A stretch of 64,000 nucleotides of DNA from Dehalococcoidia bacterium. GTDB lineage: Bacteria; Chloroflexota; Dehalococcoidia; Lucifugimonadales; UBA2985. A program made the position numbers and the translations under genes. The stretch lies in assembly GCA_965261605.1 (NCBI GenBank), contig OZ253466.1, positions 2,401,210-2,465,209 of the forward strand, given 5' to 3'. The notes under the pieces are model-generated. The model was not told the origin of the DNA, did not search any database, and saw nothing but the letters and a program-made list of their open reading frames with translations. How positions within the stretch are numbered: position 1 is the first letter of the stretch; each line of letters starts with the position of its first letter. Shown here one piece after another: positions 1-64,000 of the stretch.

Positions 1-409
1 TGGTGTCCCAGACGTGCGGGCTGTAGCCGGGCGCCTCGAACCACAAGCTCCTTCGCCCGTCAATGGGAGGAAGGACCCACAGCAGTGGTATCATCATGAT
101 AAATGCGAACACGCCCACCGCGGCGAACATTTCGGATATCCTTGCCAGAGGCCTCCGCCAGTGGGCCTTGACCATTCTCAAAACCACTGACACCAGCACA
201 GCCGACTGGGATACTGAGAATATGTAGGCGAAGATGGCCGCGTAGTAGGCCCACGCTCCACGGTCCTCAAAGCCCTCGCCGAGCAGCATCAAGAACCCTA
301 TCGCTCCCAGAGCCAGAAGGCCGGCCGCTCCGGCTGCTACCAGCCAGAACTTCTTGCCCGCCGACATGTGCCTGTTCAGGACATCGTCGGTTATCCCCTG
401 AGGCGTCAT
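1..409 (-). CDS. NrfD/PsrC/ActC-like polytopic membrane subunit, N-terminal part (gene runs off the window edge)
   Basis: It is not in the ORF track because there is no stop inside the window. Hand translation of the minus strand from ATG 409-407 gives MTPQGITDDVLNRHMSAGKKFWLVAAGAAGLLALGAIGFLMLLGEGFEDRGAWAYYAAIFAYIFSVSQSAVLVSVVLRMVKAHWRRPLARISEMFAAVGVFAFIMMIPLLWVL..., open to position 1. The helix-rich hydrophobic pattern and the position directly after the FeS subunit fit an NrfD/ActC-type subunit. Confidence 0.7.
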   Translation of the reverse strand, partial: MTPQGITDDVLNRHMSAGKKFWLVAAGAAGLLALGAIGFLMLLGEGFEDRGAWAYYAAIFAYIFSVSQSAVLVSVVLRMVKAHWRRPLARISEMFAAVGVFAFIMMIPLLWVLPPIDGRRSLWFEAPGYSPHVWDT

Positions 410-443
410 GCTCAGGAGTGCCGGCGCCGGCATGCGGTGGAGC

Positions 444-1211
444 TCATGCATGGCCGTCACCCGCCGTTTCAGCGTACATATCCACCTTGCTCAGGTAGAT
501 CACGTTAGGCTCCGTACCGAGGTCTTCCAGGAGCTTGTAGCCCCTGCCGCCTTCGTGCAGGTGCTCGCTCTTCATCCTGGAAATACTGCTGTCGGGGTCG
601 TTGAAATCGCCAAACACGAGCGCATCCGTGGGACACGCCTGAACGCAGGCCGGGAGGTAGTTGCCCATCTTCATGTCCTCGTCCGATATCCTGCCTCCCT
701 GCTGACCTTCGATGATGAGCTCCGCTCTCCGCAGGCGCTGCACGTTGAAGCTGCACTTCTCCATGATGCCGCGGCTGCGAACCGTGACGTCCGGATTCAG
801 CTGGTTCCTCAGGGATTCCGGCCAGACTGGCTCCCAGAAGTTGAAGAATCGCACCTGGTAGGGGCAGTTATTGGCGCAGTAGCGAGTGCCCACGCAACGA
901 TTGTATACCTGTACGTTCATTCCCTGGTTGTTGTGATAGGTGGCGTACACAGGGCACACGGGCTCGCAGGGGGCGTTCTCGCAGTGCTGGCACAGAATGG
1001 GTATGAATCTGGCCTTCACATCAGGAAACTCGCCCTCCCAGTACCGCTCTATGTGGATCCACTGGATGGCGCGGCGCTGGCGGAATCGATCCTCGGTGTT
1101 CAGGGGTATGTTGTTCTCAGCCTGGCACGCCACTACGCACGCCTGGCACCCGATGCACCGGTCTACGTCCACCACCATGCCCCATTTGTGATCTATGCGA
1201 TTCTGGACCAT
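444..1211 (-). CDS. 4Fe-4S ferredoxin-type subunit of a molybdopterin-oxidoreductase-like complex (ActB2 / PsrB / NrfC-like)
   Basis: 255-aa ORF with multiple ferredoxin Cys clusters (CIGCQACVVAC, CQHCENAPCEPVCP, CVGTRYCANNCP, CVQACP). It lies between the MopB-like and NrfD-like genes. Confidence 0.9.
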   Translation of the reverse strand: MVQNRIDHKWGMVVDVDRCIGCQACVVACQAENNIPLNTEDRFRQRRAIQWIHIERYWEGEFPDVKARFIPILCQHCENAPCEPVCPVYATYHNNQGMNVQVYNRCVGTRYCANNCPYQVRFFNFWEPVWPESLRNQLNPDVTVRSRGIMEKCSFNVQRLRRAELIIEGQQGGRISDEDMKMGNYLPACVQACPTDALVFGDFNDPDSSISRMKSEHLHEGGRGYKLLEDLGTEPNVIYLSKVDMYAETAGDGHA

Positions 1212-1233
1212 GCTTCTCCTAAGCCCCGGCTGC

Positions 1234-3504
1234 CTAGTTGGGGCCCGTGACTTTGATTATTACTCCCTTGTGAGGCTCCTCTGCAAACTGGTTTCCTGCG
1301 AACTTGGGCAGGTCTATTGATAGAGGCGCCTTTGCCAACCTCACCTTTGTCGCCGCCCACGCCAGCGCCCCTGTCTCGCTGTCCGAGATCGCGGACAGCA
1401 GCGACAGTGTATTAGCGCCTACCCCCTCCGCGTACTGCCCCAAGGCCGTGTGGCCCTGGCCTATCGGCATGGACACTGTGTCCGGCGGCACGCCCGGGTG
1501 CGGGTATGCCGGAACCTCCAGGGTCCGGACACCCTCGGCCGTGACTATCACCAAGTCACCTTCACGAATACCCATCTCCTCCGCGGTCTTTGAGTTGATC
1601 TCCAACCAAGTGTGCCAGACCACCGTCGTGATGGGGTCAGGCGTTGCCTGGAGCCACGGCAGATGTGCCAACTGCCCATCGCCGATGGAGTTGGACACAA
1701 ACGGAACAAGGTTGAAGGTTTGGCCTCCACCCGGGGCGTCGCTGAAGGATATGTCCGGCCACGCGGTGTCAAGGGGCTTGATCTCTGCAACGCCGGAATC
1801 GTTTCTGGACTGAGTATCCCACCAGCCGCCCCGCTGCAACACGCCGTTCCAGAATCCCTCAAAGCTGGAGGCCGTAACCGAGCCACGGTTCTCCGACCAT
1901 AGCTTTTCAGCCCCGGCCTTTAGCAGGTCCTGCATTGTGGCGTCGGGAGCCAAGCTGAGCTTGCCCTCCAGTCCAAGGTCAAGCTCCCTGCCCAGAACGA
2001 GCAACTCGTCTCCAAAGCCGCTTGTGCCGGGGAGGAACGGCCTGACCACCGGCTGCTGTATTCCAAGGGTCTGGTACTGCGGGCCAGGATCCGGATCGGT
2101 GTCGCCCCAGTCCTCCAGGTAGACGTGCTCCGGCAGGACCAGGTTGGCCATGCTTGCGGTCTCGTCCATAAAGCTGGAGAAGGCGATCACAAAGCCTGCT
2201 CCGTTAACTACATTGGAGAAATTGGCGCCCGGAGGCAGTCCATGCACGGGATTTGCTCCACGCACCATGAGCACATCCACTGAACCGGAACCGGCCAAGT
2301 CGCTCCACTGCTGGAAGGAGGCCGGCATACCCATGCTAGCCACCTCGTTGCTGGACAACTCCGGCAGCGGCGGAGGCGGGTTGAAAATCACGCCGCCATT
2401 CTTTCCAACGTTGTCCACCAGAATGTTAAGGGCATAGATGGCCTTGAGGTTGAACAGTCCGCTTTTGTGAGCGCCTGCAGAGCCTCCTCCTATGGCCAGA
2501 CTGGGTTGGTGGCCCTCATCTGCGAAGGTGTGGGCCAAGTCCTCAATGGCTGCACTCTCCATACCGGTGGTGTCCCTCACCATCGCGCTGTCCGGAGCGA
2601 AGGCGTTGAGGGCCTCGTGTCCCTGCCCGTCGGTCAGAGCAGCAGCGGCGTCGGTGTTGCCCATACCGTCCCTGATAATGACGTAGGCCATGCTCATCGC
2701 CAGGACGCCTTCGCCTCCCGGCTTTACCGGGACCCACTTGTCGGCGTTGGCTGTGGTCATGGAGAAGCGAGTGTCTATCTGGTAGTGTACTCCCCTCTTC
2801 CTGTCGCCCTGGCGGAATTCGCCGTAGCCTCTGGCGTACCTCACTGGTGACAGCCAAGTGGAGAGGAAGTCCGTTCCGAAGGAGAAGAGGTAATTCGCGT
2901 TCTCTATGTCGAAGTCCGGCAGCCTGTCTTGGCCGAACACCTCCTTGACTGCCCTGTGGAGGTTGACTTGCTCCAGCGACTGGAAGGCCATGTGCCTGCC
3001 ACCGTACGCCTTTACGAACTCACTGGCGAGCAGCGCTAGGTGACCTCGCAGCGGCTCCGTCACCAGCAGAAACCTGCTCCTGTCCGAGAGGCGGTTCATC
3101 CCCGCGTTCAGAATCTCACGGGCGCGCTCCCAAGAGATGGGCAGGAAATCGTCGCTGCGGTTGGCCCTGAACATAGGGGTCTCTAGGCGGTCCGGGTGAT
3201 AGAGGGCCTGCAGGCCAGCTTCGCTACGGGCGCTGTGTTTGCCCCGGTTGATGGGAAAGTCGGGGTTGCCCTCGACCTTCTTCGCTCTACCCTCCACTAC
3301 CCTGATGATGACGCCGCATCCGCCGGGGTCCTGCCGGCAGGCTGTGGCGTACCAGTTGTCTATGCCCGTGACCAAGTCTTCCGGGAGATTTACGGGGCTC
3401 TCCACCTGAAGCTCTTCTTCAGGTATGCGGCAACCGTTGAATATCACGGCTCCCAGAGCCGATACCCCCGTCCATCTCAAGAACTGTCTTCTGGTTATTC
3501 CCAT
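1234..3504 (-). CDS. Molybdopterin-oxidoreductase-superfamily subunit with Tat signal (ActB1/QrcB-like)
   Basis: 756-aa ORF with a twin-arginine leader MGITRRQFLRWTGVSALGAVIF. Size and layout fit the MopB family. The usual N-terminal CxxCxxxC FeS motif looks degenerate (only ACRQDPGGCG), as expected for cofactor-less ActB1/QrcB-type proteins. Confidence 0.88.
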   Translation of the reverse strand: MGITRRQFLRWTGVSALGAVIFNGCRIPEEELQVESPVNLPEDLVTGIDNWYATACRQDPGGCGVIIRVVEGRAKKVEGNPDFPINRGKHSARSEAGLQALYHPDRLETPMFRANRSDDFLPISWERAREILNAGMNRLSDRSRFLLVTEPLRGHLALLASEFVKAYGGRHMAFQSLEQVNLHRAVKEVFGQDRLPDFDIENANYLFSFGTDFLSTWLSPVRYARGYGEFRQGDRKRGVHYQIDTRFSMTTANADKWVPVKPGGEGVLAMSMAYVIIRDGMGNTDAAAALTDGQGHEALNAFAPDSAMVRDTTGMESAAIEDLAHTFADEGHQPSLAIGGGSAGAHKSGLFNLKAIYALNILVDNVGKNGGVIFNPPPPLPELSSNEVASMGMPASFQQWSDLAGSGSVDVLMVRGANPVHGLPPGANFSNVVNGAGFVIAFSSFMDETASMANLVLPEHVYLEDWGDTDPDPGPQYQTLGIQQPVVRPFLPGTSGFGDELLVLGRELDLGLEGKLSLAPDATMQDLLKAGAEKLWSENRGSVTASSFEGFWNGVLQRGGWWDTQSRNDSGVAEIKPLDTAWPDISFSDAPGGGQTFNLVPFVSNSIGDGQLAHLPWLQATPDPITTVVWHTWLEINSKTAEEMGIREGDLVIVTAEGVRTLEVPAYPHPGVPPDTVSMPIGQGHTALGQYAEGVGANTLSLLSAISDSETGALAWAATKVRLAKAPLSIDLPKFAGNQFAEEPHKGVIIKVTGPN

Positions 3505-3519
3505 AACTTAAAGCTCATC

Positions 3520-4185
3520 CTAATAGTGACAGGTTGTGCAGTCCGTAGGCGCATTGTTGTCCCGGTGACAGTCGACGCAGTCTCCCATCTTCAGGCTGCG
3601 CTCCTGCTTGACCTCGGCCATAGCGGCCACGTCTCCGTGGCAGGTGGAGCAGACGTCCGCGGCCACAAGAGCAGGCTCACCCGCCGGGGTTTCTCCCCGC
3701 TCCAAGAAGTAACGTATATGGGCCTCGTGCACAAAGCGCACATGGTCGGGCACCCTATGCACCCTCTCCCATGCGACGGGTTCCTTGTTCTCCCAGGCGT
3801 CCACCAGTTTGGCCACCTCAGCCAGTTCCTCGCCCTGTACGGACGCGTGGCAGAAGAGGCACTGCTCCACCGGCGGGATGCTGGCGGTTGCGCCCTTATC
3901 CACGTTCCTGTGGCAGAAGGTGCAGTCGAGGCCGAGACCGTACATCTCGTTGCCGTCTGCGTCCAGCTTGGGATTGCCCTCGGAGTCCGTCCAGACATCT
4001 ATGCCGGCGTGTACCGTGTGGGGGAAGGCGATTGGCTGCTCAGGGGCTGCTCCGAAACCCAGCACTTCAAATGGCGTTGTCCACCACGCTCGGGCCACGA
4101 AGGCTGTCGCCAGCAAAAGGACAATGCCGGTAGCGCTTGCACCTACCGACACCACCAGCAGCAACGCTATTCGCCTTATAAGCAC
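3520..4185 (-). CDS. actA: Membrane-anchored pentahaem cytochrome c (ActA-like)
   Basis: 221-aa ORF with an N-terminal TM helix followed by five CxxCH motifs (CTFCH, CLFCH, CSTCH, CVDCH, CTTCH). It is the first gene of the cyt c / MopB / FeS / NrfD series. Confidence 0.88.
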   Translation of the reverse strand: MLIRRIALLLVVSVGASATGIVLLLATAFVARAWWTTPFEVLGFGAAPEQPIAFPHTVHAGIDVWTDSEGNPKLDADGNEMYGLGLDCTFCHRNVDKGATASIPPVEQCLFCHASVQGEELAEVAKLVDAWENKEPVAWERVHRVPDHVRFVHEAHIRYFLERGETPAGEPALVAADVCSTCHGDVAAMAEVKQERSLKMGDCVDCHRDNNAPTDCTTCHY

Positions 4186-4261
4186 TTGGTCTCCATTCTC
4201 CTATCCAGTGTCAATTTATCTTACTGAAAATGGGTCCCTTATGATCCGCTCGACCGCCTTG

Positions 4262-4552
4262 TTATATCCACCACCGGGGCCAGAACTCCGCTATGAGCCC
4301 GGCTTTATCGGCGGCCCTATTCAGGGCGAACACCACTACCGCCAACGCCAGCGCAGCGCCTCCGTAGAATACCGGGCGCGCCTTGTCCAGCCTTGCCGGG
4401 AGGTGTCCTGAGCCTACGAGGGAGGGAATGATGGCATGAGCCATCAGAAAGTTGAAACCAAATCCTACTGCTGCAAAGAAAAGCAGCCAAATGAAGGTGA
4501 GCATGTCGCCGATAGCTCGCCAGTCGCTGCTGTTTATGAATTCTGGATCCAT
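4262..4552 (-). CDS. Small two-helix membrane protein, function unknown
   Basis: 96-aa ORF with two long hydrophobic segments (LTFIWLLFFAAVGFGFNFLMAHAII and VFYGGAALALAVVVFAL). It lies 76 bp upstream of actA on the same strand. No family was recognised. Confidence 0.5.
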   Translation of the reverse strand: MDPEFINSSDWRAIGDMLTFIWLLFFAAVGFGFNFLMAHAIIPSLVGSGHLPARLDKARPVFYGGAALALAVVVFALNRAADKAGLIAEFWPRWWI

Positions 4553-4640
4553 TGTTACTCTCTACTAAACTAGTCCCACCACTACCAGGCGATTCATGCC
4601 CTTCTTTAATCAAATTTCCAAGCTAATTCCGCAAGGGACT

Positions 4641-4668
4641 TTGAAATAAACTTCACGTAGTGTACAAT
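4641..4668 (+). promoter_or_regulatory. Sigma-70-like promoter (TTGAAA-16 nt-TACAAT)
   Basis: TTGAAA at 4641-4646 and TACAAT at 4663-4668, in an AT-rich divergent intergenic region. It is followed by AGGAGG (4733-4738) and ATG 4744. Confidence 0.45.
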
Positions 4669-4743
4669 TCGGCTTTGAGGTTAGTCAATAGCAATTCCGA
4701 GAGTTTCGGACAACAAATTACAATCAATTTTCAGGAGGCAACC

Positions 4744-4974
4744 ATGGCCGACAGGGCGGAGAAGGCGTCAACACTGCTGAGTCGAAGGGATTTCTTGACC
4801 AAGGCATCGCTGGCAATGGCGGCCGCGGCTACGCTGACGGTTACGACCAGGAATTTCTCCACCTTCCGGAAGGCCTCAGGGGCCGCAACCTCAGGAGGCT
4901 CCATGTTTACGCCGCGACCTGGATCACGGCTGAGATACTGGGGCAGTAGGCTGAGCCGCTTCCGGCTGCGATAA
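4744..4974 (+). CDS. Small (76 aa) protein with a twin-arginine signal and an Arg-rich tail, unknown function
   Basis: There is a strong SD AGGAGG 5 nt before ATG 4744. The product is MADRAEKASTLLSRRDFLTKASLAMAAAATL..., carrying the SRRDFL Tat motif plus an h-region. The remainder is short and very basic. The ORF-track start at 4660 lacks an RBS. Confidence 0.5.
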   Translation: MADRAEKASTLLSRRDFLTKASLAMAAAATLTVTTRNFSTFRKASGAATSGGSMFTPRPGSRLRYWGSRLSRFRLR

Positions 4975-5155
4975 CCCCCGGGCGCGATTGACTGAATCTT
5001 GAATAGCGTGGCCGCGAGCGGCATAGGCCTTGACGTATCTGGACATTTGTGTGCTATACTCCCTCTCGTTGCAGGCCGCGCGAAGCGCTGCTATGTTTCT
5101 CCTTAATAGACCATTAGATTGCGAGACTCATAATGTTTAAGTCAGAGACAGTGAC

Positions 5156-5863
5156 TTGCTGAACCGATTCTTCCGTCGGTGGTCGATGGTTGGCCTGCTG
5201 GTTATCGCTCTGGCGATGAGCGGGGCTTGCGTTGCCGATGCGGTCGCGGAGGAGACTGACTATATCCTAGGAGAATTCGGGAAGGACTCCGCTCCCTCCG
5301 GCCCCCTGGCGTATGACGGCGATCTCATCGTATACTCGTCCGATGTGCCGGATCTGCTGGCGGACGTCCGCTCCGAGACGCTGGAAGTTGACAAGAGGGA
5401 TGTCGTAGGAGATTACCTGACCCAGCAGGATCGCATCGACTGTATTCTGGAGAAGATAGCAGAGGCTGCGGAGAGCGATACGGACCTTGGCTGCCAGGGG
5501 ACCATCCTGGTGAGGAAAGAGGGCAAGCACGGCCTCCCTGCCCTAACCGAAGTCCTGGAGAGCATCAACACTAGAGAAGACGAGCCGACAAAGAGGGGCT
5601 ACCTGTCGGATTACATAGACACTTGGAGCGAGTACCAGCGCGTTGAGCGTGTGGGAGAGGGATTGGAGCAGATAAAGAGGACCAGTGAAATACCGGTATT
5701 TGGGTCCTTGGTGTCCGCTATGCACAACTTCCCCATAATGTATGAAGGGAATATCTTGGTCCCACAGGAAGACATCTCAGTACTCATAGACGAGTACCAC
5801 TCCTACGACGCGGAAGAGGCCAGAAGGCAGACTGTGACCGACTACCTGAACCTGAACAGGTAG
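5156..5863 (+). CDS. Secreted acidic hypothetical protein
   Basis: 235-aa ORF with a signal-peptide-like N-terminus (MVGLLVIALAMSGACVADA). The start is uncertain (TTG 5156 or ATG 5186). A possible extended -10 promoter (TTGACG 5030-5035, TGcTATACT ending at 5060) lies upstream. No family was recognised. Confidence 0.55.
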   Translation: MLNRFFRRWSMVGLLVIALAMSGACVADAVAEETDYILGEFGKDSAPSGPLAYDGDLIVYSSDVPDLLADVRSETLEVDKRDVVGDYLTQQDRIDCILEKIAEAAESDTDLGCQGTILVRKEGKHGLPALTEVLESINTREDEPTKRGYLSDYIDTWSEYQRVERVGEGLEQIKRTSEIPVFGSLVSAMHNFPIMYEGNILVPQEDISVLIDEYHSYDAEEARRQTVTDYLNLNR

Positions 5864-6107
5864 ACGCGCCTTCACTGCTTAGCCTCCGTCCAGTCGGCTC
5901 TGAGGCGGTTTCCCCGCAGGCAGTAACCTCTGCAAACATCCCCTCACTTCCCTTACCCCCTGTTCCTGCCTTCCCCCGCGCATCTGGAAAGGTATATCAT
6001 TCGCTCGGAACAGGTTTGCCTAAGGCTCTCCGGAAGAGTATGGCGGAGCATCGGCGGGCTGTGGATACAGGAACTCCTTGCCCATGAAGAAGTAGGAAAA
6101 AGACGCA

Positions 6108-7361
6108 GTGCAGGAAGGCGGTTCTACTCTCTCGGAACAAAACCCCAAGCGCGTTGGGGTCTCGCGCCTGCTGCTCTCCTTCGAAGTAATCCAGTTCCGG
6201 TGGCTCTGGGTCAGCATATTCTTCTCCTCCATGTCTATGGGAGTTCGTATGCTCAGCCAGGGTTGGCTCGTGCTGGAGCTCACGGACTCCCCCTTCTGGG
6301 TCGGCCTAGTGGCAGGTCTGCAGGGTATTGGCCTGGTGGGGTTCGGAGCCTTCGGGGGAACAATCGTAGACCGGTTCGACAAGCGCAAAGTGCTGGCCGT
6401 GGTGCACTTCGGCAGTAGCGCGGCGGCCATCGCCGTGGGCGTGCTGTTCGTCACCGGCAACATAGCCCTCTGGCATCTGATACTGGCAGCCCTTGTGCAG
6501 GGCCTGCTCATGGCGACCCAGCTCCCCGCCTCCAACTCCCTGGCCTACCAGCTGGTGGGGCCCGACCGCCTTCTGAACGCGATGGCAACCCGGCTGGCGG
6601 GGATGAACATAACCCGCGTAATCGGCTCGTTGATTGCAGGCGCTCTCATCTCCCGGTACGACGTCGGCAGCAGCTACCTCTTCGCCGGGTGCTGCTCCGT
6701 GGTCGGCTTGGGGCTGTTGTGGTTCATCAAGGGCAGCTTTCAAACGTCCATAGAACGGGAGCCCTTCTGGCGTTCCGTCAAACAGGGGATCAGGTACGCA
6801 TGGCGGGCCGGGGATATACGCAGGCTGCTGCTTCTCAGCCTCATTATCGAGGCATTCGGGTTCTCCCACTTCGTGATGATGCCTGTGATAGCCCGGGACG
6901 TGCTCCACGTGGGCGCCGTTGGGCTGGGGTACCTCTCTGCCGCCAGCGGAGTCGGCTCTACCCTGAGCACGATAACGGTGTCGAGCCTGGGAGATTACAG
7001 GAACAAGGGGAAGCTGCTCGTGGGCACTGCCCTGGGAGCGGGAGCGACGCTGGTGCTGTTCGCCTTCTCCACCTCGTTCACGGCCTCACTGGTGCTGGTG
7101 GCGATGGTTGGGGGCTTCCTGATGGCCTACGACGTTACTATGGGCACTATGCTGCAACTCCTGTCTCGCGACGAGATGAGAGGGCGCGTGCTGGGTATCT
7201 ACGGCCTTACCTTCGGCTTCACGTCCGTCGGCGGGTTCTTCGTCGGGGCCGTCGCCACCGCGCTGACGGCCTCCGTCGCCGTGGCGACTGGTGGCATCTT
7301 CGTAGTAGTATACGTCGCAGTCATAGCCCGGTCCGCCCTGCGCATCACCCAGAAGACCTAG
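6108..7361 (+). CDS. MFS transporter
   Basis: 417-aa ORF with about 12 hydrophobic helices and an MFS-like N-terminal pattern (FRWLWVSIFFSSMSMGVRMLSQGWLVLELT) of the enterobactin-exporter-like subfamily. Confidence 0.85.
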   Translation: MQEGGSTLSEQNPKRVGVSRLLLSFEVIQFRWLWVSIFFSSMSMGVRMLSQGWLVLELTDSPFWVGLVAGLQGIGLVGFGAFGGTIVDRFDKRKVLAVVHFGSSAAAIAVGVLFVTGNIALWHLILAALVQGLLMATQLPASNSLAYQLVGPDRLLNAMATRLAGMNITRVIGSLIAGALISRYDVGSSYLFAGCCSVVGLGLLWFIKGSFQTSIEREPFWRSVKQGIRYAWRAGDIRRLLLLSLIIEAFGFSHFVMMPVIARDVLHVGAVGLGYLSAASGVGSTLSTITVSSLGDYRNKGKLLVGTALGAGATLVLFAFSTSFTASLVLVAMVGGFLMAYDVTMGTMLQLLSRDEMRGRVLGIYGLTFGFTSVGGFFVGAVATALTASVAVATGGIFVVVYVAVIARSALRITQKT

Positions 7362-7415
7362 GCGTGCCTTGGCTTTGTGGGGAACTGCTGAAGGCGTGTG
7401 CGCAAGAGACGGCCG

Positions 7416-8198
7416 TCAGGAGCGGAATTCCTGGATGGCCTGATAGAGCACCAGAACTGAGACCAGCGCCAACACCGCGCCGATGAGCGTACTCAACGAG
7501 GCCTGGCTTATTTTTCCGGTTGTCCTGGCTCCGAAGTAGGCCCCCACGCCGGCTGCAAGCCCCATAACCCCAAGCGCCGTGTAGTCCACCTGTCCGAAAG
7601 AGAGCCGTCCGACTATTGCGAACAGGGCGGAAACGAAGTTGATGGCCAGATTGGTCCCCACGGCTATGGGTGGGTACACCCTCAGCAGCTGCACCATGGC
7701 GGGAAGCCGTATGATTCCCAGGGCGAGACCCACCAGGGATCCCAGGAACCCGATCCCCATGCCGAGAGCAATCTCGAGTGGCAAGTTCCTCCGAGGGGTA
7801 GGGATTTGGGAGCCACCACCGTCGCCCTCCCTTGACTCACGCCGGCCCTGAATGAGAAACACCGATCCCTGCCACAGCACAGCTACCGCAACGGCTGCCA
7901 GGATGACCCAAGCGGGGATGACGCTGCCCAGAAACCCTCCGGCAAAGGACCCGATCACCGACGGTATTCCTATCGTTACCAACAGGCGGCGGTCCAAGCG
8001 GCCTTCTCGGAAGTGCTGCCACCCTCCCACTAAGGAGCTCACCGCCGTCACTCCAACGTTGGTGCCCGCGGCTACACCCGGGGATAGGCCGATCATATAG
8101 ATCAGTGGAAGGCGCACCACTCCCAGCACGAGGCCGACCAGGGTTCCCAGGAAGGCAATGGCGAAGCTGGTAACGGCGTAGAGAATTAAGTCCGACAT
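7416..8198 (-). CDS. TSUP (TauE/SafE, DUF81) family anion-exporter-like membrane protein
   Basis: 260-aa ORF with two internally repeated 4-TM halves and a Gly-rich pattern (GTLVGLVLGVVRLPLIY... and GSLVGLALGIIRLPAMV), as is typical of TSUP. Confidence 0.82.
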   Translation of the reverse strand: MSDLILYAVTSFAIAFLGTLVGLVLGVVRLPLIYMIGLSPGVAAGTNVGVTAVSSLVGGWQHFREGRLDRRLLVTIGIPSVIGSFAGGFLGSVIPAWVILAAVAVAVLWQGSVFLIQGRRESREGDGGGSQIPTPRRNLPLEIALGMGIGFLGSLVGLALGIIRLPAMVQLLRVYPPIAVGTNLAINFVSALFAIVGRLSFGQVDYTALGVMGLAAGVGAYFGARTTGKISQASLSTLIGAVLALVSVLVLYQAIQEFRS

Positions 8199-8228
8199 GA
8201 TAGGCCGCTGTGGAAAGCTAGCGCTCCT

Positions 8229-9944
8229 CTAGCGCCTTCCGAACTCCCGCTCCAGGTGTGCGGCGCTGAGATGCACCATTGTCGGGCGACCGTGGGGGCA
8301 TGTGTTGGGCTGGCTGGTGGCCTCAAGCTGCGCCAGCAGGTGCGCCATCTCCTGATGCGCAAGGCCCTTCCCTGCCCTGACCGCCGAGTGGCACGCTATG
8401 GAACTTGTCATCCTCTCCTCCCAGTCGACGGCCTCCTTTCCCTGTCCCATGTCCTCCAGCACTGACAGGAAAGCCTCTTTGGGGTCGGCGTCCGAAAGGA
8501 AGGAGGGAAGGCCGCGCAGCAGGAGAGAGTTCGGCCCAAATGCCTCAAGCTCGAAGCCGTACCTGGTCCACTCCGAGCGATGTGCTTCAAAGGCCTCCTC
8601 CTGGAGGGGCGCAAGCTCGACTACCACAGGCTCCAGCAGCCCCTGAGCCTCCAGGCCGGTGTCCTCCATCTCGTTTCGCACCATCTCGTACAGCACCCGC
8701 TCGTGGGCGGCGTGCTGGTCCACCAGGTACACTCCCCCAGGCCCCTCTGCGACTATGTACAGGCTCTGCACCTGCCCCAGCACTCGCAGCGACGGCACTA
8801 TTTCTCTGGGCGTATGAGCGCCTCCCCTGTTGTCTTCGGGCGCAAACAGGGATAGAGCTTGCTGGGTGGTTCCAGCCTGTGTAGCGGGTGGGCGCGCCGC
8901 CGGGTCTCGGACGCTCAGCGTGTCCGGCCGCACGGTGGGCACCGGGGCGTGAGTCACGAGGGCGCTTCGGACCGCCCGCTGTAGTGTCGAAAACACCTCG
9001 CGCTCATTCCGGAACCGCACCTCCAGCTTGGCGGGGTGCACGTTCACGTCCAGCTCTTCGGGCGGAACGGTTATGTGCACGACGGCCAGGGGATGGCGGC
9101 GCTCCATGAGAAAGCCCTGGTAGGCCTCCTCCAGGGCGAAAGTCAGAGTACGACTCTGTATCCAGCGCCGGTTCACGACGATGTTGATGCTGCCTCGGCT
9201 GGAGCGGCTTATGTCCGGTGGGCTTATGAGACCGCGGACGCCTGTTGAACTATCTCCTGGAGGGTCGGGGTATGTGGCGTCCAGCAGAGACTTCGCGGTC
9301 TTTGGGCCGTACACGGCGGAGCAGGCGTCGCGGAGGTCTCCACTGCCGGCGCACGAGAAGGCTCTGCGGCCGTCGACGTCCAGATGGAACGCCACATTCG
9401 GGTAAGCCAGTGTCAACTGGTGCAGGAGGGTGCGCACTCTGGAGGCTTCGACGGAGGGAGATTTCATAAACTTGAGGCGGGCAGGCACGTTCCGAAACAG
9501 GCCACGTACCGTTGCGGATGTTCCGGGTGGGCTTCCCTGGGGGACGGCACGGGCAATCTCGCCGTTCTCCACCTCCACCAGAACGCCGCCGGGCTGCTGG
9601 GCCTGCCGGGAGAGCAATGCGACCGTGGAGACTGCGGCGATGCTGCCCAGCGCCTCTCCCCTGAATCCCAGGGTGGTTATGCGGTCCAGATCATCCGACG
9701 GCGACAGCTTGCTGGTGGCGAAGCGCTGGAAGGCTAGCTCCACCTCATCCGGGGGTATGCCCTCCCCGTTGTCCACCACTCGTATCGTCTCCAGCCCGCC
9801 GCCGCTGATCTCGACGTATACCGACGTTGCGCCGGCGTCCAGGGAGTTCTCCACCAGTTCCTTGACCACCGAGGCGGGCCTTTCCACCACCTCGCCCGCG
9901 GCGATCCTGGCGGCCAGCTGGGGAGCGAGAACCCGTATCGGCAT
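8229..9944 (-). CDS. mutL: DNA mismatch repair protein MutL
   Basis: The canonical N-terminus MPIRVLAPQLAARIAAGEVVERPASVVKELVENSLDAGAT (GHKL ATPase) begins at ATG 9944. The ORF-track start at 9986 adds 14 non-conserved residues. Confidence 0.93.
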   Translation of the reverse strand: MPIRVLAPQLAARIAAGEVVERPASVVKELVENSLDAGATSVYVEISGGGLETIRVVDNGEGIPPDEVELAFQRFATSKLSPSDDLDRITTLGFRGEALGSIAAVSTVALLSRQAQQPGGVLVEVENGEIARAVPQGSPPGTSATVRGLFRNVPARLKFMKSPSVEASRVRTLLHQLTLAYPNVAFHLDVDGRRAFSCAGSGDLRDACSAVYGPKTAKSLLDATYPDPPGDSSTGVRGLISPPDISRSSRGSINIVVNRRWIQSRTLTFALEEAYQGFLMERRHPLAVVHITVPPEELDVNVHPAKLEVRFRNEREVFSTLQRAVRSALVTHAPVPTVRPDTLSVRDPAARPPATQAGTTQQALSLFAPEDNRGGAHTPREIVPSLRVLGQVQSLYIVAEGPGGVYLVDQHAAHERVLYEMVRNEMEDTGLEAQGLLEPVVVELAPLQEEAFEAHRSEWTRYGFELEAFGPNSLLLRGLPSFLSDADPKEAFLSVLEDMGQGKEAVDWEERMTSSIACHSAVRAGKGLAHQEMAHLLAQLEATSQPNTCPHGRPTMVHLSAAHLEREFGRR

Positions 9945-9954
9945 GACAGGGCCG

Positions 9955-10386
9955 CTACACGTCGTCTGGAGAGAGGGGGTCTTCAAATTCGACGGGCCGG
10001 CTTCCGTGGGCGCAGAGGGCGGATATTACATAGTATACCTTGGACATCTCCGTGTCCGTCCGCCGCTCGTAGACGTAGGGTTTGACCCTGATACCGCCAA
10101 GCGTGCTCACTATCTCCGGGTAGTCGTCAATCACCAGGTCCGGCCAGGGGCTGAGGCCCGCAGCAATCATCCTGCGCTTGAAATCCGAGATGGGCTTGTG
10201 GAAGCAGTCGGTGATGTAGGACTCCAGGCCGTGCTTTCGCACCTCGTACCAGCGTATGCCCACGCCGGACCAGATGTAGAGGGTGTGGCCGTCGTCCTTG
10301 AGCGCCTTGAAAAGCTCCCTTACGCCGGGACGGAGACTGCCGTCCCACGCGATTATGGTGTAGTCGCAATCGAAGAATATATTCAC
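9955..10386 (-). CDS. Small cap-less HAD-superfamily hydrolase-like protein
   Basis: 143-aa ORF. HAD motif I is FFDCDYT (DxDxT), with a later WSG, HKP and VIDDY consistent with motifs II-IV. It lies between mutS and mutL on the same strand. Confidence 0.6.
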   Translation of the reverse strand: MNIFFDCDYTIIAWDGSLRPGVRELFKALKDDGHTLYIWSGVGIRWYEVRKHGLESYITDCFHKPISDFKRRMIAAGLSPWPDLVIDDYPEIVSTLGGIRVKPYVYERRTDTEMSKVYYVISALCAHGSRPVEFEDPLSPDDV

Positions 10387-10437
10387 GCCTTCTTACCGAG
10401 GCCATTATAGGCGGTGCATTCCATATCAGGCAAGCGC

Positions 10438-10638
10438 GAGGGACGCCGGGGTCTTTCGGTTGTTGGGATATGTCATTCTGAGCCGCAGGCGAAGAATCTA
10501 AAATCCTTCAGCAAGAACTTGGTCCGAGTATTGAAGAGTAGGAATGGAGACAAGGACTTTAGACCCTTCGCTGTCGCTCAGAGCCTGCCCCGCACTTGAT
10601 GCGGGGGTGACAATCGAAAGACCCCGTACGAGGGACGC
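10438..10638. repeat. MITE-like composite intergenic element
   Basis: The terminal inverted repeats are ggggtctttcggttgt (10448-10463) and acaatcgaaagacccc (10610-10625), matching at 15 of 16 positions. They are flanked by a direct repeat gagggacgc (10438-10446 and 10630-10638). The interior carries a family-A unit (10471-10498) and a family-C unit (10576-10610). Confidence 0.5.
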
Positions 10639-10663
10639 AGGGGTATGACACATTGGGTCAAAC

Positions 10664-13216
10664 TTACCCCTTCTCTTCCTCCTGTGCCCTCTTCTGAAGG
10701 CCGTACAGGGCGTTGATGGCCTCAATGGGCGTCATTGAGGAGACGTCCAGGCCAAGAAGCTCCTGTACAACCGGATGTGGGAGGGTGAACAGGGGGCGCT
10801 GTCGAGGTTTGGGGAGTCGTCTTTCCCCTCCCTCCAGCTCCGAGAGCAGCTCCCAGGCGCGGCTCACCACAGGCGCGGGCAGCCCCGCCAGTTGCGCCAC
10901 GTTTATGCCGTAGCTCCGGTCGGCGCCCCCGGGCACAATGCGATGGAGGAACACCACGTTGCCGTCGCTCTCCACCGCGGCCACGCTGAAGTTGCGCACC
11001 CTGGGCAGCGTCTGCGGAAGCTCCGTCAGCTCGTGGTAGTGGGTGGCGAAGAGGGTCTTGCAGCCCAGGCGCGGACTGGTGTGGATGTGCTCCGCGGTCG
11101 CCCGTGCGATGGCCAGGCCGTCGTATGTGCTGGTGCCCCGGCCTATCTCGTCCAGCACCACCAGCGAGCGCGGCGTCGCGTGGTGCAATATGGACGCCGT
11201 CTCAACCATCTCCACCATGAAGGTGGACTGCCCCGTGTACAGGTCGTCCTGGAGACCCACGCGAGTGAAGACGCGGTCCACAAGGCCTATTGTGGCGGAC
11301 ATCGCTGGCACGAAGCTGCCGATCTGGGCCATAAGCACGATGAGGGCCACCTGCCTTATGTAGGTGGATTTGCCGGCCATGTTGGGGCCGGTGAGCAGCA
11401 TCACCTGGGCGTCCTCGTTGCTCAGGTAGGCGTCGTTGGGGACGAACGTGCCGGGAGGCATGGTAAGCTCCACCACCGGATGCCTGCCCTCCTTTATGTC
11501 GATGACGCTGCCGTTGTCGAGACGCGGCCGGACGTAGCCGTGACGCGCCGCTCCCTCGGCCAAGGCTGCGTACACGTCGATGTGACCGACCCCGGACGCG
11601 GTTGAGGCGATGCGCTGTCCCATCGCGGCTATCTGCCTGCACACCTGCTGGAACAGCGACTGCTCCAGGTCATTCATGCGCTCCTGGGCGTTGAGCAGAA
11701 TGGACTCGTACTCCTTCAGCTCAGGGGTGAAGAACCTCTCGCCTCCCACCAGGGTCTGACGGCGGACGTAGTCGTCGGGGACCTGGGGCAGATTGGGATT
11801 GCTCACCTCTATGTAGTAGCCGAAAACCCGGTTGTAGCCCACCTTCAGGGACCTGATTCCGGTGCGTTCCTTCTCCTTGCGCTCCAGGTTGGCAATGTAC
11901 TCCCTGCCGTTCCTGGAAGCGTCCCGAAGCTCGTCCAACTCCGGCGAGAAGCCACGCCGCATGATGCCGCCCTCCGCAGAAGATGCGGCCGGTGCGTCCT
12001 CCAGCGCCTCGCCTACCAGCGTGACCACGGAATCGCACGGGTCCAGGCGCTCTCCCAGCCGTGAAAGATGCCCTGTGGAGCCTTCGATCAGCGTCTTCAG
12101 GCGCGCCACGGCTTCCATCCCGTCCTTCAGGGATGCGACCTCCCTGGGAATGGCTGTTCCGGCGGCGATGCGGCTCAGAAGTCGCTCAAGGTCCGGCACG
12201 GCCTTGAGGACGTCGATGACCTCCTCCCTGCGTATCTGGTCTCTGAAGAGGGCCTCCACCGCCTCCTGGCGCTGCTCAAGCTGGCTCAGGTCAAGGAGAG
12301 GCTGTCCCACCCACCTCCTGAGAAGTCGACCGCCCATAGATGTGCTCGTTATGTCCAGGGTTGCCAGGAGGGAGTGCGCTGTCCTGCCCCACCTTCCTCC
12401 CTGGAACAGCTCCAGGTTGCTGCGGGTCTGGTGGTCCAGGAGCATGAAGGCCCTGGGCGAGTATGTGTGAAGCCCCTGGAGGCGCTCCAGCCCGGTCTTC
12501 TGGGTACTGTGTATGTAGCTCACAATGGCCCCCGACGCCCCTATGGCGAGGGGCATACCGTGGCACCCGTACGCCTCGAGGGTTGCCACGCCAAAGTGCT
12601 CCTTCAGCGCCTCCTCTGCCTCTCCGGGACGAAACAGCGCCTCCTCTAGGGCGGTGACGTGGTGCAGAGACATGCCGGAGGGGACCTCCCGGCCCTGGGG
12701 AAAGAGCACCTCCGCGGGGCTTAGTCGCTCTAGCTCCAGAGGCAGATCATCCAGGGGTATCTGCGTTGTGGCGAACTCGCTGGTGGTTATGTCCACGTAC
12801 GCCAGGCCTGCTTCCTCTTCGTGCACTACCACCGCGGCCAGGTAGTTGTTGGCGCTCTGGTCCAGCAGCGACGGCTCGGTCACGGTGCCGGGAGTAACCA
12901 CACGCACAACCTCGCGCTCCATCGGGCCTTTTGAAGACGGCTCGCCCGTCTGCTCGCAAATAGCCACTTTATAGCCGCGCTTGACCAGACGCGCCAGGTA
13001 GCTGTCCAGGGCGTGATAGGGTATGCCCGCCAGTGGGACGCGCTGTCCCTTGCCCATCTCCCGGGACGTCAGGGCTATCTCCAGCTCCCGGGCGGCTATC
13101 CGGGCATCTTCGTCGAATGTCTCGTAGAAGTCGCCCATGCGGAACAGGAGAATGGCGTCCGGGTGCTGCTCCTTGATTTTCAGATATTGCTGCCGCGCGG
13201 GCGTGATTGAGGCCAT
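10664..13216 (-). CDS. mutS: DNA mismatch repair protein MutS
   Basis: The conserved N-terminus MASITPARQQYLKIKEQHPDAILLFRMGDFYETFDEDA starts at ATG 13216. It has a Walker A (GPNMAGKSTY) and the MutS C-terminal ATPase. The 77-aa ORF-track extension runs into a repeat element. Confidence 0.95.
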   Translation of the reverse strand: MASITPARQQYLKIKEQHPDAILLFRMGDFYETFDEDARIAARELEIALTSREMGKGQRVPLAGIPYHALDSYLARLVKRGYKVAICEQTGEPSSKGPMEREVVRVVTPGTVTEPSLLDQSANNYLAAVVVHEEEAGLAYVDITTSEFATTQIPLDDLPLELERLSPAEVLFPQGREVPSGMSLHHVTALEEALFRPGEAEEALKEHFGVATLEAYGCHGMPLAIGASGAIVSYIHSTQKTGLERLQGLHTYSPRAFMLLDHQTRSNLELFQGGRWGRTAHSLLATLDITSTSMGGRLLRRWVGQPLLDLSQLEQRQEAVEALFRDQIRREEVIDVLKAVPDLERLLSRIAAGTAIPREVASLKDGMEAVARLKTLIEGSTGHLSRLGERLDPCDSVVTLVGEALEDAPAASSAEGGIMRRGFSPELDELRDASRNGREYIANLERKEKERTGIRSLKVGYNRVFGYYIEVSNPNLPQVPDDYVRRQTLVGGERFFTPELKEYESILLNAQERMNDLEQSLFQQVCRQIAAMGQRIASTASGVGHIDVYAALAEGAARHGYVRPRLDNGSVIDIKEGRHPVVELTMPPGTFVPNDAYLSNEDAQVMLLTGPNMAGKSTYIRQVALIVLMAQIGSFVPAMSATIGLVDRVFTRVGLQDDLYTGQSTFMVEMVETASILHHATPRSLVVLDEIGRGTSTYDGLAIARATAEHIHTSPRLGCKTLFATHYHELTELPQTLPRVRNFSVAAVESDGNVVFLHRIVPGGADRSYGINVAQLAGLPAPVVSRAWELLSELEGGERRLPKPRQRPLFTLPHPVVQELLGLDVSSMTPIEAINALYGLQKRAQEEEKG

Positions 13217-13400
13217 AGGTCTGTATCTTCCTGTGGGGTGGGTGCAAGGAGATTTTACAGGACGGGGAGTCGCAGAGGAATAGGCTCGCGCCCTCTCGTA
13301 AGGCGAAATCACGCTTGCGGGGATGTTATACGCAACGACAAAACCGAGGTCTGGTCGCCCGTCACCTTCTGCGGAGACGTGAAATGTGGGTTGTTCCACT

Positions 13401-13520
13401 GTCATTCTGAGGTGCGAAGCGCCGAAAAATCCAGAGCCTTCCACCATAGCCGAGTCCTTGTGTCTGTAAAGCAGAGTTCATTGGGACCCCTTGGATTCTT
13501 CACTGCGTTCAGAATGACAT
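13401..13520. repeat. Family-A inverted repeat pair (gtcattctga...aatcc / ggattc...tcagaatgac)
   Basis: The forward unit is at 13401-13432 and the reverse unit at 13493-13520. The same unit type recurs at 10471-10498, 28138-28187/28233-28267 and 34150-34175/34222-34256. Confidence 0.7.
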
Positions 13521-13694
13521 TAAATGAATGATGAAGTCGCTCTGACGGAACGGAGGACGTATGGCCGCTCGTGGAATTTCGCCTTCGAGGCGGGTACGAC
13601 TGCGCCAGAGCGTGCCGCCACACTTACCACTACTGCGGAGGCAGAAATCTAACACCTATGTAGGGATCGCGGCGCACGGACTGACTAAAACAAC

Positions 13695-13722
13695 GTAGGG
13701 GCGATTCGCGAATCGCCCCTAC
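13695..13722 (-). terminator. Stem-loop / likely intrinsic terminator after the fdhA-like gene
   Basis: Perfect 28-nt palindrome gtaggggcgattcgcgaatcgcccctac, 31 nt after the stop at 13754. On the minus strand it is followed by GTTGTTTTAG. Confidence 0.55.
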
Positions 13723-13753
13723 TCATGGCATCGCTCTTATGCTGTGATCGGGA

Positions 13754-16582
13754 CTAGCCCTCCGCCCTGGCCACCATTACGGGCGCCATGTCGAGGGTCG
13801 GCACCTTGGACATGGGGTCCGGGTCGTCGCTCTCCTCCAGGCGGGCGGCCAGCTCGCCGAAGAGGAAGGTGGCTGACACCGTCTTGGGGGTAGTTGCCTC
13901 CGATATATGCGCCTTGGCCCTGACTCGATCTCGTGCCGAGATTGCCTCTACCCACTCCCCTTCCCCGATGCCCAGGGAGGCTGCGTCGGAAGGGTGAAAT
14001 TGAAGTATCTCGTCACGCTGGATGCGGTTCTTCTCCCCGATTACCTCTATCTCTATGCCCCTCTGTGGCTGCTGCAACACCCGTCCGGGAAGGAACAGGA
14101 GAGGGTAGTCCGGCGTGGTCATTGCAGGGACGTCCTTGATCTCCATTGGCAGCAGCTTGTGCTTCCCGGCCTGGGAGTCCTGGGCGTAGAGGATACTCAC
14201 ACCCGGGTCGTCCGGAGAGGCGCTGGGCCACTGTACGCCAAAGTTCTGACCTCCCTCGGTTGGATAAAGCTGGCTGGGCAATGGATTCTCGGGCATTCCG
14301 GCCGGCTGGAGTACGCTCTCTCTGGAGAGAAGGCGCTGGTAGGAGATGCCGGCGTACATGGGCACGACGTGGGAGACCTCGTCCAGTATCTGGGCCGGGC
14401 AGTGGTAGTCGAACCCCTGGGCGTTCATGGCTTGGGCTATCTGGCACAGCGTCCACCAGTCGGGCATAGCCTGGGTGTTGCCTACCTCCAGCACCTTCCG
14501 CAGGGGCTGGACGCGCCGCTCCAGGTTCGTAAAGGTGCCCTCCTTTTCGGCGAAGGTGACCGATGGCAGCACCACGTCGGCTGACTGGGCCAGGTCGGAG
14601 AGGAACGTGTCCTGCACCACCAGGAATTCCAGCTGTCCCGCCGCCTGTGCGGCGTTTCCAAGCTGGCCGTTGGTGAAGTTGGGGCTGTCGCCCACGACGA
14701 GCATGGCCTTTACGCGCCCATCCGAGGCGGCCTGGAAGACATCGTTGATTCCAAGGCCTAGTCCCGACGGCAGTTCTGCGCCCCAAGACTCCTGAAGGGT
14801 TGCAGATTCCTCAAGTCCCCTGTATCCCGGCAACAGGTTGGGCACGCAGCCCACGTCCCAGGAGCCCTGGTCGTTGGTGCCGGGCCGCAGCGGGTACAGG
14901 CCTGCGTGGGGCTTGCCTATATTGCCCGTCATCAGGGCCAGGTTTGACAGTGCCTGCACCAGATCGACTCTCGATGAGGCTGATACGGTGTCCAGGGCGT
15001 ACAGGATCGCGGCGGGGCCGTTCTGGGCGAATGTGCGGGCAGCCTGCCGTATCTCCTCCTCGGATATGCCAGTCGCTTCCTCAACCTTCTTGAGATCGAA
15101 GCGCCACAGAGAGTTCTTCAGGGCGTCCAGGTTCTCGCACGACTCTCGCAGGAAGTTCTCATCCTCCAGCACCTCGTCCATGATGACCCGCAGGATTCCC
15201 CCCACCAGGACGGCGTCCGTCCCCGGCTCAGGTCGTATCCACATGGTCGCGTAGCGAGTCAGCTCCACCTCTCGCGGGTCGATGACGATGAGCTTCGCTC
15301 CGTTCCTCACGGCGCGCTTCACCGGGACCGCCGCTACGTTGTGCTCCTCAGTGGCATTGGCGCCGATGACCAGGATGGACTTGGCGTTTTCAAGATCCCA
15401 TATCGGGTTGGTGGCTGCCTGGTATCCCAGCGTCTCCTCCAGGGGCTGCGCCATCTCCGGTCTGGTGTTGGAGGAGTGGTCGACGTTGTTGGTTCCCATG
15501 ACTGCGCGGGTGAACTTTTGCAGCAGGTAGTTCTCCTCGTTGGTGCCTCTGTAGGAAGCCACGGCGGCGAACTGGTCGCCCTTGTACTGGCCGAGCCTCT
15601 CGGCTACCAGGGCGATTGCCTCTTCCCAGGAGGCCTCCTCCAGGACGCCGTTGCGTCGTATCAGGGGAGTCTTCAGGCGAGCGCGGCTGTTGACGAATTC
15701 GAATCCGAACTTCCCCTTGAAGCAGGCCTGGCCGTGGTTGGCCTCCGCCTCCAGGTCCGGGATGGCGCGGATCACCTTGCCGCGCTTGTTAACCTCCAGC
15801 TTCAGCTGGCATCCCACCGGGCAGTGCGGGCAGGTGGTGGACACGCGCTCCACCGCCTTCTCCCACTTGTACTCCGTCTCCACCAGCGCGCCCACCGGGC
15901 AAACGTCGATGCACGCGCCGCAGAACTCGCAGCCGGACTCCAGAAGCGAGGAGCCATGAGCAGGCCCAACCAGGGAGACCCCTGCACGCTCCGTAAACGT
16001 GATTGCGCTGTCTACCCGTATCTCCTCGCAGGCCCTTACGCAGCGCCCGCACACGATGCACAGGTTGTAGTCCATGTCGTAGAAGGGGTCTTTGCTCTCT
16101 ACGGGCAGGTTCCGGTATTTGTAATTCAGGGGCGTCGTAAGGCCGGTGCCTACGTACAGGGTGGTGTCCTTGAGCTCGCACCGGTCGTTCTTGGGGCAGG
16201 CCACGCACCGGTCGGTGACGGAGACGTGGCGCAGGCATATGTCCTGGGGCCCGCATAGCTCGATGCGGTGGCAGGTGAGGCAGCCGTGGGGGTGCTCCGA
16301 TACCACCAACTCCGTAATGCCCTTGCGCAGCTCCTGTATCTGCTCCGTGTTGGTCCACACCACCATGTCGTTGGCCACGGGCGTCGTGCATGAGGCGGGA
16401 GTGCCTCTGGTGTTCTCAATCTCGACCACGCACATGCGGCACGCCCCGTAGGGTTTCATTCCTGGGTAGTAGCAAAGGTAAGGGATGTACAGTCCGGCAT
16501 CCATGGCCGCCTGTATGACCGTTTTACCCGGCTGGGTCCTTACTTCCTGGCCGTCTATGACCAGGCTGAGATCAGCGACCAT
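13754..16582 (-). CDS. NuoG/FdhA-like subunit: N-terminal 2Fe-2S and 4Fe-4S domains fused to a molybdopterin-oxidoreductase domain
   Basis: The start at ATG 16582 (MVADLSLVIDGQEV...) has a GGAGAA RBS. Motifs present are a 2Fe-2S (CYYPGMKPYGACRMC), a His-ligated cluster (HPHGCLTCHRIELC), CIVCGRCVRAC, CEFCGACIDVCP and a MopB FeS site (CPHCPVGC). The region aligning to FdhF NNVDCCARVUHG reads NNVDHSSNTRPE (nt 15455-15484). Confidence 0.9.
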   Translation of the reverse strand: MVADLSLVIDGQEVRTQPGKTVIQAAMDAGLYIPYLCYYPGMKPYGACRMCVVEIENTRGTPASCTTPVANDMVVWTNTEQIQELRKGITELVVSEHPHGCLTCHRIELCGPQDICLRHVSVTDRCVACPKNDRCELKDTTLYVGTGLTTPLNYKYRNLPVESKDPFYDMDYNLCIVCGRCVRACEEIRVDSAITFTERAGVSLVGPAHGSSLLESGCEFCGACIDVCPVGALVETEYKWEKAVERVSTTCPHCPVGCQLKLEVNKRGKVIRAIPDLEAEANHGQACFKGKFGFEFVNSRARLKTPLIRRNGVLEEASWEEAIALVAERLGQYKGDQFAAVASYRGTNEENYLLQKFTRAVMGTNNVDHSSNTRPEMAQPLEETLGYQAATNPIWDLENAKSILVIGANATEEHNVAAVPVKRAVRNGAKLIVIDPREVELTRYATMWIRPEPGTDAVLVGGILRVIMDEVLEDENFLRESCENLDALKNSLWRFDLKKVEEATGISEEEIRQAARTFAQNGPAAILYALDTVSASSRVDLVQALSNLALMTGNIGKPHAGLYPLRPGTNDQGSWDVGCVPNLLPGYRGLEESATLQESWGAELPSGLGLGINDVFQAASDGRVKAMLVVGDSPNFTNGQLGNAAQAAGQLEFLVVQDTFLSDLAQSADVVLPSVTFAEKEGTFTNLERRVQPLRKVLEVGNTQAMPDWWTLCQIAQAMNAQGFDYHCPAQILDEVSHVVPMYAGISYQRLLSRESVLQPAGMPENPLPSQLYPTEGGQNFGVQWPSASPDDPGVSILYAQDSQAGKHKLLPMEIKDVPAMTTPDYPLLFLPGRVLQQPQRGIEIEVIGEKNRIQRDEILQFHPSDAASLGIGEGEWVEAISARDRVRAKAHISEATTPKTVSATFLFGELAARLEESDDPDPMSKVPTLDMAPVMVARAEG

Positions 16583-16590
16583 AGTTCTCC

Positions 16591-18336
16591 TTAAATTCTG
16601 ATTTCCAGCGGCTGCGCCGATGTCCATCGAGGCCTTGTGCGCTGGGGAGTGAATACGGGGCCGGTGCACTGTCCCGTCGGGCACCTGCCCTCCTCCATGT
16701 GGGCTGCGAAATCCTCAGGGAAGTGCTGGAGGGCGGATTGGACAGGGTTCCATCCCAGCTGCCCATGTCCGCAGAGGGAGGCCGAGGCCATGTTCTGGCC
16801 GACGGTACGCATGAGCTCCATGTCGCCCGGCCTCGTCTGGAACCTGGATATGCGCTCCAGTATCTCCAGAATATTGGTCATTCCCAGTCGGCAAGGGAAG
16901 CACTTGCCGCAGGACTCGTACTGGCAGAAGGCTATGAGCAGACGGGTCATGTCGACGGCGCAGGCCCGGTCGTCGGCGACTATGATTCCGCCGGAGCCAA
17001 GGATGGCGCCGGCCCGCTGCATAGCGTCGAAATCGAGCGGAATGTCCACCTGTTCCGCTGAGAGGACGCCTCCAAGGGGGCCACCCGTCTGAAGGAACTT
17101 GGCCTGCCTTCCCCCGGGGACGCCTCCGACAACTTCGTCGATAACCTCCCGGATAGTGATGCCCATTGGAACCTCAACCATGCCGGGCATTGAGATGTTG
17201 CCGGACAGGCAGAGGATTGCCGTGCCCTTGCTGCTCTCCGTACCGATGCCTGCAAACCACTCCCCTCCCCTGGCTATGATCTCCGGCACGTAGGAGAGGG
17301 TCTTGATGTTGTTGATGTTGCTGGGAAGCTGCCAGACTCCCGCCTGAGCCGGGAACGGAGGGCGGTACCTTGGCATGGCGCGCTTCCCCTCGATGGACTC
17401 CATGAGGGCCGTCTCCTCTCCGGCGACGTAGGACTCGCCCGTCAGGGAGACCTCCACGTCGAAGCTGAAGGAGGATCCCAGGATGTTTTCGCCAAGCAAG
17501 CCCAACTCGTAGGCCTGCTCAATGGCCCGCTCCGTCCTCTCGATAGGCCCGTGATGGCCGTGTCGTATGAAAACAATACCGTTGCTGGCGCCCGTTGCGT
17601 ACCCGGCCAGTATGGTGCCCTCTATAAGAGAGTGGGGGTCGCTTTCCAGGATGCCCTTGTCGTTGTAGGCTCCGGGGTCTCCCTCCTCGCAGTTGCACAG
17701 GATGTACTTCACAGGGCCGGGTGAGCGAGACAGGAAGCTCCACTTGGTGCCAGTCGGGAAGGCCGCGCCTCCCCTGCCCCGCAGACCGGAAGTTTGCACC
17801 TCTTGGACGACGTCCTGGGGTTGCATCTGCGAAACGGCCTTGGCGAGGGCCGCGTAGCCGCCCTGCGCTATGTACTGGTAAATATCCAGGGGATCGATGT
17901 GGCCGCAGTTGCGCAGGGCTACCCGAACCTGCCGTCCCCACATCGGAAGGTCATCCAGGCGAGGTATGCCATTCACCGCTCCGTCCCCTGTGTAGCCCAA
18001 GGCCAGGTCAGGGCGAGGGTCGTCTCCGACCAAGTAGGACTCAATCAGCGCGGAAACCTGCTCCGGCGCTATGTTCTTGTAGAAGATTCTTGGCATACCC
18101 GGCTTCTGGATGTCCACCAGAGGCTCAGCGAAGCACAGACCCAGGCAGCCGACGGGGCTGATGTTTGCGGCAATGCCCCTGCTCTCAAGCTCGGACCTGA
18201 ACGCCTCCACCACTTCCATAGCGCCCGCGGCCTCTCCGCAGACGGCGGTGCCGATGCGAATCCACGGCTTGTCGCCGGCTTCAAGCTCCTGATAGCGGCG
18301 TTGCGCCTCTTGCTGGATTTCTTCGTAGCCGGCCAT
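16591..18336 (-). CDS. NuoF/FdsB-like NAD(H)- and FMN-binding 51-kDa-type flavoprotein with an N-terminal thioredoxin-like domain
   Basis: 581-aa ORF with GLRGRGGAAFPTGTKW, CNCEEGDPGAY and the N3 cluster motif ESCGKCFPCRLG. An extra domain of about 100 aa sits at the N-terminus. Confidence 0.92.
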   Translation of the reverse strand: MAGYEEIQQEAQRRYQELEAGDKPWIRIGTAVCGEAAGAMEVVEAFRSELESRGIAANISPVGCLGLCFAEPLVDIQKPGMPRIFYKNIAPEQVSALIESYLVGDDPRPDLALGYTGDGAVNGIPRLDDLPMWGRQVRVALRNCGHIDPLDIYQYIAQGGYAALAKAVSQMQPQDVVQEVQTSGLRGRGGAAFPTGTKWSFLSRSPGPVKYILCNCEEGDPGAYNDKGILESDPHSLIEGTILAGYATGASNGIVFIRHGHHGPIERTERAIEQAYELGLLGENILGSSFSFDVEVSLTGESYVAGEETALMESIEGKRAMPRYRPPFPAQAGVWQLPSNINNIKTLSYVPEIIARGGEWFAGIGTESSKGTAILCLSGNISMPGMVEVPMGITIREVIDEVVGGVPGGRQAKFLQTGGPLGGVLSAEQVDIPLDFDAMQRAGAILGSGGIIVADDRACAVDMTRLLIAFCQYESCGKCFPCRLGMTNILEILERISRFQTRPGDMELMRTVGQNMASASLCGHGQLGWNPVQSALQHFPEDFAAHMEEGRCPTGQCTGPVFTPQRTRPRWTSAQPLEIRI

Positions 18337-18347
18337 AGCGTGAAGTC

Positions 18348-18917
18348 CTAGCTCCCGTTCCTGAGGTTGCCAATCATTTTTGAGATGCTCTGGGACATGG
18401 GAGCCTCTTGCCGTTCGGCCAAGGCTTGCGGTCCCAATATCTTGTCGTCAATGCGAACCACCGGGCCTTGGGAGCAGGCCCCCAGGCAGGTGTTGTACTT
18501 CAGGGATACCTTCCCGTCCGGGGTGTCGCCTTCCTCCGTAAGTCCAAGGGTCTGGAGGACGGACTGCAATAGCTCCATAGCGCCCAGCAGGTGGCAGGTC
18601 GGGCCCCAGCACACCTCTACCACGTGCTCGCCGGGGGGAGTGAATCGGAAGTTGGTGTAGAAGGACGCCACGCCCCACACGTCGTTGACGGTGGAGTTGG
18701 TGAAGGTGGCCACCTCTTCGATGGCCTCCCGTGGTATGTAGCCAATCTCGTCTTCGATGGCCAGGAGAGATGATAGCATGGTGACGGTCCTGGCTGTCTG
18801 GTTAGCCAGGGCTGCTCTCACTTGCTCTCTCACGTCGCCGTTGCTGTTCACGATATACTTAGACCTCGTGAAATTTCTAACTATGCGGATGTTAGCACAA
18901 GGCGATGGATGGTTCAA
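18348..18917 (-). CDS. NuoE/FdsG-like 2Fe-2S (24-kDa-type) subunit
   Basis: VEVCWGPTCHLLGA ... NTCLGACSQGPV gives the four-Cys thioredoxin-like ferredoxin pattern. The start is uncertain (ATG 18917 or a downstream GTG). Confidence 0.85.
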   Translation of the reverse strand: MNHPSPCANIRIVRNFTRSKYIVNSNGDVREQVRAALANQTARTVTMLSSLLAIEDEIGYIPREAIEEVATFTNSTVNDVWGVASFYTNFRFTPPGEHVVEVCWGPTCHLLGAMELLQSVLQTLGLTEEGDTPDGKVSLKYNTCLGACSQGPVVRIDDKILGPQALAERQEAPMSQSISKMIGNLRNGS

Positions 18918-18995
18918 TAGTTTGCACTTGTCTTGATGAGGGGGTATGTCGATAGTACAATAGCCCCGTTCAAACGATACACAGGAGAGAGGGAT

Positions 18996-19466
18996 ATGTA
19001 CAGCGCTGCAACAACAGTCGATGAGTACCTGGACGAGCTTTCGGAGGACAGGCGCGCCTCGATGGAGACTGTGCGCAAAGTGATCTTGGACAGCATCCCT
19101 GAGGGATACGAAGAGATCATGCAGTTCGGGATGATAGGCTACGTCATCCCCCTGGAGCGGTATCCGGTGACGTACAACGGCCAGGCGTTGCAGGCGGTTG
19201 CGCTCTGCTCCCAGAAGAACTACATGTCTCTGTACCTGATGAACGTCTACGGAGACCAGAAACTCCAGGAGTGGTTCGAGGAGGAGTACCGTGCGAGCGG
19301 CAAGAAGCTCAACATGGGGAAGGCCTGCATACGCTTCAAGAAGCCGGAAGACCTGTCAATGGATTTGATTGCCAAGGCCATTTCCCTGACTTCGGTGGAG
19401 CAGTACATCGAGATCTACGAGGCGGCCCGGGCCAAGACAAGCAAGCCGGTCAAGCGTTCCAAGTAG
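18996..19466 (+). CDS. DUF1801 (YdhG-like) domain protein
   Basis: ATG 18996 is preceded by AGGAGAGAGGG. The product MYSAATTVDEYLDELSEDRRASMETVRKVILDSIPEGYEE... resembles the YdhG/DUF1801 family. Confidence 0.7.
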   Translation: MYSAATTVDEYLDELSEDRRASMETVRKVILDSIPEGYEEIMQFGMIGYVIPLERYPVTYNGQALQAVALCSQKNYMSLYLMNVYGDQKLQEWFEEEYRASGKKLNMGKACIRFKKPEDLSMDLIAKAISLTSVEQYIEIYEAARAKTSKPVKRSK

Positions 19467-19498
19467 AGCCGCAACTCACAATGGGGTCGTTTGTAAAT

Positions 19499-19612
19499 CC
19501 TCTTCCCAATTGAGGGGAGACATTCGCATAAATTCACATAGTCCACCCCTGCGAAAGCAGGGGTCTACTGGGTGGAATTACAGGTGTTCTGGATTCCTGC
19601 TTCCGCAGGAAT
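19499..19612. repeat. Cluster of short palindromic intergenic units (families D and B)
   Basis: The units are tcttcccaattgaggggaga (19499-19520), tccacccctgcgaaagcaggggtctactgggtgga (19542-19576) and attcctgcttccgcaggaat (19593-19612). Related units occur at 27905-27926, 28045-28058 and 50395-50414. Confidence 0.6.
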
Positions 19613-19670
19613 GGATGAGGAGAATGCTTCTTTCAAGTAGACCACTCTATTCAGGATGCCCGGCCCTCTT

Positions 19671-20258
19671 CTAGCTGAGCTCCCTCAGGTCCACCACCCA
19701 CGCGTCCCTTTTTCCAGGCGTCAGCTCAAGTATCGCCACGGAGCCCAGCCTGCGCATCTGCCTGGGCAGCGAAGGGCTTCCGGGGTTGATGAATAGCAGT
19801 CCCTGGTGCTCTTCCACCAGCGTGTGAAGGGTGCGGCCGAACACCACGATGTCCAGCGCCGTCCCAAAGTACTCCTCCACCATCACTGGCAGAGCCCCCT
19901 CGGGCAGATGGTGGGCCTCAATGATCCCTGGCAGTAGCTCGTCGGAAAAGCCGTCCATAAGCAGGTTGTTCACCACGCCTACCACGTGGCCTTCCAACTC
20001 CATGATCTGCTGCTGGGCGACCCTTGGGTCGCCGGCGCACTCCATAGCATAGGCCGTTGGGGTCTCCATTCGGTCGCCGTAAATGGCCCCGGCCGCCTTC
20101 ACCGGCGCGATGCGCTCCAGCCAGTCCAGGGTGCCAGTCCGGTATATGTTGCCGGAGTGAAGAATGAGATCGACCCCCTGGAAGGCGGTTGCCACCTGTG
20201 GCGGCACCTCCGTTGCGCCGCCGGGTACATGGGTGTCCGAAATGAGGCCTATTCGCAT
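19671..20258 (-). CDS. YfcE/MJ0936-type metallophosphoesterase
   Basis: ATG 20258 has an AAGGAGAA RBS. The product MRIGLISDTHVP...DLILHSGNI... shows the calcineurin-like phosphoesterase motifs DxH and GN. The ORF-track N-terminal extension overlaps the upstream gene. Confidence 0.8.
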   Translation of the reverse strand: MRIGLISDTHVPGGATEVPPQVATAFQGVDLILHSGNIYRTGTLDWLERIAPVKAAGAIYGDRMETPTAYAMECAGDPRVAQQQIMELEGHVVGVVNNLLMDGFSDELLPGIIEAHHLPEGALPVMVEEYFGTALDIVVFGRTLHTLVEEHQGLLFINPGSPSLPRQMRRLGSVAILELTPGKRDAWVVDLRELS

Positions 20259-20275
20259 AGTGTTCTCCTTCAGTC

Positions 20276-21604
20276 CTATCCCAGGTCCGACATTATCATG
20301 TCGGCTACCTGCTTGCCCATGCGCACGCTGTAGTTGGTGCCCCGGTCCTCCGGGTACACCTGGGTGGTGTTCGCCAGGTACAGGTCCCTGATGGGCGTGC
20401 GGTGGTCGGGTATCTGCTGGGAGTAGTTGGTCCCGATTATTGGCTGGGCCGCCGCCACCTTGTGATAGTGCCATTCCTCAATCCAGGAGGGGTCGAAGCG
20501 GGGGTTTATCTTCTTCAGGTGCGGTGTGTACTCGTCAAGCAGCTCCTGCTCAGACATGTGGAACAGCGGGCTGTCCTCCCCCAGGTAGTTGGAGATGTAC
20601 AGGATGTGCTTGCCCCCGTAGAGGGATGGGTCGACGAAGTTGGTCTGCTCTATGAGGCCCACAAATGGGATTGAGCGGTCGGCTATGTTCAGCCAGTAGA
20701 TGTGCGAAAGCGGCTCCTTGAGAACCAGGATAACCAGCACCGCCGACAGGTATGTGACGTTCTGTAGCTTTTCCAGGTAGTCCTGCGGCAGCGACGGCAC
20801 CAGCCTTGGAAAGACGTAGGACGGGGTTGTGGCCAGCACGGCGTCGAATCGACGGACGTCAGCGCCGCCGTCGGCGTTCGGGATCTCCAGGCCTACGGCC
20901 CGGCCGTCCTCCACGGCGATGGACCTGACAGGTGTGGAGAGGTTCACTTCGCTGCCCTGCTCCCTGATGCGTTCCGCCAGCACCTCGAATATCTCCGCAA
21001 AGCTGCCCATCGGATAACCAAGACGCTCCCTCTGCATTCCCTTCAGCCCCTTGCCGCGTGAGGCGAAGCGGGTCTGTATCTTGCCCCAGAACCAGGGCAT
21101 CCCCACCTTGTCGAAGTGCGCCCCGAACTTGCCCCTCAGCAGCGGGCCCCACACCACGTCATAGACGCCCTTGCCGGCGTACTTGCGGATCCAATCCGAA
21201 GCCACAAAAGGCTCCAGTTTCCGCCAGTCCTTATACCTGCGCAGGTACAGAGTGACCAGCCCCAGCCTGAATCGGTCCAACAGGCTCAGGGGCGTGAAGC
21301 GCAGGAGGTCGCCCGGAGTCACGAAGTTGTAGATCTTGTCGCCGTAGAAGATACCCACCGTGGACTCTATCCAGGCCATCTTGTGGCCCAGGCCAATCTC
21401 GTGGACCAGATCAACTATGTCCGTGTCGCTTGTGAAGAGGTGGTGGTATCCCCTCTCCAGCCGGCCGCCTCCCACGTCGAACGTAGAAGCCTGCCCGCCC
21501 AGGAAGGGCGCGCCCTCGTAAACCGACGCCTGGTGCCCGGCCTTGCCCAGGGCATAGGCGGCCGCCAGTCCGGCCGCGCCCGCCCCTATTATGCCAACTC
21601 TCAT
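20276..21604 (-). CDS. FAD/NAD(P)-dependent oxidoreductase (amine-oxidase / phytoene-desaturase-like fold)
   Basis: It has the N-terminal dinucleotide-binding motif MRVGIIGAGAAGLAAAYALGKAGHQASVYEGAPFLGGQA. 442 aa. Confidence 0.85.
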   Translation of the reverse strand: MRVGIIGAGAAGLAAAYALGKAGHQASVYEGAPFLGGQASTFDVGGGRLERGYHHLFTSDTDIVDLVHEIGLGHKMAWIESTVGIFYGDKIYNFVTPGDLLRFTPLSLLDRFRLGLVTLYLRRYKDWRKLEPFVASDWIRKYAGKGVYDVVWGPLLRGKFGAHFDKVGMPWFWGKIQTRFASRGKGLKGMQRERLGYPMGSFAEIFEVLAERIREQGSEVNLSTPVRSIAVEDGRAVGLEIPNADGGADVRRFDAVLATTPSYVFPRLVPSLPQDYLEKLQNVTYLSAVLVILVLKEPLSHIYWLNIADRSIPFVGLIEQTNFVDPSLYGGKHILYISNYLGEDSPLFHMSEQELLDEYTPHLKKINPRFDPSWIEEWHYHKVAAAQPIIGTNYSQQIPDHRTPIRDLYLANTTQVYPEDRGTNYSVRMGKQVADMIMSDLG

Positions 21605-22764
21605 CGGGAATCCTCCGTTTCCGGTCTCGCTCCCGTAGTTGGATACGGCAACGGGGATGTCTGCATTCGGCTCTCTCGCGTTAGCTGGCCAAAGGATACC
21701 TTCTCAGCCCAGAGGAATACAAAGCCCAGCAATGTCACGGGTATGAGCAGCGCCGCATGCACCACGATGGTGTACGCGCCCGCCGCTGACGCCTCCGCTC
21801 CCAGCAGCGTGAGGGTCGTGGCCGCCGCCACCTCGAAGGCTCCGACGCCTCCTCCGGCCGCCGGCACCGACGTAGCCAGGTTGGAGACGGCGGTGACCAG
21901 CAGTATGACGCCCGCCATCTCGGCCAGGCCAAAGGACTTGTCCAGGTTGAAGGAGAAGGCGACTATGTAGTACATCAGCGCCTCCATCAGCCACACCGGC
22001 AGGGAGAGCAGGAACACCACCGCAAGGCGTCTGGGGTCCTTCAGCGACGCGAGCCCGTCGATGAACACGTTGATCAGCCCTCTCACCCGGTCCCTGACCC
22101 GGGCTGGGAGGATACCCGTCGTACGGTCCAGCAGGGTCTCGAACCAGGGAGGCGAGGACGCTGCGGCTATCATGAAGAGGAGCACCCCGACAAACGGCAT
22201 CGACATCGCCAGTGCCAGCAACACCCAGGGGACTCCCGCCTTGTCCGCTAGCCCCTGCAGCAGTCCTACTATCGGCAGGAACAGGCCGACGACCGCGGCG
22301 AAGAAAAGGAGCGTGAGGCCGTCGAACACCCGCTCCACGGCTATGGTGGCAAGCGCAGCGACCTTGCTGACATTCTCCCGCTCCCCCACGTAGTAGGCCC
22401 TCACCACCTCACCCAGGCGCACGGGGAGAATGTTGTTGGCCATATAGCCGACCACCACCACGGGGTAAAGGCGCCGGACGCTCAGGCCCTTCACCGGCGC
22501 AAGAAGGTACTGCCACCGGAAGGTTCGGAAGAAGACCGAACCGAAGTAGACCAGAATGGCCGGTACAAGCGCAAAGTAGTTGGCCTCTCCCATCTTCTCC
22601 CACGTCTCGCCGATGTCCAGGCGGGACAGGAAGATGCCCAGGAAGAGTGCGCTTATCCCTATGGCAAGCCAGAAGCGGTAGGACTTGTGCAAACGCGAGG
22701 CTCCAAGCTCAAGAGGTTTGGTTACAATTGAACCAGTATACCTACAATGTACGAACGAGGACAA
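21601..22764 (-). CDS. UPF0104 / lysyl-phosphatidylglycerol-synthase-TM-region-like (flippase-like) membrane protein
   Basis: 387-aa polytopic ORF. It overlaps the downstream oxidoreductase by 4 nt. The start is uncertain. Confidence 0.7.
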   Translation of the reverse strand: MSSFVHCRYTGSIVTKPLELGASRLHKSYRFWLAIGISALFLGIFLSRLDIGETWEKMGEANYFALVPAILVYFGSVFFRTFRWQYLLAPVKGLSVRRLYPVVVVGYMANNILPVRLGEVVRAYYVGERENVSKVAALATIAVERVFDGLTLLFFAAVVGLFLPIVGLLQGLADKAGVPWVLLALAMSMPFVGVLLFMIAAASSPPWFETLLDRTTGILPARVRDRVRGLINVFIDGLASLKDPRRLAVVFLLSLPVWLMEALMYYIVAFSFNLDKSFGLAEMAGVILLVTAVSNLATSVPAAGGGVGAFEVAAATTLTLLGAEASAAGAYTIVVHAALLIPVTLLGFVFLWAEKVSFGQLTRESRMQTSPLPYPTTGARPETEDSR

Positions 22765-22797
22765 TACGGGAGGCCTCGCCGGTATTCCCAGGGTCTG

Positions 22798-22826
22798 TTG
22801 ATATTGGCGAACAGCGCCGCTATGAT
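22798..22826 (+). promoter_or_regulatory. Sigma-70-like promoter (TTGATA-17 nt-TATGAT) for LRR gene 1
   Basis: TTGATA at 22798-22803 and TATGAT at 22821-22826. Downstream are a small palindrome attggc-N6-gccaat (22841-22858) and an RBS GGGAGG (22864-22869). Confidence 0.45.
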
Positions 22827-22878
22827 ACCCGAATGAATCTATTGGCTATGGCGCCAATAAAAACGGGAGGTAAAGAAA

Positions 22879-24147
22879 ATGATCCGTACACACACGACAA
22901 GATACGTGACCCTGCTGAGCGTTGTCCTTGCGCTGGCCCTTACGGCAGCGCTCGCGGCCTGCGGCGGCGATGAGCCGGACGCCGACGGAGAGCGGACCGC
23001 GACGCCCCGGACGGAGGCCACGGAGACCGGGGACGGGGACGCGGCCACCGCTGAGCCGCGATCTACGGCGGCGACAGCGCCGCTGCTCACCATTGGGCGG
23101 ACCTCCGCCGAAACGGACCGGGAAGCGCTGGTTGCCCTCTACAACGCAACGGACGGTGAGAACTGGTATAGTAGCGACAACTGGCTGAGCGCCTTGCCCC
23201 TCGGCGAATGGGAGGACGTAACCACCAACGCCGACGGGCGCGTTACAGAGCTGAACATTAACAACAACAGCCTGCTCGGGGAGATACCGCCGGAGTTGGG
23301 CAGCCTCTCCAACCTAGTAGAGTTGCACCTCAGCTACAACGACTTGAGCGGGGAGATACCGGCGGAGCTGGGCAGCCTCTCCAACCTGACATATCTGGGC
23401 CTCAACAGCAACGACTTGAGCGGGGAGATACCGGCGGAGCTGGGCAGCCTCTCCAACCTGACATATCTGGACCTCGACAACAACGACTTGAGCGGGGAGA
23501 TACCGCCGGAGCTGGGCAGCCTCTCCAAGCTGACATATCTGGGCCTCAACAGCAACTATTTGAGCGGGGAGATACTGCCGGAGCTGGGCAGCCTCTCCAA
23601 CCTTGAATTGCTGCTCCTCGACGGCAACGAGTTGAGCGGGGAGATACCGCCGGAGCTGGGCAGCCTCTCCAACCTAGTAGAGTTGCTCCTCGACGGCAAC
23701 GAGTTGAGCGGGGAGATACCGCCGGAGCTGGGCAGCCTCTCCAACCTAGTAGAGTTGCGCCTCGACTACAACGAGTTGAGCGGGGAGATACCGGCGGAGT
23801 TGGGCGGCCTCTCCAACCTTGAATTGCTGCTCCTCGACGGCAACGACTTGAGCGGGGAGATACCGCCGGAGCTGGGCAGCCTCTCCAACCTGACATTTCT
23901 GGGCCTCGGCAGCAACGACTTGAGCGGGGAGATACCGGCGGAGCTGGGCAGCCTCTCCAACCTTGAATTGCTGCTCCTCGACTACAACGAGTTGAGCGGG
24001 GAGATACCGGCGGAGTTGGGCGGCCTCTCCAACCTTGAATTGCTGCACCTCGACTACAACGAGTTGAGCGGGTGCGCTCCGGCCAGTTTGAACCGCAACA
24101 GCTTAAGCGTTCTCCTGCCGGATACCGTGGACGGCTATTGCCCGTAG
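22879..24147 (+). CDS. Lipoprotein with about 12 plant-specific-type 24-residue leucine-rich repeats (paralog 1 of 4)
   Basis: It has a lipobox LAAC|GGDEPDADGER, a Thr/Ala/Glu/Pro linker and an N-cap DREALVALYNATDGENW...PLGEWEDVTTNADGRVTEL. These are followed by 11 SGEIPxELGxLSNL cores and a C-cap LSGCAPASL...VDGYCP. Confidence 0.9.
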   Translation: MIRTHTTRYVTLLSVVLALALTAALAACGGDEPDADGERTATPRTEATETGDGDAATAEPRSTAATAPLLTIGRTSAETDREALVALYNATDGENWYSSDNWLSALPLGEWEDVTTNADGRVTELNINNNSLLGEIPPELGSLSNLVELHLSYNDLSGEIPAELGSLSNLTYLGLNSNDLSGEIPAELGSLSNLTYLDLDNNDLSGEIPPELGSLSKLTYLGLNSNYLSGEILPELGSLSNLELLLLDGNELSGEIPPELGSLSNLVELLLDGNELSGEIPPELGSLSNLVELRLDYNELSGEIPAELGGLSNLELLLLDGNDLSGEIPPELGSLSNLTFLGLGSNDLSGEIPAELGSLSNLELLLLDYNELSGEIPAELGGLSNLELLHLDYNELSGCAPASLNRNSLSVLLPDTVDGYCP

Positions 24148-24182
24148 AGGTCGGCGCTAAGTAAAGATAGGAGGTCACGATA

Positions 24183-25352
24183 ATGACGAGTGCAGGAACC
24201 ACGAGATGGCTTGCCTTGCTGGGCATTGTCCTTGCGCTGGCGCTGCCCGCAGTCCTCATAGCCTGCGGCGGCGATGCGCCGGACGCCGACGGAGAGCGGA
24301 CCGTGATGCCCCGGACAGAGGCTGCGTCCACGCCCGCGACGGAAGCGGCAGCTTCCACCGCCATGCCGGGGGACGCGCCCACCGCCACCGCTGCGCCGCG
24401 GCCGACGGCTACCAAAGCGCCGCTGCTCACCATTGGGCGGACCTCCGGCTCCGCCAAAACGGACCGGGAGGCGCTGGTTGCCCTCTACAACGCAACGGCC
24501 GGTGAGAAATGGAAAGGAAACGAAAACTGGCTGAGTGACGCGCCCCTGGGCGAATGGGAGGACGTAACCACCAACGCCGACGGGCGCGTTACAGAGCTGC
24601 TCATATGGGGCAACCTGTTGAGCGGGGAGATACCGCCGGAACTGGGCAGCCTCGCCAACCTGAAAACGCTGTTCCTCGAATCCAACGAGTTGAGCGGGGA
24701 GATACCGCCGGAGCTGGGCAACCTCGCCAACCTGACATTTCTGGGCCTCGGCGGGAACCAGTTGAGCGGGGAGATTCCGCCGGAGCTGGGCAGCCTCGCC
24801 AACCTGCAAGAGCTGGACCTCAGGGTCAACCTGTTGAGCGGGGAGATTCCGCCGGAGTTGGGCAGCCTCGCCAACCTGGAATTGCTGTACCTCTCCGACA
24901 ACGAGTTGAGTGGAGAGATACCGCCGGAGCTGGGCAACCTCGCCAACCTGCAAGGGCTGCAGCTCTACAACAACGATTTGAGTGGGGAGATACCGCCGGA
25001 GCTTGGCAGCCTCGCCAACCTGCAACAGTTGACGCTCAACCACAACGATTTGAGTGGGGAGATACCGCCGGAGCTTGGCAGCCTCTCCAACCTGGAATGG
25101 CTGGTCCTCAGCGACAACGAGTTGAGTGGAGAGATACCGCCGGAGCTTGGTAGCCTCGCCAACCTGCTAGGGCTGTACCTCTCCGACAATCAGTTGAGCG
25201 GGGAGATTCCGCCGGAGCTGGGCAGCATCTCCAACCTGGAAACGCTGTACCTCAGCCAAAACCAGTTGAGCGGATGCGCTCCGGCTAGTTTGAAACGTGA
25301 CGGGCTTATATACCTTCGCCTGCCGGATTCCGTGGACGGCTTTTGCCCGTAG
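24183..25352 (+). CDS. LRR lipoprotein paralog 2 (about 10 repeats)
   Basis: The RBS is AGATAGGAGGTC and the lipobox LIAC|GGDAPDADGER. It carries 9 SGEIPPELG[SN]L[AS]NL cores and a C-cap LSGCAPASL...VDGFCP. Confidence 0.9.
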   Translation: MTSAGTTRWLALLGIVLALALPAVLIACGGDAPDADGERTVMPRTEAASTPATEAAASTAMPGDAPTATAAPRPTATKAPLLTIGRTSGSAKTDREALVALYNATAGEKWKGNENWLSDAPLGEWEDVTTNADGRVTELLIWGNLLSGEIPPELGSLANLKTLFLESNELSGEIPPELGNLANLTFLGLGGNQLSGEIPPELGSLANLQELDLRVNLLSGEIPPELGSLANLELLYLSDNELSGEIPPELGNLANLQGLQLYNNDLSGEIPPELGSLANLQQLTLNHNDLSGEIPPELGSLSNLEWLVLSDNELSGEIPPELGSLANLLGLYLSDNQLSGEIPPELGSISNLETLYLSQNQLSGCAPASLKRDGLIYLRLPDSVDGFCP

Positions 25353-25384
25353 CGGCCGGCGCTAAGCAGAGATAGGAGGTCCCG

Positions 25385-26698
25385 ATGATGGCGAGTACAG
25401 GACCGGCGAGATGGCTTACCTTGCTGGGCATTGCCCTAGCCCTGGCGCTGTCGGTAGTCCTCATGGCCTGCGGCGGCGATGAGCCGGACGCCGACGGAGA
25501 GCGGGCAACGGCGACGCCCCGGACGGAGGCCGCGTCCACGCCCGCGACGGAGGCGGCAGCTTCCACCCCCATGCCGGGGGACGCGCCCACGGCCACCGCT
25601 GCGCCGCGACCGACGGCTACCAAAGCGCCACTGCTCACCATTGGGCCGACCTCGGTCGAAACGGACTGGGAGGCGCTGGTTGCCCTCTTCGTCGCCACCG
25701 ACAGTGCGAACTGGAAACGCAATACAAACTGGCTGAGTGACGCGCCCCTGGGCGAATGGTACGGCGTCGACACTGACGTCAACGGTCGAGTCACAGAACT
25801 GGACCTCGACGACAACCGGTTTCGCGGGGAGATACCGGCGGAGCTGGGCAACCTTTCCAACTTGGAAGCGCTGAACCTCAGCGGCAACGGTTTGAGCGGG
25901 GAGATACCGGCGGAGCTGGGCAGCCTCGCCAACCTGGAATGGCTGGACTTCCAAGCCAATCAGTTGAGCGGGGAGATACCGGCGGAGCTGGGCAGCCTCG
26001 CCAACCTGATAGTGCTGTATCTCAACCGCAATCAGTTGAGCGGGGAGATACCGCCGGAGCTGGGCAGTCTCGCCAACCTGAAACGGCTGGACCTCAGCGG
26101 CAACGAGTTGAGCGGGGAGATACCGCCGGAGCTGGGCAGCCTCTCCAACCTGCACACGCTGGACTTCCAAGCCAATCAGTTGAGCGGGGAACTGCCGCCG
26201 GAGCTGGCCAGCCTCGCCAACCTGGAACGGCTGAACCTCGGCTACAACGAGTTGAGCGGGGAGATACTGGCGGAGCTGGGCAGTCTTTCCAACCTGACAA
26301 ATCTGTACCTCAGCGGCAACGAGTTGAGCGGGGAGATACCGCCGGAGCTGGGCAGCCTCTCCAACCTGAAAAAGCTGGAACTCGACAGAAACCAGTTGAG
26401 CGGGGAGATACCGCCGGAGCTGGGCAGCCTCTCCAACCTGAAAAAGCTGGAACTCGACAGAAACCAGTTGAGCGGGGAGATACCGCCGGAGCTGGGCAGC
26501 CTCTCCAACCTGGAAGCGCTGGGCCTCAGCTACAACGAGTTGAGCGGGGAGCTGCCGCCGGAGCTGGGCAGCCTCTTCAACCTGAAAAAGCTGTCCCTCG
26601 GCGGGAACGAGTTGAGCGGGTGCGTGCCACGCAGCCTGGAAGTCCGGGTGATGAGCAGATCTTATTTTTCTGACCTTGGCGACCTGCCCTTCTGCTGA
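25385..26698 (+). CDS. LRR lipoprotein paralog 3 (about 12 repeats)
   Basis: The RBS is AGATAGGAGGTC and the lipobox LMAC|GGDEPDADGER. It carries 11 repeat cores, including a perfect 72-bp tandem duplication, and a C-cap LSGCVPRSLE...FSDLGDLPFC. Confidence 0.9.
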   Translation: MMASTGPARWLTLLGIALALALSVVLMACGGDEPDADGERATATPRTEAASTPATEAAASTPMPGDAPTATAAPRPTATKAPLLTIGPTSVETDWEALVALFVATDSANWKRNTNWLSDAPLGEWYGVDTDVNGRVTELDLDDNRFRGEIPAELGNLSNLEALNLSGNGLSGEIPAELGSLANLEWLDFQANQLSGEIPAELGSLANLIVLYLNRNQLSGEIPPELGSLANLKRLDLSGNELSGEIPPELGSLSNLHTLDFQANQLSGELPPELASLANLERLNLGYNELSGEILAELGSLSNLTNLYLSGNELSGEIPPELGSLSNLKKLELDRNQLSGEIPPELGSLSNLKKLELDRNQLSGEIPPELGSLSNLEALGLSYNELSGELPPELGSLFNLKKLSLGGNELSGCVPRSLEVRVMSRSYFSDLGDLPFC

Positions 26699-26794
26699 AG
26701 CCACGCGCCCTCAGCTGGCGGAAACGGCGCCAGGGGCGCGCCTTCTTCCCCGGACGCTCTGCGCGAAGCAAAGAAAAGATAGGAGGTCACGACA

Positions 26795-27742
26795 ATGACG
26801 AGTGCAGGAACGACAAGATGGCTTGCCCTGCTGGGCATTGTCCTTGCGCTGGCGCTGCCCGCAGTCCTCATAGCCTGCGGCGGCGATGCGCCGGACGCCG
26901 ACGGAGAGCGGGCAACGGCGACGCCCCGGACGGAGGCCGCGTCCACGCCCGCGACGGAGGCGGCAGCTTCCACCCCCATGCCGGGGGACGCGCCCACGGC
27001 CACCGCTGCGCCGCGGCCGACGGCTACCAAAGCGCCGCTGCTCACCATTGGGCGGACCTCCGGCTCCGCCAAAACGGACCGGGAGGCGCTGGTTGCCCTC
27101 TACATCGCCACCGACGGTCCGAACTGGAATAGCTATACAAACTGGCTGAGTGACGCGCCCCTGGGCGAATGGTACGGCGTCACCACCAACGACGAGGGCA
27201 GAGTCACAAAGCTAGACCTCAGCTACACCCAGTTGAGCGGGGAGATACCGCCGGAGCTGGGCAGCCTCGCCAACCTGGAAACGCTGAACCTCATCTCCAA
27301 CGAGTTGAGCGGGGAGATACCGGCGGAGCTGGGCAGCCTCGCCAACCTGGAAATGCTGGAACTCCGCAACAACGAGTTGAGCGGGGAGATACCGCCGGAG
27401 CTGGGCAGCCTCGCCAACCTGGAACAGCTGTACCTCCATGAGAACCAGTTGAGCGGGGAGATACCGCCGGAGCTGGGCCGCCTCGCCAACCTGAAATCGC
27501 TGTGGCTTTCCGAAAACCAGTTGAGCGGGGAGATACCGCCGGAGCTGGGCCGCCTCGCCAACCTGACACTGCTGCGGCTCGACGACAATGAGTTGAGCGG
27601 GGAGATACCGCCGGAGCTGGGCAGCCTCGCCAACCTGACAAATCTGGACCTCCAAGACAATCAGTTGAGCGGGTGCGTGCCAAGCAGCCTGGAAGACCAG
27701 TTGAGCAACTTTTCTGACCTTGGCGGCCTGCCCTTCTGCTGA
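26795..27742 (+). CDS. LRR lipoprotein paralog 4 (about 7 repeats)
   Basis: The RBS is AGATAGGAGGTC. The N-terminal ~100 aa are nearly identical to paralog 2. It carries 6 repeat cores and a C-cap LSGCVPSSLE...FSDLGGLPFC. Confidence 0.9.
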   Translation: MTSAGTTRWLALLGIVLALALPAVLIACGGDAPDADGERATATPRTEAASTPATEAAASTPMPGDAPTATAAPRPTATKAPLLTIGRTSGSAKTDREALVALYIATDGPNWNSYTNWLSDAPLGEWYGVTTNDEGRVTKLDLSYTQLSGEIPPELGSLANLETLNLISNELSGEIPAELGSLANLEMLELRNNELSGEIPPELGSLANLEQLYLHENQLSGEIPPELGRLANLKSLWLSENQLSGEIPPELGRLANLTLLRLDDNELSGEIPPELGSLANLTNLDLQDNQLSGCVPSSLEDQLSNFSDLGGLPFC

Positions 27743-27904
27743 AGCCACGCGCCCTCAGCCGGGGACGGACAGCATATCGCCCGGAATGTCTCGCAAGGTA
27801 TCCTCGGCAAGGATGGGGCCGGTCAACTTCGCGCCGCCATGCCGGCCCTCCCTCGCTACGGAGGCCTTTGGATGGCCCCTGGATGGGGTACGCTCCCTCT
27901 CTGA

Positions 27905-28267
27905 CTCTCCCCCTTCAGGGGAAGAGAATGCCCCTTCCCCCGCAGGCGTGGGTGTGCTGTGTAGTGGACTCCGCTCATATGGTTCGACAAGCTCACCCCC
28001 GTATCAAGTACAGGGCAGGCTATGAGCGGGTCAACGAAACCATGCCTGCGAAAGCAGGTATCCAGAGGGGGTGTGTGGAGGCGTGGACTCTAGCCTGCGG
28101 AGACCTCTGCGCAACCCGCGCGGCAGCTCCGTTGAATGTCATTCTGATCCCTTCGGCTACGCTCAGGATAAACTACGCGAAGAATCCAAAGCGTTCCATC
28201 CAAGGCAATGCAGCTTGCAGGCAGAGGCTTTAGATTCCTCACTTCGCTGCGCTACGTTCGGAATGAC
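27905..28267. repeat. Mosaic of intergenic repeat units (families D, C, B and A)
   Basis: Family D is at 27905-27926 (ctctcccccttcaggggaagag) and family C at 27991-28022 (gctcacccccgtatcaagtacagggcaggct). Family B is at 28045-28058 (cctgcgaaagcagg). Family A has a forward unit at 28138-28187 and a reverse unit at 28233-28267. Confidence 0.7.
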
Positions 28268-28343
28268 AGTAGGCGCGCCTCTTCTGGAAGATACGCCGGA
28301 GTTATGCAAAGGTATGCGGAAGCAGGATTCTGGTGGGGAGACA

Positions 28344-30578
28344 TCAAGGCTCTGAAGGCTCCTCCACGAAGTACGCGATGGCCCTGTGATTGAGATAATC
28401 TATGTCCGTCTTGCGGTAGACGTAGTAGTCCAGGAAACCGCGCCACTTGTCCCGGCTGACCAGGCTGGTGAAGGCCTCGCCAAGGCCCAGGCACGGCTCG
28501 TCCCGCCTGTCGCTGCACGGCTTGTACCCCTCCGGAGGCCACCAGAGGTACAGAAACTCCTTGCCGGGGCCGTAGTTTCCGACGTATCTGGCCATCCTGT
28601 CCTTGTTGCCGTCGCTGATGAGCAGCGCCGAACCCTCCGGCTCCTGGGTCGCATTGCCCGCATCGAAATAGTCGATGGTCTCGAAGTCGCGTATATACCA
28701 GATGAGGCCCCAGTAGATGTCCTTGTCCACGGTAAGGCGCAGTTGGTCTCCCTCGCCCGTACTCTGGGCTAGTTCGCGTATATCCGCCATTATGCCGGGA
28801 ACCTCCCGCGAGTCCTGGGCGTAGACCAGCATCTCCTCCGGAACGTCGCCGTTGATATAGCTGGCGTGCCAGCCCGTCCTGACGGCCAACACGAGGAGAA
28901 CCAGGGCGAAGGACAGGGCCACAATCCTCAGCCCGTTGCCCGAGCCTGAGCGCAGGACCAGGTGTACTCCCAGTCCCACTATCACGAGGACGACTACAAA
29001 CAGGGCCCAGAACTCGACGAAGTTGAAGAACCTGCCCGGCTCTATGTCGAAGAGGATGAGCCTCACCAGCAGGTAGAGGAGAAGCGACGTTAAGGGGATG
29101 AGGTACAGCCCTCCGGCGCTCAGGACGCGCTGCCACCGGACGGCCGCTATCATATCCCCGATGAGCTTCCCGGAAAGAACTATCATGGGCAGGGCTATGC
29201 TCGCCAACAGCCAGGGCATCTTCTCCCCTGCCCACGTGTAGAGCAGGACGGTCGCGACCACCCAGTAGGACAGGAACCTGGTGAAGCTGTTGCCTCGAAG
29301 GGTGTAGTACACCACTCCCGCTACGGAGAAGATCAGTGGCAGCGTCTCGTACAGAGGCGCGACGACGAAGTAGTAGTACCAGGGCTGGTCTCCCCTGTTA
29401 ACGTCGTGCTGCACTATCCAGTACCCCAGGGACTGCCACATTCCGCTGGCAACACCCAGTGCGTTGGTGAAGAAGGTGGTGTACAGGAGCAGCCACACGC
29501 TGTAGAAGACGGCGGCGCAGCGCAGCCAGACGCCCCTGTTCCACGAGACTCCGACCAGCGTCGAGAACCACAGCGCCGCGAACACCACCAGCGCGGCTAT
29601 CACCATGCCCTTGGTTATGTCCACGTCCTGGATTGTCCAGAGCACGTCTCCGGCGGGTGCGCCTACCAGACCGCCGCTGCCGGCCAGAACGACCCCGTAG
29701 CTCTTCAGAAAGTTCTGGAACAGGCTGACCAGGGCTGCGGCCTGCGGAAGCAGCAGGGTTGACAGCAGGACCAGGAACACCCCTGGTCGCGAGAACGCCG
29801 ATAGCCGGGCCGGTCGATTGGCGCGCCCGTAGCCGTATCCAATGCCCGGTGTGTAGCGGTACTCGTCGTTCGGCTGGTCTGCGCCGACTCCGGTAGCGGC
29901 GGGCCGACGCAGCAGCCAGGGAACCCAGTCCTTCGCTGCCACTATCAGCAGGTAGCTTCCCAGAATGCCTACGACGAAGAAGGTCGTCTCCTTGGTGGCG
30001 AATGCCATTGCGAGCGTCAGGGCGCTCAGGTACAGGTAGCGAGGCTTGCCTTCGACCATATAGCGCCACATCAGGATGATCAGGCTCAGTGTCCATACGG
30101 CCATGAAGATGTCGTTGCGGGCGTAGCGGCTGTAGAAGAGCATCATTGGCGAGAAGGCCAGAAGGACGGCCGTTACAAGCGCCCCTGCCCTGCCCAGATG
30201 CGAGCGGAAGAAGTAAGGGAGGCCTACCAGGACTGTCCCGAATATTGCCGCGGGCAGCCGCGCGGTGAACTCGCTGTCTCCGAAGAGGAAGAACATGGCG
30301 GCAATGCCGTGGTACTGGAATGGGCCATGTGAAAGGGGGTTGTGCTGGTAGCCGAGGCCCTCGGCCAGGCGGAAGCTGTAGTACAGGTGCAGACTTTCGT
30401 CGTAACCTATGGCCCTTGCGCCAAGGTCCCAGAAACGCATGGACGCGGCCACCAGTATCAACAGCGCGTACGCTGCCACCTCCCAGTGGGAAGCCAGCAG
30501 GGAGAGCAGGCTCCCCTTTTGCTCGTCCACAGAGGCGACGCTGGACTCCTTCATAACGGCTCTGTCACTCTCGTACAC
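28344..30578 (-). CDS. Large GT-C-fold (ArnT/PMT-like) polytopic membrane protein, TIGR03663/Agl23-like
   Basis: 744-aa ORF. The N-terminal pattern RFWDLGARAIGYDESLHLYYSF places an acidic DE pair in the first loop, as in GT-C glycosyltransferases. It has many TM helices and a soluble C-terminal domain. It overlaps the end of the upstream YYY gene. Confidence 0.75.
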   Translation of the reverse strand: MYESDRAVMKESSVASVDEQKGSLLSLLASHWEVAAYALLILVAASMRFWDLGARAIGYDESLHLYYSFRLAEGLGYQHNPLSHGPFQYHGIAAMFFLFGDSEFTARLPAAIFGTVLVGLPYFFRSHLGRAGALVTAVLLAFSPMMLFYSRYARNDIFMAVWTLSLIILMWRYMVEGKPRYLYLSALTLAMAFATKETTFFVVGILGSYLLIVAAKDWVPWLLRRPAATGVGADQPNDEYRYTPGIGYGYGRANRPARLSAFSRPGVFLVLLSTLLLPQAAALVSLFQNFLKSYGVVLAGSGGLVGAPAGDVLWTIQDVDITKGMVIAALVVFAALWFSTLVGVSWNRGVWLRCAAVFYSVWLLLYTTFFTNALGVASGMWQSLGYWIVQHDVNRGDQPWYYYFVVAPLYETLPLIFSVAGVVYYTLRGNSFTRFLSYWVVATVLLYTWAGEKMPWLLASIALPMIVLSGKLIGDMIAAVRWQRVLSAGGLYLIPLTSLLLYLLVRLILFDIEPGRFFNFVEFWALFVVVLVIVGLGVHLVLRSGSGNGLRIVALSFALVLLVLAVRTGWHASYINGDVPEEMLVYAQDSREVPGIMADIRELAQSTGEGDQLRLTVDKDIYWGLIWYIRDFETIDYFDAGNATQEPEGSALLISDGNKDRMARYVGNYGPGKEFLYLWWPPEGYKPCSDRRDEPCLGLGEAFTSLVSRDKWRGFLDYYVYRKTDIDYLNHRAIAYFVEEPSEP

Positions 30579-32994
30579 GGTATATTGTCACGTCCTCGCT
30601 CTCGAACACCGATTCACCGATTCGCGGGAACTTGGCGAGTCCGCCCAGGCCATAGGAGACCCTCTCGCGTGGGCCTACCACCACGTACTGAACGTTGTAC
30701 TCCTTCAGGAGGCGCATTGCCTCCGAAGCATCGGGTGTAGTGTAGATGGCTCTGACATCCTCTTCCCTGCCCTCGAAGGCCTCGCGGGAGCCGCGCCACT
30801 GGTGCTCGTGCCAGGGCCAGCCGAGAACGGTCGGCATCCCGGTGCTGGAGGAAACACGGCCGTAGGCGCTCCAGCTGTCTCCAACCGCTTCCACTATCCC
30901 TTCGCCCTCCTTCCCGTTCTCCCGGAGCCACTGGATGGCGGCGTACTCCCCGGGGCTGGAGCGGGCGATGTAGGCCAGGCCGTCCAGGGTGTTCTCACCG
31001 CCGTTCCCGCCCTTGGTGAGGGCCGCCTCCACCGGATAGTAAAGCGATGCCAGAAAGAGACCTCCTGCCAGGACCCACCATCCCCTCAAGGCCCATTTGT
31101 AGACGCTCCCGGATGGGGGTTTTGTCGAATTCAAGAAGTATAGGCCAAAGGCGGAAGCTATAGCAAGGAGAGTCCAAGCCTGGTAATACAGCTTGAAGAT
31201 GGTGTTCATCCTGTTGTGGAAGAGGTCGTCCACTCGAAGGAACTCCGGTCCCAGCGCCAGGAGCAGCGCCAGCGACACTATGGATAGTACGAAGACCATT
31301 ACGGGAGACACACCGGTCTCGGCGTACCGGATAAGGCTGTACAGGCTCACGAAGAGAATCAGGGCCAGTGGAGCGGTGTTCAGAAACCGCTCGCCCACCA
31401 CTACTATGGGGTCGGTTGACCACGTCAGGGTGCTCCAGGCCAGCTGCCAGGCGGCCCATACGAACAGCGGGGCAAACACTACGCCAATTGCAACGGAAGC
31501 CCTTGGCCAGAACACCCTGGAGCGGGCCAGATTGGCAAGGCTTGAGCGCAGGCCGTACGGAGCGGCGTTGTCGGCGTCGGCGCTGGGATACCCGCCGGAC
31601 GATTCGCCCGCGCCCAGCGACAGTGCTCGCGGTATCTGCCTGAGCAGGAAGGGCAGCAGCGCCACAAGGAACAGGCCCCAAATGATGAGGAAGTGCACCG
31701 GCCGCGTGCCTACCTCGCCCACAGGCAGGATGCCAGTTGCCTGGCTGTCCAGGCTGACATAGAAGGGCAGGTACAAGAGTATCGCCAGCGACAGGGTCGC
31801 TGCGACCGGCAGCCATGACTGGAGCAGCGCTCTCGTCCACACACCTTCCTCCTGGCGAACGGCCTTAAATGCAAGCAATGCCGCCCAGAGCGCGGCAAAT
31901 GTGACTATGTCCCAGGCGTTGACAAAGGCGAGTCCGCCCAGCAGCAGCGCAGCCACGACCACAGTACCCGGTTGCTCCAAAATCCACCGCGCGCTCAGAC
32001 GGGCCGGCGACATGAAGGCGCTTAGGCCAAAGGCGAGGAAGAGCAGGACAAAGGGGATGGACATCGCGTGGGGATGCAGGTCGCCCAGGAGGAAGCTGAA
32101 GAACGGGAACTCGGTTATGGTGTAGTCCAAGCTGCCTCCCTGCTCGTTGAGGCTGTCTATGACCCGTGTGCTTCGCCACCACCACAGGTGCTCGGTTGGT
32201 CGCCAGGAAGCCGCCTCAAGGGCGCCGAAGTTCTTGATTCCCAACCACTCCCAGAACGACGCCGGCGCCCACTGACGCAGCCTTACGAACTCCAGTGCGC
32301 CCTGCAGGTTGCTCACCGCTATCAGCAACACCGGGGCCACAAGAGCGAACCCCATCCCTTTACGAAACGATGCTCCGTGGGCGCGCGTCAGGTTGTACAC
32401 CAGGCCATAGGCAGCGGATCCGGCCATCGCCGGTATGAGGGCAATGGCAAGGTTGTAGGAAATGCGGGAGGGGATGAGGGTAAGCTCCGTCAGGTTGCCC
32501 ATCATCAGGTAGCCGAAATAGTAGTATGGCAGGTCGTGGCCTCTCAGCCACGGATCCTCCGGCGGAAAGAAGCCGGCCAGGATGGAGGCGTTGAGGAATG
32601 CGAAGTCCATCGGCTTTTCGGTGGAATCGATGGAGGGGTCGTAGACTCGGTAGATGACCCATGCCCCGTACAGGACGAGGAACACCACTTCCCCCAGCAT
32701 GAGCGCGCGCCTCTCCCGGCGGACGAAATCCAACATCTCCGCGCGCCGTCGCATTGCGAACCACCCGGAGACGACTGCGAACAGGCCCAAGGCGGCCCAA
32801 AGGGTGAGGGGCGTGGTGGGCACAATGTGAAGCGAGCCTAGCATCCACAGGGGCCAGGACAGCAGGATGAGACCCAGGGGTTTGGCTACGGAATATCCCC
32901 TGTCCTTGAGGCCGCTAAAGAGGATAAATGCCAAAGGGAAGGCTATGAGGCCGATAAGCTCTGCGGCCAGGAGCCAGGTTAAGGCGTTTGCCAC
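30565..32994 (-). CDS. DUF2298 / 'Chlor_Arch_YYY' large polytopic membrane protein
   Basis: 809-aa ORF with the signature HDLPYYYFGYLMMGNL visible, more than 15 hydrophobic helices and a soluble C-terminal domain. Confidence 0.78.
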   Translation of the reverse strand: MANALTWLLAAELIGLIAFPLAFILFSGLKDRGYSVAKPLGLILLSWPLWMLGSLHIVPTTPLTLWAALGLFAVVSGWFAMRRRAEMLDFVRRERRALMLGEVVFLVLYGAWVIYRVYDPSIDSTEKPMDFAFLNASILAGFFPPEDPWLRGHDLPYYYFGYLMMGNLTELTLIPSRISYNLAIALIPAMAGSAAYGLVYNLTRAHGASFRKGMGFALVAPVLLIAVSNLQGALEFVRLRQWAPASFWEWLGIKNFGALEAASWRPTEHLWWWRSTRVIDSLNEQGGSLDYTITEFPFFSFLLGDLHPHAMSIPFVLLFLAFGLSAFMSPARLSARWILEQPGTVVVAALLLGGLAFVNAWDIVTFAALWAALLAFKAVRQEEGVWTRALLQSWLPVAATLSLAILLYLPFYVSLDSQATGILPVGEVGTRPVHFLIIWGLFLVALLPFLLRQIPRALSLGAGESSGGYPSADADNAAPYGLRSSLANLARSRVFWPRASVAIGVVFAPLFVWAAWQLAWSTLTWSTDPIVVVGERFLNTAPLALILFVSLYSLIRYAETGVSPVMVFVLSIVSLALLLALGPEFLRVDDLFHNRMNTIFKLYYQAWTLLAIASAFGLYFLNSTKPPSGSVYKWALRGWWVLAGGLFLASLYYPVEAALTKGGNGGENTLDGLAYIARSSPGEYAAIQWLRENGKEGEGIVEAVGDSWSAYGRVSSSTGMPTVLGWPWHEHQWRGSREAFEGREEDVRAIYTTPDASEAMRLLKEYNVQYVVVGPRERVSYGLGGLAKFPRIGESVFESEDVTIYRVRE

Positions 32995-33052
32995 GTCGTC
33001 AGTCCCCGTCTTCCATTTAGGGGGTCCTTGAGGCGACGGCCCAGTCTTCCCA

Positions 33053-34000
33053 TTAGCCTACGGGAGAGAAGAGCTCCTCAACGAACTCGGCGGCGTGGAA
33101 GGGCGCCATGTCATCCATACCTTCGCCTGTGCCAATGAAGAGCACTGGCAGCCCCAACTCCTGGACAATGGCAACGACGGTCCCGCCCTTGGCCGTGCCG
33201 TCCAGCTTTGACAGGAACACCCCGGTGCACCCCATAGCCTCCGTGAAGGAGCGGGCCTGTATCACTCCGTTCTGGCCCGTGGTGGCGTCCATGACCAGAA
33301 TGGTCTCGTGGGGCGCCTGGGGGTCGAGGCGGGACAGGACGCGGGAGATCTTCTTCATCTCCTCCATCAGGTTCTGCTTTGTGTGGAGCCTCCCGGCGGT
33401 GTCGACTATGACGGCGTCCATCCCTCGCGCTCTGGCGGCCTCAAGGGCGTCGTACGCAATGGCCGCGGGATCGCCGCCCGCCCTGTGCGCGATGACATCG
33501 ACACCGATACGCCCGCCCCAGGACTGGAGCTGCTCTATGGCCCCCGCCCGGAAGGTGTCGGATGCGGCCAGCAGGACACGACTCCCCTGCTCCGTCAGGT
33601 AGTGGGCCAGCTTGGCGATGCTGGTGGTCTTCCCTACCCCGTTGACTCCAATGGCCAGTATCACCCGGGGCTGTCCGGGGGTGTGCGACTGCTCCCGCCC
33701 GCTTGCGCCATCTGCGGCCGACAGCAGAGCAACCAACTCCGCCTTCAGCAGGTCAACGACCTCCTCGGCCTCCTTCAGGTTCCGGGACGACGCCTCGGCT
33801 CTCATCCTCTCGATGAGGTTCATTGAGGTAGCTACGCCTACGTCGGCGGATATGAGTAGCTCCTCCAGCTCCTCCCATAGGGACTCGTCGAGTTGTCTGC
33901 GCTGGACAATCTGCACCATGCGGGAGAACCAGGACTCGCGGCTCTTCTTGAGTCCCTCCTGGACCTTGTCGCGCCTTCCCAGTAACCTGTTGAACATCAC
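33053..34000 (-). CDS. ftsY: Signal recognition particle receptor FtsY
   Basis: The SRP54-type GTPase motifs GVNGVGKTTSIAKLA, DTAGR and LSKLDGTAKGG are present. Confidence 0.95.
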   Translation of the reverse strand: MMFNRLLGRRDKVQEGLKKSRESWFSRMVQIVQRRQLDESLWEELEELLISADVGVATSMNLIERMRAEASSRNLKEAEEVVDLLKAELVALLSAADGASGREQSHTPGQPRVILAIGVNGVGKTTSIAKLAHYLTEQGSRVLLAASDTFRAGAIEQLQSWGGRIGVDVIAHRAGGDPAAIAYDALEAARARGMDAVIVDTAGRLHTKQNLMEEMKKISRVLSRLDPQAPHETILVMDATTGQNGVIQARSFTEAMGCTGVFLSKLDGTAKGGTVVAIVQELGLPVLFIGTGEGMDDMAPFHAAEFVEELFSPVG

Positions 34001-34149
34001 AATTCATCATAGCACGGGCCTATGGCGGTCGCAACGCGGCTGCACGCTAGCCACCCTCGCGAAGCTTGTCCTCGTGGAAACGGGGAGCGGGGGTCTGGTT
34101 CCCGCTCGGAGCAAACTCTTGCATTATTTGCTCCCAAGCTCCATTTGCT

Positions 34150-34256
34150 GTCATTCCGAGCGCAGCGAGGAATCCAGAGGTCTTCACAATAGATACGGTA
34201 GCATTGCAGACAAAGGCTTTAGATTCCTCACTCCGCTGCGCTGCGTTCGGAATGAC
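34150..34256. repeat. Family-A inverted repeat pair
   Basis: The forward unit is gtcattccgagcgcagcgaggaatcc (34150-34175). The reverse unit is gattcctcactccgctgcgctgcgttcggaatgac (34222-34256). The latter is nearly identical over about 45 nt to 28221-28268. Confidence 0.72.
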
Positions 34257-34395
34257 AATGAGTGCGTCCTTTCTGGACATACACAGAAATTGCGCAAAAG
34301 TACCCTCGGGGGCGGCGTGGCGGTGAGTTGTTGCGCCCGCTCACATGATTCGATGTGGCTCACCACTGGCGTCCCGTGGAGTACGCGCCCCTGCC

Positions 34396-35994
34396 CTATT
34401 CCCGTTCGGGCGGCTCTTCGGGCGGCGGCTCTACAATCTCCCTGGCGTACTGGCGACGTCGAATGGAAGGGTCAAGCCGGTTCAGGAAGCGGCGCAGCAG
34501 GAGGAGAGCGCCTACACCCAACAGGATGATAGGCAGGAAGACGACCAGCCATATGGAGAGGCTCACAAGCTCTCTGACCAGCGTCGAGAGCGCCCGCACC
34601 GCCGACTTGAAGGTGTCGCCGATCTCCCAACCGCCTACCAGGAAGCGCTCGGCCTCCGTCACCCGCACGTCGATGGAGTCGGAGCCGGACACCTGGCCTG
34701 CGTCGCTCATGGCGCTGACCGTCAGCGCGGCCGTGTACGCGAAGGGGCGGTGGTCGGCAAACGCGTGCCCCTCATCTATGCGCGTGCTCCCCTCCTCCGG
34801 GTTGCCCGTGACCGTGGGAGAGCCATCGCCGAAATCCCACTGGTACTGGTAGTCCCACAGCTCTCCCGGCTTTGTGAAGGAGGCGCTGTACTCCGTCAAA
34901 GCGCCCTCCTCTACGGTCCTGTTTTCGCCGGCGAACACCGATATGGTCGGCACGCGCCTCACCGACACCTCAAGGGAATCGGAACCCTCGGCTATGCCGC
35001 CCTCGCCGGTTCCCTCCAGTGTGATGGTCGCGATGTACTCGGAATCCAGGTCCTCATTGTAGCTGCGCGTCACCGTGGCGGTCAGTCGCTCGCCGCTCTG
35101 GGTCGGTATGGTGCCGCTGCCGGCGACCGACGACCCGTCGCCGAAGTCCCAGATGTAGGTGTACTGGTCGATGCCCGGCGGGGCGACGAATGAAGCGCGG
35201 AACTTTACGGCTTGACCCACTCGCGCGGAGGTGTCCGGCCCGGCGTTCACGTCGATGGTCTGAGGGGCGAGTCTCATGCTGACCTCTATCAGAGAGAAGG
35301 CCGCGGTCTGAGACAGGAAGTTCAGCCGTCCCTGGGTCTCCTCTATCCTGAGCTGCAGGTCGGAAAGCTCCTTCTGGACTAGCAGGGCATCCTCCACGCT
35401 GTCCGACTGTTCAAGGAAGGACAGCAGCCGTTGCTCCGTTGCCCTCATGCTGACCAGTCGTGACTGGCTGTCCACGTATTCGTCGGTTACGTCCTGGCTG
35501 GTGATGGCGCGGGCCTCAACTTCGGCCATCTCCCCGATTAGTCGAAGGGCCTCATCCAGGGACGCGGCGGGCACTCTAACGGCGATGGAGCCTCTGTGAC
35601 GGGACGAGCGCTCCGAGTTGACCACCCAACCCCCCAGCAGGCTTGCCATGTCTCCCACGCGGCCGATGGTAAGGGCTACGTCGTCGGTGACCAGGGACAT
35701 GTATGCCGTATGCACGATGATGCGCTCTTGGGATGGAATCGACGGCTCCACCTTGACGTCGATTCCGTCCCCATCCGGGTCTGTAAAACCCTGTGTTTCC
35801 AGCATTTCCGGTACGGAAGTGCCTTGTGGCTGCGGGGTCGGTTCAAGAGGTGCGCCTTCTGCGCCTTCCCAAGCGCGGTCCTCTGCACCAACCGCAAAGG
35901 ATAGCTGGTTCTCGGCGGGATATTCGGCGGAACAGCCCGCCAGCGCGAAGAGAAACGTAGTCAGAATCAGGGCAGCCAGCAAGATGGGCTTCAT
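34396..35994 (-). CDS. DUF4349-like lipoprotein with two inserted PKD-like domains and a C-terminal TM anchor
   Basis: It has a lipobox LAGC|SAEY and a DUF4349-like core with a coiled coil (VDSQSRLVSMRATEQRLLSFLEQ...LQLRIEETQGRLNFL). Two YxWDFGDGS motifs (YIWDFGDGSS and YQWDFGDGSP) are present. The C-terminal TM is LSIWLVVFLPIILLGVGALLLL. Confidence 0.7.
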   Translation of the reverse strand: MKPILLAALILTTFLFALAGCSAEYPAENQLSFAVGAEDRAWEGAEGAPLEPTPQPQGTSVPEMLETQGFTDPDGDGIDVKVEPSIPSQERIIVHTAYMSLVTDDVALTIGRVGDMASLLGGWVVNSERSSRHRGSIAVRVPAASLDEALRLIGEMAEVEARAITSQDVTDEYVDSQSRLVSMRATEQRLLSFLEQSDSVEDALLVQKELSDLQLRIEETQGRLNFLSQTAAFSLIEVSMRLAPQTIDVNAGPDTSARVGQAVKFRASFVAPPGIDQYTYIWDFGDGSSVAGSGTIPTQSGERLTATVTRSYNEDLDSEYIATITLEGTGEGGIAEGSDSLEVSVRRVPTISVFAGENRTVEEGALTEYSASFTKPGELWDYQYQWDFGDGSPTVTGNPEEGSTRIDEGHAFADHRPFAYTAALTVSAMSDAGQVSGSDSIDVRVTEAERFLVGGWEIGDTFKSAVRALSTLVRELVSLSIWLVVFLPIILLGVGALLLLRRFLNRLDPSIRRRQYAREIVEPPPEEPPERE

Positions 35995-36141
35995 TGGCTT
36001 GCGCTTTCCTTACACCAGGCTATGCCCGATAATAACAATAGGGAACCCAACGGTCAATCTGCGAGCGCCGGTTGCACTCCGGTCCGCAAGCCTAACCCGG
36101 ATCTGGAGAGTCAGACCTGAAGTGAAGACAAACGCATAGCT

Positions 36142-38760
36142 ATGAGAGTAACTGCCTCGGCGAGGTTCAGCGCCTTTCTGGAGAGGCGTTCCGGCTGGAT
36201 AGTGTCCGGGGTGGGTATAGCTACCCTTCTGCTGATCTTCCCACTCATAGCTCTGGCGTCGGACGAGCAGGCCTCGACGGAGCCCGGCGGGCCTATATTC
36301 GACCTCCGAGACCTGGTGGATGAGCGCTTTCCACCTGCCTTCTATGTGCCGTCATTCATGGTGGAGTCGAAGAGTGGACCCGAGGGCGACGTTCTCACCC
36401 AGGCTGCGCTTTGGGAGTTGTACCAGAACGAGGAGGCCATGCGTAGCGCGGACGAGCGCGGGGAGCTGCGCCCGCCCAAGCTGGAGGCCCAGCCCTATCT
36501 GTACAAGGGCAACAACCCCAACACTCAGATTCCCATCCACGGCATGTACACCGTCGCCGACGCCGTTCAGTCTGTCCTGGCCCACATGGGCACAGACCTG
36601 GAACGGGCCAGTGACGAGGACGTCAAGATAGCGCTCCACTTCGTGCTGGAAGAGGGATCCCCCACCTTCAACCTCATGGAGTCCATATCGGAGAGGGCTA
36701 CGTTCACCCTGGAGGAGTCGGATAGGATTGGGCAGTACCGGCGCTGGCGTGCTCCCGCCATCATCAACTTCGTGATAGCGGAGAACGACAGGCTGGGCGG
36801 AGGCCCACGGACCATCACCGTCGGGGGCGACGAGACCGCCGTGCAGAAGGAGCACTTTGGACGAAACGTGCAGACAATCCTGAGGGGCGAAGAGCGGAAC
36901 TACAGACTTTGGGGCGTTGCAGTAGACCCAAACCTGGAGTCCCAGGATGAGGGGCGCACCACCGTACCCTTCATCTTTGCCACCGTTCTGGCCGTCCTGG
37001 TGGTAATCGGGATAAGCCTGCGCTCCTGGCGAGCGGTGCTTCTTTCCGCCATAGGGCTCGTGATGCTGATTGTGTGGCTCAAGGGTTTGTCCAACCTCCT
37101 GGGGCTCAAGGCCGGCTTGGTCGTGGAGCTGATTGTGCCCATAGCCATGATATCCCTTGGGGTGGACTTTGCCATCCACGCCCTTCACCGGTACGGCGAG
37201 GAGAGAGGCAAGGGACTTGGGCCCCGTCCGGCCCTGCGAGTGGGGTTTGCCGGCGTAATGGGCGCGCTGGTGCTGGCCATGCTCACCGACGGCGTGGCCT
37301 TCTTCTCCAACACAGTTTCCGGCATAGAGTCGATAATCGGCTTCGGTGTTGCCGCCGGCATAGCCGTAGTATCCTCCTTCATAATCATGGGAATCTGGGT
37401 GCCCCTGGTCTTCATGCGGCTGGACGCCCGAAGGGAGGGCAGGCAGGCCACCGCTGCCTCGGCATTGGAAACGGCGCGCTCTCCCGATGACGGCCCGCGT
37501 CGCAGCGCTCTCAGTCCAGAGTGGTCTATGGCAAGGCTGGCCCGGAGTCGCCTCGTTGTCCTGCCCATAGTGGCTGTGGTGACCGGCGTAGCCCTGGTCT
37601 TTGCCCTCAGACTGGAGGCCCAGCTTGACGTCAAAGACTTCTTCGATAGCGGCTCGGACTTCGTGGTGGGCCTGGACAAGCTCGACTATCACGTTGGGGC
37701 AACTCAGGGCGAGCCCGGTATCATCTACATAGAGGGCGACCTGACGTCCCCCGATTCCGTTGAGGCCCTTAGAGAGCTTCAAGACAAGCTGAAAGCCAAC
37801 CCGTACGTAGCCAAGGGCATTGATGAAGAGCCCACTCTGTACAGCTGGACTATCTTTGATTTGATGGAGCTTCTCATCGGCAGCGAGTACGCCCTCGCCC
37901 AGGTGGAGCTTGTCACGGAGCAGGCCATCACGGACTCGGATGGGGACAGAATGCCGGACACTCAGGCCCAAGTCAGAGCGGCCTTCGACTACATTGTAGA
38001 GTACGGTATTCCCTTGAACGCATCCACGATGGCTTTCACACCGGCCCAGGTGCAGGGCAGCCTCTTCCACGATCCCACCGGGCATGATCCCGACGCTATC
38101 CAGATGCTGGTTGGCCTGCCCGGCACCAGAGAGCAATCGGTGATATCCAGGGCGCGTCTGGCGGTAGAGGCTGACCTGGAGTTTCTTAAGGACGTACCCT
38201 CGATCTCTGCAGCGGGTCTCACCGGTTCTGCCTTCACCCGGGCCGCCTCCCTGGACGCAGCAGTGCGCTCTCTGCTCATATCGCTGCCTATTGCAGTGGC
38301 GGCCTGTTTCCTGGTGGCGGCGCTGTTCATGCGCTCGATACGCTATGCCTTGGTGACCATTATCCCCATTGGCCTCGTGGTGACCTGGCTCTACGCGATA
38401 ATGTACCTGCTGGGGTTTGATCTCAACTTCGTAACGGCCACCATTGGCGCCGTGTCCATTGGAGTGGGCGTGGACTTCTCCATTCACCTCACACAACGGT
38501 TCCGGGAGGAGTTGGCGCGGGATGGAGACGGTATGCAGGCGATAGAACGGGCGGCCCGGAGCACGGGCATGGCCCTCATAGCGTCGGCGTCATCCAGCGT
38601 CGCGGGATTCACCATAATGGGGTTTGCGCCGATGCCGATGTTCTCGGCGTACGGCATCCTCACCGCAGTCATGGTCTTCATGGCGGCCGCGGCGGCCCTG
38701 CTGGTGTTGCCCTCCCTGCTCCTGCTGGTGACACCGCAGAGGCGACAGTCAGCTACTTGA
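36142..38760 (+). CDS. MMPL/RND-superfamily transporter (two sterol-sensing-like 6-TM bundles)
   Basis: 872-aa ORF. An N-terminal TM is followed by a large loop and a 5-6 TM block, and this arrangement then repeats. The architecture is typical of MMPL-type exporters. Confidence 0.82.
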   Translation: MRVTASARFSAFLERRSGWIVSGVGIATLLLIFPLIALASDEQASTEPGGPIFDLRDLVDERFPPAFYVPSFMVESKSGPEGDVLTQAALWELYQNEEAMRSADERGELRPPKLEAQPYLYKGNNPNTQIPIHGMYTVADAVQSVLAHMGTDLERASDEDVKIALHFVLEEGSPTFNLMESISERATFTLEESDRIGQYRRWRAPAIINFVIAENDRLGGGPRTITVGGDETAVQKEHFGRNVQTILRGEERNYRLWGVAVDPNLESQDEGRTTVPFIFATVLAVLVVIGISLRSWRAVLLSAIGLVMLIVWLKGLSNLLGLKAGLVVELIVPIAMISLGVDFAIHALHRYGEERGKGLGPRPALRVGFAGVMGALVLAMLTDGVAFFSNTVSGIESIIGFGVAAGIAVVSSFIIMGIWVPLVFMRLDARREGRQATAASALETARSPDDGPRRSALSPEWSMARLARSRLVVLPIVAVVTGVALVFALRLEAQLDVKDFFDSGSDFVVGLDKLDYHVGATQGEPGIIYIEGDLTSPDSVEALRELQDKLKANPYVAKGIDEEPTLYSWTIFDLMELLIGSEYALAQVELVTEQAITDSDGDRMPDTQAQVRAAFDYIVEYGIPLNASTMAFTPAQVQGSLFHDPTGHDPDAIQMLVGLPGTREQSVISRARLAVEADLEFLKDVPSISAAGLTGSAFTRAASLDAAVRSLLISLPIAVAACFLVAALFMRSIRYALVTIIPIGLVVTWLYAIMYLLGFDLNFVTATIGAVSIGVGVDFSIHLTQRFREELARDGDGMQAIERAARSTGMALIASASSSVAGFTIMGFAPMPMFSAYGILTAVMVFMAAAAALLVLPSLLLLVTPQRRQSAT

Positions 38761-38769
38761 GCCATTCCC

Positions 38770-38830
38770 GCTCAGAGCCTGCCCCGTTCCCCGACCGGAG
38801 TCGGGGACAGGACTTGATACGGGGGTGAGC
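38770..38830. repeat. Family-C repeat unit with an internal hairpin, between convergent genes
   Basis: The sequence is gctcagagcctgccccgttccccgaccggagtcggggacaggacttgatacgggggtgagc. Its reverse complement shares gctcacccccgtatcaagt...ggggcaggct with 27991-28022 and with 10576-10610. The hairpin tccccgac-cgga-gtcgggga lies at 38789-38808. Confidence 0.65.
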
Positions 38831-38884
38831 GGTGTTATTCGCTATAGCAACTCACCCCAGGAATACCGCGGAATATGCATCGAA

Positions 38885-39340
38885 TCACGCTGCGTTGGTA
38901 AAGCGTATGATTAAAGGGACTATGATCGCCGTGACTGCCAGAGTCGCGATCACCCCTGCGAAGAGAAGATAGCGGACGCCGTAATTCGACATGAGGGTCG
39001 GCTCGTAATACTTGTCGACGTCGTTGTCACGGTACATGGCGACTAAGCCGCCGAGTAGTATGCGACGGGTCCGCCTGCCCAGGACCAATGCAGCCACTGC
39101 GACAACGTTGAGCAGTACCGTCATAGCGATGAACACGACCAATATGATGTCGTATGTGGCAGCATCACCCTCTATCGCGGCCTCTGTGGCCACGCCGAAG
39201 TTTATGGCAAGGACAATGAGGTTGAAGATAATGGCAGTGAGCACGAAGATGGTGTCCGTGCGACTACTCTCGCCAAGTTCGCTAACAATATGGTCATGGA
39301 CCTGATGGAGCACTTCAGTTCCTCCATTTTCTGTATTCAC
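38885..39340 (-). CDS. Hypothetical 4-TM membrane protein
   Basis: 151-aa ORF starting 4 nt after the rnc stop on the same strand. It has hydrophobic helices, and no family was recognised. Confidence 0.5.
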   Translation of the reverse strand: MNTENGGTEVLHQVHDHIVSELGESSRTDTIFVLTAIIFNLIVLAINFGVATEAAIEGDAATYDIILVVFIAMTVLLNVVAVAALVLGRRTRRILLGGLVAMYRDNDVDKYYEPTLMSNYGVRYLLFAGVIATLAVTAIIVPLIIRFTNAA

Positions 39341-39344
39341 GACG

Positions 39345-40121
39345 CTATCCTGGAGGATTGGTATAGGCAGACCCTTCCAGCGTCTTCAACGCCTCCAGCG
39401 CGGCGGCGCGCTCCCCATCCAGCTTGCGGCGCCCGGAGCCGCGGCCCAGGACACGGCCGTCCAATACGACCTCTATAGCGAACGTCTTTTCGTGGCCGAC
39501 GCTGGTCTCAGAAACGGTCGTGTAGACGGGAGCCCCTTTTCCCATGCCCTGCATAACCTCTTGAAGCCTCGACTTGGGGTCTTTGGGCGCTCCCTCTTGT
39601 ATCACCCTGTCCAGCTCCGACTGCAGCAGTCGGAGGGTGACGGTGTAGGCGTCCTCCATGCCATTGCCCAGAAGGATAGCCCCCACAACAGCTTCCAGCG
39701 CCGCCGCCAGATTGGAGTCCCGGCCGCGCCCGCCGCTGCCCTCCTCTCCCTGGCCCATGTACAGGTAGGAGCCGAGGGTTATGCCGCGAGCCACCCTTGC
39801 CAGGGCTTCGCCCCTCACCACGGACGACCGCAGCTCCGTAAGATGGCCCTCCGTCATCTGTGGCAGTCCAAGGTACAGCTCCCTGGCTGCCACAAAATCT
39901 ATAAAAGAGTCCCCCAGGAACTCAAGCCTCTGGTTGGAGGCGGCGAATTCCTGGGGGTCTTCATTAACCGCGGAGGGATGTGTGAGGGCTTGGGAGAGAA
40001 GCGTACCGTCGCCGAAGGATATTCCCAGGACTCGCTCCAGAGCCGTTAGGTCCGCTGCCACAGCGTCTCCTCCTCGGATAGCCTTTGGGACAATTCTACG
40101 CCCATCTGATAGTCGAGTCAA
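39345..40121 (-). CDS. rnc: Ribonuclease III
   Basis: The RNase III signature NQRLEFLGDSFIDFVAAREL is present, together with a C-terminal dsRBD (GPAHEKTF-like VGHEKTFAIEV). The start is uncertain. Confidence 0.9.
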   Translation of the reverse strand: MTRLSDGRRIVPKAIRGGDAVAADLTALERVLGISFGDGTLLSQALTHPSAVNEDPQEFAASNQRLEFLGDSFIDFVAARELYLGLPQMTEGHLTELRSSVVRGEALARVARGITLGSYLYMGQGEEGSGGRGRDSNLAAALEAVVGAILLGNGMEDAYTVTLRLLQSELDRVIQEGAPKDPKSRLQEVMQGMGKGAPVYTTVSETSVGHEKTFAIEVVLDGRVLGRGSGRRKLDGERAAALEALKTLEGSAYTNPPG

Positions 40122-40171
40122 AGCCGTCCGAAGCCCCGGGATAGCGCCGTGATATAATCGGCAGAGGCAAA

Positions 40172-41428
40172 ATGGTGAGGGATTCAGTGGACTTTATGCA
40201 GCTGTTGGAGGCCGGCCTCCCTTCCGGGAAGCTGGAACTTCTGAGGTCGGCGGGCCGCATTGCCCGCGACGAAGGCGTTCCCATGTACCTGGTGGGCGGC
40301 AGCGTCCGCGACATGCTGCTGGGCAGGCCCGTCGGAGACATTGACCTGGTAGTGGTGGGCGACGCTGAGACTATGGCGTACGTCGTGGCCAAGCGACTGT
40401 CCGGCCAGGTGGTGTCCCGCTCCCAGTTCTCGACAGCCAAAGTGAAGGTGGACGGCGAGTCCCTTGATCTCGTGACTGCCCGGACGGAGCGCTACAGCAG
40501 GCCCGGCGCCCTTCCTCAGATAGCCCACGGCGCCATTGAAGAGGACCTGGCGCGGCGGGACTTCTCCATCAACGCTATGGCCGTTCCCCTTCATATGGAC
40601 TCGAAGGACGGGCCGCTGGACCTCTTCAACGGAAAGGAGGACCTGCAACGCGGACTTGTCCGGGTGCTCCACGAGGTGAGCTTTGCGGACGACGCCACCC
40701 GCATATTGCGTGCCGTCCGCTACGAGCAACGACTGGGCTTCCGGCTGGAGGAGCGCACAGAGGCCCTGCTAATCGAGAACCTGCCCATGCTGGACACAAT
40801 CAGCGGCGACAGGCTGCTCAGGGAAATCCAGCGCTGGCTCGCCGAAAAGGACGCCTCCCGGATTCTCCTGCGAGCGGAGAAGCTGGGGGTGATTGCCGCC
40901 CTATACCCGGCTCTGTCCAAGTCAGGTGAGTCCGTGCGCTCTGCGATGGAAAGAAGCAAGGGGCGCATCGAGGAGTTGGTGTGGGTGGGATTGCTGGCAT
41001 ATGCCCTCACCCCCGCGGAAGGCGAAGGACTTATCGAGCGCCTGCGCCTGCCAACTCGATGGGCCAGGGTTGTCCGGGACGCCATTGCCACCAAGGAACG
41101 GATGCCCCTGCTCTCCGATGAGCACATCTCTGCAGTGCGACTATACGACGTCCTGGCCTCGTGTGAGACCGCGGCCGTCCAGGCGTGCGCTCTGGCGGCG
41201 GCCCAGGAGACAGCCCGGGCAAACCTGGCCCTGTTCCTGGAGAAGCTGCGCCACGTCAAGCCGGCTCTGGGCGGAAGGGATATCATAGAGATGGGAGTGC
41301 CTCAAGGCCCCGCCGTCGGGGAGATGCTGACAATGCTAAAGCGCGCCCGGCTGGGTGGGACCGCCGGCAGCCGAGCGGAAGAGGTAGATCTGGTACAGGA
41401 GACCCTCAAAAGCGAGGGGGCTGGTTGA
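40172..41428 (+). CDS. cca: CCA-adding enzyme / poly(A) polymerase-family tRNA nucleotidyltransferase
   Basis: The head-domain motif is PMYLVGGSVRDMLLGRPVGDIDLVV, with the RRDFSINAM motif also present. 418 aa. Confidence 0.82.
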   Translation: MVRDSVDFMQLLEAGLPSGKLELLRSAGRIARDEGVPMYLVGGSVRDMLLGRPVGDIDLVVVGDAETMAYVVAKRLSGQVVSRSQFSTAKVKVDGESLDLVTARTERYSRPGALPQIAHGAIEEDLARRDFSINAMAVPLHMDSKDGPLDLFNGKEDLQRGLVRVLHEVSFADDATRILRAVRYEQRLGFRLEERTEALLIENLPMLDTISGDRLLREIQRWLAEKDASRILLRAEKLGVIAALYPALSKSGESVRSAMERSKGRIEELVWVGLLAYALTPAEGEGLIERLRLPTRWARVVRDAIATKERMPLLSDEHISAVRLYDVLASCETAAVQACALAAAQETARANLALFLEKLRHVKPALGGRDIIEMGVPQGPAVGEMLTMLKRARLGGTAGSRAEEVDLVQETLKSEGAG

Positions 41429-41452
41429 CCTAAGCTCCCTTCAGCTAGTCTA

Positions 41453-42382
41453 TTATGTGCTGAGGAACTTGTCTCCGTTGAAATGGATCAAGTGGTCCGG
41501 AATCTCGGCGATCCAAACCTCTGTCTCCCAGGCGATGTTGTCCACATGGCGCTTGAACTGCTTGAAGTCCGGGAAAGCGGTTACATACAGACGCTTGGTT
41601 GTGCAGTTGCTGAGCGTAGCTTCTAGCTCTTCCACTCTTTTGGGACTCACGGGGCCGTGAGAAGTGACGGCTTCTATTAGGAATAGCCAGTTTCGATCCT
41701 CATCGTAGAGCATCACATCGGGTAGCTTGTCATGCTCGGTAAATGGAACGCGAAGCTCGTCAAGCTTCTCCTGGTCTATGTGAAGAAGTTTTTGAGCGGC
41801 ATCTCCCAGATACAACAGGACTGACCCAGGAGCGAACCTACTTCCGAAGTCTGTCACCACTGCGGCCTGCAGCTTGTTGTGCCTACCTGGTGAGAGGCGG
41901 ATTTCCTCGCCAGTGGAGGTGCGGACAGGAATCTCCCTCATCTGGCGTCTCCTTCGGTATACTTCCAAGAGCGTACCTTGGCTTGAGCGGAAGGCGAGGA
42001 GAGCGGCTTCCCAGGCACTGCCTTTGTAAAAACGGATTACGTTAAGTGCTTCGTCTGTGAGGCCGTAATGAGAACGAGGGCTGTTGGTGGGTAGGTCTGG
42101 ATCGTCTGGGTTGCGGTCAGCTAATCGTGCTTGCAGGAACTGGTGAATTACCTGCCGCCGTACAGTCTCTCGCGTGTTCTCCGCGTACGCCCTGCCGTAG
42201 GTCGCACCCATGAATTGCAGAATCTGGTGAATGGTGAGAGACGGTTTCGATGGACTCCTCCAGGGATCACCCTCAGAGAGTCCCGCAAGTGCCAAAAGTG
42301 TCAGGCAGGAAATATCGTTCTGTTGGGCCGGAGGCAACCCGAATTGCTCAAGTATGTCCCGCGCTTCATCTAGCTTGCTCAT
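41453..42382 (-). CDS. Type II restriction endonuclease, BsuBI/PstI family
   Basis: ATG at 42382. The product MSKLDEARDILEQFGLPPAQQNDISCLTLLALAGL...HYGLTDEAL...WLFLIEAVTSHGPVSPKR... resembles the BsuBI/PstI endonuclease family. GC is lower than in the flanks. Confidence 0.75.
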   Translation of the reverse strand: MSKLDEARDILEQFGLPPAQQNDISCLTLLALAGLSEGDPWRSPSKPSLTIHQILQFMGATYGRAYAENTRETVRRQVIHQFLQARLADRNPDDPDLPTNSPRSHYGLTDEALNVIRFYKGSAWEAALLAFRSSQGTLLEVYRRRRQMREIPVRTSTGEEIRLSPGRHNKLQAAVVTDFGSRFAPGSVLLYLGDAAQKLLHIDQEKLDELRVPFTEHDKLPDVMLYDEDRNWLFLIEAVTSHGPVSPKRVEELEATLSNCTTKRLYVTAFPDFKQFKRHVDNIAWETEVWIAEIPDHLIHFNGDKFLST

Positions 42383-42416
42383 ATTGTAACCAACGATCGC
42401 CCATCTAAGGCTGCAA

Positions 42417-44078
42417 TCAGAGGCCAAGAATCCTGGCAGCGAGAGCATCAATCTCGGTGAGGTCAGTTCGCGGTCGGAGGCGCGCAATTAAAGCTGAGCC
42501 AATGGAACGTATTTGCTTTTCGGCTGGGAGTGGCATGATCCGCAATTCCGTAGCGCTGACTTGCGTATTACCGTTGGAAAGGCGGAAGTAACGGTCTAGG
42601 AAAACGGAATTGAGAAGGGCCGCAAGTCCGTAGGCAAGATTTTCATCTAAGGCGCTCGAAACTCCGCGGATGTAATTTAGGTGGTTCTCCAGCCCCAACA
42701 TTTGTGTATTTAGACAGTGCTGAATCAAGGGCGCGGCCACGAGTCTGCGGTTCTCTTCTTTGGCACTGAAACGGCGCAACAGGACATAGGTTTCATCTGC
42801 CACTAAGAGCTTTCTTGCTCTTGTCGTATCCTTAATCCACTGGGGCTTGTTGATGCTTATTGAGGGCCATTCGACTCTCATGGGATGTACGTGATGCATC
42901 CACAGTAATGGAACTGTAGACGGCTCTGGGGCCTGTGCCAAGAGCTGCTTGGCTCTAAATGGCACCACAGGTCCAGTGGAGATATCCAAGCCAAGAGAAT
43001 GTAGTGTGTTAGGCCAAGACCTGATTTTCTGTACCAACTCCAAGTCTCCTGCGTTAGCAGGAATGCAAAGTTCCTTATTTTCACTGTTCAAGTCCATCAC
43101 AGACTTCAACCCCACCGTGAGACTTTGTCGATGTGCGAGGTCGTGAGCGCCTTTGCTGTGGGTCACTACTACTTTACCCTCATCTGGGGCTTCGCCTTCC
43201 GCCCTTTTGCGGGCTGCTATCACAAGGTTCTCTTGTAGAACGGTCTGGTTTTTGAATACATCCTTACGGGAATCGAATAGATGAATGGCGATGGGGGCTA
43301 CGCTCTCGAAGAAAACCTCTCGGAATCTCCTGAAGTAAGGCCCTGCCGCAAAGCTTCTGGGCACGATGTAGACAAGATTACCAGACTCCGATAAGAGCTC
43401 AGCAGAAACAGCCATGAACAGGGCATAAATGTTGGGTTGACCATGCACTACGGACGCTCCAGCTATCGCCCGTGGGTCATTCTTTGCTATTTTGAAGTAT
43501 GGAGGATTTGAAATCACGAGCCCAAATTCGGGGTGGTGTTTATCGGGACTATATGCGCGAACTTTGGCCTTCGATGCGCCTTGAAGGACATCAGAATATG
43601 CTAAGACGAAGTCATCGTTCATCACGTTGAATGTCATGGTGACGCCGCTTTGAGCAAGCCATTCACGCGAGAAGGCTAAGGATATACGCGTTAGGGCGGC
43701 CAGCAAATGATCCGTCTCATAGGAATCTATGTGCAGATTTCGAACTGTCCCCCTGATTGCTGCTGCCTCGCATACCGCAGCCGATAGAACGCCGGCGCCG
43801 CTCCCCGGATCCAATACCCGCAGATACGGTTGAGAATACGCAGCGCACTCTGCCATAAACCTTGCAACTAGGGCGGGAGTCAGGTAGTGTCCGCCATTCT
43901 TCCGGTCGCCGTGTTTGACGGACGACGAGTAGGCTTCTCCAAGAGTCTCGGCGTACTCCACTGGAGTGGAGCCATCAATTGGCAGAGGAATGTTTAGCCC
44001 TGTCGGGAACGCTTCGGATGTAATGTTGGGGTCCCCCGCTAAAGAAGTCCTCTTGATCGCCTGATTAGTGGTTGCCAT
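42417..44078 (-). CDS. N6-adenine DNA methyltransferase (gamma class, Eco57I/PstI-methylase-like)
   Basis: Motif I is LRVLDPGSGAGVL and motif IV is VISNPPYFK, with GGHYLTP upstream. It sits directly upstream of the endonuclease gene. Confidence 0.85.
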   Translation of the reverse strand: MATTNQAIKRTSLAGDPNITSEAFPTGLNIPLPIDGSTPVEYAETLGEAYSSSVKHGDRKNGGHYLTPALVARFMAECAAYSQPYLRVLDPGSGAGVLSAAVCEAAAIRGTVRNLHIDSYETDHLLAALTRISLAFSREWLAQSGVTMTFNVMNDDFVLAYSDVLQGASKAKVRAYSPDKHHPEFGLVISNPPYFKIAKNDPRAIAGASVVHGQPNIYALFMAVSAELLSESGNLVYIVPRSFAAGPYFRRFREVFFESVAPIAIHLFDSRKDVFKNQTVLQENLVIAARKRAEGEAPDEGKVVVTHSKGAHDLAHRQSLTVGLKSVMDLNSENKELCIPANAGDLELVQKIRSWPNTLHSLGLDISTGPVVPFRAKQLLAQAPEPSTVPLLWMHHVHPMRVEWPSISINKPQWIKDTTRARKLLVADETYVLLRRFSAKEENRRLVAAPLIQHCLNTQMLGLENHLNYIRGVSSALDENLAYGLAALLNSVFLDRYFRLSNGNTQVSATELRIMPLPAEKQIRSIGSALIARLRPRTDLTEIDALAARILGL

Positions 44079-44114
44079 GTGTAAGAAGCCTCAAGACTCC
44101 ACAGCCATTCGCGT

Positions 44115-44714
44115 CTATTCGCTGATGGTGCCCTTGGTGCTGGGCACGTCTCCGGCTATGCGCGGGTCGATGGCGACGGCTTGGCGTATCGCCCGGGCCA
44201 GCGCCTTGAAGAGAGCCTCCGCTTTGTGGTGCTCATTGGCTCCGTAGAGGATCTCGGCGTGGAGGTTCAGCCGTCCCTCAAGGGCAAACACCTCCAGAAA
44301 GTGGCGCACGAGGTCTGAAGGCAGGTCCCCTATGTGTGAGTCTTGGAAGGGCGTCTTGACCACTGCATAGGGCCTACCTCCAACATCCACGGCAACCAGG
44401 GCCAGGGTCTCGTCCAGAGGAACCATAATATGACCCATTCGGACTATACCTCTTCCCTCCCCTATTGCCTGATGGAGCGCCTGTCCCAGGACTATTCCTA
44501 CGTCCTCCACCAGATGGTGCCAGCCCGGGGACATATCGCCCTTGGCGGAAACAGTGATGTCCATCAGGCCGTGTCTGGCCAGCTGCTCTATGAGGTGGTT
44601 GAACATCCCGTTGGGGGTGTCTACCGAGTACTGGCCCGTCCCGTCCAGGTCAATGGTCACGCTTACCTGGGTCTCTCGGGTGTCTCTTGTGAGGGAAGCA
44701 GTACGATTGCTCAC
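44115..44714 (-). CDS. hisB: Imidazoleglycerol-phosphate dehydratase (monofunctional)
   Basis: 199 aa, with RETQVSVTIDLDG, GWHHLVED and GANEHHKAEALFKA. There is no N-terminal HAD phosphatase domain. Confidence 0.95.
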   Translation of the reverse strand: MSNRTASLTRDTRETQVSVTIDLDGTGQYSVDTPNGMFNHLIEQLARHGLMDITVSAKGDMSPGWHHLVEDVGIVLGQALHQAIGEGRGIVRMGHIMVPLDETLALVAVDVGGRPYAVVKTPFQDSHIGDLPSDLVRHFLEVFALEGRLNLHAEILYGANEHHKAEALFKALARAIRQAVAIDPRIAGDVPSTKGTISE

Positions 44715-44799
44715 TATCTATCTCCACGCTTGCTGGAGTCGTTTGGCTCGCATGTCAGCGCACCTTCGGGGAAGCGGTGAGGCTTCACGCGGGCTTGGA

Positions 44800-45912
44800 C
44801 TACCGCAGTTCCGCGATTATATCCTCCAGGGCTTCTACGACGACGTCCGTGTGCTCCGGCTTTCCTACGGATATTCGGAGTGAGTCTCTAAGCTGAGGTG
44901 TGTTGAAGTATCGCACAAAGATTCCGCGGCTCGCCAGCCCCTGAAACACCAGGGTTGCCTTGTCACGGGGCACGTCGAACAGCAGAAAGTTCCCGTGAGA
45001 GGGCCACACGCTGATCCCCTCTATGGCTGACAGCCTGGAGGAGAGGCGGTCCCGCTCCCCGACAATGGCCTCCACGTTGCGTTTCAGATAGGGAAGGTCT
45101 CCCAGAGAGGCCAGAAGGGCCACCTCTGCCGCGGCGCTGATGTTGTAGGGCTGCTTGATGTCCATGAGCAGCAGCTGGAGTCGCGGGTCCATGATGCCGT
45201 AGCCCAGGCGTAGGCCGGCCAGACCGGCCCATTTGCTCAGGCTCCGCAGCACCACAAGGTTGGGATACGTCGACACCAGGTGCGACACCGTGTGCCCGCT
45301 GAACTCGTAGTAGGTCTCGTCAATCACCAGCAGGAGGTCTTCCTCCAGCAGCCCCAGAACGACCTCCTCCGACACAAGGTTGCCGGTCGGGTTGTTGGGA
45401 GAGGCCAGGAAGACGGCCTTCGTGTTAGGCTCAATGGCATCCTTCACGGCGCCCAGGTCTACGTTGTACCGGTCGTCCCTTGGCACGGAGACCAGTCTCC
45501 CGCCGTTGACCTGGGTGCTGAAGGTGTACATCCCGAAGGTGGGCGGGCAGTCGATAACCCCTTCCTCGGACTCCAGTGTAGCTCTCAGCAGCAGGTCGAT
45601 GAGCTCGTCGGCCCCGGCTCCTACGATGATGTGGCTCGAGGGCGCGCCGGTGTACTCCTCAAGGGCGCTCCGCAGTGCATTCTGCCTGGCGTCCGGGTAG
45701 ATGTGGTAACCTTCGTGGCGGCCCAGCGCTTCCTGCACCCGCTTCGACGGCCCGTAGGGGTTCTCGTTACCGTTCAGCTTGATTATCCGCTCCGGCGGTA
45801 TCCCGGCCATCTCCGCCAGCGCTTCCGGCGAGTCTACGGCCTTGTATGGGTTCAACTCCCTGAGATCCCGACGAAAGAGGGATGTGATGTCCATTCTTTC
45901 AGATGCTTTCAT
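44800..45912 (-). CDS. hisC: Histidinol-phosphate aminotransferase
   Basis: 370 aa, class-II aminotransferase. It has LNGNENPYGP and the PLP lysine context SLSKWAGLAGLRLGY. Confidence 0.93.
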   Translation of the reverse strand: MKASERMDITSLFRRDLRELNPYKAVDSPEALAEMAGIPPERIIKLNGNENPYGPSKRVQEALGRHEGYHIYPDARQNALRSALEEYTGAPSSHIIVGAGADELIDLLLRATLESEEGVIDCPPTFGMYTFSTQVNGGRLVSVPRDDRYNVDLGAVKDAIEPNTKAVFLASPNNPTGNLVSEEVVLGLLEEDLLLVIDETYYEFSGHTVSHLVSTYPNLVVLRSLSKWAGLAGLRLGYGIMDPRLQLLLMDIKQPYNISAAAEVALLASLGDLPYLKRNVEAIVGERDRLSSRLSAIEGISVWPSHGNFLLFDVPRDKATLVFQGLASRGIFVRYFNTPQLRDSLRISVGKPEHTDVVVEALEDIIAELR

Positions 45913-45996
45913 ACTTCAGCACTCAGTTTACGAGCAGGCCAACTCGGGCGTCCTGCGATCATCTATCCGCGATCCGGCGGTCGCGGTACAAGTTGA

Positions 45997-47334
45997 CTAA
46001 CCATTTCTGGGCGTCCTGTTCTGTATCTCCGCCCGGATCTCCACCGCGCGTGCGTGGGCGTCGAACCCTTCGGCTCGGGCAATGGTAGCTGCGGTCTTTG
46101 CCAGGCGGAGCGCCGTCTGGGGGTCCAGGTCTACTACCGGCATCCTTCGCAGGAATTCCGTCGCTCCCAGGTAGGAGTTGAATCGGGCGGTGCCTCCGGT
46201 CGGCATAACGTGGCTTGGGCCTGCAACGTAGTCGCCCATCACCTCCGGCGAGAAGTCTCCCAGGAAGACGCCGCCAGCGTTGTGCACCTTGTCCACGCAG
46301 CGCCAAGGCTCTTTGACCATCAGGCACAGGTGCTCCGGGGCGTAGTGATTGGCCAGATCCAGGGCATTGTCCAGGGTGTCCACTACCACAATAGCCCCCC
46401 TTGCCTCTATGGACGCTTGGGCAGTCTCCTTGCGGGAGAGGCTGTCCAACTGCTTTTGGAGTTCCTCCTGGATGAGAGGCGCCAGCCTCTCCGACATGGT
46501 AATCAGGATTGGGGTAGCCAGCATATCGTGCTCCGCCTGCCCAAGAAGGTCGGCGGCGCAGAGCGCGGGGTTGGCGTCGTCGTCCGCTACAATCAGGGTT
46601 TCCGTCGGCCCTTCCAGGCCATCGATCTTTGTTTCTCCGTAGACCATCTTCTTGGCCAGGGTCACGAAGATGTTGCCGGGCCCGCACACCATGTCCACTT
46701 TGGGAATGGTATCCGTGCCGTAGGCTAGCGCTGCTATAGCCTGGGCGCCTCCAACCTGAAAAATCCTGTTCACCCCGGCGATGAGGGCTGCGGCCATGAC
46801 CGCGGGGTTGGGCCCTCGGTCGCCCTGGGGCGGTGTAGCCAGCACAATCTCCTTCACGCCCGCCACTTTAGCCGGGATGGCGGTCATAAGCACAGTGGAT
46901 GGGTAGGATGCCAGGCCGCCCGGGCTGTAGATGCCCACACGCTCTATCGGAGAGATTATCTCCCCGAAGCCTCTCTCCATATCCATCCAGGACCGGGGCA
47001 GGCCGGCGACGTGAAAGTCGCGTATCCGGCCCACGGAGCGCCGTAGCGCCTCCCGCGTCTCCTGGGGCGCCTCTTCTGCAATCCGAACTACGGTATCTCG
47101 GTCAAGCTCCATTTCCTCAAGCTCTACTCCGTCGATGCGCCTAGTGTACTCGCGCACGGCGTCATCGCCGCGAAGGGCTACATCCGACACAATGCGGCTC
47201 ACAGCCCCCTCCGGGGTCAGGTCCTCGCCGAAGATTCTCTTGATGCCCTCCAGCAGCTCCGGCGGCGTGGAGTGGCCTTCGGACGTCCTTGAGAGGGCCT
47301 TCCTGCCCTCGTCCATACCACGAACTACCCTCAC
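45997..47334 (-). CDS. hisD: Histidinol dehydrogenase
   Basis: 445 aa, with GGAQAIAALAYGT and LGQAEHD motifs. The start is GTG 47334 (GTGA overlap with the upstream stop) or ATG 47316. Confidence 0.95.
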   Translation of the reverse strand: MRVVRGMDEGRKALSRTSEGHSTPPELLEGIKRIFGEDLTPEGAVSRIVSDVALRGDDAVREYTRRIDGVELEEMELDRDTVVRIAEEAPQETREALRRSVGRIRDFHVAGLPRSWMDMERGFGEIISPIERVGIYSPGGLASYPSTVLMTAIPAKVAGVKEIVLATPPQGDRGPNPAVMAAALIAGVNRIFQVGGAQAIAALAYGTDTIPKVDMVCGPGNIFVTLAKKMVYGETKIDGLEGPTETLIVADDDANPALCAADLLGQAEHDMLATPILITMSERLAPLIQEELQKQLDSLSRKETAQASIEARGAIVVVDTLDNALDLANHYAPEHLCLMVKEPWRCVDKVHNAGGVFLGDFSPEVMGDYVAGPSHVMPTGGTARFNSYLGATEFLRRMPVVDLDPQTALRLAKTAATIARAEGFDAHARAVEIRAEIQNRTPRNG

Positions 47335-48095
47335 GGCAGATACCCTCTGGCAAAGCTCAGCAAGTCCTCAATGCTCCTCTCTCTGAACGCCGCCACGAGC
47401 TCCTCGGGCACGGCGCAGTATATCCGCTCCAAGGCGTCCGGAACGGACTCCAGGAACTCGTCCACCAACTCATTCAGCTTGTCTTCCGTCCCCTCGCCCT
47501 CCTGGCGGGCCACCCTCCGCGCCATGAATCGAAGCCTCTCCCAGGTGAACTCACCGCCCAGGGAGTTCTGGACCCATTCCCGCCATTCAACGAGGGTTTC
47601 CGCCGAGATAAAGCCTATGTCAACGTCCTTCTCGGCATCTGTCATAAAGGGCTTCAGCTCCGTCGTCCCGCCCATCGCCAGATGCTCCCTGCGATCCAGC
47701 TCCAGCTGAAGGGCGCGATCCATCAGGTTGCCGCGTAGCTTGTCTTCGAACACCTCGCGGTTGCCGAAGTACGGCCGGTACAGATTCAGTATCCACAGCT
47801 CGTCAGTGAACAGGTGACTGGCAAACCCTACAATGAACGCTTTGGTAGGCTCGTTGAGGTCAGAGGCTTGGGCCAGATTGGGGTGAGAGTGAAACAGACC
47901 CTCTATCCCATCCCCTTCCCTCTCGAAATCCAGCGGGACAAAGTGGGTGTCGTCGCGCTTTCCCCTGGTGATTATGCGTATGTCAGGGGACACGGACCCA
48001 AGGAGAAATGCGCCCATATTGTTGTTCAAAGTCGGGTGGTCCAGCCGCGAGGCGGCGTCCTTCGCCATTCCCAGGTGTGCGCTGAAGTTAGGCAT
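47331..48095 (-). CDS. Zinc-dependent phospholipase-C-fold metal hydrolase family protein embedded in the his operon
   Basis: ATG at 48095. The product is MPNFSAHLGMAKDAA...LLGSVSPDIR...DDTHF...FHSHP...FASHLFTDE... The N-terminal His, the SPD, THF and HSH motifs and the HxxxD ligand-like residues fit the Zn_dep_PLPC-like family. It starts 17 nt after the hisG stop, and its stop overlaps the hisD start. Confidence 0.68.
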   Translation of the reverse strand: MPNFSAHLGMAKDAASRLDHPTLNNNMGAFLLGSVSPDIRIITRGKRDDTHFVPLDFEREGDGIEGLFHSHPNLAQASDLNEPTKAFIVGFASHLFTDELWILNLYRPYFGNREVFEDKLRGNLMDRALQLELDRREHLAMGGTTELKPFMTDAEKDVDIGFISAETLVEWREWVQNSLGGEFTWERLRFMARRVARQEGEGTEDKLNELVDEFLESVPDALERIYCAVPEELVAAFRERSIEDLLSFARGYLP

Positions 48096-48112
48096 CGTTC
48101 TCTCTAAATCGA

Positions 48113-49189
48113 CTAGCTTCCGCCCAGCGCCTGGAGCATCGTCTCGTAGGAAGAGCACTGGTCCTGAAATACGTAATGGGCCTGGAACACGGTTATGCCG
48201 CTGCCGCCGATCTGACGCAGGTGGTCCACCGCCTCCAGCAGCCTCTCTCTTGGGACGACGGTGGTCACGGCGTACCACGTCTCCTCGTCTCTGCTGTACA
48301 CCCTGGATATGGTAGGCCCCGTCAGACCCGCCACCTCCGGGCGCTGGGCTACGTGGGCCGCCACCTCCTCCGGCGTATCGCCTCTGATGTTGGCCGTAAT
48401 GCTGAAGAAGTCTCTGGCGCGCAGGTACGCTTCTATGTGCTCCAGCAGGCCCCTGGTCTCCAGTCGCGAGGACTCACCCTGCGCCAGCAGCCGCCGGTTG
48501 CCGATGATGCATGCCTGAGACTTCAGGATGGTCCCGTCCACTATCATTTTGAGGCGGTTCTCCCTCATAGTGGTTCCGCTGGAGGAAATGTCGGCGATGA
48601 TGTCGGCGAAGCCCATTGCGGGCGCGGCCTCCAACGTGCCGCTCGACTGCACCAGCGAGAAGTAGTTCACGCCGTATCGGTAGAGATGGCGCTGGACCAG
48701 CCGGGGGTACTTCGTGGCGACCCGCAGGTCCCTTCCCCGCTCCCGCAGCTCGATCGACAGGTCAGCCAGGTCGCTCATGGAAGTCACGTCCATCCAGGAG
48801 TCCGGGATGCCCATGACAAGCTCACAGCGCCCGAAGCCCAGGTCCTCCTTCACCAGAAACGAGTCCCCGCCCTCCGCCCTCGACTCCAGAAAGCGGTCCA
48901 GCCCGGTAACGCCAAGGTCGGCGCTGCCCTCCTCCACCTTCAGCGGAATGTCCCCGGTCCTCTGGAACAGGACGCTGGTGTCGCGCAGATTGGGTATGGA
49001 GGCCGTGTATCGACGAGGGTTTGGGCGCTCTATGGGCACGCCGCTGCTTCGAAGGAAGCCCAGGGTCGATTCGTGGAGCTCACCGTCGCTGGGGATTGCT
49101 AGACGTAAGATGTCTCTCCTCCAATTCTCCTGACGGCAGGTCCAGAATGTTCTCAATTGTGTAGGCAAAGCCCAGGGCAGGCACGTCAT
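48113..49189 (-). CDS. hisG: ATP phosphoribosyltransferase, long form with a C-terminal regulatory (HisG_C) domain
   Basis: The catalytic core (LRLAIPSDGELHESTLGFL...DLGVTGLD...DISSSGTTMRENRL) is followed by about 105 extra C-terminal residues (...GLTGPTISRVYSRDEETWYAVTTVVPRERLLEAVDHLRQIGGSGITV). The true start is uncertain: ATG 49189 overlaps hisZ, and in-frame TTG codons lie downstream. Confidence 0.88.
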   Translation of the reverse strand: MTCLPWALPTQLRTFWTCRQENWRRDILRLAIPSDGELHESTLGFLRSSGVPIERPNPRRYTASIPNLRDTSVLFQRTGDIPLKVEEGSADLGVTGLDRFLESRAEGGDSFLVKEDLGFGRCELVMGIPDSWMDVTSMSDLADLSIELRERGRDLRVATKYPRLVQRHLYRYGVNYFSLVQSSGTLEAAPAMGFADIIADISSSGTTMRENRLKMIVDGTILKSQACIIGNRRLLAQGESSRLETRGLLEHIEAYLRARDFFSITANIRGDTPEEVAAHVAQRPEVAGLTGPTISRVYSRDEETWYAVTTVVPRERLLEAVDHLRQIGGSGITVFQAHYVFQDQCSSYETMLQALGGS

Positions 49190-50312
49190 CGTCGCCTCCC
49201 AGGGCCTTCACCAGGCCGTTGTAGCGACCGCCGCCGCCCAGGAACACGGGGCCGTCCGTGGTTAGGGTGATGATGTCGAAGACCATCCCTGTGTAGTAGG
49301 CGATTCCCCGCACCAGGCTAATGTCCACCTGCACGGATACGGAGGGGCAGCGCTCGTGGAAGCCGGCCAGCACATCCTCCAAGGGCGTCAGGACGTCCGG
49401 GCTGAGGCCGAATTCCTCAGTCACGGAGCGTATCTGGGGCAGCGCTCTCTCCTCGTCTCCGGCTATGGATGCGAGACGCGAGAACAGCGCAATGCCCGTC
49501 TCTATCCCCTTCGGGTCATCGACCCGTTGAAGCTTGTCGGTGAAGCGAGTCAGGATGTCCTCCATTGTGCGGCTGCCCAGGAGGCCGGTCAGGGACTCTT
49601 GGAACAGGTCCTGCAGCAGGTCAAAGGACTCCGCCTCGTCCCGACCCTCTATTAGCATTCGCAGCCCCCTGGCTGTGTCGTCGGATGTCAGCAGCCCCAG
49701 TGAGCGCGCCTGCTCCTGCACGCGCCTGCTCCCCTCCTCCCCATCCCTGAGGTGGTGGAAGCTCGCAATCAGGAATTCCTGTGCCCTGAGTGATATGCCC
49801 AGACCGTCCAGCATCCGGTGCAGCACCCCGATGTGCCCCACGATACAAAGAGGTTGTGCGACGCCCAGGAGTGTGAGTCCCTCGCGGGCCATTGCCAGCA
49901 CCTCGCCGTCGGACGACGGTTCGTCGGAGCCAATGATCTCCGCTCCCATCTGGTGAAACTGCCTGTACCCTGTCGACTCATCGTATCGAAAGACGGGGCC
50001 GTTGTACTGGAGCTTAAGGGGCAGAGGCTCAGTGTCGGCCCTCTCCAGGTAGTACTGTATGGCGGAGGACGTGAACTCCGGGCGGAGGCTCACCCTGTTG
50101 CCGCCCGGGTCGGTGAAGGTGTACATGCGCGCTGCCAGCTCTCCCCCGGACTTTCGGAGGAACAGCTCCGTAGGCTCCAGAAGGGGCGTGTCTATGCACT
50201 GGTAGCCGTGGGACGAGAAGAGATCCCGCATCCCGTCCTGGACGGCTGTCCTGCGCCCAAGCTCCTGTGGGCTCTCGTACTTCATCCCGGGCAATCGACG
50301 AATTGGCAGCAT
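49080..50312 (-). CDS. hisZ: ATP phosphoribosyltransferase regulatory subunit HisZ (HisRS paralog without an anticodon-binding domain)
   Basis: It has a class-II aaRS core (LRPEFTSS, FRYDESTGYRQFHQMGAE, GGGRYNGL...ALGFAY) and ends right after motif 3. It is the first gene of the his cluster. Confidence 0.85.
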   Translation of the reverse strand: MLPIRRLPGMKYESPQELGRRTAVQDGMRDLFSSHGYQCIDTPLLEPTELFLRKSGGELAARMYTFTDPGGNRVSLRPEFTSSAIQYYLERADTEPLPLKLQYNGPVFRYDESTGYRQFHQMGAEIIGSDEPSSDGEVLAMAREGLTLLGVAQPLCIVGHIGVLHRMLDGLGISLRAQEFLIASFHHLRDGEEGSRRVQEQARSLGLLTSDDTARGLRMLIEGRDEAESFDLLQDLFQESLTGLLGSRTMEDILTRFTDKLQRVDDPKGIETGIALFSRLASIAGDEERALPQIRSVTEEFGLSPDVLTPLEDVLAGFHERCPSVSVQVDISLVRGIAYYTGMVFDIITLTTDGPVFLGGGGRYNGLVKALGGDDDVPALGFAYTIENILDLPSGELEERHLTSSNPQRR

Positions 50313-50394
50313 AACGATAGCGTACCTCTTGGATTATATGTGAAGCATTGTACAATAACACTGGGGCTACTTCAACGCGAGGCGTCCCAGTACC

Positions 50395-50414
50395 CTTCCC
50401 CCTCAAGGGGGAAG
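50395..50414. repeat. Family-D hairpin unit (cttccccc-tcaa-gggggaag)
   Basis: Perfect 8-bp stem upstream of hisZ. Related units occur at 19499-19520 and 27905-27926. Confidence 0.55.
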
Positions 50415-50582
50415 ATTCAGAAGGGGGCGAACCCTAACCACACCCGTGCAAACGGGAATCCATAAGCGCATGTCGGGGCCCGCGTCTGGAGCCCACTGAT
50501 TATTGGTACATATTTTGTCGGCGCATGCTAGCACAATTCACGCATTATTCTCTACACAAAACAGAGTAGAATACTTAATTGA

Positions 50583-51125
50583 ATGGACGTTAGTGAATCT
50601 AGTCTAGTATGGAGGGCGAAGAAAGGCGACGCTGATTGCCTTGCAGAGCTAATCCAAATCCATTCCTCTCGTGCCTTTGCAGCAGCCTTTGCTATACTTA
50701 GAAACCGGCAGGACGCTGAGGAAGCATTTCAAGATGCAGCGATTCAGTCTGTGAAGTCCATCAGGGAGCTCAGGAATGAATCTGCATTCAGGACGTGGTT
50801 TATTAAGATCGTCGTAAACCGGGCAATAGACAGGCTACGTTACCGCCAAAGGGAGCTTAAGCGAATAGAACCTCTGACGGAATTGAACTCGTCTGTCCCT
50901 TCAGAAGACATTGAGATGCACATGGACCTGGTTAGAACTGTTGCTTTACTTCCACCCGATCATCAAGCCGTAATCCAGTTGTACTACGCGGAAGGCTATA
51001 GAACGCCTCAGATAGCGCAATTATTGGAGAAGCCGGAGGGAACTATAAGAAGGCTCCTGAGTGAATCCTATCGGATGCTTCGTCTTCATCTCAGGGAAGG
51101 TTATGAACCTCGAGCATCAGGTTGA
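50583..51125 (+). CDS. ECF-type RNA polymerase sigma factor
   Basis: 180 aa. The region-2 pattern is AEEAFQDAAIQSVKSIRELRNESAFRTWFIKIVVNRAID and region 4 is LPPDHQAVIQLYYAEGYRTPQIAQLLEKPEGTIRRLL. GC on a spot-counted line is about 50%. Confidence 0.88.
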   Translation: MDVSESSLVWRAKKGDADCLAELIQIHSSRAFAAAFAILRNRQDAEEAFQDAAIQSVKSIRELRNESAFRTWFIKIVVNRAIDRLRYRQRELKRIEPLTELNSSVPSEDIEMHMDLVRTVALLPPDHQAVIQLYYAEGYRTPQIAQLLEKPEGTIRRLLSESYRMLRLHLREGYEPRASG

Positions 51126-52029
51126 AGACTATTTTGCAGGCGCACTCAAAGAAGAGGAGCGCGCTGCATTCGAACAACATCTCGACTTCTGCGAGGATTG
51201 TAAGGATGCGCTTGAAGAGCTCAGGAAGCTGGATCTTCGGCTTTCGGAGGATCTATCTACAACTCGTTCGGCGCGCGAGCCACGAATAGAATGGCTAGAA
51301 CAAGTGAAAACCGATCTAGCTGCCGCCCGTCGAGGTCCCACTCGTTGGCTGGCCCCCGTTACCGTATCCGCGGTGGCAGTGGTGTTGGTTGTTCTCCTTA
51401 TTCTCCTTCAGCCCTGGACCAACTCCTCATTGACCCCAAACGAGATCCTCGCCGGAGCCCACGAGTCAACACTGAAGGACACCTTTATCGGCACTATTAC
51501 TGTGTCGGACGCGAATGCAACTATCCTAAAAGGGACATTTGAGTATGCCCGCAACGACAGGTGGTCCGTAACCACTCAAACAGCTTCTGGTCAGATGATC
51601 GAAGAGATTCATGCCGACGGACGGGTCTGGCAAAGACAGGACAAAGGGTCGTGGACTCTCCTCCGAGGGATGAATCCCATCTATACTATGCCACATAACA
51701 TAGGCCAACTAGACTCTATACCAGGGCTGATTGATTGTGTGAGTACGCTTTCAATGGTAGAGAGACTGGGGTCAGATACCTATAGTGGGGTGGACGAGCA
51801 ATGCTTCAATAGGGTTTCAGAAATATACCCGCCTAACGCGAACACTCTGTTGGATCGTTCGGCGGATCATCAACCTGAGGTGGTAGTGTCAGTCTCTGAA
51901 TCTGGCTTGATTGAGACAATCCAACTGCACCTGCAATCCCCGATAACCTCTGAGGATGACACAGTCGTAGTCGACCTCATGTTTGAGGAGTACGGTGTCC
52001 AAGTGCACGTAGAGCCTCCGGTGCCATAA
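51103..52029 (+). CDS. Anti-sigma factor (zf-HC2, single TM, extracytoplasmic domain)
   Basis: ATG 51103 follows GGGAAGG and overlaps the sigma gene end. The zf-HC2 motif is HLDFCEDCKDALEEL and the TM is WLAPVTVSAVAVVLVVLLILL. The C-terminal domain is about 200 aa. Confidence 0.75.
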   Translation: MNLEHQVEDYFAGALKEEERAAFEQHLDFCEDCKDALEELRKLDLRLSEDLSTTRSAREPRIEWLEQVKTDLAAARRGPTRWLAPVTVSAVAVVLVVLLILLQPWTNSSLTPNEILAGAHESTLKDTFIGTITVSDANATILKGTFEYARNDRWSVTTQTASGQMIEEIHADGRVWQRQDKGSWTLLRGMNPIYTMPHNIGQLDSIPGLIDCVSTLSMVERLGSDTYSGVDEQCFNRVSEIYPPNANTLLDRSADHQPEVVVSVSESGLIETIQLHLQSPITSEDDTVVVDLMFEEYGVQVHVEPPVP

Positions 52030-52068
52030 ACGCCCATACTCACTTCTATCGCGATCCAGGTGTGACGA

Positions 52069-52112
52069 TACTGTGGTGCGGAGGGGAGTTTCAACCCCTC
52101 CGCACCACAGTA
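52069..52112. terminator. 18-bp perfect stem-loop between convergent genes
   Basis: The stem arms are tactgtggtgcggagggg and cccctccgcaccacagta, with an agtttcaa loop. There is no clear U-tract, so it is terminator-like only. Confidence 0.45.
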
Positions 52113-52182
52113 TGACCACCATGTCATATAGCTGGAATACTGCTGTCCGCCTGTTTCGTCGGCGTTGGCGAAGCCCTCACAG

Positions 52183-52824
52183 TTATTGCCCGCTGGTCAA
52201 GGCAATGCTCTCCCGGACCTCTTGAAGGAATTGTTCTCCCGACATGTCACGATATTGCGCACTCATGCCGAACCTGGCCTGTGACATAGGTGAGACCCGG
52301 TCCAAAGCTAACATAAACTTGCCCTGTGGACCGTTTATGATCGTATAATCGTTGCCGTGAGGTGAATCAACCTGTCTCAGGAAGACGAGAGCTTCACACC
52401 CAACGGGCACTGCAGGGTGTGATTTACTCCAAAAGTGACCGAAGGTAATCTGAGCTTCCTGGATATCACCCTTTAGAACCTCGGTTACCTGGAAAGTGCT
52501 CACGATATAGCTCGGTGGCGCCCTGACTGGGAAATCTGTTTCTATTGGATCCTCTTCCGCCACGACTCTCCCGCGAGCAACGATTGGCGACTTCTCCACT
52601 AGAGTCGCCATGCTATCTGCCACAAGGTACTCAAGCATGGGTCCACTGTGGGTGTTTCCAACAATGGTATTAATATCCAAACACGCCTCGCCAGCCGCAA
52701 CCTCTTCTGAGGTGACTGGCGTCTCAGAATTCCCCCCTAAGTCGGCTGCAATTGCTCCAGCCACGGCGAGGGCAATTATCAGCGTTATAGGAAAAATCGC
52801 CAGCAACGAAGTTCTCTTAGTCAT
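52183..52824 (-). CDS. Secreted hypothetical protein (downstream of the metzincin gene)
   Basis: 213-aa ORF with signal/anchor MTKRTSLLAIFPITLIIALAVAGAIAA. No family was recognised. Confidence 0.5.
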   Translation of the reverse strand: MTKRTSLLAIFPITLIIALAVAGAIAADLGGNSETPVTSEEVAAGEACLDINTIVGNTHSGPMLEYLVADSMATLVEKSPIVARGRVVAEEDPIETDFPVRAPPSYIVSTFQVTEVLKGDIQEAQITFGHFWSKSHPAVPVGCEALVFLRQVDSPHGNDYTIINGPQGKFMLALDRVSPMSQARFGMSAQYRDMSGEQFLQEVRESIALTSGQ

Positions 52825-52876
52825 TCTATCCCTTCCTTCTCTCTATCCTATGATGAGATTTCATCGCAGGGTCATA

Positions 52877-53523
52877 CTAATCTGTATGACCGTATAGTGC
52901 GTTCCACCCCAAAACATCAACATCTCTACTTTGTACAGTATCGTAGCCGTTCCAGCCCAGATGCATTATTGCATCCGTAGATAGAGAAACTGTGGGGTGG
53001 GCAAGCCCACTGCATGCCCTAGCTCATGGGCGGCAACGCTTTGCCGCAAGTCCGACGGATATCCATCATCTATGGCGTCTTCAATTTCATTAGAGTTGAG
53101 CACGACGTCTACCCAGAAGATATGACTTGCACTGGGTGTACTCGACGGAGGATTAGGGTTGACCCAGCCGAGCAAATCGCTATAGTCCACATTGAATACA
53201 AACACTTCAATGTCTCCACTACCTGACATTACTTGGCTGAAGGAGATATAGTCTTGGTTAGTAGCCGTCGTCCAGTCATATGCAGCATCATCTATTGGAT
53301 CTGTATATGATCCACCGTTCTCGTCCCAAATGTCATCACGAATCCTATAAAACAGTGTTTCTGGGTTTGCTGACCGTTCCCAGTGAATATGCCAGTAGTC
53401 ATTTGCGAGTCCGTGATTCGCGCTAGCGGTATTCGTGCTGAATAGCAAGAGGCTCGCCACTACGGCCACCATCAGCAGTAGCGGCACCGCATGTCTGACT
53501 GCTTGAGTCATTCTTCCCTCCAA
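52877..53523 (-). pseudogene. Secreted metzincin-type zinc metalloprotease interrupted by a -1 frameshift
   Basis: The ORF 52966-53523 ends ...AAHELGHAVGLPTPQFLYLRMQ*, so it lacks the third His and the Met-turn. Re-reading one nucleotide at about 52999-53003 gives HELGHAVGLAHPTVSLSTDAIMHLGWNGYDTVQSRDVDVLGWNALYGHTD*, with the stop at 52877-52879. That restores HExxHxxGxxH, a Met-turn (AIMH) and an ...LYG tail. Confidence 0.6.
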
Positions 53524-54109
53524 TCATATTTTTGTTATTGACGTGTGTTTTTCCTCGGGGTCTTGGATCAAAGCCTAGAATTCTCACATAACCTTGCCCT
53601 GCTTTCATGCGATTGAAATCGCTAACATTTCACTCCCTGTAGATAAGACGATTCCAACTCAGAAAACGCTCGCGTATCTGTTTCGTGTTGCGTGCCATCT
53701 CGGGTTTCGTCAGATCCCTGCCAAGCACCGGAGTCGTGGCCTTTCGTAGCGTGTTCTATGGAGCCAGGTGTATGACACCGTCGCTCCCGGCCGTTGCCTT
53801 ACTTGCGTACGCCACTCTTGTAGTCCCTCACATGAGCAATGGATTCGATCTCTCTAAGTCGTTGGCGGGACTTTTTCGGGATGCACGTATGGCTGTAGAA
53901 TGTCACGAATAACCTGTCTTTGGTTGGGATTGGATCGATAGATGACTAATCGAACACCGGGTGATTGTCGTCGTGCAAGATTGGAGTGGAAGTGCCTACG
54001 CCGAGGTGTGCGGCTAGGGATTCCTGGGTAGCCCACCCGTGAATCCTTGACAATCTCAAGGCTGACCGCTCGATGTGCTGGGCCGGTCAGCCCCACCGGA
54101 TAAGAAGAA

Positions 54110-54394
54110 ATGGAAAAAGCTAGAATTACGCTGAGAGTTCAACCCGGGGCCCGCCGTGCGGGAGTGACGGTGAATGAGGTAGGCTCTGTTACGGTGAGGG
54201 TGACCGCCTCACCCGAAAAGGGCAAGGCCAACGACGCTGTGTTAAGTCTCCTTGCCCGTTCCCTTGGGATTCCTTTGTCGGCTTTAGAAATAGCCCAGGG
54301 GCACACTTCACGCCAAAAGACGGTGTTGGTAGAGGGGTTATCTGATGAGGAGGTCATCAGGCGCCTCCAGGCCAGTGCCGACTCAGCCCTTTAG
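54110..54394 (+). CDS. DUF167 (YggU) family protein
   Basis: 94 aa, with LRVQPGARRAGV...VRVTASPEKGKANDAVLSLLARSLGIP, which is the YggU signature. Confidence 0.8.
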   Translation: MEKARITLRVQPGARRAGVTVNEVGSVTVRVTASPEKGKANDAVLSLLARSLGIPLSALEIAQGHTSRQKTVLVEGLSDEEVIRRLQASADSAL

Positions 54395-55248
54395 GTCTTC
54401 ATCCCCAGCTCTTCCCTTATGCCCTTCAGGACGTCCACGTTGTCTTTGTCCGGGCCCTTGCCTTCCGCTCCCGGCACCTCCAGAAGGAACGGGACATCCC
54501 TGAAGGCGGCGTGTCCCATGATGACGCGGAAGCCCTCCACGCCCATGTGCCCTTCGCCGATGTTCTCGTGTCTGTCCACGCCGCCTGCAAAGGGTATCTT
54601 GCTGTCGTTGGCGTGCACGGCCACCAGGTTGTCCAACCCTATCTCCCTGTCGAACTCCTCCATCGTCCGCTCGATGCCGTCCTGGGTCACGATGTTGTAC
54701 CCCGCAGCGAAGAGGTGCTGGGTGTCAAGGCACACCTTGACCTGCGGGCTGCCTACCGCCTTCATCAGCCGGCCTATCTCCTCGAACTTGGAGCAGATGT
54801 GGTCTCCCATCCCGGCGCTGTTCTCAATTGCGAGAGAGACATTCTCCGGGGATGCTTCCAGTACCTGCGCCATCGCTCTTACGGCCTGGTCGAAGACGCC
54901 ATCGTAGCCGGCCCCGCGGTGGCTGCCGGTGTGGAAGATTACTCCCGCAGCGCCGATCTCCCCGGCTGCCTTCATGTAGTTGGTGAGCGCCCCGACGGAC
55001 TTCTGCAGGTTCTCCTCCGTGGGGCTTCCCAGGCTGACCAGGTAAATGCAGTGGAGGAATGTTGGGGCTATGTCAGCCTGGATCGCCTTCTCCTTGAACT
55101 TCTCTATAAGTGGAGAGGCAATCGGCTTGAAGGCCCATCCCTGGGGTGAAGAAATGAACATCTGGATGGCCTCTGCGCCCATCGCCTGGCCACGGTCAAT
55201 TGCTTTATCCATCCCTCCGGCGGAGGAAACGTGGGCTCCCACCTTCAT
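54391..55248 (-). CDS. nfo: Deoxyribonuclease IV (endonuclease IV)
   Basis: 285 aa. MKVGAHVSSAGGMDKAIDRGQAMGAEAIQMF... with FHTGSH and ENSAGMG motifs of the AP endonuclease 2 family. Confidence 0.92.
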   Translation of the reverse strand: MKVGAHVSSAGGMDKAIDRGQAMGAEAIQMFISSPQGWAFKPIASPLIEKFKEKAIQADIAPTFLHCIYLVSLGSPTEENLQKSVGALTNYMKAAGEIGAAGVIFHTGSHRGAGYDGVFDQAVRAMAQVLEASPENVSLAIENSAGMGDHICSKFEEIGRLMKAVGSPQVKVCLDTQHLFAAGYNIVTQDGIERTMEEFDREIGLDNLVAVHANDSKIPFAGGVDRHENIGEGHMGVEGFRVIMGHAAFRDVPFLLEVPGAEGKGPDKDNVDVLKGIREELGMKT

Positions 55249-55415
55249 GGCGCCTCCTTATGGGTCGTTAAGTTGTAGACCCATTATAGTACGACTCTGT
55301 CCGCAATCGAAGGGTATGTGAGAATGTCCAGGCGCAGCCTCTCCTCAGGGTGAGAGATATGCTATGCTGGTGGTCAGAAGACAGACCGCCACAGAAAGAC
55401 GAGGTAGATACAACT

Positions 55416-56444
55416 ATGAAAGCGCTGGTCTTGGAAGAACCCGGAGAGGCGCCTCGACTTACCATTGAGGAGAGGGAAGTCCCGCCCTTGGAAGCCAAGG
55501 ACGTGCTGGTGAAGGTGCACGCCTGCGGCCTCTGCTACCACGACGTGCTGGTTATGCAGGGAGTGCTGCGCCGCGGGGTCAAGGAGAGAGTGGTGCTGGG
55601 CCACGAGATCTCCGGCACGGTGGCACAGGTAGGCGACTCGGTGGAGGGGTTCAAGGTTGGAGACCCGGTGGCCTCCATCTTCACGGAGCCGTGCGGCTAC
55701 TGCGACCAGTGCCGTCGGGGTATGGAGCAGCGATGCGCCAACGGGCGCGGCATAGGTCACAGGATAGACGGCGGGCTGGCGGAGTTCGTGAAGCTCCATG
55801 AGAACGCCCTGGTCACCCTATCGGAGGGCACAGACCTGGACGGGGCCAGCCTATACAGTTGCCCCATCGGAGTGGCCTACAATGCAATTAAGGACGTGGC
55901 CGGGCTTCAGGCCGGGGAGCGGGCTCTTGTTACGGGGGCCGGTGGTGGGCTGGGTGTTCACTCCATTCAGATAGCCAAGGCCATAGGGGCATCGGTCTTT
56001 GCCGTCACCACCTCGCCTGAGAAGATGGACCGCCTGAGCGAGGTAGGCGCGGACGAGGTGCTTCTGGTGGATGAACTGGACTTCAGCGAGCTTGTTATGG
56101 CTATGACCGGAGACGAGGGCGTGAACGTGGTGGTGGAGAACGTGGCCGGAGTGACTTTCAACAGCTCCTTCAGAAGTCTGGCGCAGTTTGGCAGGATGGT
56201 CATTGTGGGGGCCATCGGGCCCGGTCAGTTGGCGCTGAACCCGGCTGAGATCATATTCAGAGACGCGCACATTATGGGGACCGGAGGCTCGACACGCAAG
56301 CAGTTGCGGGAGGTGGCCGACCTCGTGGAGAAGGGTCACATCCGCCCCGTAGTCTCCCAAAGCTTCTCCTTTGACGAGGCGCTGGAGGCTTACAGGGCCA
56401 TGCTGAACAAGGAGACCTTCGGGCGGGTTACCATCAAGCCGTAG
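55416..56444 (+). CDS. Zinc-binding medium-chain alcohol dehydrogenase family oxidoreductase
   Basis: ATG 55416 follows a GAGGT RBS. The product has CGLCYHDV, GHEISGTV and the structural-zinc CGYCDQCRRGMEQRC, plus the Rossmann motif GAGGGLG. Confidence 0.88.
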   Translation: MKALVLEEPGEAPRLTIEEREVPPLEAKDVLVKVHACGLCYHDVLVMQGVLRRGVKERVVLGHEISGTVAQVGDSVEGFKVGDPVASIFTEPCGYCDQCRRGMEQRCANGRGIGHRIDGGLAEFVKLHENALVTLSEGTDLDGASLYSCPIGVAYNAIKDVAGLQAGERALVTGAGGGLGVHSIQIAKAIGASVFAVTTSPEKMDRLSEVGADEVLLVDELDFSELVMAMTGDEGVNVVVENVAGVTFNSSFRSLAQFGRMVIVGAIGPGQLALNPAEIIFRDAHIMGTGGSTRKQLREVADLVEKGHIRPVVSQSFSFDEALEAYRAMLNKETFGRVTIKP

Positions 56445-56542
56445 GGAGGCCGAGTGGCTAACGATGTTGCGCGTGGCTGCGCGGGTCTCATCAGCCCCTT
56501 CCTGGCGGGCGAGTAGTCTGGGACACAGGCACGCCGGTCGAG

Positions 56543-56896
56543 CTAAAGCCGCTGCTCAACTTTCTCGACAAGAGTAGTCACTTGTGCAAGATGGAGGGCT
56601 ACAGTAGCTTGCGCCATCTTTCCCTCATAGAAGTTCTTATGTAGGCTATCTGCGCTGCTAAACAGAATAAGATAATCCTGATCGCCCGTCTCTTCAGCCA
56701 ACGTATCAACGGCCTGCTGTAGCAGGCTGTGATGCCTGTGGTTCCAACCGATTTTTTCGGCCAACGCCTTTACGATTTGAGCAGCCGCGCCCCAGCCCTT
56801 CTCGGACGCTTGGTACAAGTTCCCCTGTGTAAGGAATTCCTTGGCGCTATCAAGAAATACCCTGCTTTGCTGCCGGTATGTTTCTTGCTGTAGCAT
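56543..56896 (-). CDS. PaREP1/HEPN-like helical protein (orphan)
   Basis: 117 aa. The pattern QGNLYQASEKGWGAAAQIVKALAEK...LHKNFYEG matches my recollection of the PaREP1-type family. It lies in a lower-GC patch downstream of secF. Confidence 0.5.
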   Translation of the reverse strand: MLQQETYRQQSRVFLDSAKEFLTQGNLYQASEKGWGAAAQIVKALAEKIGWNHRHHSLLQQAVDTLAEETGDQDYLILFSSADSLHKNFYEGKMAQATVALHLAQVTTLVEKVEQRL

Positions 56897-56997
56897 ACTA
56901 CTATTCTATTTCTAATTTGAATCGCCGAATCTCTGGAGTCACTTTGCCACAGCCGTCACTCCCCCGGCTTGGTGAGGGCCGGCAAAAATACTCCCGA

Positions 56998-57942
56998 CTA
57001 CCTACCCCGGGACGGTATTGGCAGAGGCAGCCTGCGGAAGAGCTTGCCAATGTCGCCGCTCTCCCACGCCAGGAGAGCCTGGCTGGCGATCCAGATGGAG
57101 CTGTACGTCCCGACGATGATGCCTATCAGGAGCACTACAAGGAAGTCCCGGATGGTAGGCCCGCCGAATAGCAGCAGCGCCATGATAGCGAACAGAAGCG
57201 TGAGGCTGGTGTTGAAGGATCGTCCCAGTGTGTCCTGAATGCTGACGTTGATAGCGGAGCCCAGGTCCCTTCCAATGCCTCTAATGAGGTTCTCCCGTAT
57301 GCGGTCGAAGACCACAATAGTGTCGTTCACGCTGTAGCCAATGATAGTCAGGATGCCGGCGATAAACAGGGCGTCCACCTCAAAGCCGAAGATCCGCCCG
57401 AATATGGAGTAGACACCCAGCACCACTACTACGTCGTGGACAAGGGCGATGATGGCCGATATCCCGTATCTGAACGGCGACGGTAATCTTCGGAAAGCCC
57501 AGGTTATGTAGACCATGATGGCTATCGAGGCAATGAAAACGATGATGATGGCGTTGCGCACTGTCTCTGTGGCGATGCTGGGAGAAACTGAGAACAGTTC
57601 CGAGCTTTCAACACTGGATCCCAGGCCCGACTCAAGGGCGCTGACGATCTTCTCCCTCTCGGAAGCGCCACCTGCCTGAGACTCCTCCAGGAGTCTGGTG
57701 CGCACGAAGTAGCTCCTGTCGTCCAGGCGCTGGACTACGGCATCGGTGTGGCCCAGCTGGCTTAGCACGCCGCGCAGGTCCTCCTGCTCCACCCCCTCTG
57801 CAAACTCCAGGGTCATTGAGGAGCCGCCGGTGAACTCAAGTCCCGCGTTGAGGCCGCCGGGCGTCACCAGCGATGCGATGCTCACAAGAACCACTACAAA
57901 TGAGGCGAGAAAGAACCAGTGTCGCTTACCTACGAAGTCCAA
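56998..57942 (-). CDS. secF: Protein translocase subunit SecF
   Basis: 314 aa, with GLEFTGGS and DTIVVFDRIREN motifs and six TMs. Confidence 0.93.
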   Translation of the reverse strand: MDFVGKRHWFFLASFVVVLVSIASLVTPGGLNAGLEFTGGSSMTLEFAEGVEQEDLRGVLSQLGHTDAVVQRLDDRSYFVRTRLLEESQAGGASEREKIVSALESGLGSSVESSELFSVSPSIATETVRNAIIIVFIASIAIMVYITWAFRRLPSPFRYGISAIIALVHDVVVVLGVYSIFGRIFGFEVDALFIAGILTIIGYSVNDTIVVFDRIRENLIRGIGRDLGSAINVSIQDTLGRSFNTSLTLLFAIMALLLFGGPTIRDFLVVLLIGIIVGTYSSIWIASQALLAWESGDIGKLFRRLPLPIPSRGR

Positions 57943-57948
57943 AGCTGT

Positions 57949-59796
57949 TTATCTCCTGTCTCCCAGAGGCGAGCCCGTCCTGGGAGCTACGTCTATTCTA
58001 CCCACGGGCGCGTACAGAGAGAGGTACCGCCCCAGTGGTGTGATCGCCACTATCCGCAAGAGGGTGCGAGTCACGGTTAGGGCCGAGAACATGCTCATAG
58101 CCACCCCGATGAAGAGTGTGACCGCGAACCCGGTCACCAAGCCCGTGCCCAAGCGGCTGCCGAACCAGAAGAGGATGGCGCATGTAATGAAAGTGGACAC
58201 GTTACTGTCACGGATGGCGGGCCAAGCGCGGTTGAATCCCGTCTCCGTGGCCGCCATGAGGGAGCGTCCGCTTCGCAACTCCTCCTTGACACGCTCAAAG
58301 ATGAGGATGTTTGCGTCTACGGCCATTCCAAGGGACAGGATGAAGGCGGCTATTCCTCCAAGCGTCAGGGTTATGGGCCAAAGCTTGATTATAGCAATGA
58401 CCATTAACGCATAGGTTACCAGGGCGATGCACGCCACCACCCCGGGCAGCTTGTAGTAGAGGGCCATGAACAGCAGGACTAACCCCAGACCTATCAGCCC
58501 TGCGACAACGCTCTTCCTCAGGGAGTCCGCTCCCAGAGTGGCGTCCACCTCCAACTCCTGGATAAGCTCCAGTGGAACCTGAAGGCGCCCGGATTCCAAC
58601 TGAATGGAGATGGTGCGTACCCGTTCAGGAGTGAAGTCGGGGCTTTGGATGAAGGCCCGGCCACCGGAAATAACCTGGCGCGCTATGGGGTCAATGAGCA
58701 GCTCATCGTCCAGGAAGAAGGCCGTGCGATTGTTGGTGCCGGCAATATCTTGTGTGTGCCTTGCGAATATCCTGGCTCCATCGCTGCTGAACTCTATGTT
58801 CACTATAGGTCTCGCCAAGGTGGGGTGAGTGCCGGCATAGGCCCGCGCGAGGTCGTCGCCCGTAAGGTTGAGGGGAGTGTCCACGTGGTACTCGGGGTCC
58901 TCGCACCTTTGGGTGATGTCTGCGGGGTCGTTGAGGCAGGTGCGTTCCATAAGCTCCAGTCGCGCCGTCTGCCCGATGAGCCGCTTGGCCTCCTCAACCC
59001 CTCCAGTTATCACGAAAGAGAACTCCGCTACGTTGGAAGATCTCAGCGAGGGCAGTTGCAACTGTAATGATTCCAGAAGGGCATTCGCGTCAGCCGGCTC
59101 CAACGAAGGTATCTCGACGGTGAACGAAGTGTCCGACTGCCTGATAACAGCCGCGTCCTCCCGGCCCAGGGCGGAGCTAACGACTTCGACGTCCATCGGA
59201 TCTGAGAATTCAAGGGTCATGGCGACGGCGGGAAAGGCCTCTTCCAACGCCTGCTGAATCTCGTCTCGCTCTGCGATCCGGACCACGTTTCCGTCGGCGT
59301 CAATCTCACGCGGCCTGAGGGAAGGAAGCTCGATTTCATAGGTGCGGTTGTCTTCCCGCTCAATGAGAGCGTTGGAGCGTCCCAGATTGACCAAAACGGT
59401 GCGCAGCTCCTCCGTCCCCACGTTTTGATGGAAGGCGACCCTGGCCTTGGTTGTGCCCACACCCGGAAGCTGCACCAGCACCCGATCCGCGCCCATGCTC
59501 TGGATGATAGGCTCGGCGACTCCAAAGGCGTTGACGCGCCGCTCTATGGTCTGGATGACGCCTTCCATCTGGTCCGAGGTTGGCGACTCGCTGCCATCTG
59601 CGGGGAGGGCCTCGTAGACCAAGTGGCTTCCCCCTTCCAGGTCCAGACCCAGTCGCAAGCCCAGAATGCTGTCTGAGCCCCGGACGAAGTTGACGCCACC
59701 GGCTGACACTCGTATCTCCTGGATAGCAAGAGATGTCACGGCAAGGGTCACCAAGATGGCGACCAAGAGGAAACGTTTCAGGGGGAATCTTCGCAT
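57949..59796 (-). CDS. secD: Protein translocase subunit SecD
   Basis: 615 aa, with LGLDLEGGSHLVYE, a large periplasmic domain, and a C-terminal 5-TM block carrying DANILIFERVKEE. Confidence 0.92.
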   Translation of the reverse strand: MRRFPLKRFLLVAILVTLAVTSLAIQEIRVSAGGVNFVRGSDSILGLRLGLDLEGGSHLVYEALPADGSESPTSDQMEGVIQTIERRVNAFGVAEPIIQSMGADRVLVQLPGVGTTKARVAFHQNVGTEELRTVLVNLGRSNALIEREDNRTYEIELPSLRPREIDADGNVVRIAERDEIQQALEEAFPAVAMTLEFSDPMDVEVVSSALGREDAAVIRQSDTSFTVEIPSLEPADANALLESLQLQLPSLRSSNVAEFSFVITGGVEEAKRLIGQTARLELMERTCLNDPADITQRCEDPEYHVDTPLNLTGDDLARAYAGTHPTLARPIVNIEFSSDGARIFARHTQDIAGTNNRTAFFLDDELLIDPIARQVISGGRAFIQSPDFTPERVRTISIQLESGRLQVPLELIQELEVDATLGADSLRKSVVAGLIGLGLVLLFMALYYKLPGVVACIALVTYALMVIAIIKLWPITLTLGGIAAFILSLGMAVDANILIFERVKEELRSGRSLMAATETGFNRAWPAIRDSNVSTFITCAILFWFGSRLGTGLVTGFAVTLFIGVAMSMFSALTVTRTLLRIVAITPLGRYLSLYAPVGRIDVAPRTGSPLGDRR

Positions 59797-59824
59797 TAAT
59801 CTTCCTTCGCGTTAAGTCTACTAT

Positions 59825-59852
59825 ATTCTACGCAACAAAAATCAAAAGGCAA
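59825..59852 (-). promoter_or_regulatory. Sigma-70-like promoter for secDF (TTGCCT-16 nt-TAGAAT on the minus strand)
   Basis: On the minus strand, TTGCCT is at 59852-59847 and TAGAAT at 59830-59825. They are followed by GAAGGA and the secD ATG at 59796. Confidence 0.45.
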
Positions 59853-59881
59853 GGGTTTCTGCCAATCTCTCAAGACGCGGT

Positions 59882-59909
59882 GAGGCCACCTACCAAATTA
59901 GGTGGCCTC
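59882..59909 (-). terminator. 11-bp perfect stem-loop after ftsZ
   Basis: The sequence is gaggccaccta-ccaaat-taggtggcctc, 33 nt downstream of the ftsZ stop. A U-run appears only about 25 nt further on, so it is terminator-like. Confidence 0.4.
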
Positions 59910-59941
59910 AAGAATGCTCCCGTTATTTGGACGGGATGTTT

Positions 59942-61027
59942 CTAGTAGATCCTCGCCCTCCTCTTGTTGTTGTTCTGCCTTCTGAGGAATGGGGGGATCT
60001 CTAACTCAGCGTCGTCGTGGATAGCGTCCATCACGAGCTGAGAGATGTGGTCGTCGTTCTCAGGGACGCGCTCCTCTGTAGAGAAGCCGGTGGCAATAAT
60101 TGTGATCTTTACCTCGTCCTCCATTTTCAAGTCGGTGACCATACCGAAGAAGATGTTGGCGTCCGGGTCAGCGGCCTCGCGGATTACATCGGCGGCCGCC
60201 TGGACCTCCAGGAGGGACAGGTCGCTTCCCCCGGTGACGTTGTAGAGTATTCCCTTGGCGCCCTCGATTGACACGTCCAAGAGAGCGCTGCTAACGGCGG
60301 CTCTGGCGGCGTCAGCAGCCTTGTTTGCACCGGTGCCACGACCGATGGCCATCCATGCAGCCCCTGCGTTGCTCATTACCGTCTTCACGTCGGCAAAATC
60401 TAGGTTGACCTCACCAGGCACCGTCACAAGCTCTGCGATGGACTGCACTCCTTGCCGCAGCACGTCATCCGCCAAGCGGAAGGCGTTCTCCATTGTCACC
60501 GTCTCATCACATACGGCGAAAAGCCGATCGTTGGGAATGATGATCAGGGTGTCCACCTTCTCCTTCAGCTTGGCAATGCCCTCGTCGGCCAGCTTCCGGC
60601 GGCGGCTTCCTTCGAAGCTGAAGGGCTTTGTAACGACGGCTATAGTGAGGGCCTCCGCCTCTTTGGCAATTTCGGCCACCACCGGCGCTGCGCCGGTCCC
60701 GGTTCCGCCGCCCATGCCTGCCGCCACAAATACCATGTCTGAGCCCTTTATAGCCTCATACAGCTCTTCTCTGCTTTCCTCGGCGGAATCCTTGCCCTTT
60801 TCGGGGTCTCCTCCCACGCCCAGGCCTCGGGTCAGCTTTTCCCCCATGCGGATTCTCAAGGGTACTTCGGAACGCATGAGAGCCTGGGAGTCGGTGTTGA
60901 CACCAACGTACTCCACTCCCTGGACCCGCTCCTTGAACATCCGGGAGACGGCGTTGCAGCCTCCCCCGCCTACCCCCACCACCTTTATCCTGGCTATACC
61001 ATCGTTCTCATAAGACTGGCCCGCCAT
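59942..61027 (-). CDS. ftsZ: Cell division GTPase FtsZ
   Basis: The tubulin signature GGGTGTGAAPVVA is present, with an N-terminal IKVVGVGGGGCNAV. Confidence 0.97.
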   Translation of the reverse strand: MAGQSYENDGIARIKVVGVGGGGCNAVSRMFKERVQGVEYVGVNTDSQALMRSEVPLRIRMGEKLTRGLGVGGDPEKGKDSAEESREELYEAIKGSDMVFVAAGMGGGTGTGAAPVVAEIAKEAEALTIAVVTKPFSFEGSRRRKLADEGIAKLKEKVDTLIIIPNDRLFAVCDETVTMENAFRLADDVLRQGVQSIAELVTVPGEVNLDFADVKTVMSNAGAAWMAIGRGTGANKAADAARAAVSSALLDVSIEGAKGILYNVTGGSDLSLLEVQAAADVIREAADPDANIFFGMVTDLKMEDEVKITIIATGFSTEERVPENDDHISQLVMDAIHDDAELEIPPFLRRQNNNKRRARIY

Positions 61028-61042
61028 AATGCACCTCCTTTG

Positions 61043-62275
61043 CTATACCTGTGACTTACGTGAAAAAATACTTAGCCAGTGCTTTCCACGTTGGCTGCGC
61101 TTGGAGTAACCGTTGCCGTTGGCCCCGTGTTGTTGTTTTGCATCCCAAATGAGAAGGCCCAGGGCTGTAGCGAAGGAGGGGTCCTCTAGGTCGTCCGGGA
61201 CCCATGTCGACGCTGTGGGCACGCCGATCCTTACCGGCCCCGGCCAGATGTTATTTGCCAACTCTCGCAGTCCGGACAGCTTCGCCGAGCCCCCCGTCAG
61301 AACGAGTCCTCCGGGGGGAACGCCTTCCAGACCGGAGACGCTCACCTCCCTGCGGATGATACGCAGAAGCTCATCCATTCTCTCATTGATAACCTGGCAC
61401 AGATCCTGCCGTGAGACCAGACTTGCATCCTGATTCCCGAACCCTGGCAGGTTTATGTCCTCCTCAGGGTCTACTGAATCGGGGAGCGCGTGGCCGTACT
61501 GGAGCTTCGCCTCCTCGGCCGCCAGGAAGAAAGTAGTAAAGGCTATGGATATGTCACGAGTTAACTGAAAACCGCCCACGGGTATGACCTTGGTGTGCCA
61601 GATGCTGCCGTCCATGAATATGGACGCATGGGTGGTGCCTCCGCCGATGTCGGCCAGGACCACGCCCATTTCCCGCTCATCCTCGGAAAGGACGGCCTCC
61701 GCGCTGGCTAGAGGATCCATTATCAAGCCCTTGAGCTTGACCTTGGTCCTGTGGAAAGCCTCTACAAGGTTGTCTATAGCGGTGGGGTCTCCCATAACCA
61801 CGTGGCTTTCTACTCCGACAGAAGAAGCGTACATTCCAATGGGATCGCGTACGCCCCAGTTGCCGTCCACGGAGTAGTCCCTGGGTATCACGTGGAGTAT
61901 TCTGGAGTCGTTTACATTGTGATTGGCGTAGCAAGCCCGAAGCACCTGCTTCAAGTCATCAGAATCTACCGGGCTGTCGTATTTGCGGTTGCCCAGAGAG
62001 GCCCGGGAATTGACACAACTGATGTGGGAACCGGATACACCTGCGCAAACGGAAGTTACACGTATGCCGGACTGGGCCTCAGCCTCGTCCAAGGAGGCCT
62101 GGATTGACTGATTGACTTCAGCAATGTTGCTGACGGTGCCCTTCTGCATTCCTCGCGATGGCGCCTTTCCGACACCCAAGACCTGCATATCATCGGGTCT
62201 CTGGGAGCGCCCGATGAGCGTACAGACCTTTGATGTGCCTACATCTACAGCAACGTGTAGCGTTTCGTTCTTCAT
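61043..62275 (-). CDS. ftsA: Cell division protein FtsA
   Basis: It has an actin-like ATPase pattern (VAVDVGTSKV..., DIGGGTT, LTGGSAKL). 410 aa, immediately upstream of ftsZ. Confidence 0.93.
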   Translation of the reverse strand: MKNETLHVAVDVGTSKVCTLIGRSQRPDDMQVLGVGKAPSRGMQKGTVSNIAEVNQSIQASLDEAEAQSGIRVTSVCAGVSGSHISCVNSRASLGNRKYDSPVDSDDLKQVLRACYANHNVNDSRILHVIPRDYSVDGNWGVRDPIGMYASSVGVESHVVMGDPTAIDNLVEAFHRTKVKLKGLIMDPLASAEAVLSEDEREMGVVLADIGGGTTHASIFMDGSIWHTKVIPVGGFQLTRDISIAFTTFFLAAEEAKLQYGHALPDSVDPEEDINLPGFGNQDASLVSRQDLCQVINERMDELLRIIRREVSVSGLEGVPPGGLVLTGGSAKLSGLRELANNIWPGPVRIGVPTASTWVPDDLEDPSFATALGLLIWDAKQQHGANGNGYSKRSQRGKHWLSIFSRKSQV

Positions 62276-62409
62276 CTGTTATACCTCCCTTGGGTATATG
62301 GCTTCCCAAAAGAGAATCCGACTGGCGTTGGGGGTGAGGTCTCCGGGGCGAGAGGGTTTTTACCGCAAAGATTTAGCTACTTGGCGTCTGCCCCAGTTAG
62401 GCCTAGTAT

Positions 62410-63363
62410 TTAATACTCCGGCGACCTTACCCCCATACCAGTACTAGGATCTGTAGAAGGGTCGTCCCCTTCTAAAATGCGCTCCGCCACCCGTAACCGG
62501 GCGCTTCGACTTCTTGGGTTTGTCCGGACCTCCTCTTTGGAGGGGGTAGTAATCCTTATGTTGTCCCTGTGCATGGTTCGGGCTTTCCTGTCGGCGTGTC
62601 TCAGGAAGAGCTTCACTATACGGTCCTCCAGAGAGTGATAGCTGATAACCACCAGCTTGCCGCCGGCTTTGAGAATGGAGACCGCCTGTCCCAGAACGCT
62701 CTCTAGGTTGTCCAGCTCCCTGTTCACCTCTATGCGAATGGCCTGGAAAGTGCGTGTTGCAGGGTGAATGCGGCCGGATGGACGCCTCGCTGCCCTCTCC
62801 ACTACTTGGGCGAGCCGGAGAGAAGTGTCGATGGGCCTGCTGTAGACTATTGCCTTTGCAATCCGGTTTGCCCTTCGCTCCTCGCCGTAAGTGAAAAGGA
62901 CTCTGGCAAGCTCCTCGCCGGTGTACTCGTTGACCACGTCCCAGGCCGTGAGGCCCTGCCGATTGTCGAACCGCATATCCAGGGGCTCCTCAGTGCGGAA
63001 GGAGAAACCTCTTCCTCCACCTTGCAACTGTAGCGAGGATAGGCCCAGGTCGAACAGGATCCCGTCGACCGAAGAGAATCCGTGTCTCTCGGCTACCTGC
63101 TCCAGGTCCCGGAAGTTTTCGTTTTCCAGGACTGAGGAATCTCTGTAGGACCACAGCACCCTTTCCGCCGTCTGGAGAGCCTGTAGGTCCATGTCTATGC
63201 CCAGCAGCCTGCCTCCCGGAGAAGCGGCCTCCAGGATAGCGGAGCCATGACCCCCTTCTCCCACAGTGCAGTCTATGTAGCTGCCGCCAGGCTTCACCTG
63301 GAGGGCAGACAAAACCTCTTGCACCAGGACCGGAACGTGGTAAGGCATTGCAACGACGCTCAT
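62410..63363 (-). CDS. rsmH: 16S rRNA (cytosine1402-N4)-methyltransferase RsmH (MraW)
   Basis: ATG 63363 overlaps the mraZ TGA (ATGA). The product has HVPVLVQEVL, DCTVGEGGHG and SYHSLEDRIVK. Confidence 0.93.
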   Translation of the reverse strand: MSVVAMPYHVPVLVQEVLSALQVKPGGSYIDCTVGEGGHGSAILEAASPGGRLLGIDMDLQALQTAERVLWSYRDSSVLENENFRDLEQVAERHGFSSVDGILFDLGLSSLQLQGGGRGFSFRTEEPLDMRFDNRQGLTAWDVVNEYTGEELARVLFTYGEERRANRIAKAIVYSRPIDTSLRLAQVVERAARRPSGRIHPATRTFQAIRIEVNRELDNLESVLGQAVSILKAGGKLVVISYHSLEDRIVKLFLRHADRKARTMHRDNIRITTPSKEEVRTNPRSRSARLRVAERILEGDDPSTDPSTGMGVRSPEY

Positions 63364-63806
63364 TGGCGCTCCTCGGACGTCTCGGCTATAAGCCAAGCTT
63401 CCTGCTCCAAGGATTCGCTTTCCTGGAGCCATGCCTCTTTGGACCATATCTCAAGGAAGTCTCCCATACCTGCGATGACTACCTCGTCTCCTATCTGAGC
63501 ATAGCTTCTCAGTGAGGCCGGCAGGAGCACTCGCCCCTGTCTGTCGGCCTCCAGTTGAAAAGCGGATGTAAACGTTACTCGTCGCATTCTTCTGTTCTTG
63601 GCCCTGTTCATTGGGAGATTGGCCATATCGCTGGCCACTGCTTCCCACCGGGAAGGTGTGTAGACGGAGATGCAACGGTCGTATCCCCGAGTGAGAACAA
63701 CGCCTCCTCTGAAAGCGTCCCGGAAGCGTGCCGGGAGGGATATGCGACCCTGAGGATCCACCCGGTGTTCCTGCTCCCCGAAGAATGTGAAAAGACCACT
63801 TTGCAC
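63360..63806 (-). CDS. mraZ: Transcriptional regulator MraZ
   Basis: 148 aa, with duplicated SpoVT/AbrB-like halves carrying DPQGRISLPARFR and DRQGRVLLPASLR. Confidence 0.93.
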   Translation of the reverse strand: MQSGLFTFFGEQEHRVDPQGRISLPARFRDAFRGGVVLTRGYDRCISVYTPSRWEAVASDMANLPMNRAKNRRMRRVTFTSAFQLEADRQGRVLLPASLRSYAQIGDEVVIAGMGDFLEIWSKEAWLQESESLEQEAWLIAETSEERQ

Positions 63807-64000
63807 CTTATTTCACCAGAAAAAACCTATTCGTTCCTAACGACTCCAAACTACCATAGAATACCTCTTTATGCAATACCAATTTTGAGAAATCCGGGGC
63901 CATTTCCCGGCGAAAGACGGGGTTAGCGAGGGGTTTTCAAGGGCCGTTTTTCAGAGCGGTGAGTGAGCCGTTTAGACGTAGTTTAGTGCGTAGCGGACAG

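Follow-up and report, generated by a model that had tools for sequence, protein, structure and literature searches.

A regime of constant framework, hypervariable binding face and repeat shuffling is already known from plant R genes and fungal NLRs and, in its logic, from lamprey VLRs. Plant R genes form tandem clusters that evolve by unequal crossing-over and by birth-and-death. VLRs are assembled somatically from silent cassettes, in a process that is linked to cytidine deaminases and resembles gene conversion. The LIC proteins of Leptospira and the internalins of Listeria belong to LRR classes other than the plant type and have shorter periods (22-23 residues). Ligands of plant LRR receptor kinases dock on the concave surface (PMC6749341). 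In fungal NLRs, positive diversifying selection acts on few positions per repeat, which map to the binding surface, and the same study found no LRR among fungal NLRs (PMC4986451). LRR proteins were reported in SAR202 and Caldilineae sponge symbionts and proposed for host-microbe interaction; that paper reports the presence of LRR genes only (PMC6306507).

The window (the whole stretch of 64,000 nt that was analysed, from an uncultured Dehalococcoidia bacterium) contains four tandem paralogous lipoprotein genes, P1 to P4, encoding together 37 in-register plant-type LRR units of 72 bp (24 residues). Diversifying selection on the concave binding face, purifying selection on the scaffold, and turnover of units and genes by recombination, in surface lipoprotein binders, are probably the explanation of this cluster. 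A literature search did not find the unit architecture, the codon-level pattern or the strain-variable island of this family described.

Gene cluster and anatomy of the unit

The features of the locus are listed in the table. P1 begins with a signal peptide whose lipobox is LAAC (Cys28). A stalk rich in T/P/A/E leads to the N-cap, and the eleven LRR units are closed by a C-cap with two Cys. Position 23233, the start given in the earlier note, belongs to the cap strand ahead of unit 1. A lipobox (LAAC, LIAC or LMAC) followed by GG was read by pattern at residues 25-30 in all four proteins. Their signal peptides end in the [LVI][ASTVI][GAS]C motif that defines bacterial lipoproteins, and lipidation is predicted. 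Pfam LRR families are matched in P1 to P4 (in P1, LRR_1 at 1e-37, with LRR_8 and LRR_14). The N-cap (TDREALVALYNAT...NWLS..PLGEW..V) contains no cysteine, and LRRNT_2 is absent among the Pfam matches of P1 to P4; PF08263 is carried by some of their distant homologues. All four ORFs are complete and intact. Long antisense and out-of-frame ORFs also span the arrays and are regarded as by-products of stop-free repeats. The genes that neighbour the cluster encode, according to Pfam, LPG synthase, amine oxidase, PMT_2, DUF2298 and FtsY proteins. Exact-protein look-ups for P1, P4 and the LPG synthase returned no identical record.

Features of the LRR locus in the window
Feature	Position	Strand	Content or evidence
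Left-flank conserved gene, LPG_synthase_TM family	21601..22764	-	Pfam 1e-50; syntenic in L066, L119-L121, L123, L124, L126, L127, L130
Island holding the LRR cluster	22783..28336	.	Synteny with conspecific strains and the sister species ends at ~22782 (left) and restarts at ~28337 (right)
Cluster of four tandem genes	22879..27742		P1 to P4
P1, LRR lipoprotein gene	22879..24147	+	422 aa; ORF and translation
P1 array	23275..24066	+	Eleven 72-bp units
P2, LRR lipoprotein paralogue	24183..25352	+	389 aa; 9 units at 24621-25268
P3, LRR lipoprotein paralogue	25385..26698	+	437 aa; 11 units at 25823-26614
P4, LRR lipoprotein paralogue	26795..27742	+	315 aa; 6 units at 27236-27667
Family-conserved 3' flank	27743..27786	+	Directly after the P4 stop codon; 84 matches in LRR loci of other species, many 100% identical
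Right-flank conserved gene, PMT_2/PMT glycosyltransferase-like	28344..30578	-	Pfam, synteny
DUF2298 gene, next after the PMT_2/PMT gene	30565-32994		Pfam, synteny

Each unit consists of a 42-nt scaffold encoding SGEIP[PA]ELG[SG]LSNL, followed by 30 nt encoding xxLxLxxNxL, and SGEIPPELGSLSNL is present in every unit. All 37 units encode 24 aa in register; L14, L17, L19, N22 and L24 show little or no variation. Six codons are variable (15, 16, 18, 20, 21 and 23, that is x2, x3, x5, x7, x8 and x10 of LxxLxLxxNxL). Their mean amino-acid entropy is 2.9 bits, vs 0.27 bits for the other 18 codons, and they account for 73% of the amino-acid differences among the 37 units. Two units differ on average at about 11 of the 72 nt. 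Over the aligned units, as the earlier note had expected, nucleotide diversity is far from uniform: the first and second positions of the six variable codons (12 of 72 sites) hold 55% of the pairwise differences. A super-repeat of 216 bp (three units) proposed by TRF was rejected, the distance from unit i to unit i+3 being no lower than at other spacings.

All the unit strings quoted in the earlier note, eleven from P1 and four from other paralogues, are present exactly as given. That note had also described the scaffold as nucleotide-invariant. The 41-nt string that it quoted is indeed the consensus, P1 scaffolds lie 0-4 nt from the 42-nt window consensus, and, with up to 3 mismatches allowed, a scaffold 30-mer has 35 matches in the window (expected: 0). 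The word invariant is nevertheless too strong, given the exceptions (unit 1 begins LGEIPP; SKL in P1.4; EILPE in P1.5) and the semi-variable positions 6 (P/A), 10 (S/N/G/R) and 12 (S/A).

The AF2 model of P1 is a solenoid (pLDDT 83.8, pTM 0.83). In its DSSP assignment, a 5-residue helix is found at P-E-L-G-S in each unit, and the predicted beta-strand and ascending loop contain the variable residues. The best matches of sequence and fold are ectodomains of plant LRR receptor kinases (FLS2, 4.6e-156; MIK2, TM 0.87); Leptospira LIC11098 is matched at 1.2e-65. In the alignment to FLS2 and other plant LRR receptor kinases, the variable residues coincide in register with the concave strands that bind ligand. 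The placing of the variation on the predicted concave strands is supported, the variable positions being exactly the x positions of LxxLxLxxNxL. To judge by register and homology, the six residues are probably solvent-exposed on the concave sheet and ascending loop.

Synonymous and nonsynonymous diversity of the units

For the 37 units of the window, pS equals 0.145 in the scaffold, 0.165 in the core Leu/Asn codons and 0.19 in the variable codons; the corresponding values of pN are 0.062, 0.012 and 0.565. Synonymous diversity is even along the unit (about 0.15 outside the variable codons) and nonsynonymous change alone is concentrated; this inequality agrees with the binding-face diversification proposed in the earlier note. 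For the variable codons of these paralogous units dN/dS is about 4.8, a figure from NG86 counts that is crude on recombining repeats.

Conservation at the DNA level is not a property of the scaffold alone. Both caps, the signal peptide, the 3' flank and the third positions of variable codons reach the same level. In 36 of the 37 units codon 15 reads NNA, with pi of 0.62 and 0.53 at its first two positions vs 0.05 at the third. Codon usage was rejected as the cause of the invariant codons on the strength of the background frequencies (GGG 20%, TTG 8%, third-position A 12.6%). An RNA family was likewise ruled out as an explanation of the conserved nucleotides, Rfam giving zero matches between 20 and 30 kb of the window.

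It could be supposed that short conversion tracts, or a DNA or RNA function, fix the 42-nt scaffold only and that the 30-nt segment drifts. The mean distance from the window consensus (2.1 of 42 nt for the scaffold vs 7.1 of 30 nt for the variable half) and the exact scaffold 30-mer common to 75 species are what such a process would leave. It is contradicted by the uniform pS, by third positions and invariant CTG, CTC, AAC and TTG codons that lie among the variable sites and are conserved like the scaffold, by the same codon conservation in the non-repeated caps and by the lack of an Rfam match, and is regarded as very unlikely. The earlier proposal of homogenisation combined with diversification of the binding face has to be amended in the same sense: both unequal crossing-over and gene conversion can be seen directly (see below), but homogenisation is not confined to the scaffold. 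Since the amino-acid constancy of the scaffold is common to at least 75 species, it reflects family-wide purifying selection and not only local conversion.

Turnover of arrays, strain variation and spread of the family

Unit duplication, unit indels and one intragenic gene-conversion tract are visible directly. Units 8 and 9 of P3 are identical 72-mers, that is, a tandem duplication. P3 has orthologues in two other species (about 94% identity), unit orthology being marked by rare scaffold variants; in the CBDHDB orthologue, units 3-4 have been copied over units 7-8. P4 is related to P0059 (3.43-Mb contig of L001) and some cassettes are common to both. Register shifts and duplicated cassettes occur in orthologous arrays. 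In collinear arrays of sister species, mismatches per site amount to 4.3% in the flanks and to 4.1% (positions 1-2) and 4.9% (position 3) in conserved codons; positions 1-2 of variable codons reach 30%. Of 212 orthologous units, 104 have 0-1 changed variable codons and 83 have 4-6, a bimodal distribution that indicates point changes plus cassette replacement or indels.

At the same locus, strains and the sister species carry arrays of 3-11 units or no gene. Conspecific strains, whose flanks are about 97% identical, either lack an LRR gene, carry a single unrelated LRR array, or have IS elements after an LRR gene; the sister species has two LRR genes (flank pS 0.11-0.20).

Beyond the locus, at least 116 blocks from 75 species-representative Dehalococcoidia genomes contain the exact scaffold 30-mer, and 1346 units from 74 of these genomes have the same consensus. 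At least 75 species-level Dehalococcoidia genomes contain the 72-nt consensus, unusual codons included; the caps show this codon conservation too, and more than 7400 protein homologues were found. The idiosyncratic codons are kept across 74 species, and unit GC is uncorrelated with flank GC. Identity of P1 to P4 to other species is mosaic (84-99.7% along the genes), and different species representatives hold common multi-kb segments that are 99.5-99.9% identical. The flanks of the fetched family blocks have almost no orthologues in common with the window, matches of 65-78% identity between blocks correspond to a second repeat family, and a search for FtsY in the block genomes recovered one genome (91% amino-acid identity). 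Automatic flank-ORF dS was rejected as a gauge of divergence because of spurious frames. In the source metagenome, scaffold k-mers reach 100-250 times the flank depth; metatranscriptomes labelled 'sponge metagenome' contain them as well, a signal at the level of the family, which is probably host-associated. Logan contigs of public runs are collapsed and break at the variable segments.

These data bear on the possibility that the binding face is neutral, with six unconstrained x positions (omega about 1) and family synonymous sites held back by conversion, horizontal exchange or selection on nucleotides. With every orthologous unit included, pN(var)/pS is 3.6; after removal of units with at least 3 changed variable codons, taken as probable cassette swaps, it is 1.3 (p = 0.11). 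Because only this value remains once swaps are removed, it is unproven that point substitutions between sister species are under positive selection, and their rate could be near-neutral. The persistence of idiosyncratic codons in 74 species, in caps as well as units and irrespective of flank GC, hints that gene transfer, conversion or constraint on the nucleotides could have lowered dS, in which case dN/dS is overestimated. The mosaic identities and shared segments also fit a neutral face. However, conversion or transfer copies whole tracts and would lower pN of variable codons as much as pS. Nor can conversion or transfer keep the third position of a codon while the first two are near saturation, as in codon 15. 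In paralogous units pN(var) is 3-4 times pS, and in the seven unit pairs of P3 orthologues with 0-4 differences at least 8 of 9 differences are nonsynonymous. A neutral face is therefore considered unlikely, though it retains some weight.

Programmed diversification, either DGR-like templated mutagenesis or VLR- or pilin-like somatic assembly of cassettes within a lineage, would account for the alternation of constant and variable parts, for the many units changed at 4-6 variable codons on an unchanged scaffold and for a large pool of potential donor cassettes. The sole RT seen, of group-II-intron type, lies near a related cluster in the locus of another species. No RT or template repeat was noticed among the immediate neighbours of the cluster, and in syntenic strains the genes called within about 10 kb of the locus on each side include no RT. 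Single-codon changes use all four bases, and the scaffold adenines and the third-position adenine of codon 15 are untouched, so that the locus has neither the nearby RT nor the adenine-restricted variation of a DGR target. Thirty-seven targets in four genes are unlike any known DGR, the genes are complete, a silent cassette array is absent and the variation is seen between strains. Replaced cassettes can be traced to adjoining units, which points to ordinary conversion or indels. Programmed diversification is thus highly improbable.

Still less credence is given to an assembly artefact, in which collapsed or consensus-polished repeats make the scaffold look uniform. The source is a metagenome assembly, the depth of scaffold k-mers is high as stated above, and frameshifts occur in some related long-read contigs. 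Against this, the four ORFs are intact and their units in perfect 72-bp register, the same architecture is found independently in more than 75 genomes on many contigs, and orthologous units recur in different species together with their private scaffold markers.

In the preferred reading, selection on the binding face together with recombinational turnover, P1 to P4, members of a very large Dehalococcoidia multigene family, would be membrane-anchored, outward-facing lipoproteins, each with a stalk and a plant-type solenoid of 24-residue LRRs. Arrays would grow, shrink and be rewritten by tandem duplication and deletion of the 72-bp unit, conversion from unit to unit and, at the scale of whole genes, recombination or replacement. 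This turnover would keep all synonymous sites of the unit similar, not those of the scaffold alone, whole units being young or homogenised. Purifying selection would act on the 18 structural residues of each unit, and replacements at x2, x3, x5, x7, x8 and x10, several times faster than synonymous change, would represent diversifying selection on a ligand-binding face. The outcome would be a strain-specific repertoire of binders. The analysis shows the anatomy, the pattern of sites, the contrast in dN/dS, the rearrangement of units, the turnover of the island among strains and the conservation throughout the family; surface exposure, a binding function and the selective agents are inferred, the agents being most likely host factors, phages or other cells of a host-associated community.

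A bolder proposal, offered as a long shot, is that the family forms a community-level, germline-encoded combinatorial recognition repertoire, whose invariant stretches (the 42-nt scaffold, the caps and the 3' flank) are kept as homology arms for the exchange of 30-nt cassettes or whole arrays among hundreds of units, loci and co-resident species. If true, this would be a bacterial analogue, at population scale, of VLR assembly, with selection on synonymous sites, and would explain the survival of rare codons at fixed positions in at least 74 species, whatever the GC of the genome.

Comparison with known systems

Under the preferred reading, the regime known from the eukaryotic systems is also found, at strain resolution, in a family of bacterial surface proteins. 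P1 to P4 and their relatives are good candidates for strain-specific recognition of hosts, phages or other cells in uncultured symbionts and constitute a natural library of consensus LRR binders. For annotation, the cluster marks a strain-variable island, and the repeat family will confound short-read assembly and binning.

Among bacterial systems, Leptospira LIC11098 and LIC10831 and the Listeria internalins resemble the window proteins as secreted or surface LRR solenoids for binding, but their repeats are much less uniform; we know of no comparable DNA-level identity of units in these proteins. The eukaryotic-like LRR proteins of sponge symbionts share the occurrence of LRRs in Chloroflexi, and k-mers of the window family occur in the sponge-labelled metatranscriptomes.

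Lamprey and hagfish VLRs are, like the window proteins, capped LRR solenoids with 24-residue units (LRRV), in which the framework is constant, the concave surface is hypervariable and cassettes are the source of diversity. They differ in that the window genes are complete in the genome and vary, as far as seen, between strains and species only. The earlier analogy with VLRs and plant R proteins is consequently apt for the plant R genes and for the logic of VLRs (constant framework, variable concave face, shuffled cassettes) but not for the VLR mechanism.

The window units have the 24-residue period, the consensus LxxLxLxxNxLSGxIPxxLGxLxx, the variable-segment consensus (S/T)GxIPxxLGxLxx and the short convex-side helix of plant-specific (PS) class LRRs, the ectodomains compared being those of FLS2, PEPR1, MIK2, BRI1 and PGIP. 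Unlike the plant receptors, the window proteins are bacterial lipoproteins without kinase or transmembrane domain, and the LRRNT_2 Cys pair is missing from their N-cap. Their convex 'variable segment' varies far less than that of the plant receptors, and their units are near-identical as DNA. The likeness to the LRRs of plant R genes lies in the concentration of variation in the solvent-exposed x positions of xxLxLxx. The WD40, ANK and TPR repeats of fungal NLRs (Podospora HNWD/NWD) are comparable in that they are highly similar, polymorphic in number between strains and shuffled within and between members. They have another repeat fold and belong to eukaryotic cytoplasmic STAND receptors, and RIP adds mutation in fungi. 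Among the features that mark the regime of fungal NLRs and R genes, high internal repeat identity, repeat-number polymorphism between strains, and shuffling or conversion of units are found at the window locus; for dN/dS above 1 on the binding surface, the value of the paralogous units (about 4.8) and that of the orthologous units without cassette swaps (1.3) point different ways. On this comparison the cluster is closest to the LRRs of plant R genes and to the internally conserved repeats of fungal NLRs.

Protein architecture and the 72-bp unit

P1 to P4, the four paralogous LRR lipoprotein genes of the window, share one architecture: a signal peptide that closes with a lipobox (L[AIM]AC-GG), a stalk rich in T/P/A/E, an N-cap without cysteine (TDREALVALYNAT..NWLS..PLGEW..V..GRVTEL), LRR units that are all of 24 residues and in perfect register, and a C-cap with two cysteines (LSGC[AV]P..L...C). 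DNA-level similarity between the paralogs is also high in the signal peptide, stalk and N-cap. Only LRR families are found by Pfam in the four proteins. The cluster is bordered by ordinary chromosomal genes: LPG_synthase_TM and an amine oxidase to the left, PMT_2, DUF2298 and FtsY to the right. Long minus-strand ORFs and several off-frame plus-strand ORFs cross the arrays (antisense or off-frame ORFs are found in every array and reach 422 aa); rather than being genes, they probably arise because the repeats are free of stop codons.

Features of the LRR locus and of related segments (L-numbers: DNA segments of other genomes; other positions: window)
Feature	Position	Strand	Basis
LRR cluster, four tandem paralogous genes	22879-27742	+	ORF calls
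P1, LRR lipoprotein gene, 11 units	22879-24147	+	ORF and translation
P2, LRR lipoprotein gene, 9 units	24183-25352	+	ORF and translation
P3, LRR lipoprotein gene, 11 units	25385-26698	+	ORF and translation
P4, LRR lipoprotein gene, 6 units	26795-27742	+	ORF and translation
Long ORFs through arrays	23546-24457; 24135-25043; 25436-26704; 27212-27748	-	
44 nt right after the P4 stop	27743-27786		
Non-coding stretch downstream of cluster	27942-28475		
Part of this stretch; its 80% copy	28215-28314; 34204-34302		
PMT_2 and DUF2298	28344-32994		
Low-GC stretches	42001-44000; 50001-54000		
Second tandem-repeat family	L017 1502-1953; L018 7453-7905; L031 3939-4650 and 6100-7500; L093 5270-6330		
Group-II-intron-type reverse transcriptase/maturase ORF and IS21-like istA/istB	L053 17-1372; L053 and L020 12892-15212 (CBDHDB contig_2 48001-64000)		

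Each unit consists of a 42-nt scaffold (codons 1-14) and a 30-nt variable half. All unit strings cited in the earlier note are found in the window, and the split it described (scaffold constant, variation elsewhere) stands in the entropy and difference counts of the 37 units. Mean entropy is 2.9 bits at codons 15, 16, 18, 20, 21 and 23 versus 0.27 bits at the other 18. These six variable codons correspond to x2, x3, x5, x7, x8 and x10 of LxxLxLxxNxL (register L14-x-x-L17-x-L19-x-x-N22-x-L24). They account for 73% of the amino-acid differences among the units, and their positions 1 and 2 (12 sites) for 55% of the nucleotide differences. Mean distance to the consensus is 2.1 nt in the scaffold (0-4 in P1) versus 7.1 nt in the remainder; a scaffold 30-mer has 35 matches in the window (0 expected). 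Calling the scaffold "invariant" was a slight overstatement: positions 6, 10 and 12 alternate, and private changes occur in a few units.

In the AlphaFold2 model of P1 (residues 75-422; pLDDT 83.8, pTM 0.83), unit positions ~16-24 form a strand and P-E-L-G-S a short helix. Among solved structures, ectodomains of plant receptor kinases match best by sequence: FLS2 (4.6e-156), GSO1, HSL1 and MIK2, with whose repeats the units align in register. The same ectodomains are the closest fold matches (MIK2, TM 0.87). Plant receptor kinases of this set have their peptide ligands on the concave inner surface (PMC6749341). From register and homology, the variable side chains are predicted to be solvent-exposed on the concave face.

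Selection, homogenisation and array turnover

Nei-Gojobori counts over all unit pairs give pS 0.145 and pN 0.062 for the scaffold, pS 0.165 and pN 0.012 for the conserved Leu/Asn codons of the variable half, and pS 0.19 and pN 0.565 for the variable codons (dN/dS ~4.8). As pS is similar in all three classes, synonymous diversity is flat along the unit and replacement change alone is concentrated. In the variable codons, positions 1-2 approach saturation and the third position is conserved. NNA stands at codon 15 in 36 of the 37 units (GAA, ACA, AAA, GTA, CAA, others); third-position A reaches only 12.6% in the other genes of the window. GGG, ATA and TTG are fixed at particular unit positions against codon bias. 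Homogenisation specific to the scaffold, as proposed in the earlier note, is contradicted by the flat pS and the conserved third positions, and is rejected because conversion tracts cannot preserve a codon's third base and pass over its first two. The diversification of the concave face, proposed along with it, is supported by the excess of pN over pS at the x positions. The data fit whole units that would be young or homogenised, whose structural residues are under purifying selection and whose x positions are under diversifying selection.

Between species, 44 long collinear array alignments were compared (rates: those with at least three units). Mismatch per site is 4.3% in flanks, 4.1% (positions 1-2) and 4.9% (position 3) in conserved codons, and 30% (positions 1-2) and 16% (position 3) in variable codons. 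Counted per aligned unit, changed variable codons show a bimodal distribution (0-1 in 104 of 212 units, 4-6 in 83), which implies two processes: point replacements, and whole-cassette replacement via unit indels, duplication or conversion. Once cassette swaps are removed, pN(var)/pS is just 1.3 (p = 0.11) versus 0.53 for the scaffold; the point changes that separate sister species are suggestive of positive selection but do not prove it. This low ratio favours the serious rival, neutral x positions with depressed dS, which the interleaving of conserved third positions with variable sites weakens without eliminating it.

P3 has orthologues in two other species (~94% identity), unit-by-unit orthology being marked by the rare scaffold variants SGELPPELASLANL, SGEILAELGSL and ..LFNL. 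Seven unit pairs show 0-4 differences each, and of these nine differences at least eight are nonsynonymous. In one orthologue, a copy of its units 3-4 has replaced units 7-8; P3 of the window has identical 72-mers as units 8 and 9. Compared with other genomes, P1-P4 display mosaic identity (84% to 99.7% per 300-nt tile).

Family distribution and the strain-variable locus

The exact scaffold 30-mer is found in at least 116 eight-kb blocks from at least 75 species-representative genomes (among the matches listed, 74 titled Dehalococcoidia and 1 Chloroflexota). The 1346 units taken from 30-mer-matching blocks of 74 genomes have one common 72-nt consensus and the same idiosyncratic codons as the window (GGG 88%, ATA 89%, TTG 88%, codon 15 NNA 81%), including when units containing the search seed are left out. 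The non-repeated caps show position-specific codon conservation as well. Unit GC does not track flank GC (53% to 72%; r = 0.06). Private scaffold variants are common to units that lie near each other within an array, and similarity is slightly higher between adjacent than between distant units, the signature of local duplication or conversion. The cross-species codon conservation may come from recency or gene transfer, or from nucleotide-level constraint; most of the residual novelty of the finding lies in this cause. Protein homologues exceed 7400, many multi-module.

Several genomes carry a second family of tandem-repeat coding sequence next to their LRR genes (successive matches offset by ~111 bp, copies 65-78% identical). 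Multi-kb segments are 99.4-99.9% identical between MAGs representing different species (L003/L013, L077/L117, L046/L083), either by recent horizontal transfer or by binning of contigs into two genomes.

Synteny is lost at ~22782 and regained at ~28337: the LRR locus is a strain-variable island. In the syntenic sister species (OZ244718; flanks 94% identical, orthologue pS 0.11-0.20), the same flanking genes enclose two LRR genes (237 and 312 aa) with zero cassettes in common with the window. Conspecific contigs were identified through exact matches to the neighbouring amine oxidase or to FtsY; those identified through the amine oxidase have flanks ~97% identical. At the locus, these conspecific contigs have a single LRR gene whose array differs (3-9 units), no LRR gene, or an LRR gene then IS elements. 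In three more contigs, IS elements come straight after the PMT gene and the downstream region differs. Another species has P1-like and P3-like genes together, in a mobile-element-rich region that is not syntenic with the window; a group-II-intron-type reverse transcriptase and istA/istB adjoin this pair. Transposases adjoin LRR clusters of related genomes (L001, L002, L119, L122, L125, L128).

PMT_2 (protein O-mannosyltransferase-like) and DUF2298 border the island in every case where that side of it was recovered, namely the window, the sister species and seven conspecific contigs. As the stalks are Thr/Pro/Ala-rich, O-glycosylation of the stalks by neighbouring enzymes is a testable idea. 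The 44 nt after P4 have 84 matches downstream of LRR genes in other species, often at 100% identity. They form a family-conserved 3′ flank, and may act as terminator, regulatory element or recombination arm. The non-coding stretch further downstream, part of which has the opposite orientation in the sister species, reaches 30-50 times the depth of the flanks in DNA contigs and a depth of 945 in one metatranscriptome run, and has zero Rfam matches; this stretch may be a small mobile or REP-like element, or else an abundant RNA. Low-GC stretches of the window (0.50-0.52 versus ~0.61 elsewhere) may be foreign or island DNA.

In the metagenome best holding the window, scaffold k-mers reach 100-250 times single-copy flank depth. 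RNA runs labelled "sponge metagenome" yield short contigs that match the lipobox region, N-cap and scaffolds and break at variable segments. Transcription in sponge-associated communities is supported at family level; habitat of the window and expression of its locus are not proven. LRR "eukaryotic-like proteins" are described in sponge-associated SAR202 and Caldilineae (PMC6306507).

Comparison with known systems

DGR-type mutagenesis is excluded for practical purposes: no reverse transcriptase lies among the genes next to the cluster or among the called genes ~10 kb to either side in syntenic strains, no template repeat was noticed, and the changes involve all four bases, with adenines untouched. 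VLR-like somatic assembly has no support because the P1-P4 genes are complete. An assembly artefact is an unlikely source of the pattern, given intact ORFs and independent recurrence. The finding is real. P1-P4 belong structurally with plant-specific-class LRRs, here in a bacterial lipoprotein, and lack the Cys-pair N-cap. In fungal NLRs, WD, ANK and TPR repeats with high internal conservation combine it with number polymorphism, shuffling and diversifying selection at the binding surface (PMC4986451). The P1-P4 units follow the evolutionary regime of these repeats and of plant R-gene LRRs in conservation, number polymorphism and shuffling, and probably also in diversifying selection; they are a well-resolved bacterial case of this regime.

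Follow-up and report, generated by a model that had tools for sequence, protein, structure and literature searches.

Gene X lies on the minus strand at 47331..48095 (TGA stop included) of the window, the whole 64,000-nucleotide stretch analysed here, whose host is a sponge-associated Dehalococcoidia bacterium. The ORF encodes a 254-aa predicted hydrolase (P0001) of the phospholipase C (PLC)/P1-nuclease fold and is flanked on the same strand by genes of histidine biosynthesis. Downstream of X are hisD (45997..47334), encoding a histidinol dehydrogenase of 445 aa (PF00815, 495.8 bits), hisC (44800..45912), encoding a histidinol-phosphate aminotransferase of 370 aa (PF00155, 193 bits), whose position is kept in 78/80 related loci, and hisB (44115..44714), encoding an imidazoleglycerol-phosphate dehydratase (IGPD) of 199 aa (PF00475, 185 bits). 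Upstream are hisG (48113..49189 as the longest ORF), encoding a long-form ATP phosphoribosyltransferase with the domains PF01634 (HisG) and PF08029 (HisG_C) and NCBIfam scores of 171 bits (TIGR00070) and 63.5 bits (TIGR03455), and hisZ (49080..50312), encoding a HisRS-like regulatory subunit of 410 aa (PF13393) whose best NCBIfam match (TIGR00443, 213.6 bits) is under the cut-off of that model. The start of hisG probably lies downstream of the longest-ORF limit, since the HMM match begins only at residue 28. These profile matches bear out the order hisZ-hisG-X-hisD-hisC-hisB that had been proposed from the sequence alone. The description of HisB as a monofunctional dehydratase also holds: PF00475 and NF002116 (274.8 bits, over cut-off) agree on IGPD only, and the protein is without a HAD domain. 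HisZ and a long-form HisG are encoded together in the operon, an unusual combination.

Both junctions of X are tight. The hisG-X spacer (48096..48112, minus strand) is 17 nt long, has the sequence tcgatttagagagaacg with a GAGAG Shine-Dalgarno-like stretch, and separates the TAG stop of hisG (48113-48115) from the ATG of X at 48095. At its 3' end (...CCG TGA) X shares 4 nt with the GTG start of hisD, and this GTGA overlap (47331..47334, minus strand) would couple the translation of hisD to that of X. Direct reading of the sequence confirmed the ORF, the spacer and the overlap as first described. In most of 73 related loci X and hisD likewise overlap by 4 nt or are separated by a gap of 0-8 nt. 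X is a genuine gene, with full-length conserved homologues in 398 species-representative genomes. The X/hisD junction is spanned by sponge metatranscriptome contigs in three runs belonging to two studies, and the hisG/X junction by RNA-library contigs in one run of a third study; over parts of hisZ (49208-49858) there was no cover by RNA-library contigs. Upstream of hisZ, a weak match to a sigma-70-like promoter (50347..50375, minus strand) fits 9/12 consensus positions, which is no better than shuffled sequence, and the promoter and terminator scans gave matches no more numerous than in shuffled sequence. No riboswitch or T-box emerged upstream of the operon from an Rfam scan, in which the window as a whole had no match.

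A survey of gene neighbourhoods showed that the embedding of X in the his operon, which the sequence-only reading had noted, is conserved more consistently than could be known from a single locus. The order hisZ-hisG-X-hisD was found in 30/30 order-level loci and in 80/80 species-representative loci (41-89% identity to X), that is, in 110/110 related loci down to ~41% identity. Because adjacency to hisD outlasts both a drop to 28% identity (L179) and the absence of hisG upstream (G178), the core pair is X and hisD, the gene of the histidinol-consuming enzyme. At least one distant homologue (P0246, 31% identity) is located outside any his context. X is cleanly absent, with hisG abutting hisD, in five genomes (G027, G030, G036, G038, and G067), and the sister genus of G067 (G103) carries it. 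The lack of X in G015 is an artefact, as the end of the contig cuts hisD. Longer forms of X fused to his proteins were not found, which is weak evidence; one protein that joins HisG_C to residues 2-150 of X (P0058) is the product of a single contig and was read as a frameshift artefact, given that the reading frames of hisG and X differ in this genome.

The zinc-dependent PLC fold suggested by the motifs of X was upheld by profile and structure searches. P0001 matched PF00882 (Zn_dep_PLPC) with 29.5 bits, a narrow margin over the gathering score of 26.8, and the alignment covers residues 7-98, corresponding to profile positions 2-93 of 167. PF00882 was the only Pfam match and NCBIfam gave none; among the 120 homologues listed, 85 have a precomputed PF00882 match. 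The confident AF2 model of X has the all-alpha PLC/P1 fold, with phospholipase C and P1/S1 nucleases as its only structural matches. Foldseek found no PDB match for X at E <0.4, profile searches against PDB sequences returned chance matches only (E ~0.2), and the best score in an ESM Atlas feature search (0.79, a minority ACP_PD label) was too low to serve as a lead.

Residue conservation was read from alignments of 30-31 sequences. Of the motifs singled out by the sequence-only reading, the invariant positions are M1-P2-N3, H7, D38, H51, H94, and D98; E99 is so in one alignment and reaches at least 90% conservation in the other. Its FHSHP motif (H69/H71) and D48/D49 of its DDTHF motif are variable among homologues. 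R40, T43, R47, D126, R127, Q130, D134, W171, W185, and R187, which it had not listed, are also invariant, and W101 is invariant or nearly so. In 73 loci the invariant M-P-N begins the protein at the genuine start codon, which is ATG, GTG, or TTG. The trinuclear zinc site of PC-PLC has nine ligands, namely the N-terminal residue, five His, two Asp and one Glu. The spacing of the N-terminus, H7, D38, H51, and H94-x3-D98 in X matches the Zn1/Zn3 ligands of PLC, as judged by motif spacing and not by residue-level superposition. Conserved His counterparts of the three Zn2 ligands of PLC could not be identified in the X alignments, and in place of the Zn2 His ligands E99, D126, Q130, and D134 are conserved.

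The sequence identity of X to zinc-dependent PLCs (PF00882; Bacillus cereus PC-PLC 1ah7, Listeria PlcB 8cqm, and the N-domain of clostridial alpha-toxin 1olp) is 9-14%. The alignment to the PLC profile reaches only over the first 93 of its 167 positions, no His-His-Glu Zn2 site can be recognised in X, and the C-terminal 150 residues are specific to the X family. The N-terminus of X is hydrophilic and on reading shows neither a signal peptide nor a Trp that would become the first residue after cleavage. The product is predicted to be cytoplasmic with an invariant Met-Pro-Asn N-terminus, whereas PLC has a processed Trp1, and its context is amino-acid biosynthesis rather than secretion or virulence. 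To the S1/P1 nucleases (5fb9, 3w52, and SmNuc1 8qjl; PF02265) X has no sequence match; these enzymes are secreted or glycosylated and act on nucleic acids, whereas X has no known nucleic-acid context. With the known histidinol-phosphate phosphatases (HolPases), which are of the HAD (HisB-N), PHP (HisJ/HisK) and IMPase-like (HisN) types, X shares the candidate function and the location in a his operon, but it has neither sequence nor fold kinship with them. The PHP enzymes use a trinuclear metal centre (PMC5636811).

The complete genome, a single contig with 98% completeness, contains hisZ, hisG, hisIE, hisA, hisH, hisF, hisB, hisC, and hisD. The bifunctional hisIE (G000:C1:1902088-1902702) has a PRA-PH domain scoring 75-77 bits, over cut-off. 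A genome-wide search with the HisJ, HisN and HisB-N models found no canonical HolPase over cut-off: the best HisJ score was 26 bits, the best HisN score 175 bits against a cut-off of 275, and HisB-N gave no match. The HolPase step therefore appears to be the only one in the histidine pathway of this genome that has no canonical enzyme. With no HolPase over cut-off elsewhere and with the his linkage conserved in relatives, neither of the two observations that the sequence-only reading had named as speaking jointly against its proposal was made. Its statement that the step is unassigned holds for the his cluster, but the genome as a whole encodes other phosphatase candidates. A second his-linked hydrolase, of the HAD type, is encoded at G000:C1:1901363-1902091 and translationally coupled between hisF and hisIE. 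HAD phosphatases typically have a general acid at Asp+2. Motif I of the his-linked HAD reads D-x-[Y/F]-x-T-L in 29/29 orthologues, so Asp+2 is missing in every one of them, and the protein was downgraded as a candidate for the true HolPase. The genome further encodes two IMPase paralogues, one of which lies at G000:C1:1448772-1449512, and a small PHP protein of 222 aa; an IMPase of this genome scores 174 bits to HisN, below cut-off.

X is present in ~56% of the sampled Dehalococcoidia. Co-occurrence was counted among 190 hisD-bearing genomes of the class, 113 with X and 77 without, and the phyletic complementarity with known HolPases that the sequence-only reading had proposed to look for was not found. 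HisN-like proteins occur in 30/113 genomes with X and 7/77 without, HisJ-like proteins in 11/113 and 0/77, and any of four candidate phosphatase types in 70/113 and 28/77; these counts are descriptive only, because related genomes are not independent, and several HisN-like matches are below the curated cut-off. HisN over the curated cut-off was found in nine genomes, all with X. In family f57 a gene for a HisN-like IMPase, on the strand of X, follows hisB downstream at 0.6-1.7 kb and lies 4-7 kb from X in seven genomes. Seven X genomes carry both a HisN-like protein and HisE. X thus co-occurs with HisN-like and HisJ-like proteins instead of replacing them. The known HolPase families replace one another patchily (PMC5516325). 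As 49 hisD-bearing genomes lack X as well as all four candidate types, HolPases of other kinds exist in the class irrespective of X. No cultured organism carries X.

The best explanation for these observations is that X is a metal-dependent cytoplasmic phosphoesterase recruited into histidine biosynthesis, with a substrate and mechanism that we infer as follows. In the eighth step of the pathway X would release the phosphate from L-histidinol phosphate by hydrolysis of its monoester, leaving histidinol, which the co-translated HisD would then oxidise to histidine. Once Met1 is cleaved off, Pro2, through its N-terminal amine, and H7, D38, H51, H94, and D98 would coordinate two metal ions; this pair would correspond to Zn1/Zn3 of PC-PLC, and an oxygen-rich third site (E99, D126, Q130, and D134) would take the place of the His-His-Glu Zn2 site. 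The attack on the phosphorus atom would come from a hydroxide bound to metal, with the invariant R40, R47, R127, and R187 holding the phosphate and W101, W171, and W185 packing against the imidazole. Histidinol inhibits histidyl-tRNA synthetase, and the tight coupling of X and hisD would keep free histidinol low.

A phosphoesterase chemistry and a site beside hisD fit a HolPase, and X is the best candidate for the missing phosphatase of the pathway, a role which comparative genomics does not confirm. The original proposal is partly supported: the fold, the linkage and the lack of a canonical HolPase speak for it, but the absence of complementarity and the clean losses in sister lineages speak against it. 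We therefore favour the HolPase reading tentatively and put it somewhat short of an even chance. HolPase activity has arisen in three unrelated families, and one genome can have two HolPases (PMC5516325). Among the steps of prokaryotic amino-acid biosynthesis it is the one most often left unfilled, with 42/208 prototrophs (~20%) lacking it in GapMind 2026 (PMC13759103). This gap weakens auxotrophy predictions for uncultured microbes. More than half of the Dehalococcoidia sampled, among them SAR202, an abundant marine and sponge-associated group, have the X family as a fixed part of the histidine operon. If X is a HolPase, it would add a fourth family, unrelated to the other three, that performs this step and would be the first known enzyme of the phospholipase C/P1-nuclease fold in central anabolism. 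No paper in the literature collection searched connects PF00882 or zinc-dependent phospholipase C to histidinol, and nothing relevant on histidine biosynthesis in SAR202 or Chloroflexi was found there.

It is also possible, if on balance doubtful, that X is an active metallohydrolase of the histidine pathway tied to HisD but acting on a substrate other than histidinol phosphate. It could, for example, catalyse an auxiliary or proofreading reaction that clears a phosphorylated side product or analogue. The HolPase itself would then be lineage-specific, a HAD or IMPase protein in this genome and HisN or HisJ in others. Across lineages X stays the same whereas the type of candidate HolPase changes: a his-linked HAD in this order and in family f25, HisN in f42, f35, f57, and f53, and HisJ-like proteins in f49 and f72. 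The operon-adjacent HisN-like gene, the seven genomes with HisN-like protein and HisE, and the loss of X without replacement in situ point the same way, and the large number of invariant polar residues in addition to the metal ligands favours a specific substrate that is small and anionic. On the other hand, no specific substrate can be named, and we know of no such extra reaction in the histidine pathway, which has been studied for sixty years. HolPases themselves show co-occurrence and patchy loss (PMC5516325), several of the HisN-like matches are below the curated cut-off, and proteins of the IMPase family that resemble HisN have turned out to be phosphoserine phosphatases (PMC13759103). 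That the reaction lies outside the ten textbook histidine activities altogether, as a HisD-coupled hydrolytic, proofreading or metal-handling activity specific to Dehalococcoidia, we consider rather unlikely, though the retention of X beside genuine HisN or HisJ and HisE would follow from it. If X is not a HolPase, this strictly conserved hisD partner with an enzyme-like active site would point to an unrecognised activity in a well-studied pathway.

A role that is mainly non-catalytic, in which X would bind a metal or ligand and assist or regulate either HisD or the HisG/HisZ complex, with translational coupling fixing its ratio to HisD, is improbable. HisD is a Zn enzyme. The 4-nt overlap with hisD nearly everywhere, the His/Asp metal ligands of X and the pairing of HisZ with long-form HisG would be consistent with such a role, but the full Zn1/Zn3 set, the invariant N-terminus and several invariant Arg, Asp and Trp residues resemble an active site, no fusions with his proteins were found, and operon overlaps are common among proteins that do not bind each other. 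It is very unlikely that X is a hitch-hiker that plays no part in histidine metabolism; the distant homologue P0246 outside a his context and the dispensability of X in many lineages would agree with this, but an identical position in 110/110 loci and a place beside hisD even at 28% identity are not expected of a passenger gene. Slighter still is the chance that X stands in for HisE as a non-orthologous PR-ATP pyrophosphohydrolase, as might be suggested by a superfamily that cleaves phosphoester and phosphoanhydride-type bonds, by the rank of HisE as the second most common GapMind gap (PMC13759103) and by the 66/113 genomes with X in which PRA-PH was undetected: the role is unlikely here because HisE is present, PRA-PH is not complementary to X (present in 47/113 genomes with X and 22/77 without), family f35 has a separate hisE-like gene ~1 kb from X, and X keeps with hisD rather than with hisG or hisI.

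The his operon in the window consists of six genes on the minus strand (44115-50312), in the order hisZ (49080-50312), hisG (48113-49189; long form with a HisG_C domain), a 254-aa ORF (47331-48095; protein P0001, referred to here as X), hisD (45997-47334), hisC (44800-45912) and hisB (44115-44714; IGPD only). The start ATG of X lies 17 nt past the hisG TAG and is preceded by a GAGAG stretch, and its TGA shares bases with the hisD GTG as GTGA. X matches the Zn_dep_PLPC family (PF00882) with 29.5 bits (gathering score 26.8) in an alignment that covers only its first 98 residues. It is the sole PF00882 match in the source genome, and no NCBIfam model for X was found. The sequence-only reading, in which X was a Zn-phospholipase-C-fold hydrolase inside the his operon, was correct in the gene order, the overlap with hisD and the Zn_dep_PLPC match. 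Among the motifs it quoted, H7, D38, H51, H94 and D98 are invariant and E99 is invariant or nearly so, whereas 'FHSHP' and the Asp pair ahead of H51 are variable.

In all 30 loci compared from genus up to order level (42-100% identity), X is flanked by hisG and hisD in one common orientation. All 80 species-representative loci (41-89% identity) read hisZ-hisG-X-hisD, as a rule with hisC and hisB next, and the gap between X and hisD is mostly 0-8 nt. A relative with 28% identity (locus L179) still has hisD directly 3', and one homologue (31% identity, L178) lies outside any his context. Since genome G178 (family f42) has X-hisD-hisC-hisB with unrelated genes upstream, the conserved core is X plus hisD. 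In an even sample of the class, X occurs in 113 and hisD in 190 of 201 genomes. RNA libraries of sponge metatranscriptomes contain contigs (95-99% identity to the window) that span X/hisD in three runs, which belong to two studies, and hisG/X in a single run of a third. Such contigs do not prove a single transcript, and DNA carry-over is possible. The operon region (44000-50500) was present at 95-99% identity in metatranscriptome as well as metagenome runs on sponges from several studies, so that the source organism is most likely a sponge-associated Dehalococcoidia (SAR202-like) symbiont.

The homologues of X are all about 250 aa long and stem from metagenome-assembled genomes of Dehalococcoidia, SAR202 or Chloroflexota; their annotation is either hypothetical or 'zinc dependent phospholipase C family'. 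The family is narrow, with 393 clusters at 50% identity (E ≤1e-3) among 1.8 billion representatives. The zinc ligands of PC-PLC include Trp1, His14, Asp55, His69 and His118-x3-Asp122. By motif spacing, rather than residue-level superposition, the invariant N-terminus, H7, D38, H51 and H94-x3-D98 of X are arranged alike. In contrast, the His-His-Glu ligands of the third zinc of PC-PLC have no counterpart in X, which conserves E99, D126, Q130 and D134 instead, in addition to R40, R47, R127, R187, W101, W171 and W185. X is predicted to be cytoplasmic, because in 73 loci its invariant Met-Pro-Asn coincides with the actual start codon and no signal peptide is apparent, and its own N-terminus is probably a metal ligand. 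Judged from these residues, X looks like an active enzyme with a small anionic substrate. X is a real, strongly conserved and uncharacterised member of the PLC/P1-nuclease superfamily that was recruited to the histidine operon. Our literature search found no paper connecting the X family with histidine metabolism, and GapMind 2026, in which hisN is still the largest remaining gap, does not mention it (PMC13759103).

The source genome (G000) is a single 2.79-Mb contig, 98% complete. With hisH-hisA at 1016427-1017728 and hisF plus hisIE (PRA-CH and PRA-PH domains) at about 1900576-1902702, a canonical enzyme is present for every histidine step except histidinol-phosphate phosphatase (HolPase). 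Matches to HisJ reached at most 26 bits, the best match to HisN scored 175 bits (cut-off 275), and HisB-N gave no match in this genome. Generic candidates are an IMPase adjoining trpS, which scores 174 bits with HisN and 167 bits with SuhB, another IMPase, and a PHP protein of 222 aa adjoining xseA. Outside the window, the gene for a HAD-IA hydrolase (242 aa) sits, translationally coupled, between hisF and hisIE (G000:C1:1901363-1902091, equal to L056:6364-7092, plus strand). This arrangement is kept in 29 loci of the order and, by coordinates, also in family f25 as well as in f18 and f19, two families that lack X. At first glance the HAD protein is a strong rival HolPase. HAD phosphatases use Asp+2 as general acid, however, and in 29 of 29 orthologues motif I reads D-x-[Y/F]-x-T-L, the haloacid-dehalogenase-type motif, which has no Asp+2. 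The protein is therefore better seen as another unexplained his-linked hydrolase than as an obvious HolPase.

Simple non-orthologous displacement of a known HolPase by X was not supported by a co-occurrence survey at order and class level, the kind of check suggested in the sequence-only reading. All four combinations of X and HAD are present in the order: both in most of the family, X only in G007, G016, G020, G025, G026, G031, G033, G035 and G040 (hisF abuts hisIE in all four checked), HAD only in G030 and G036, and neither in G027 and G038. G030, which lacks X but has an extra IMPase (269.9 bits to HisN), is the one case resembling displacement. Among 190 hisD-bearing genomes of the class, 113 with and 77 without X, HisN-like proteins (E <1e-62) were found in 30 and 7, HisN over the curated cut-off in 9 and 0, HisJ-like proteins in 11 and 0, sub-threshold HAD-IIIA in 11 and 20, and any of four candidate types in 70 and 28, respectively. 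These counts are descriptive, given that related genomes do not count as independent and that X-bearing ones tend to be larger. In family f57 a HisN-like gene follows hisB closely, in or beside the operon of X, and a HisN-like protein and HisE occur together in seven X-bearing genomes. In family f47, G103 has hisG-X-hisD, whereas G067 reads hisG-hisD and has no replacement for X at that position. Of the hisD-bearing genomes without X, 49 had none of the candidate types; therefore, HolPases outside these types are common in the class, whether X is present or not.

That X is a HolPase can be proposed tentatively, at somewhat less than an even chance. P1 nuclease, which has the same phosphoesterase scaffold, also cleaves phosphomonoesters, and this chemistry would favor the proposal, as do the coupling of X to hisD, whose enzyme consumes histidinol, and the elimination of the other steps in the source genome together with the weak HAD rival. 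Against it are the lack of a complementarity signal with known types, the HisN-like gene in or beside the operon in f57, and the lineages from which X was cleanly lost. The co-occurrence with HisN-like proteins is not fatal, because HolPases are patchy, repeatedly reinvented and sometimes redundant, for example HisN and Cg0911 in C. glutamicum (PMC5516325), and some HisN look-alikes are phosphoserine phosphatases (PMC13759103). Only slightly less likely is a hydrolase tied to HisD that acts on a substrate other than histidinol phosphate. A non-catalytic accessory or regulator is unlikely, and a passenger gene is very improbable. Replacement of HisE by X is the least credible, being contradicted in the source genome by its own hisIE and class-wide by the PRA-PH counts (47 of 113 genomes with and 22 of 77 without X).

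Several observations concern neighboring and related genes. HisZ normally partners short HisG. In the window (48113-50312, minus strand) hisZ, encoding a HisRS-like regulatory subunit, lies beside a hisG with a C-terminal regulatory domain, a pairing shared by almost every related locus. In G027, the part of hisG matched by tblastn amounts to only about 237 residues, which suggests a short form. In two f57 genomes (G169 and G132; L180:2628-4037 and L181:2990-4576) a 469-528-aa ORF between hisZ and X contains two separate HisG (PF01634) stretches and resembles an ATP phosphoribosyltransferase in tandem or duplicated form. Family f35 has a small separate PRA-PH (hisE-like) match 1-2 kb from X (for example G224:C97:2559-2813, G096:C1:2481952-2482188 and G139:C11:106373-106627); in six genomes the match includes a single in-frame TGA, which could reflect recoding, a pseudogene or the presence of two ORFs. 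Immediately after hisB and in its orientation (41453-44078, minus) are the overlapping ORFs of a restriction-modification pair, an Eco57I/N6_Mtase-type methylase (553 aa) and a BsuBI/PstI-family endonuclease (344 aa). Two overlapping ORFs run divergent from hisZ (50583-52029, plus strand). Judged by their translations, the first (180 aa) resembles an ECF-type sigma factor, and the second (322 aa), which is rich in Cys at its N-terminus and has a hydrophobic segment, could be an anti-sigma factor.
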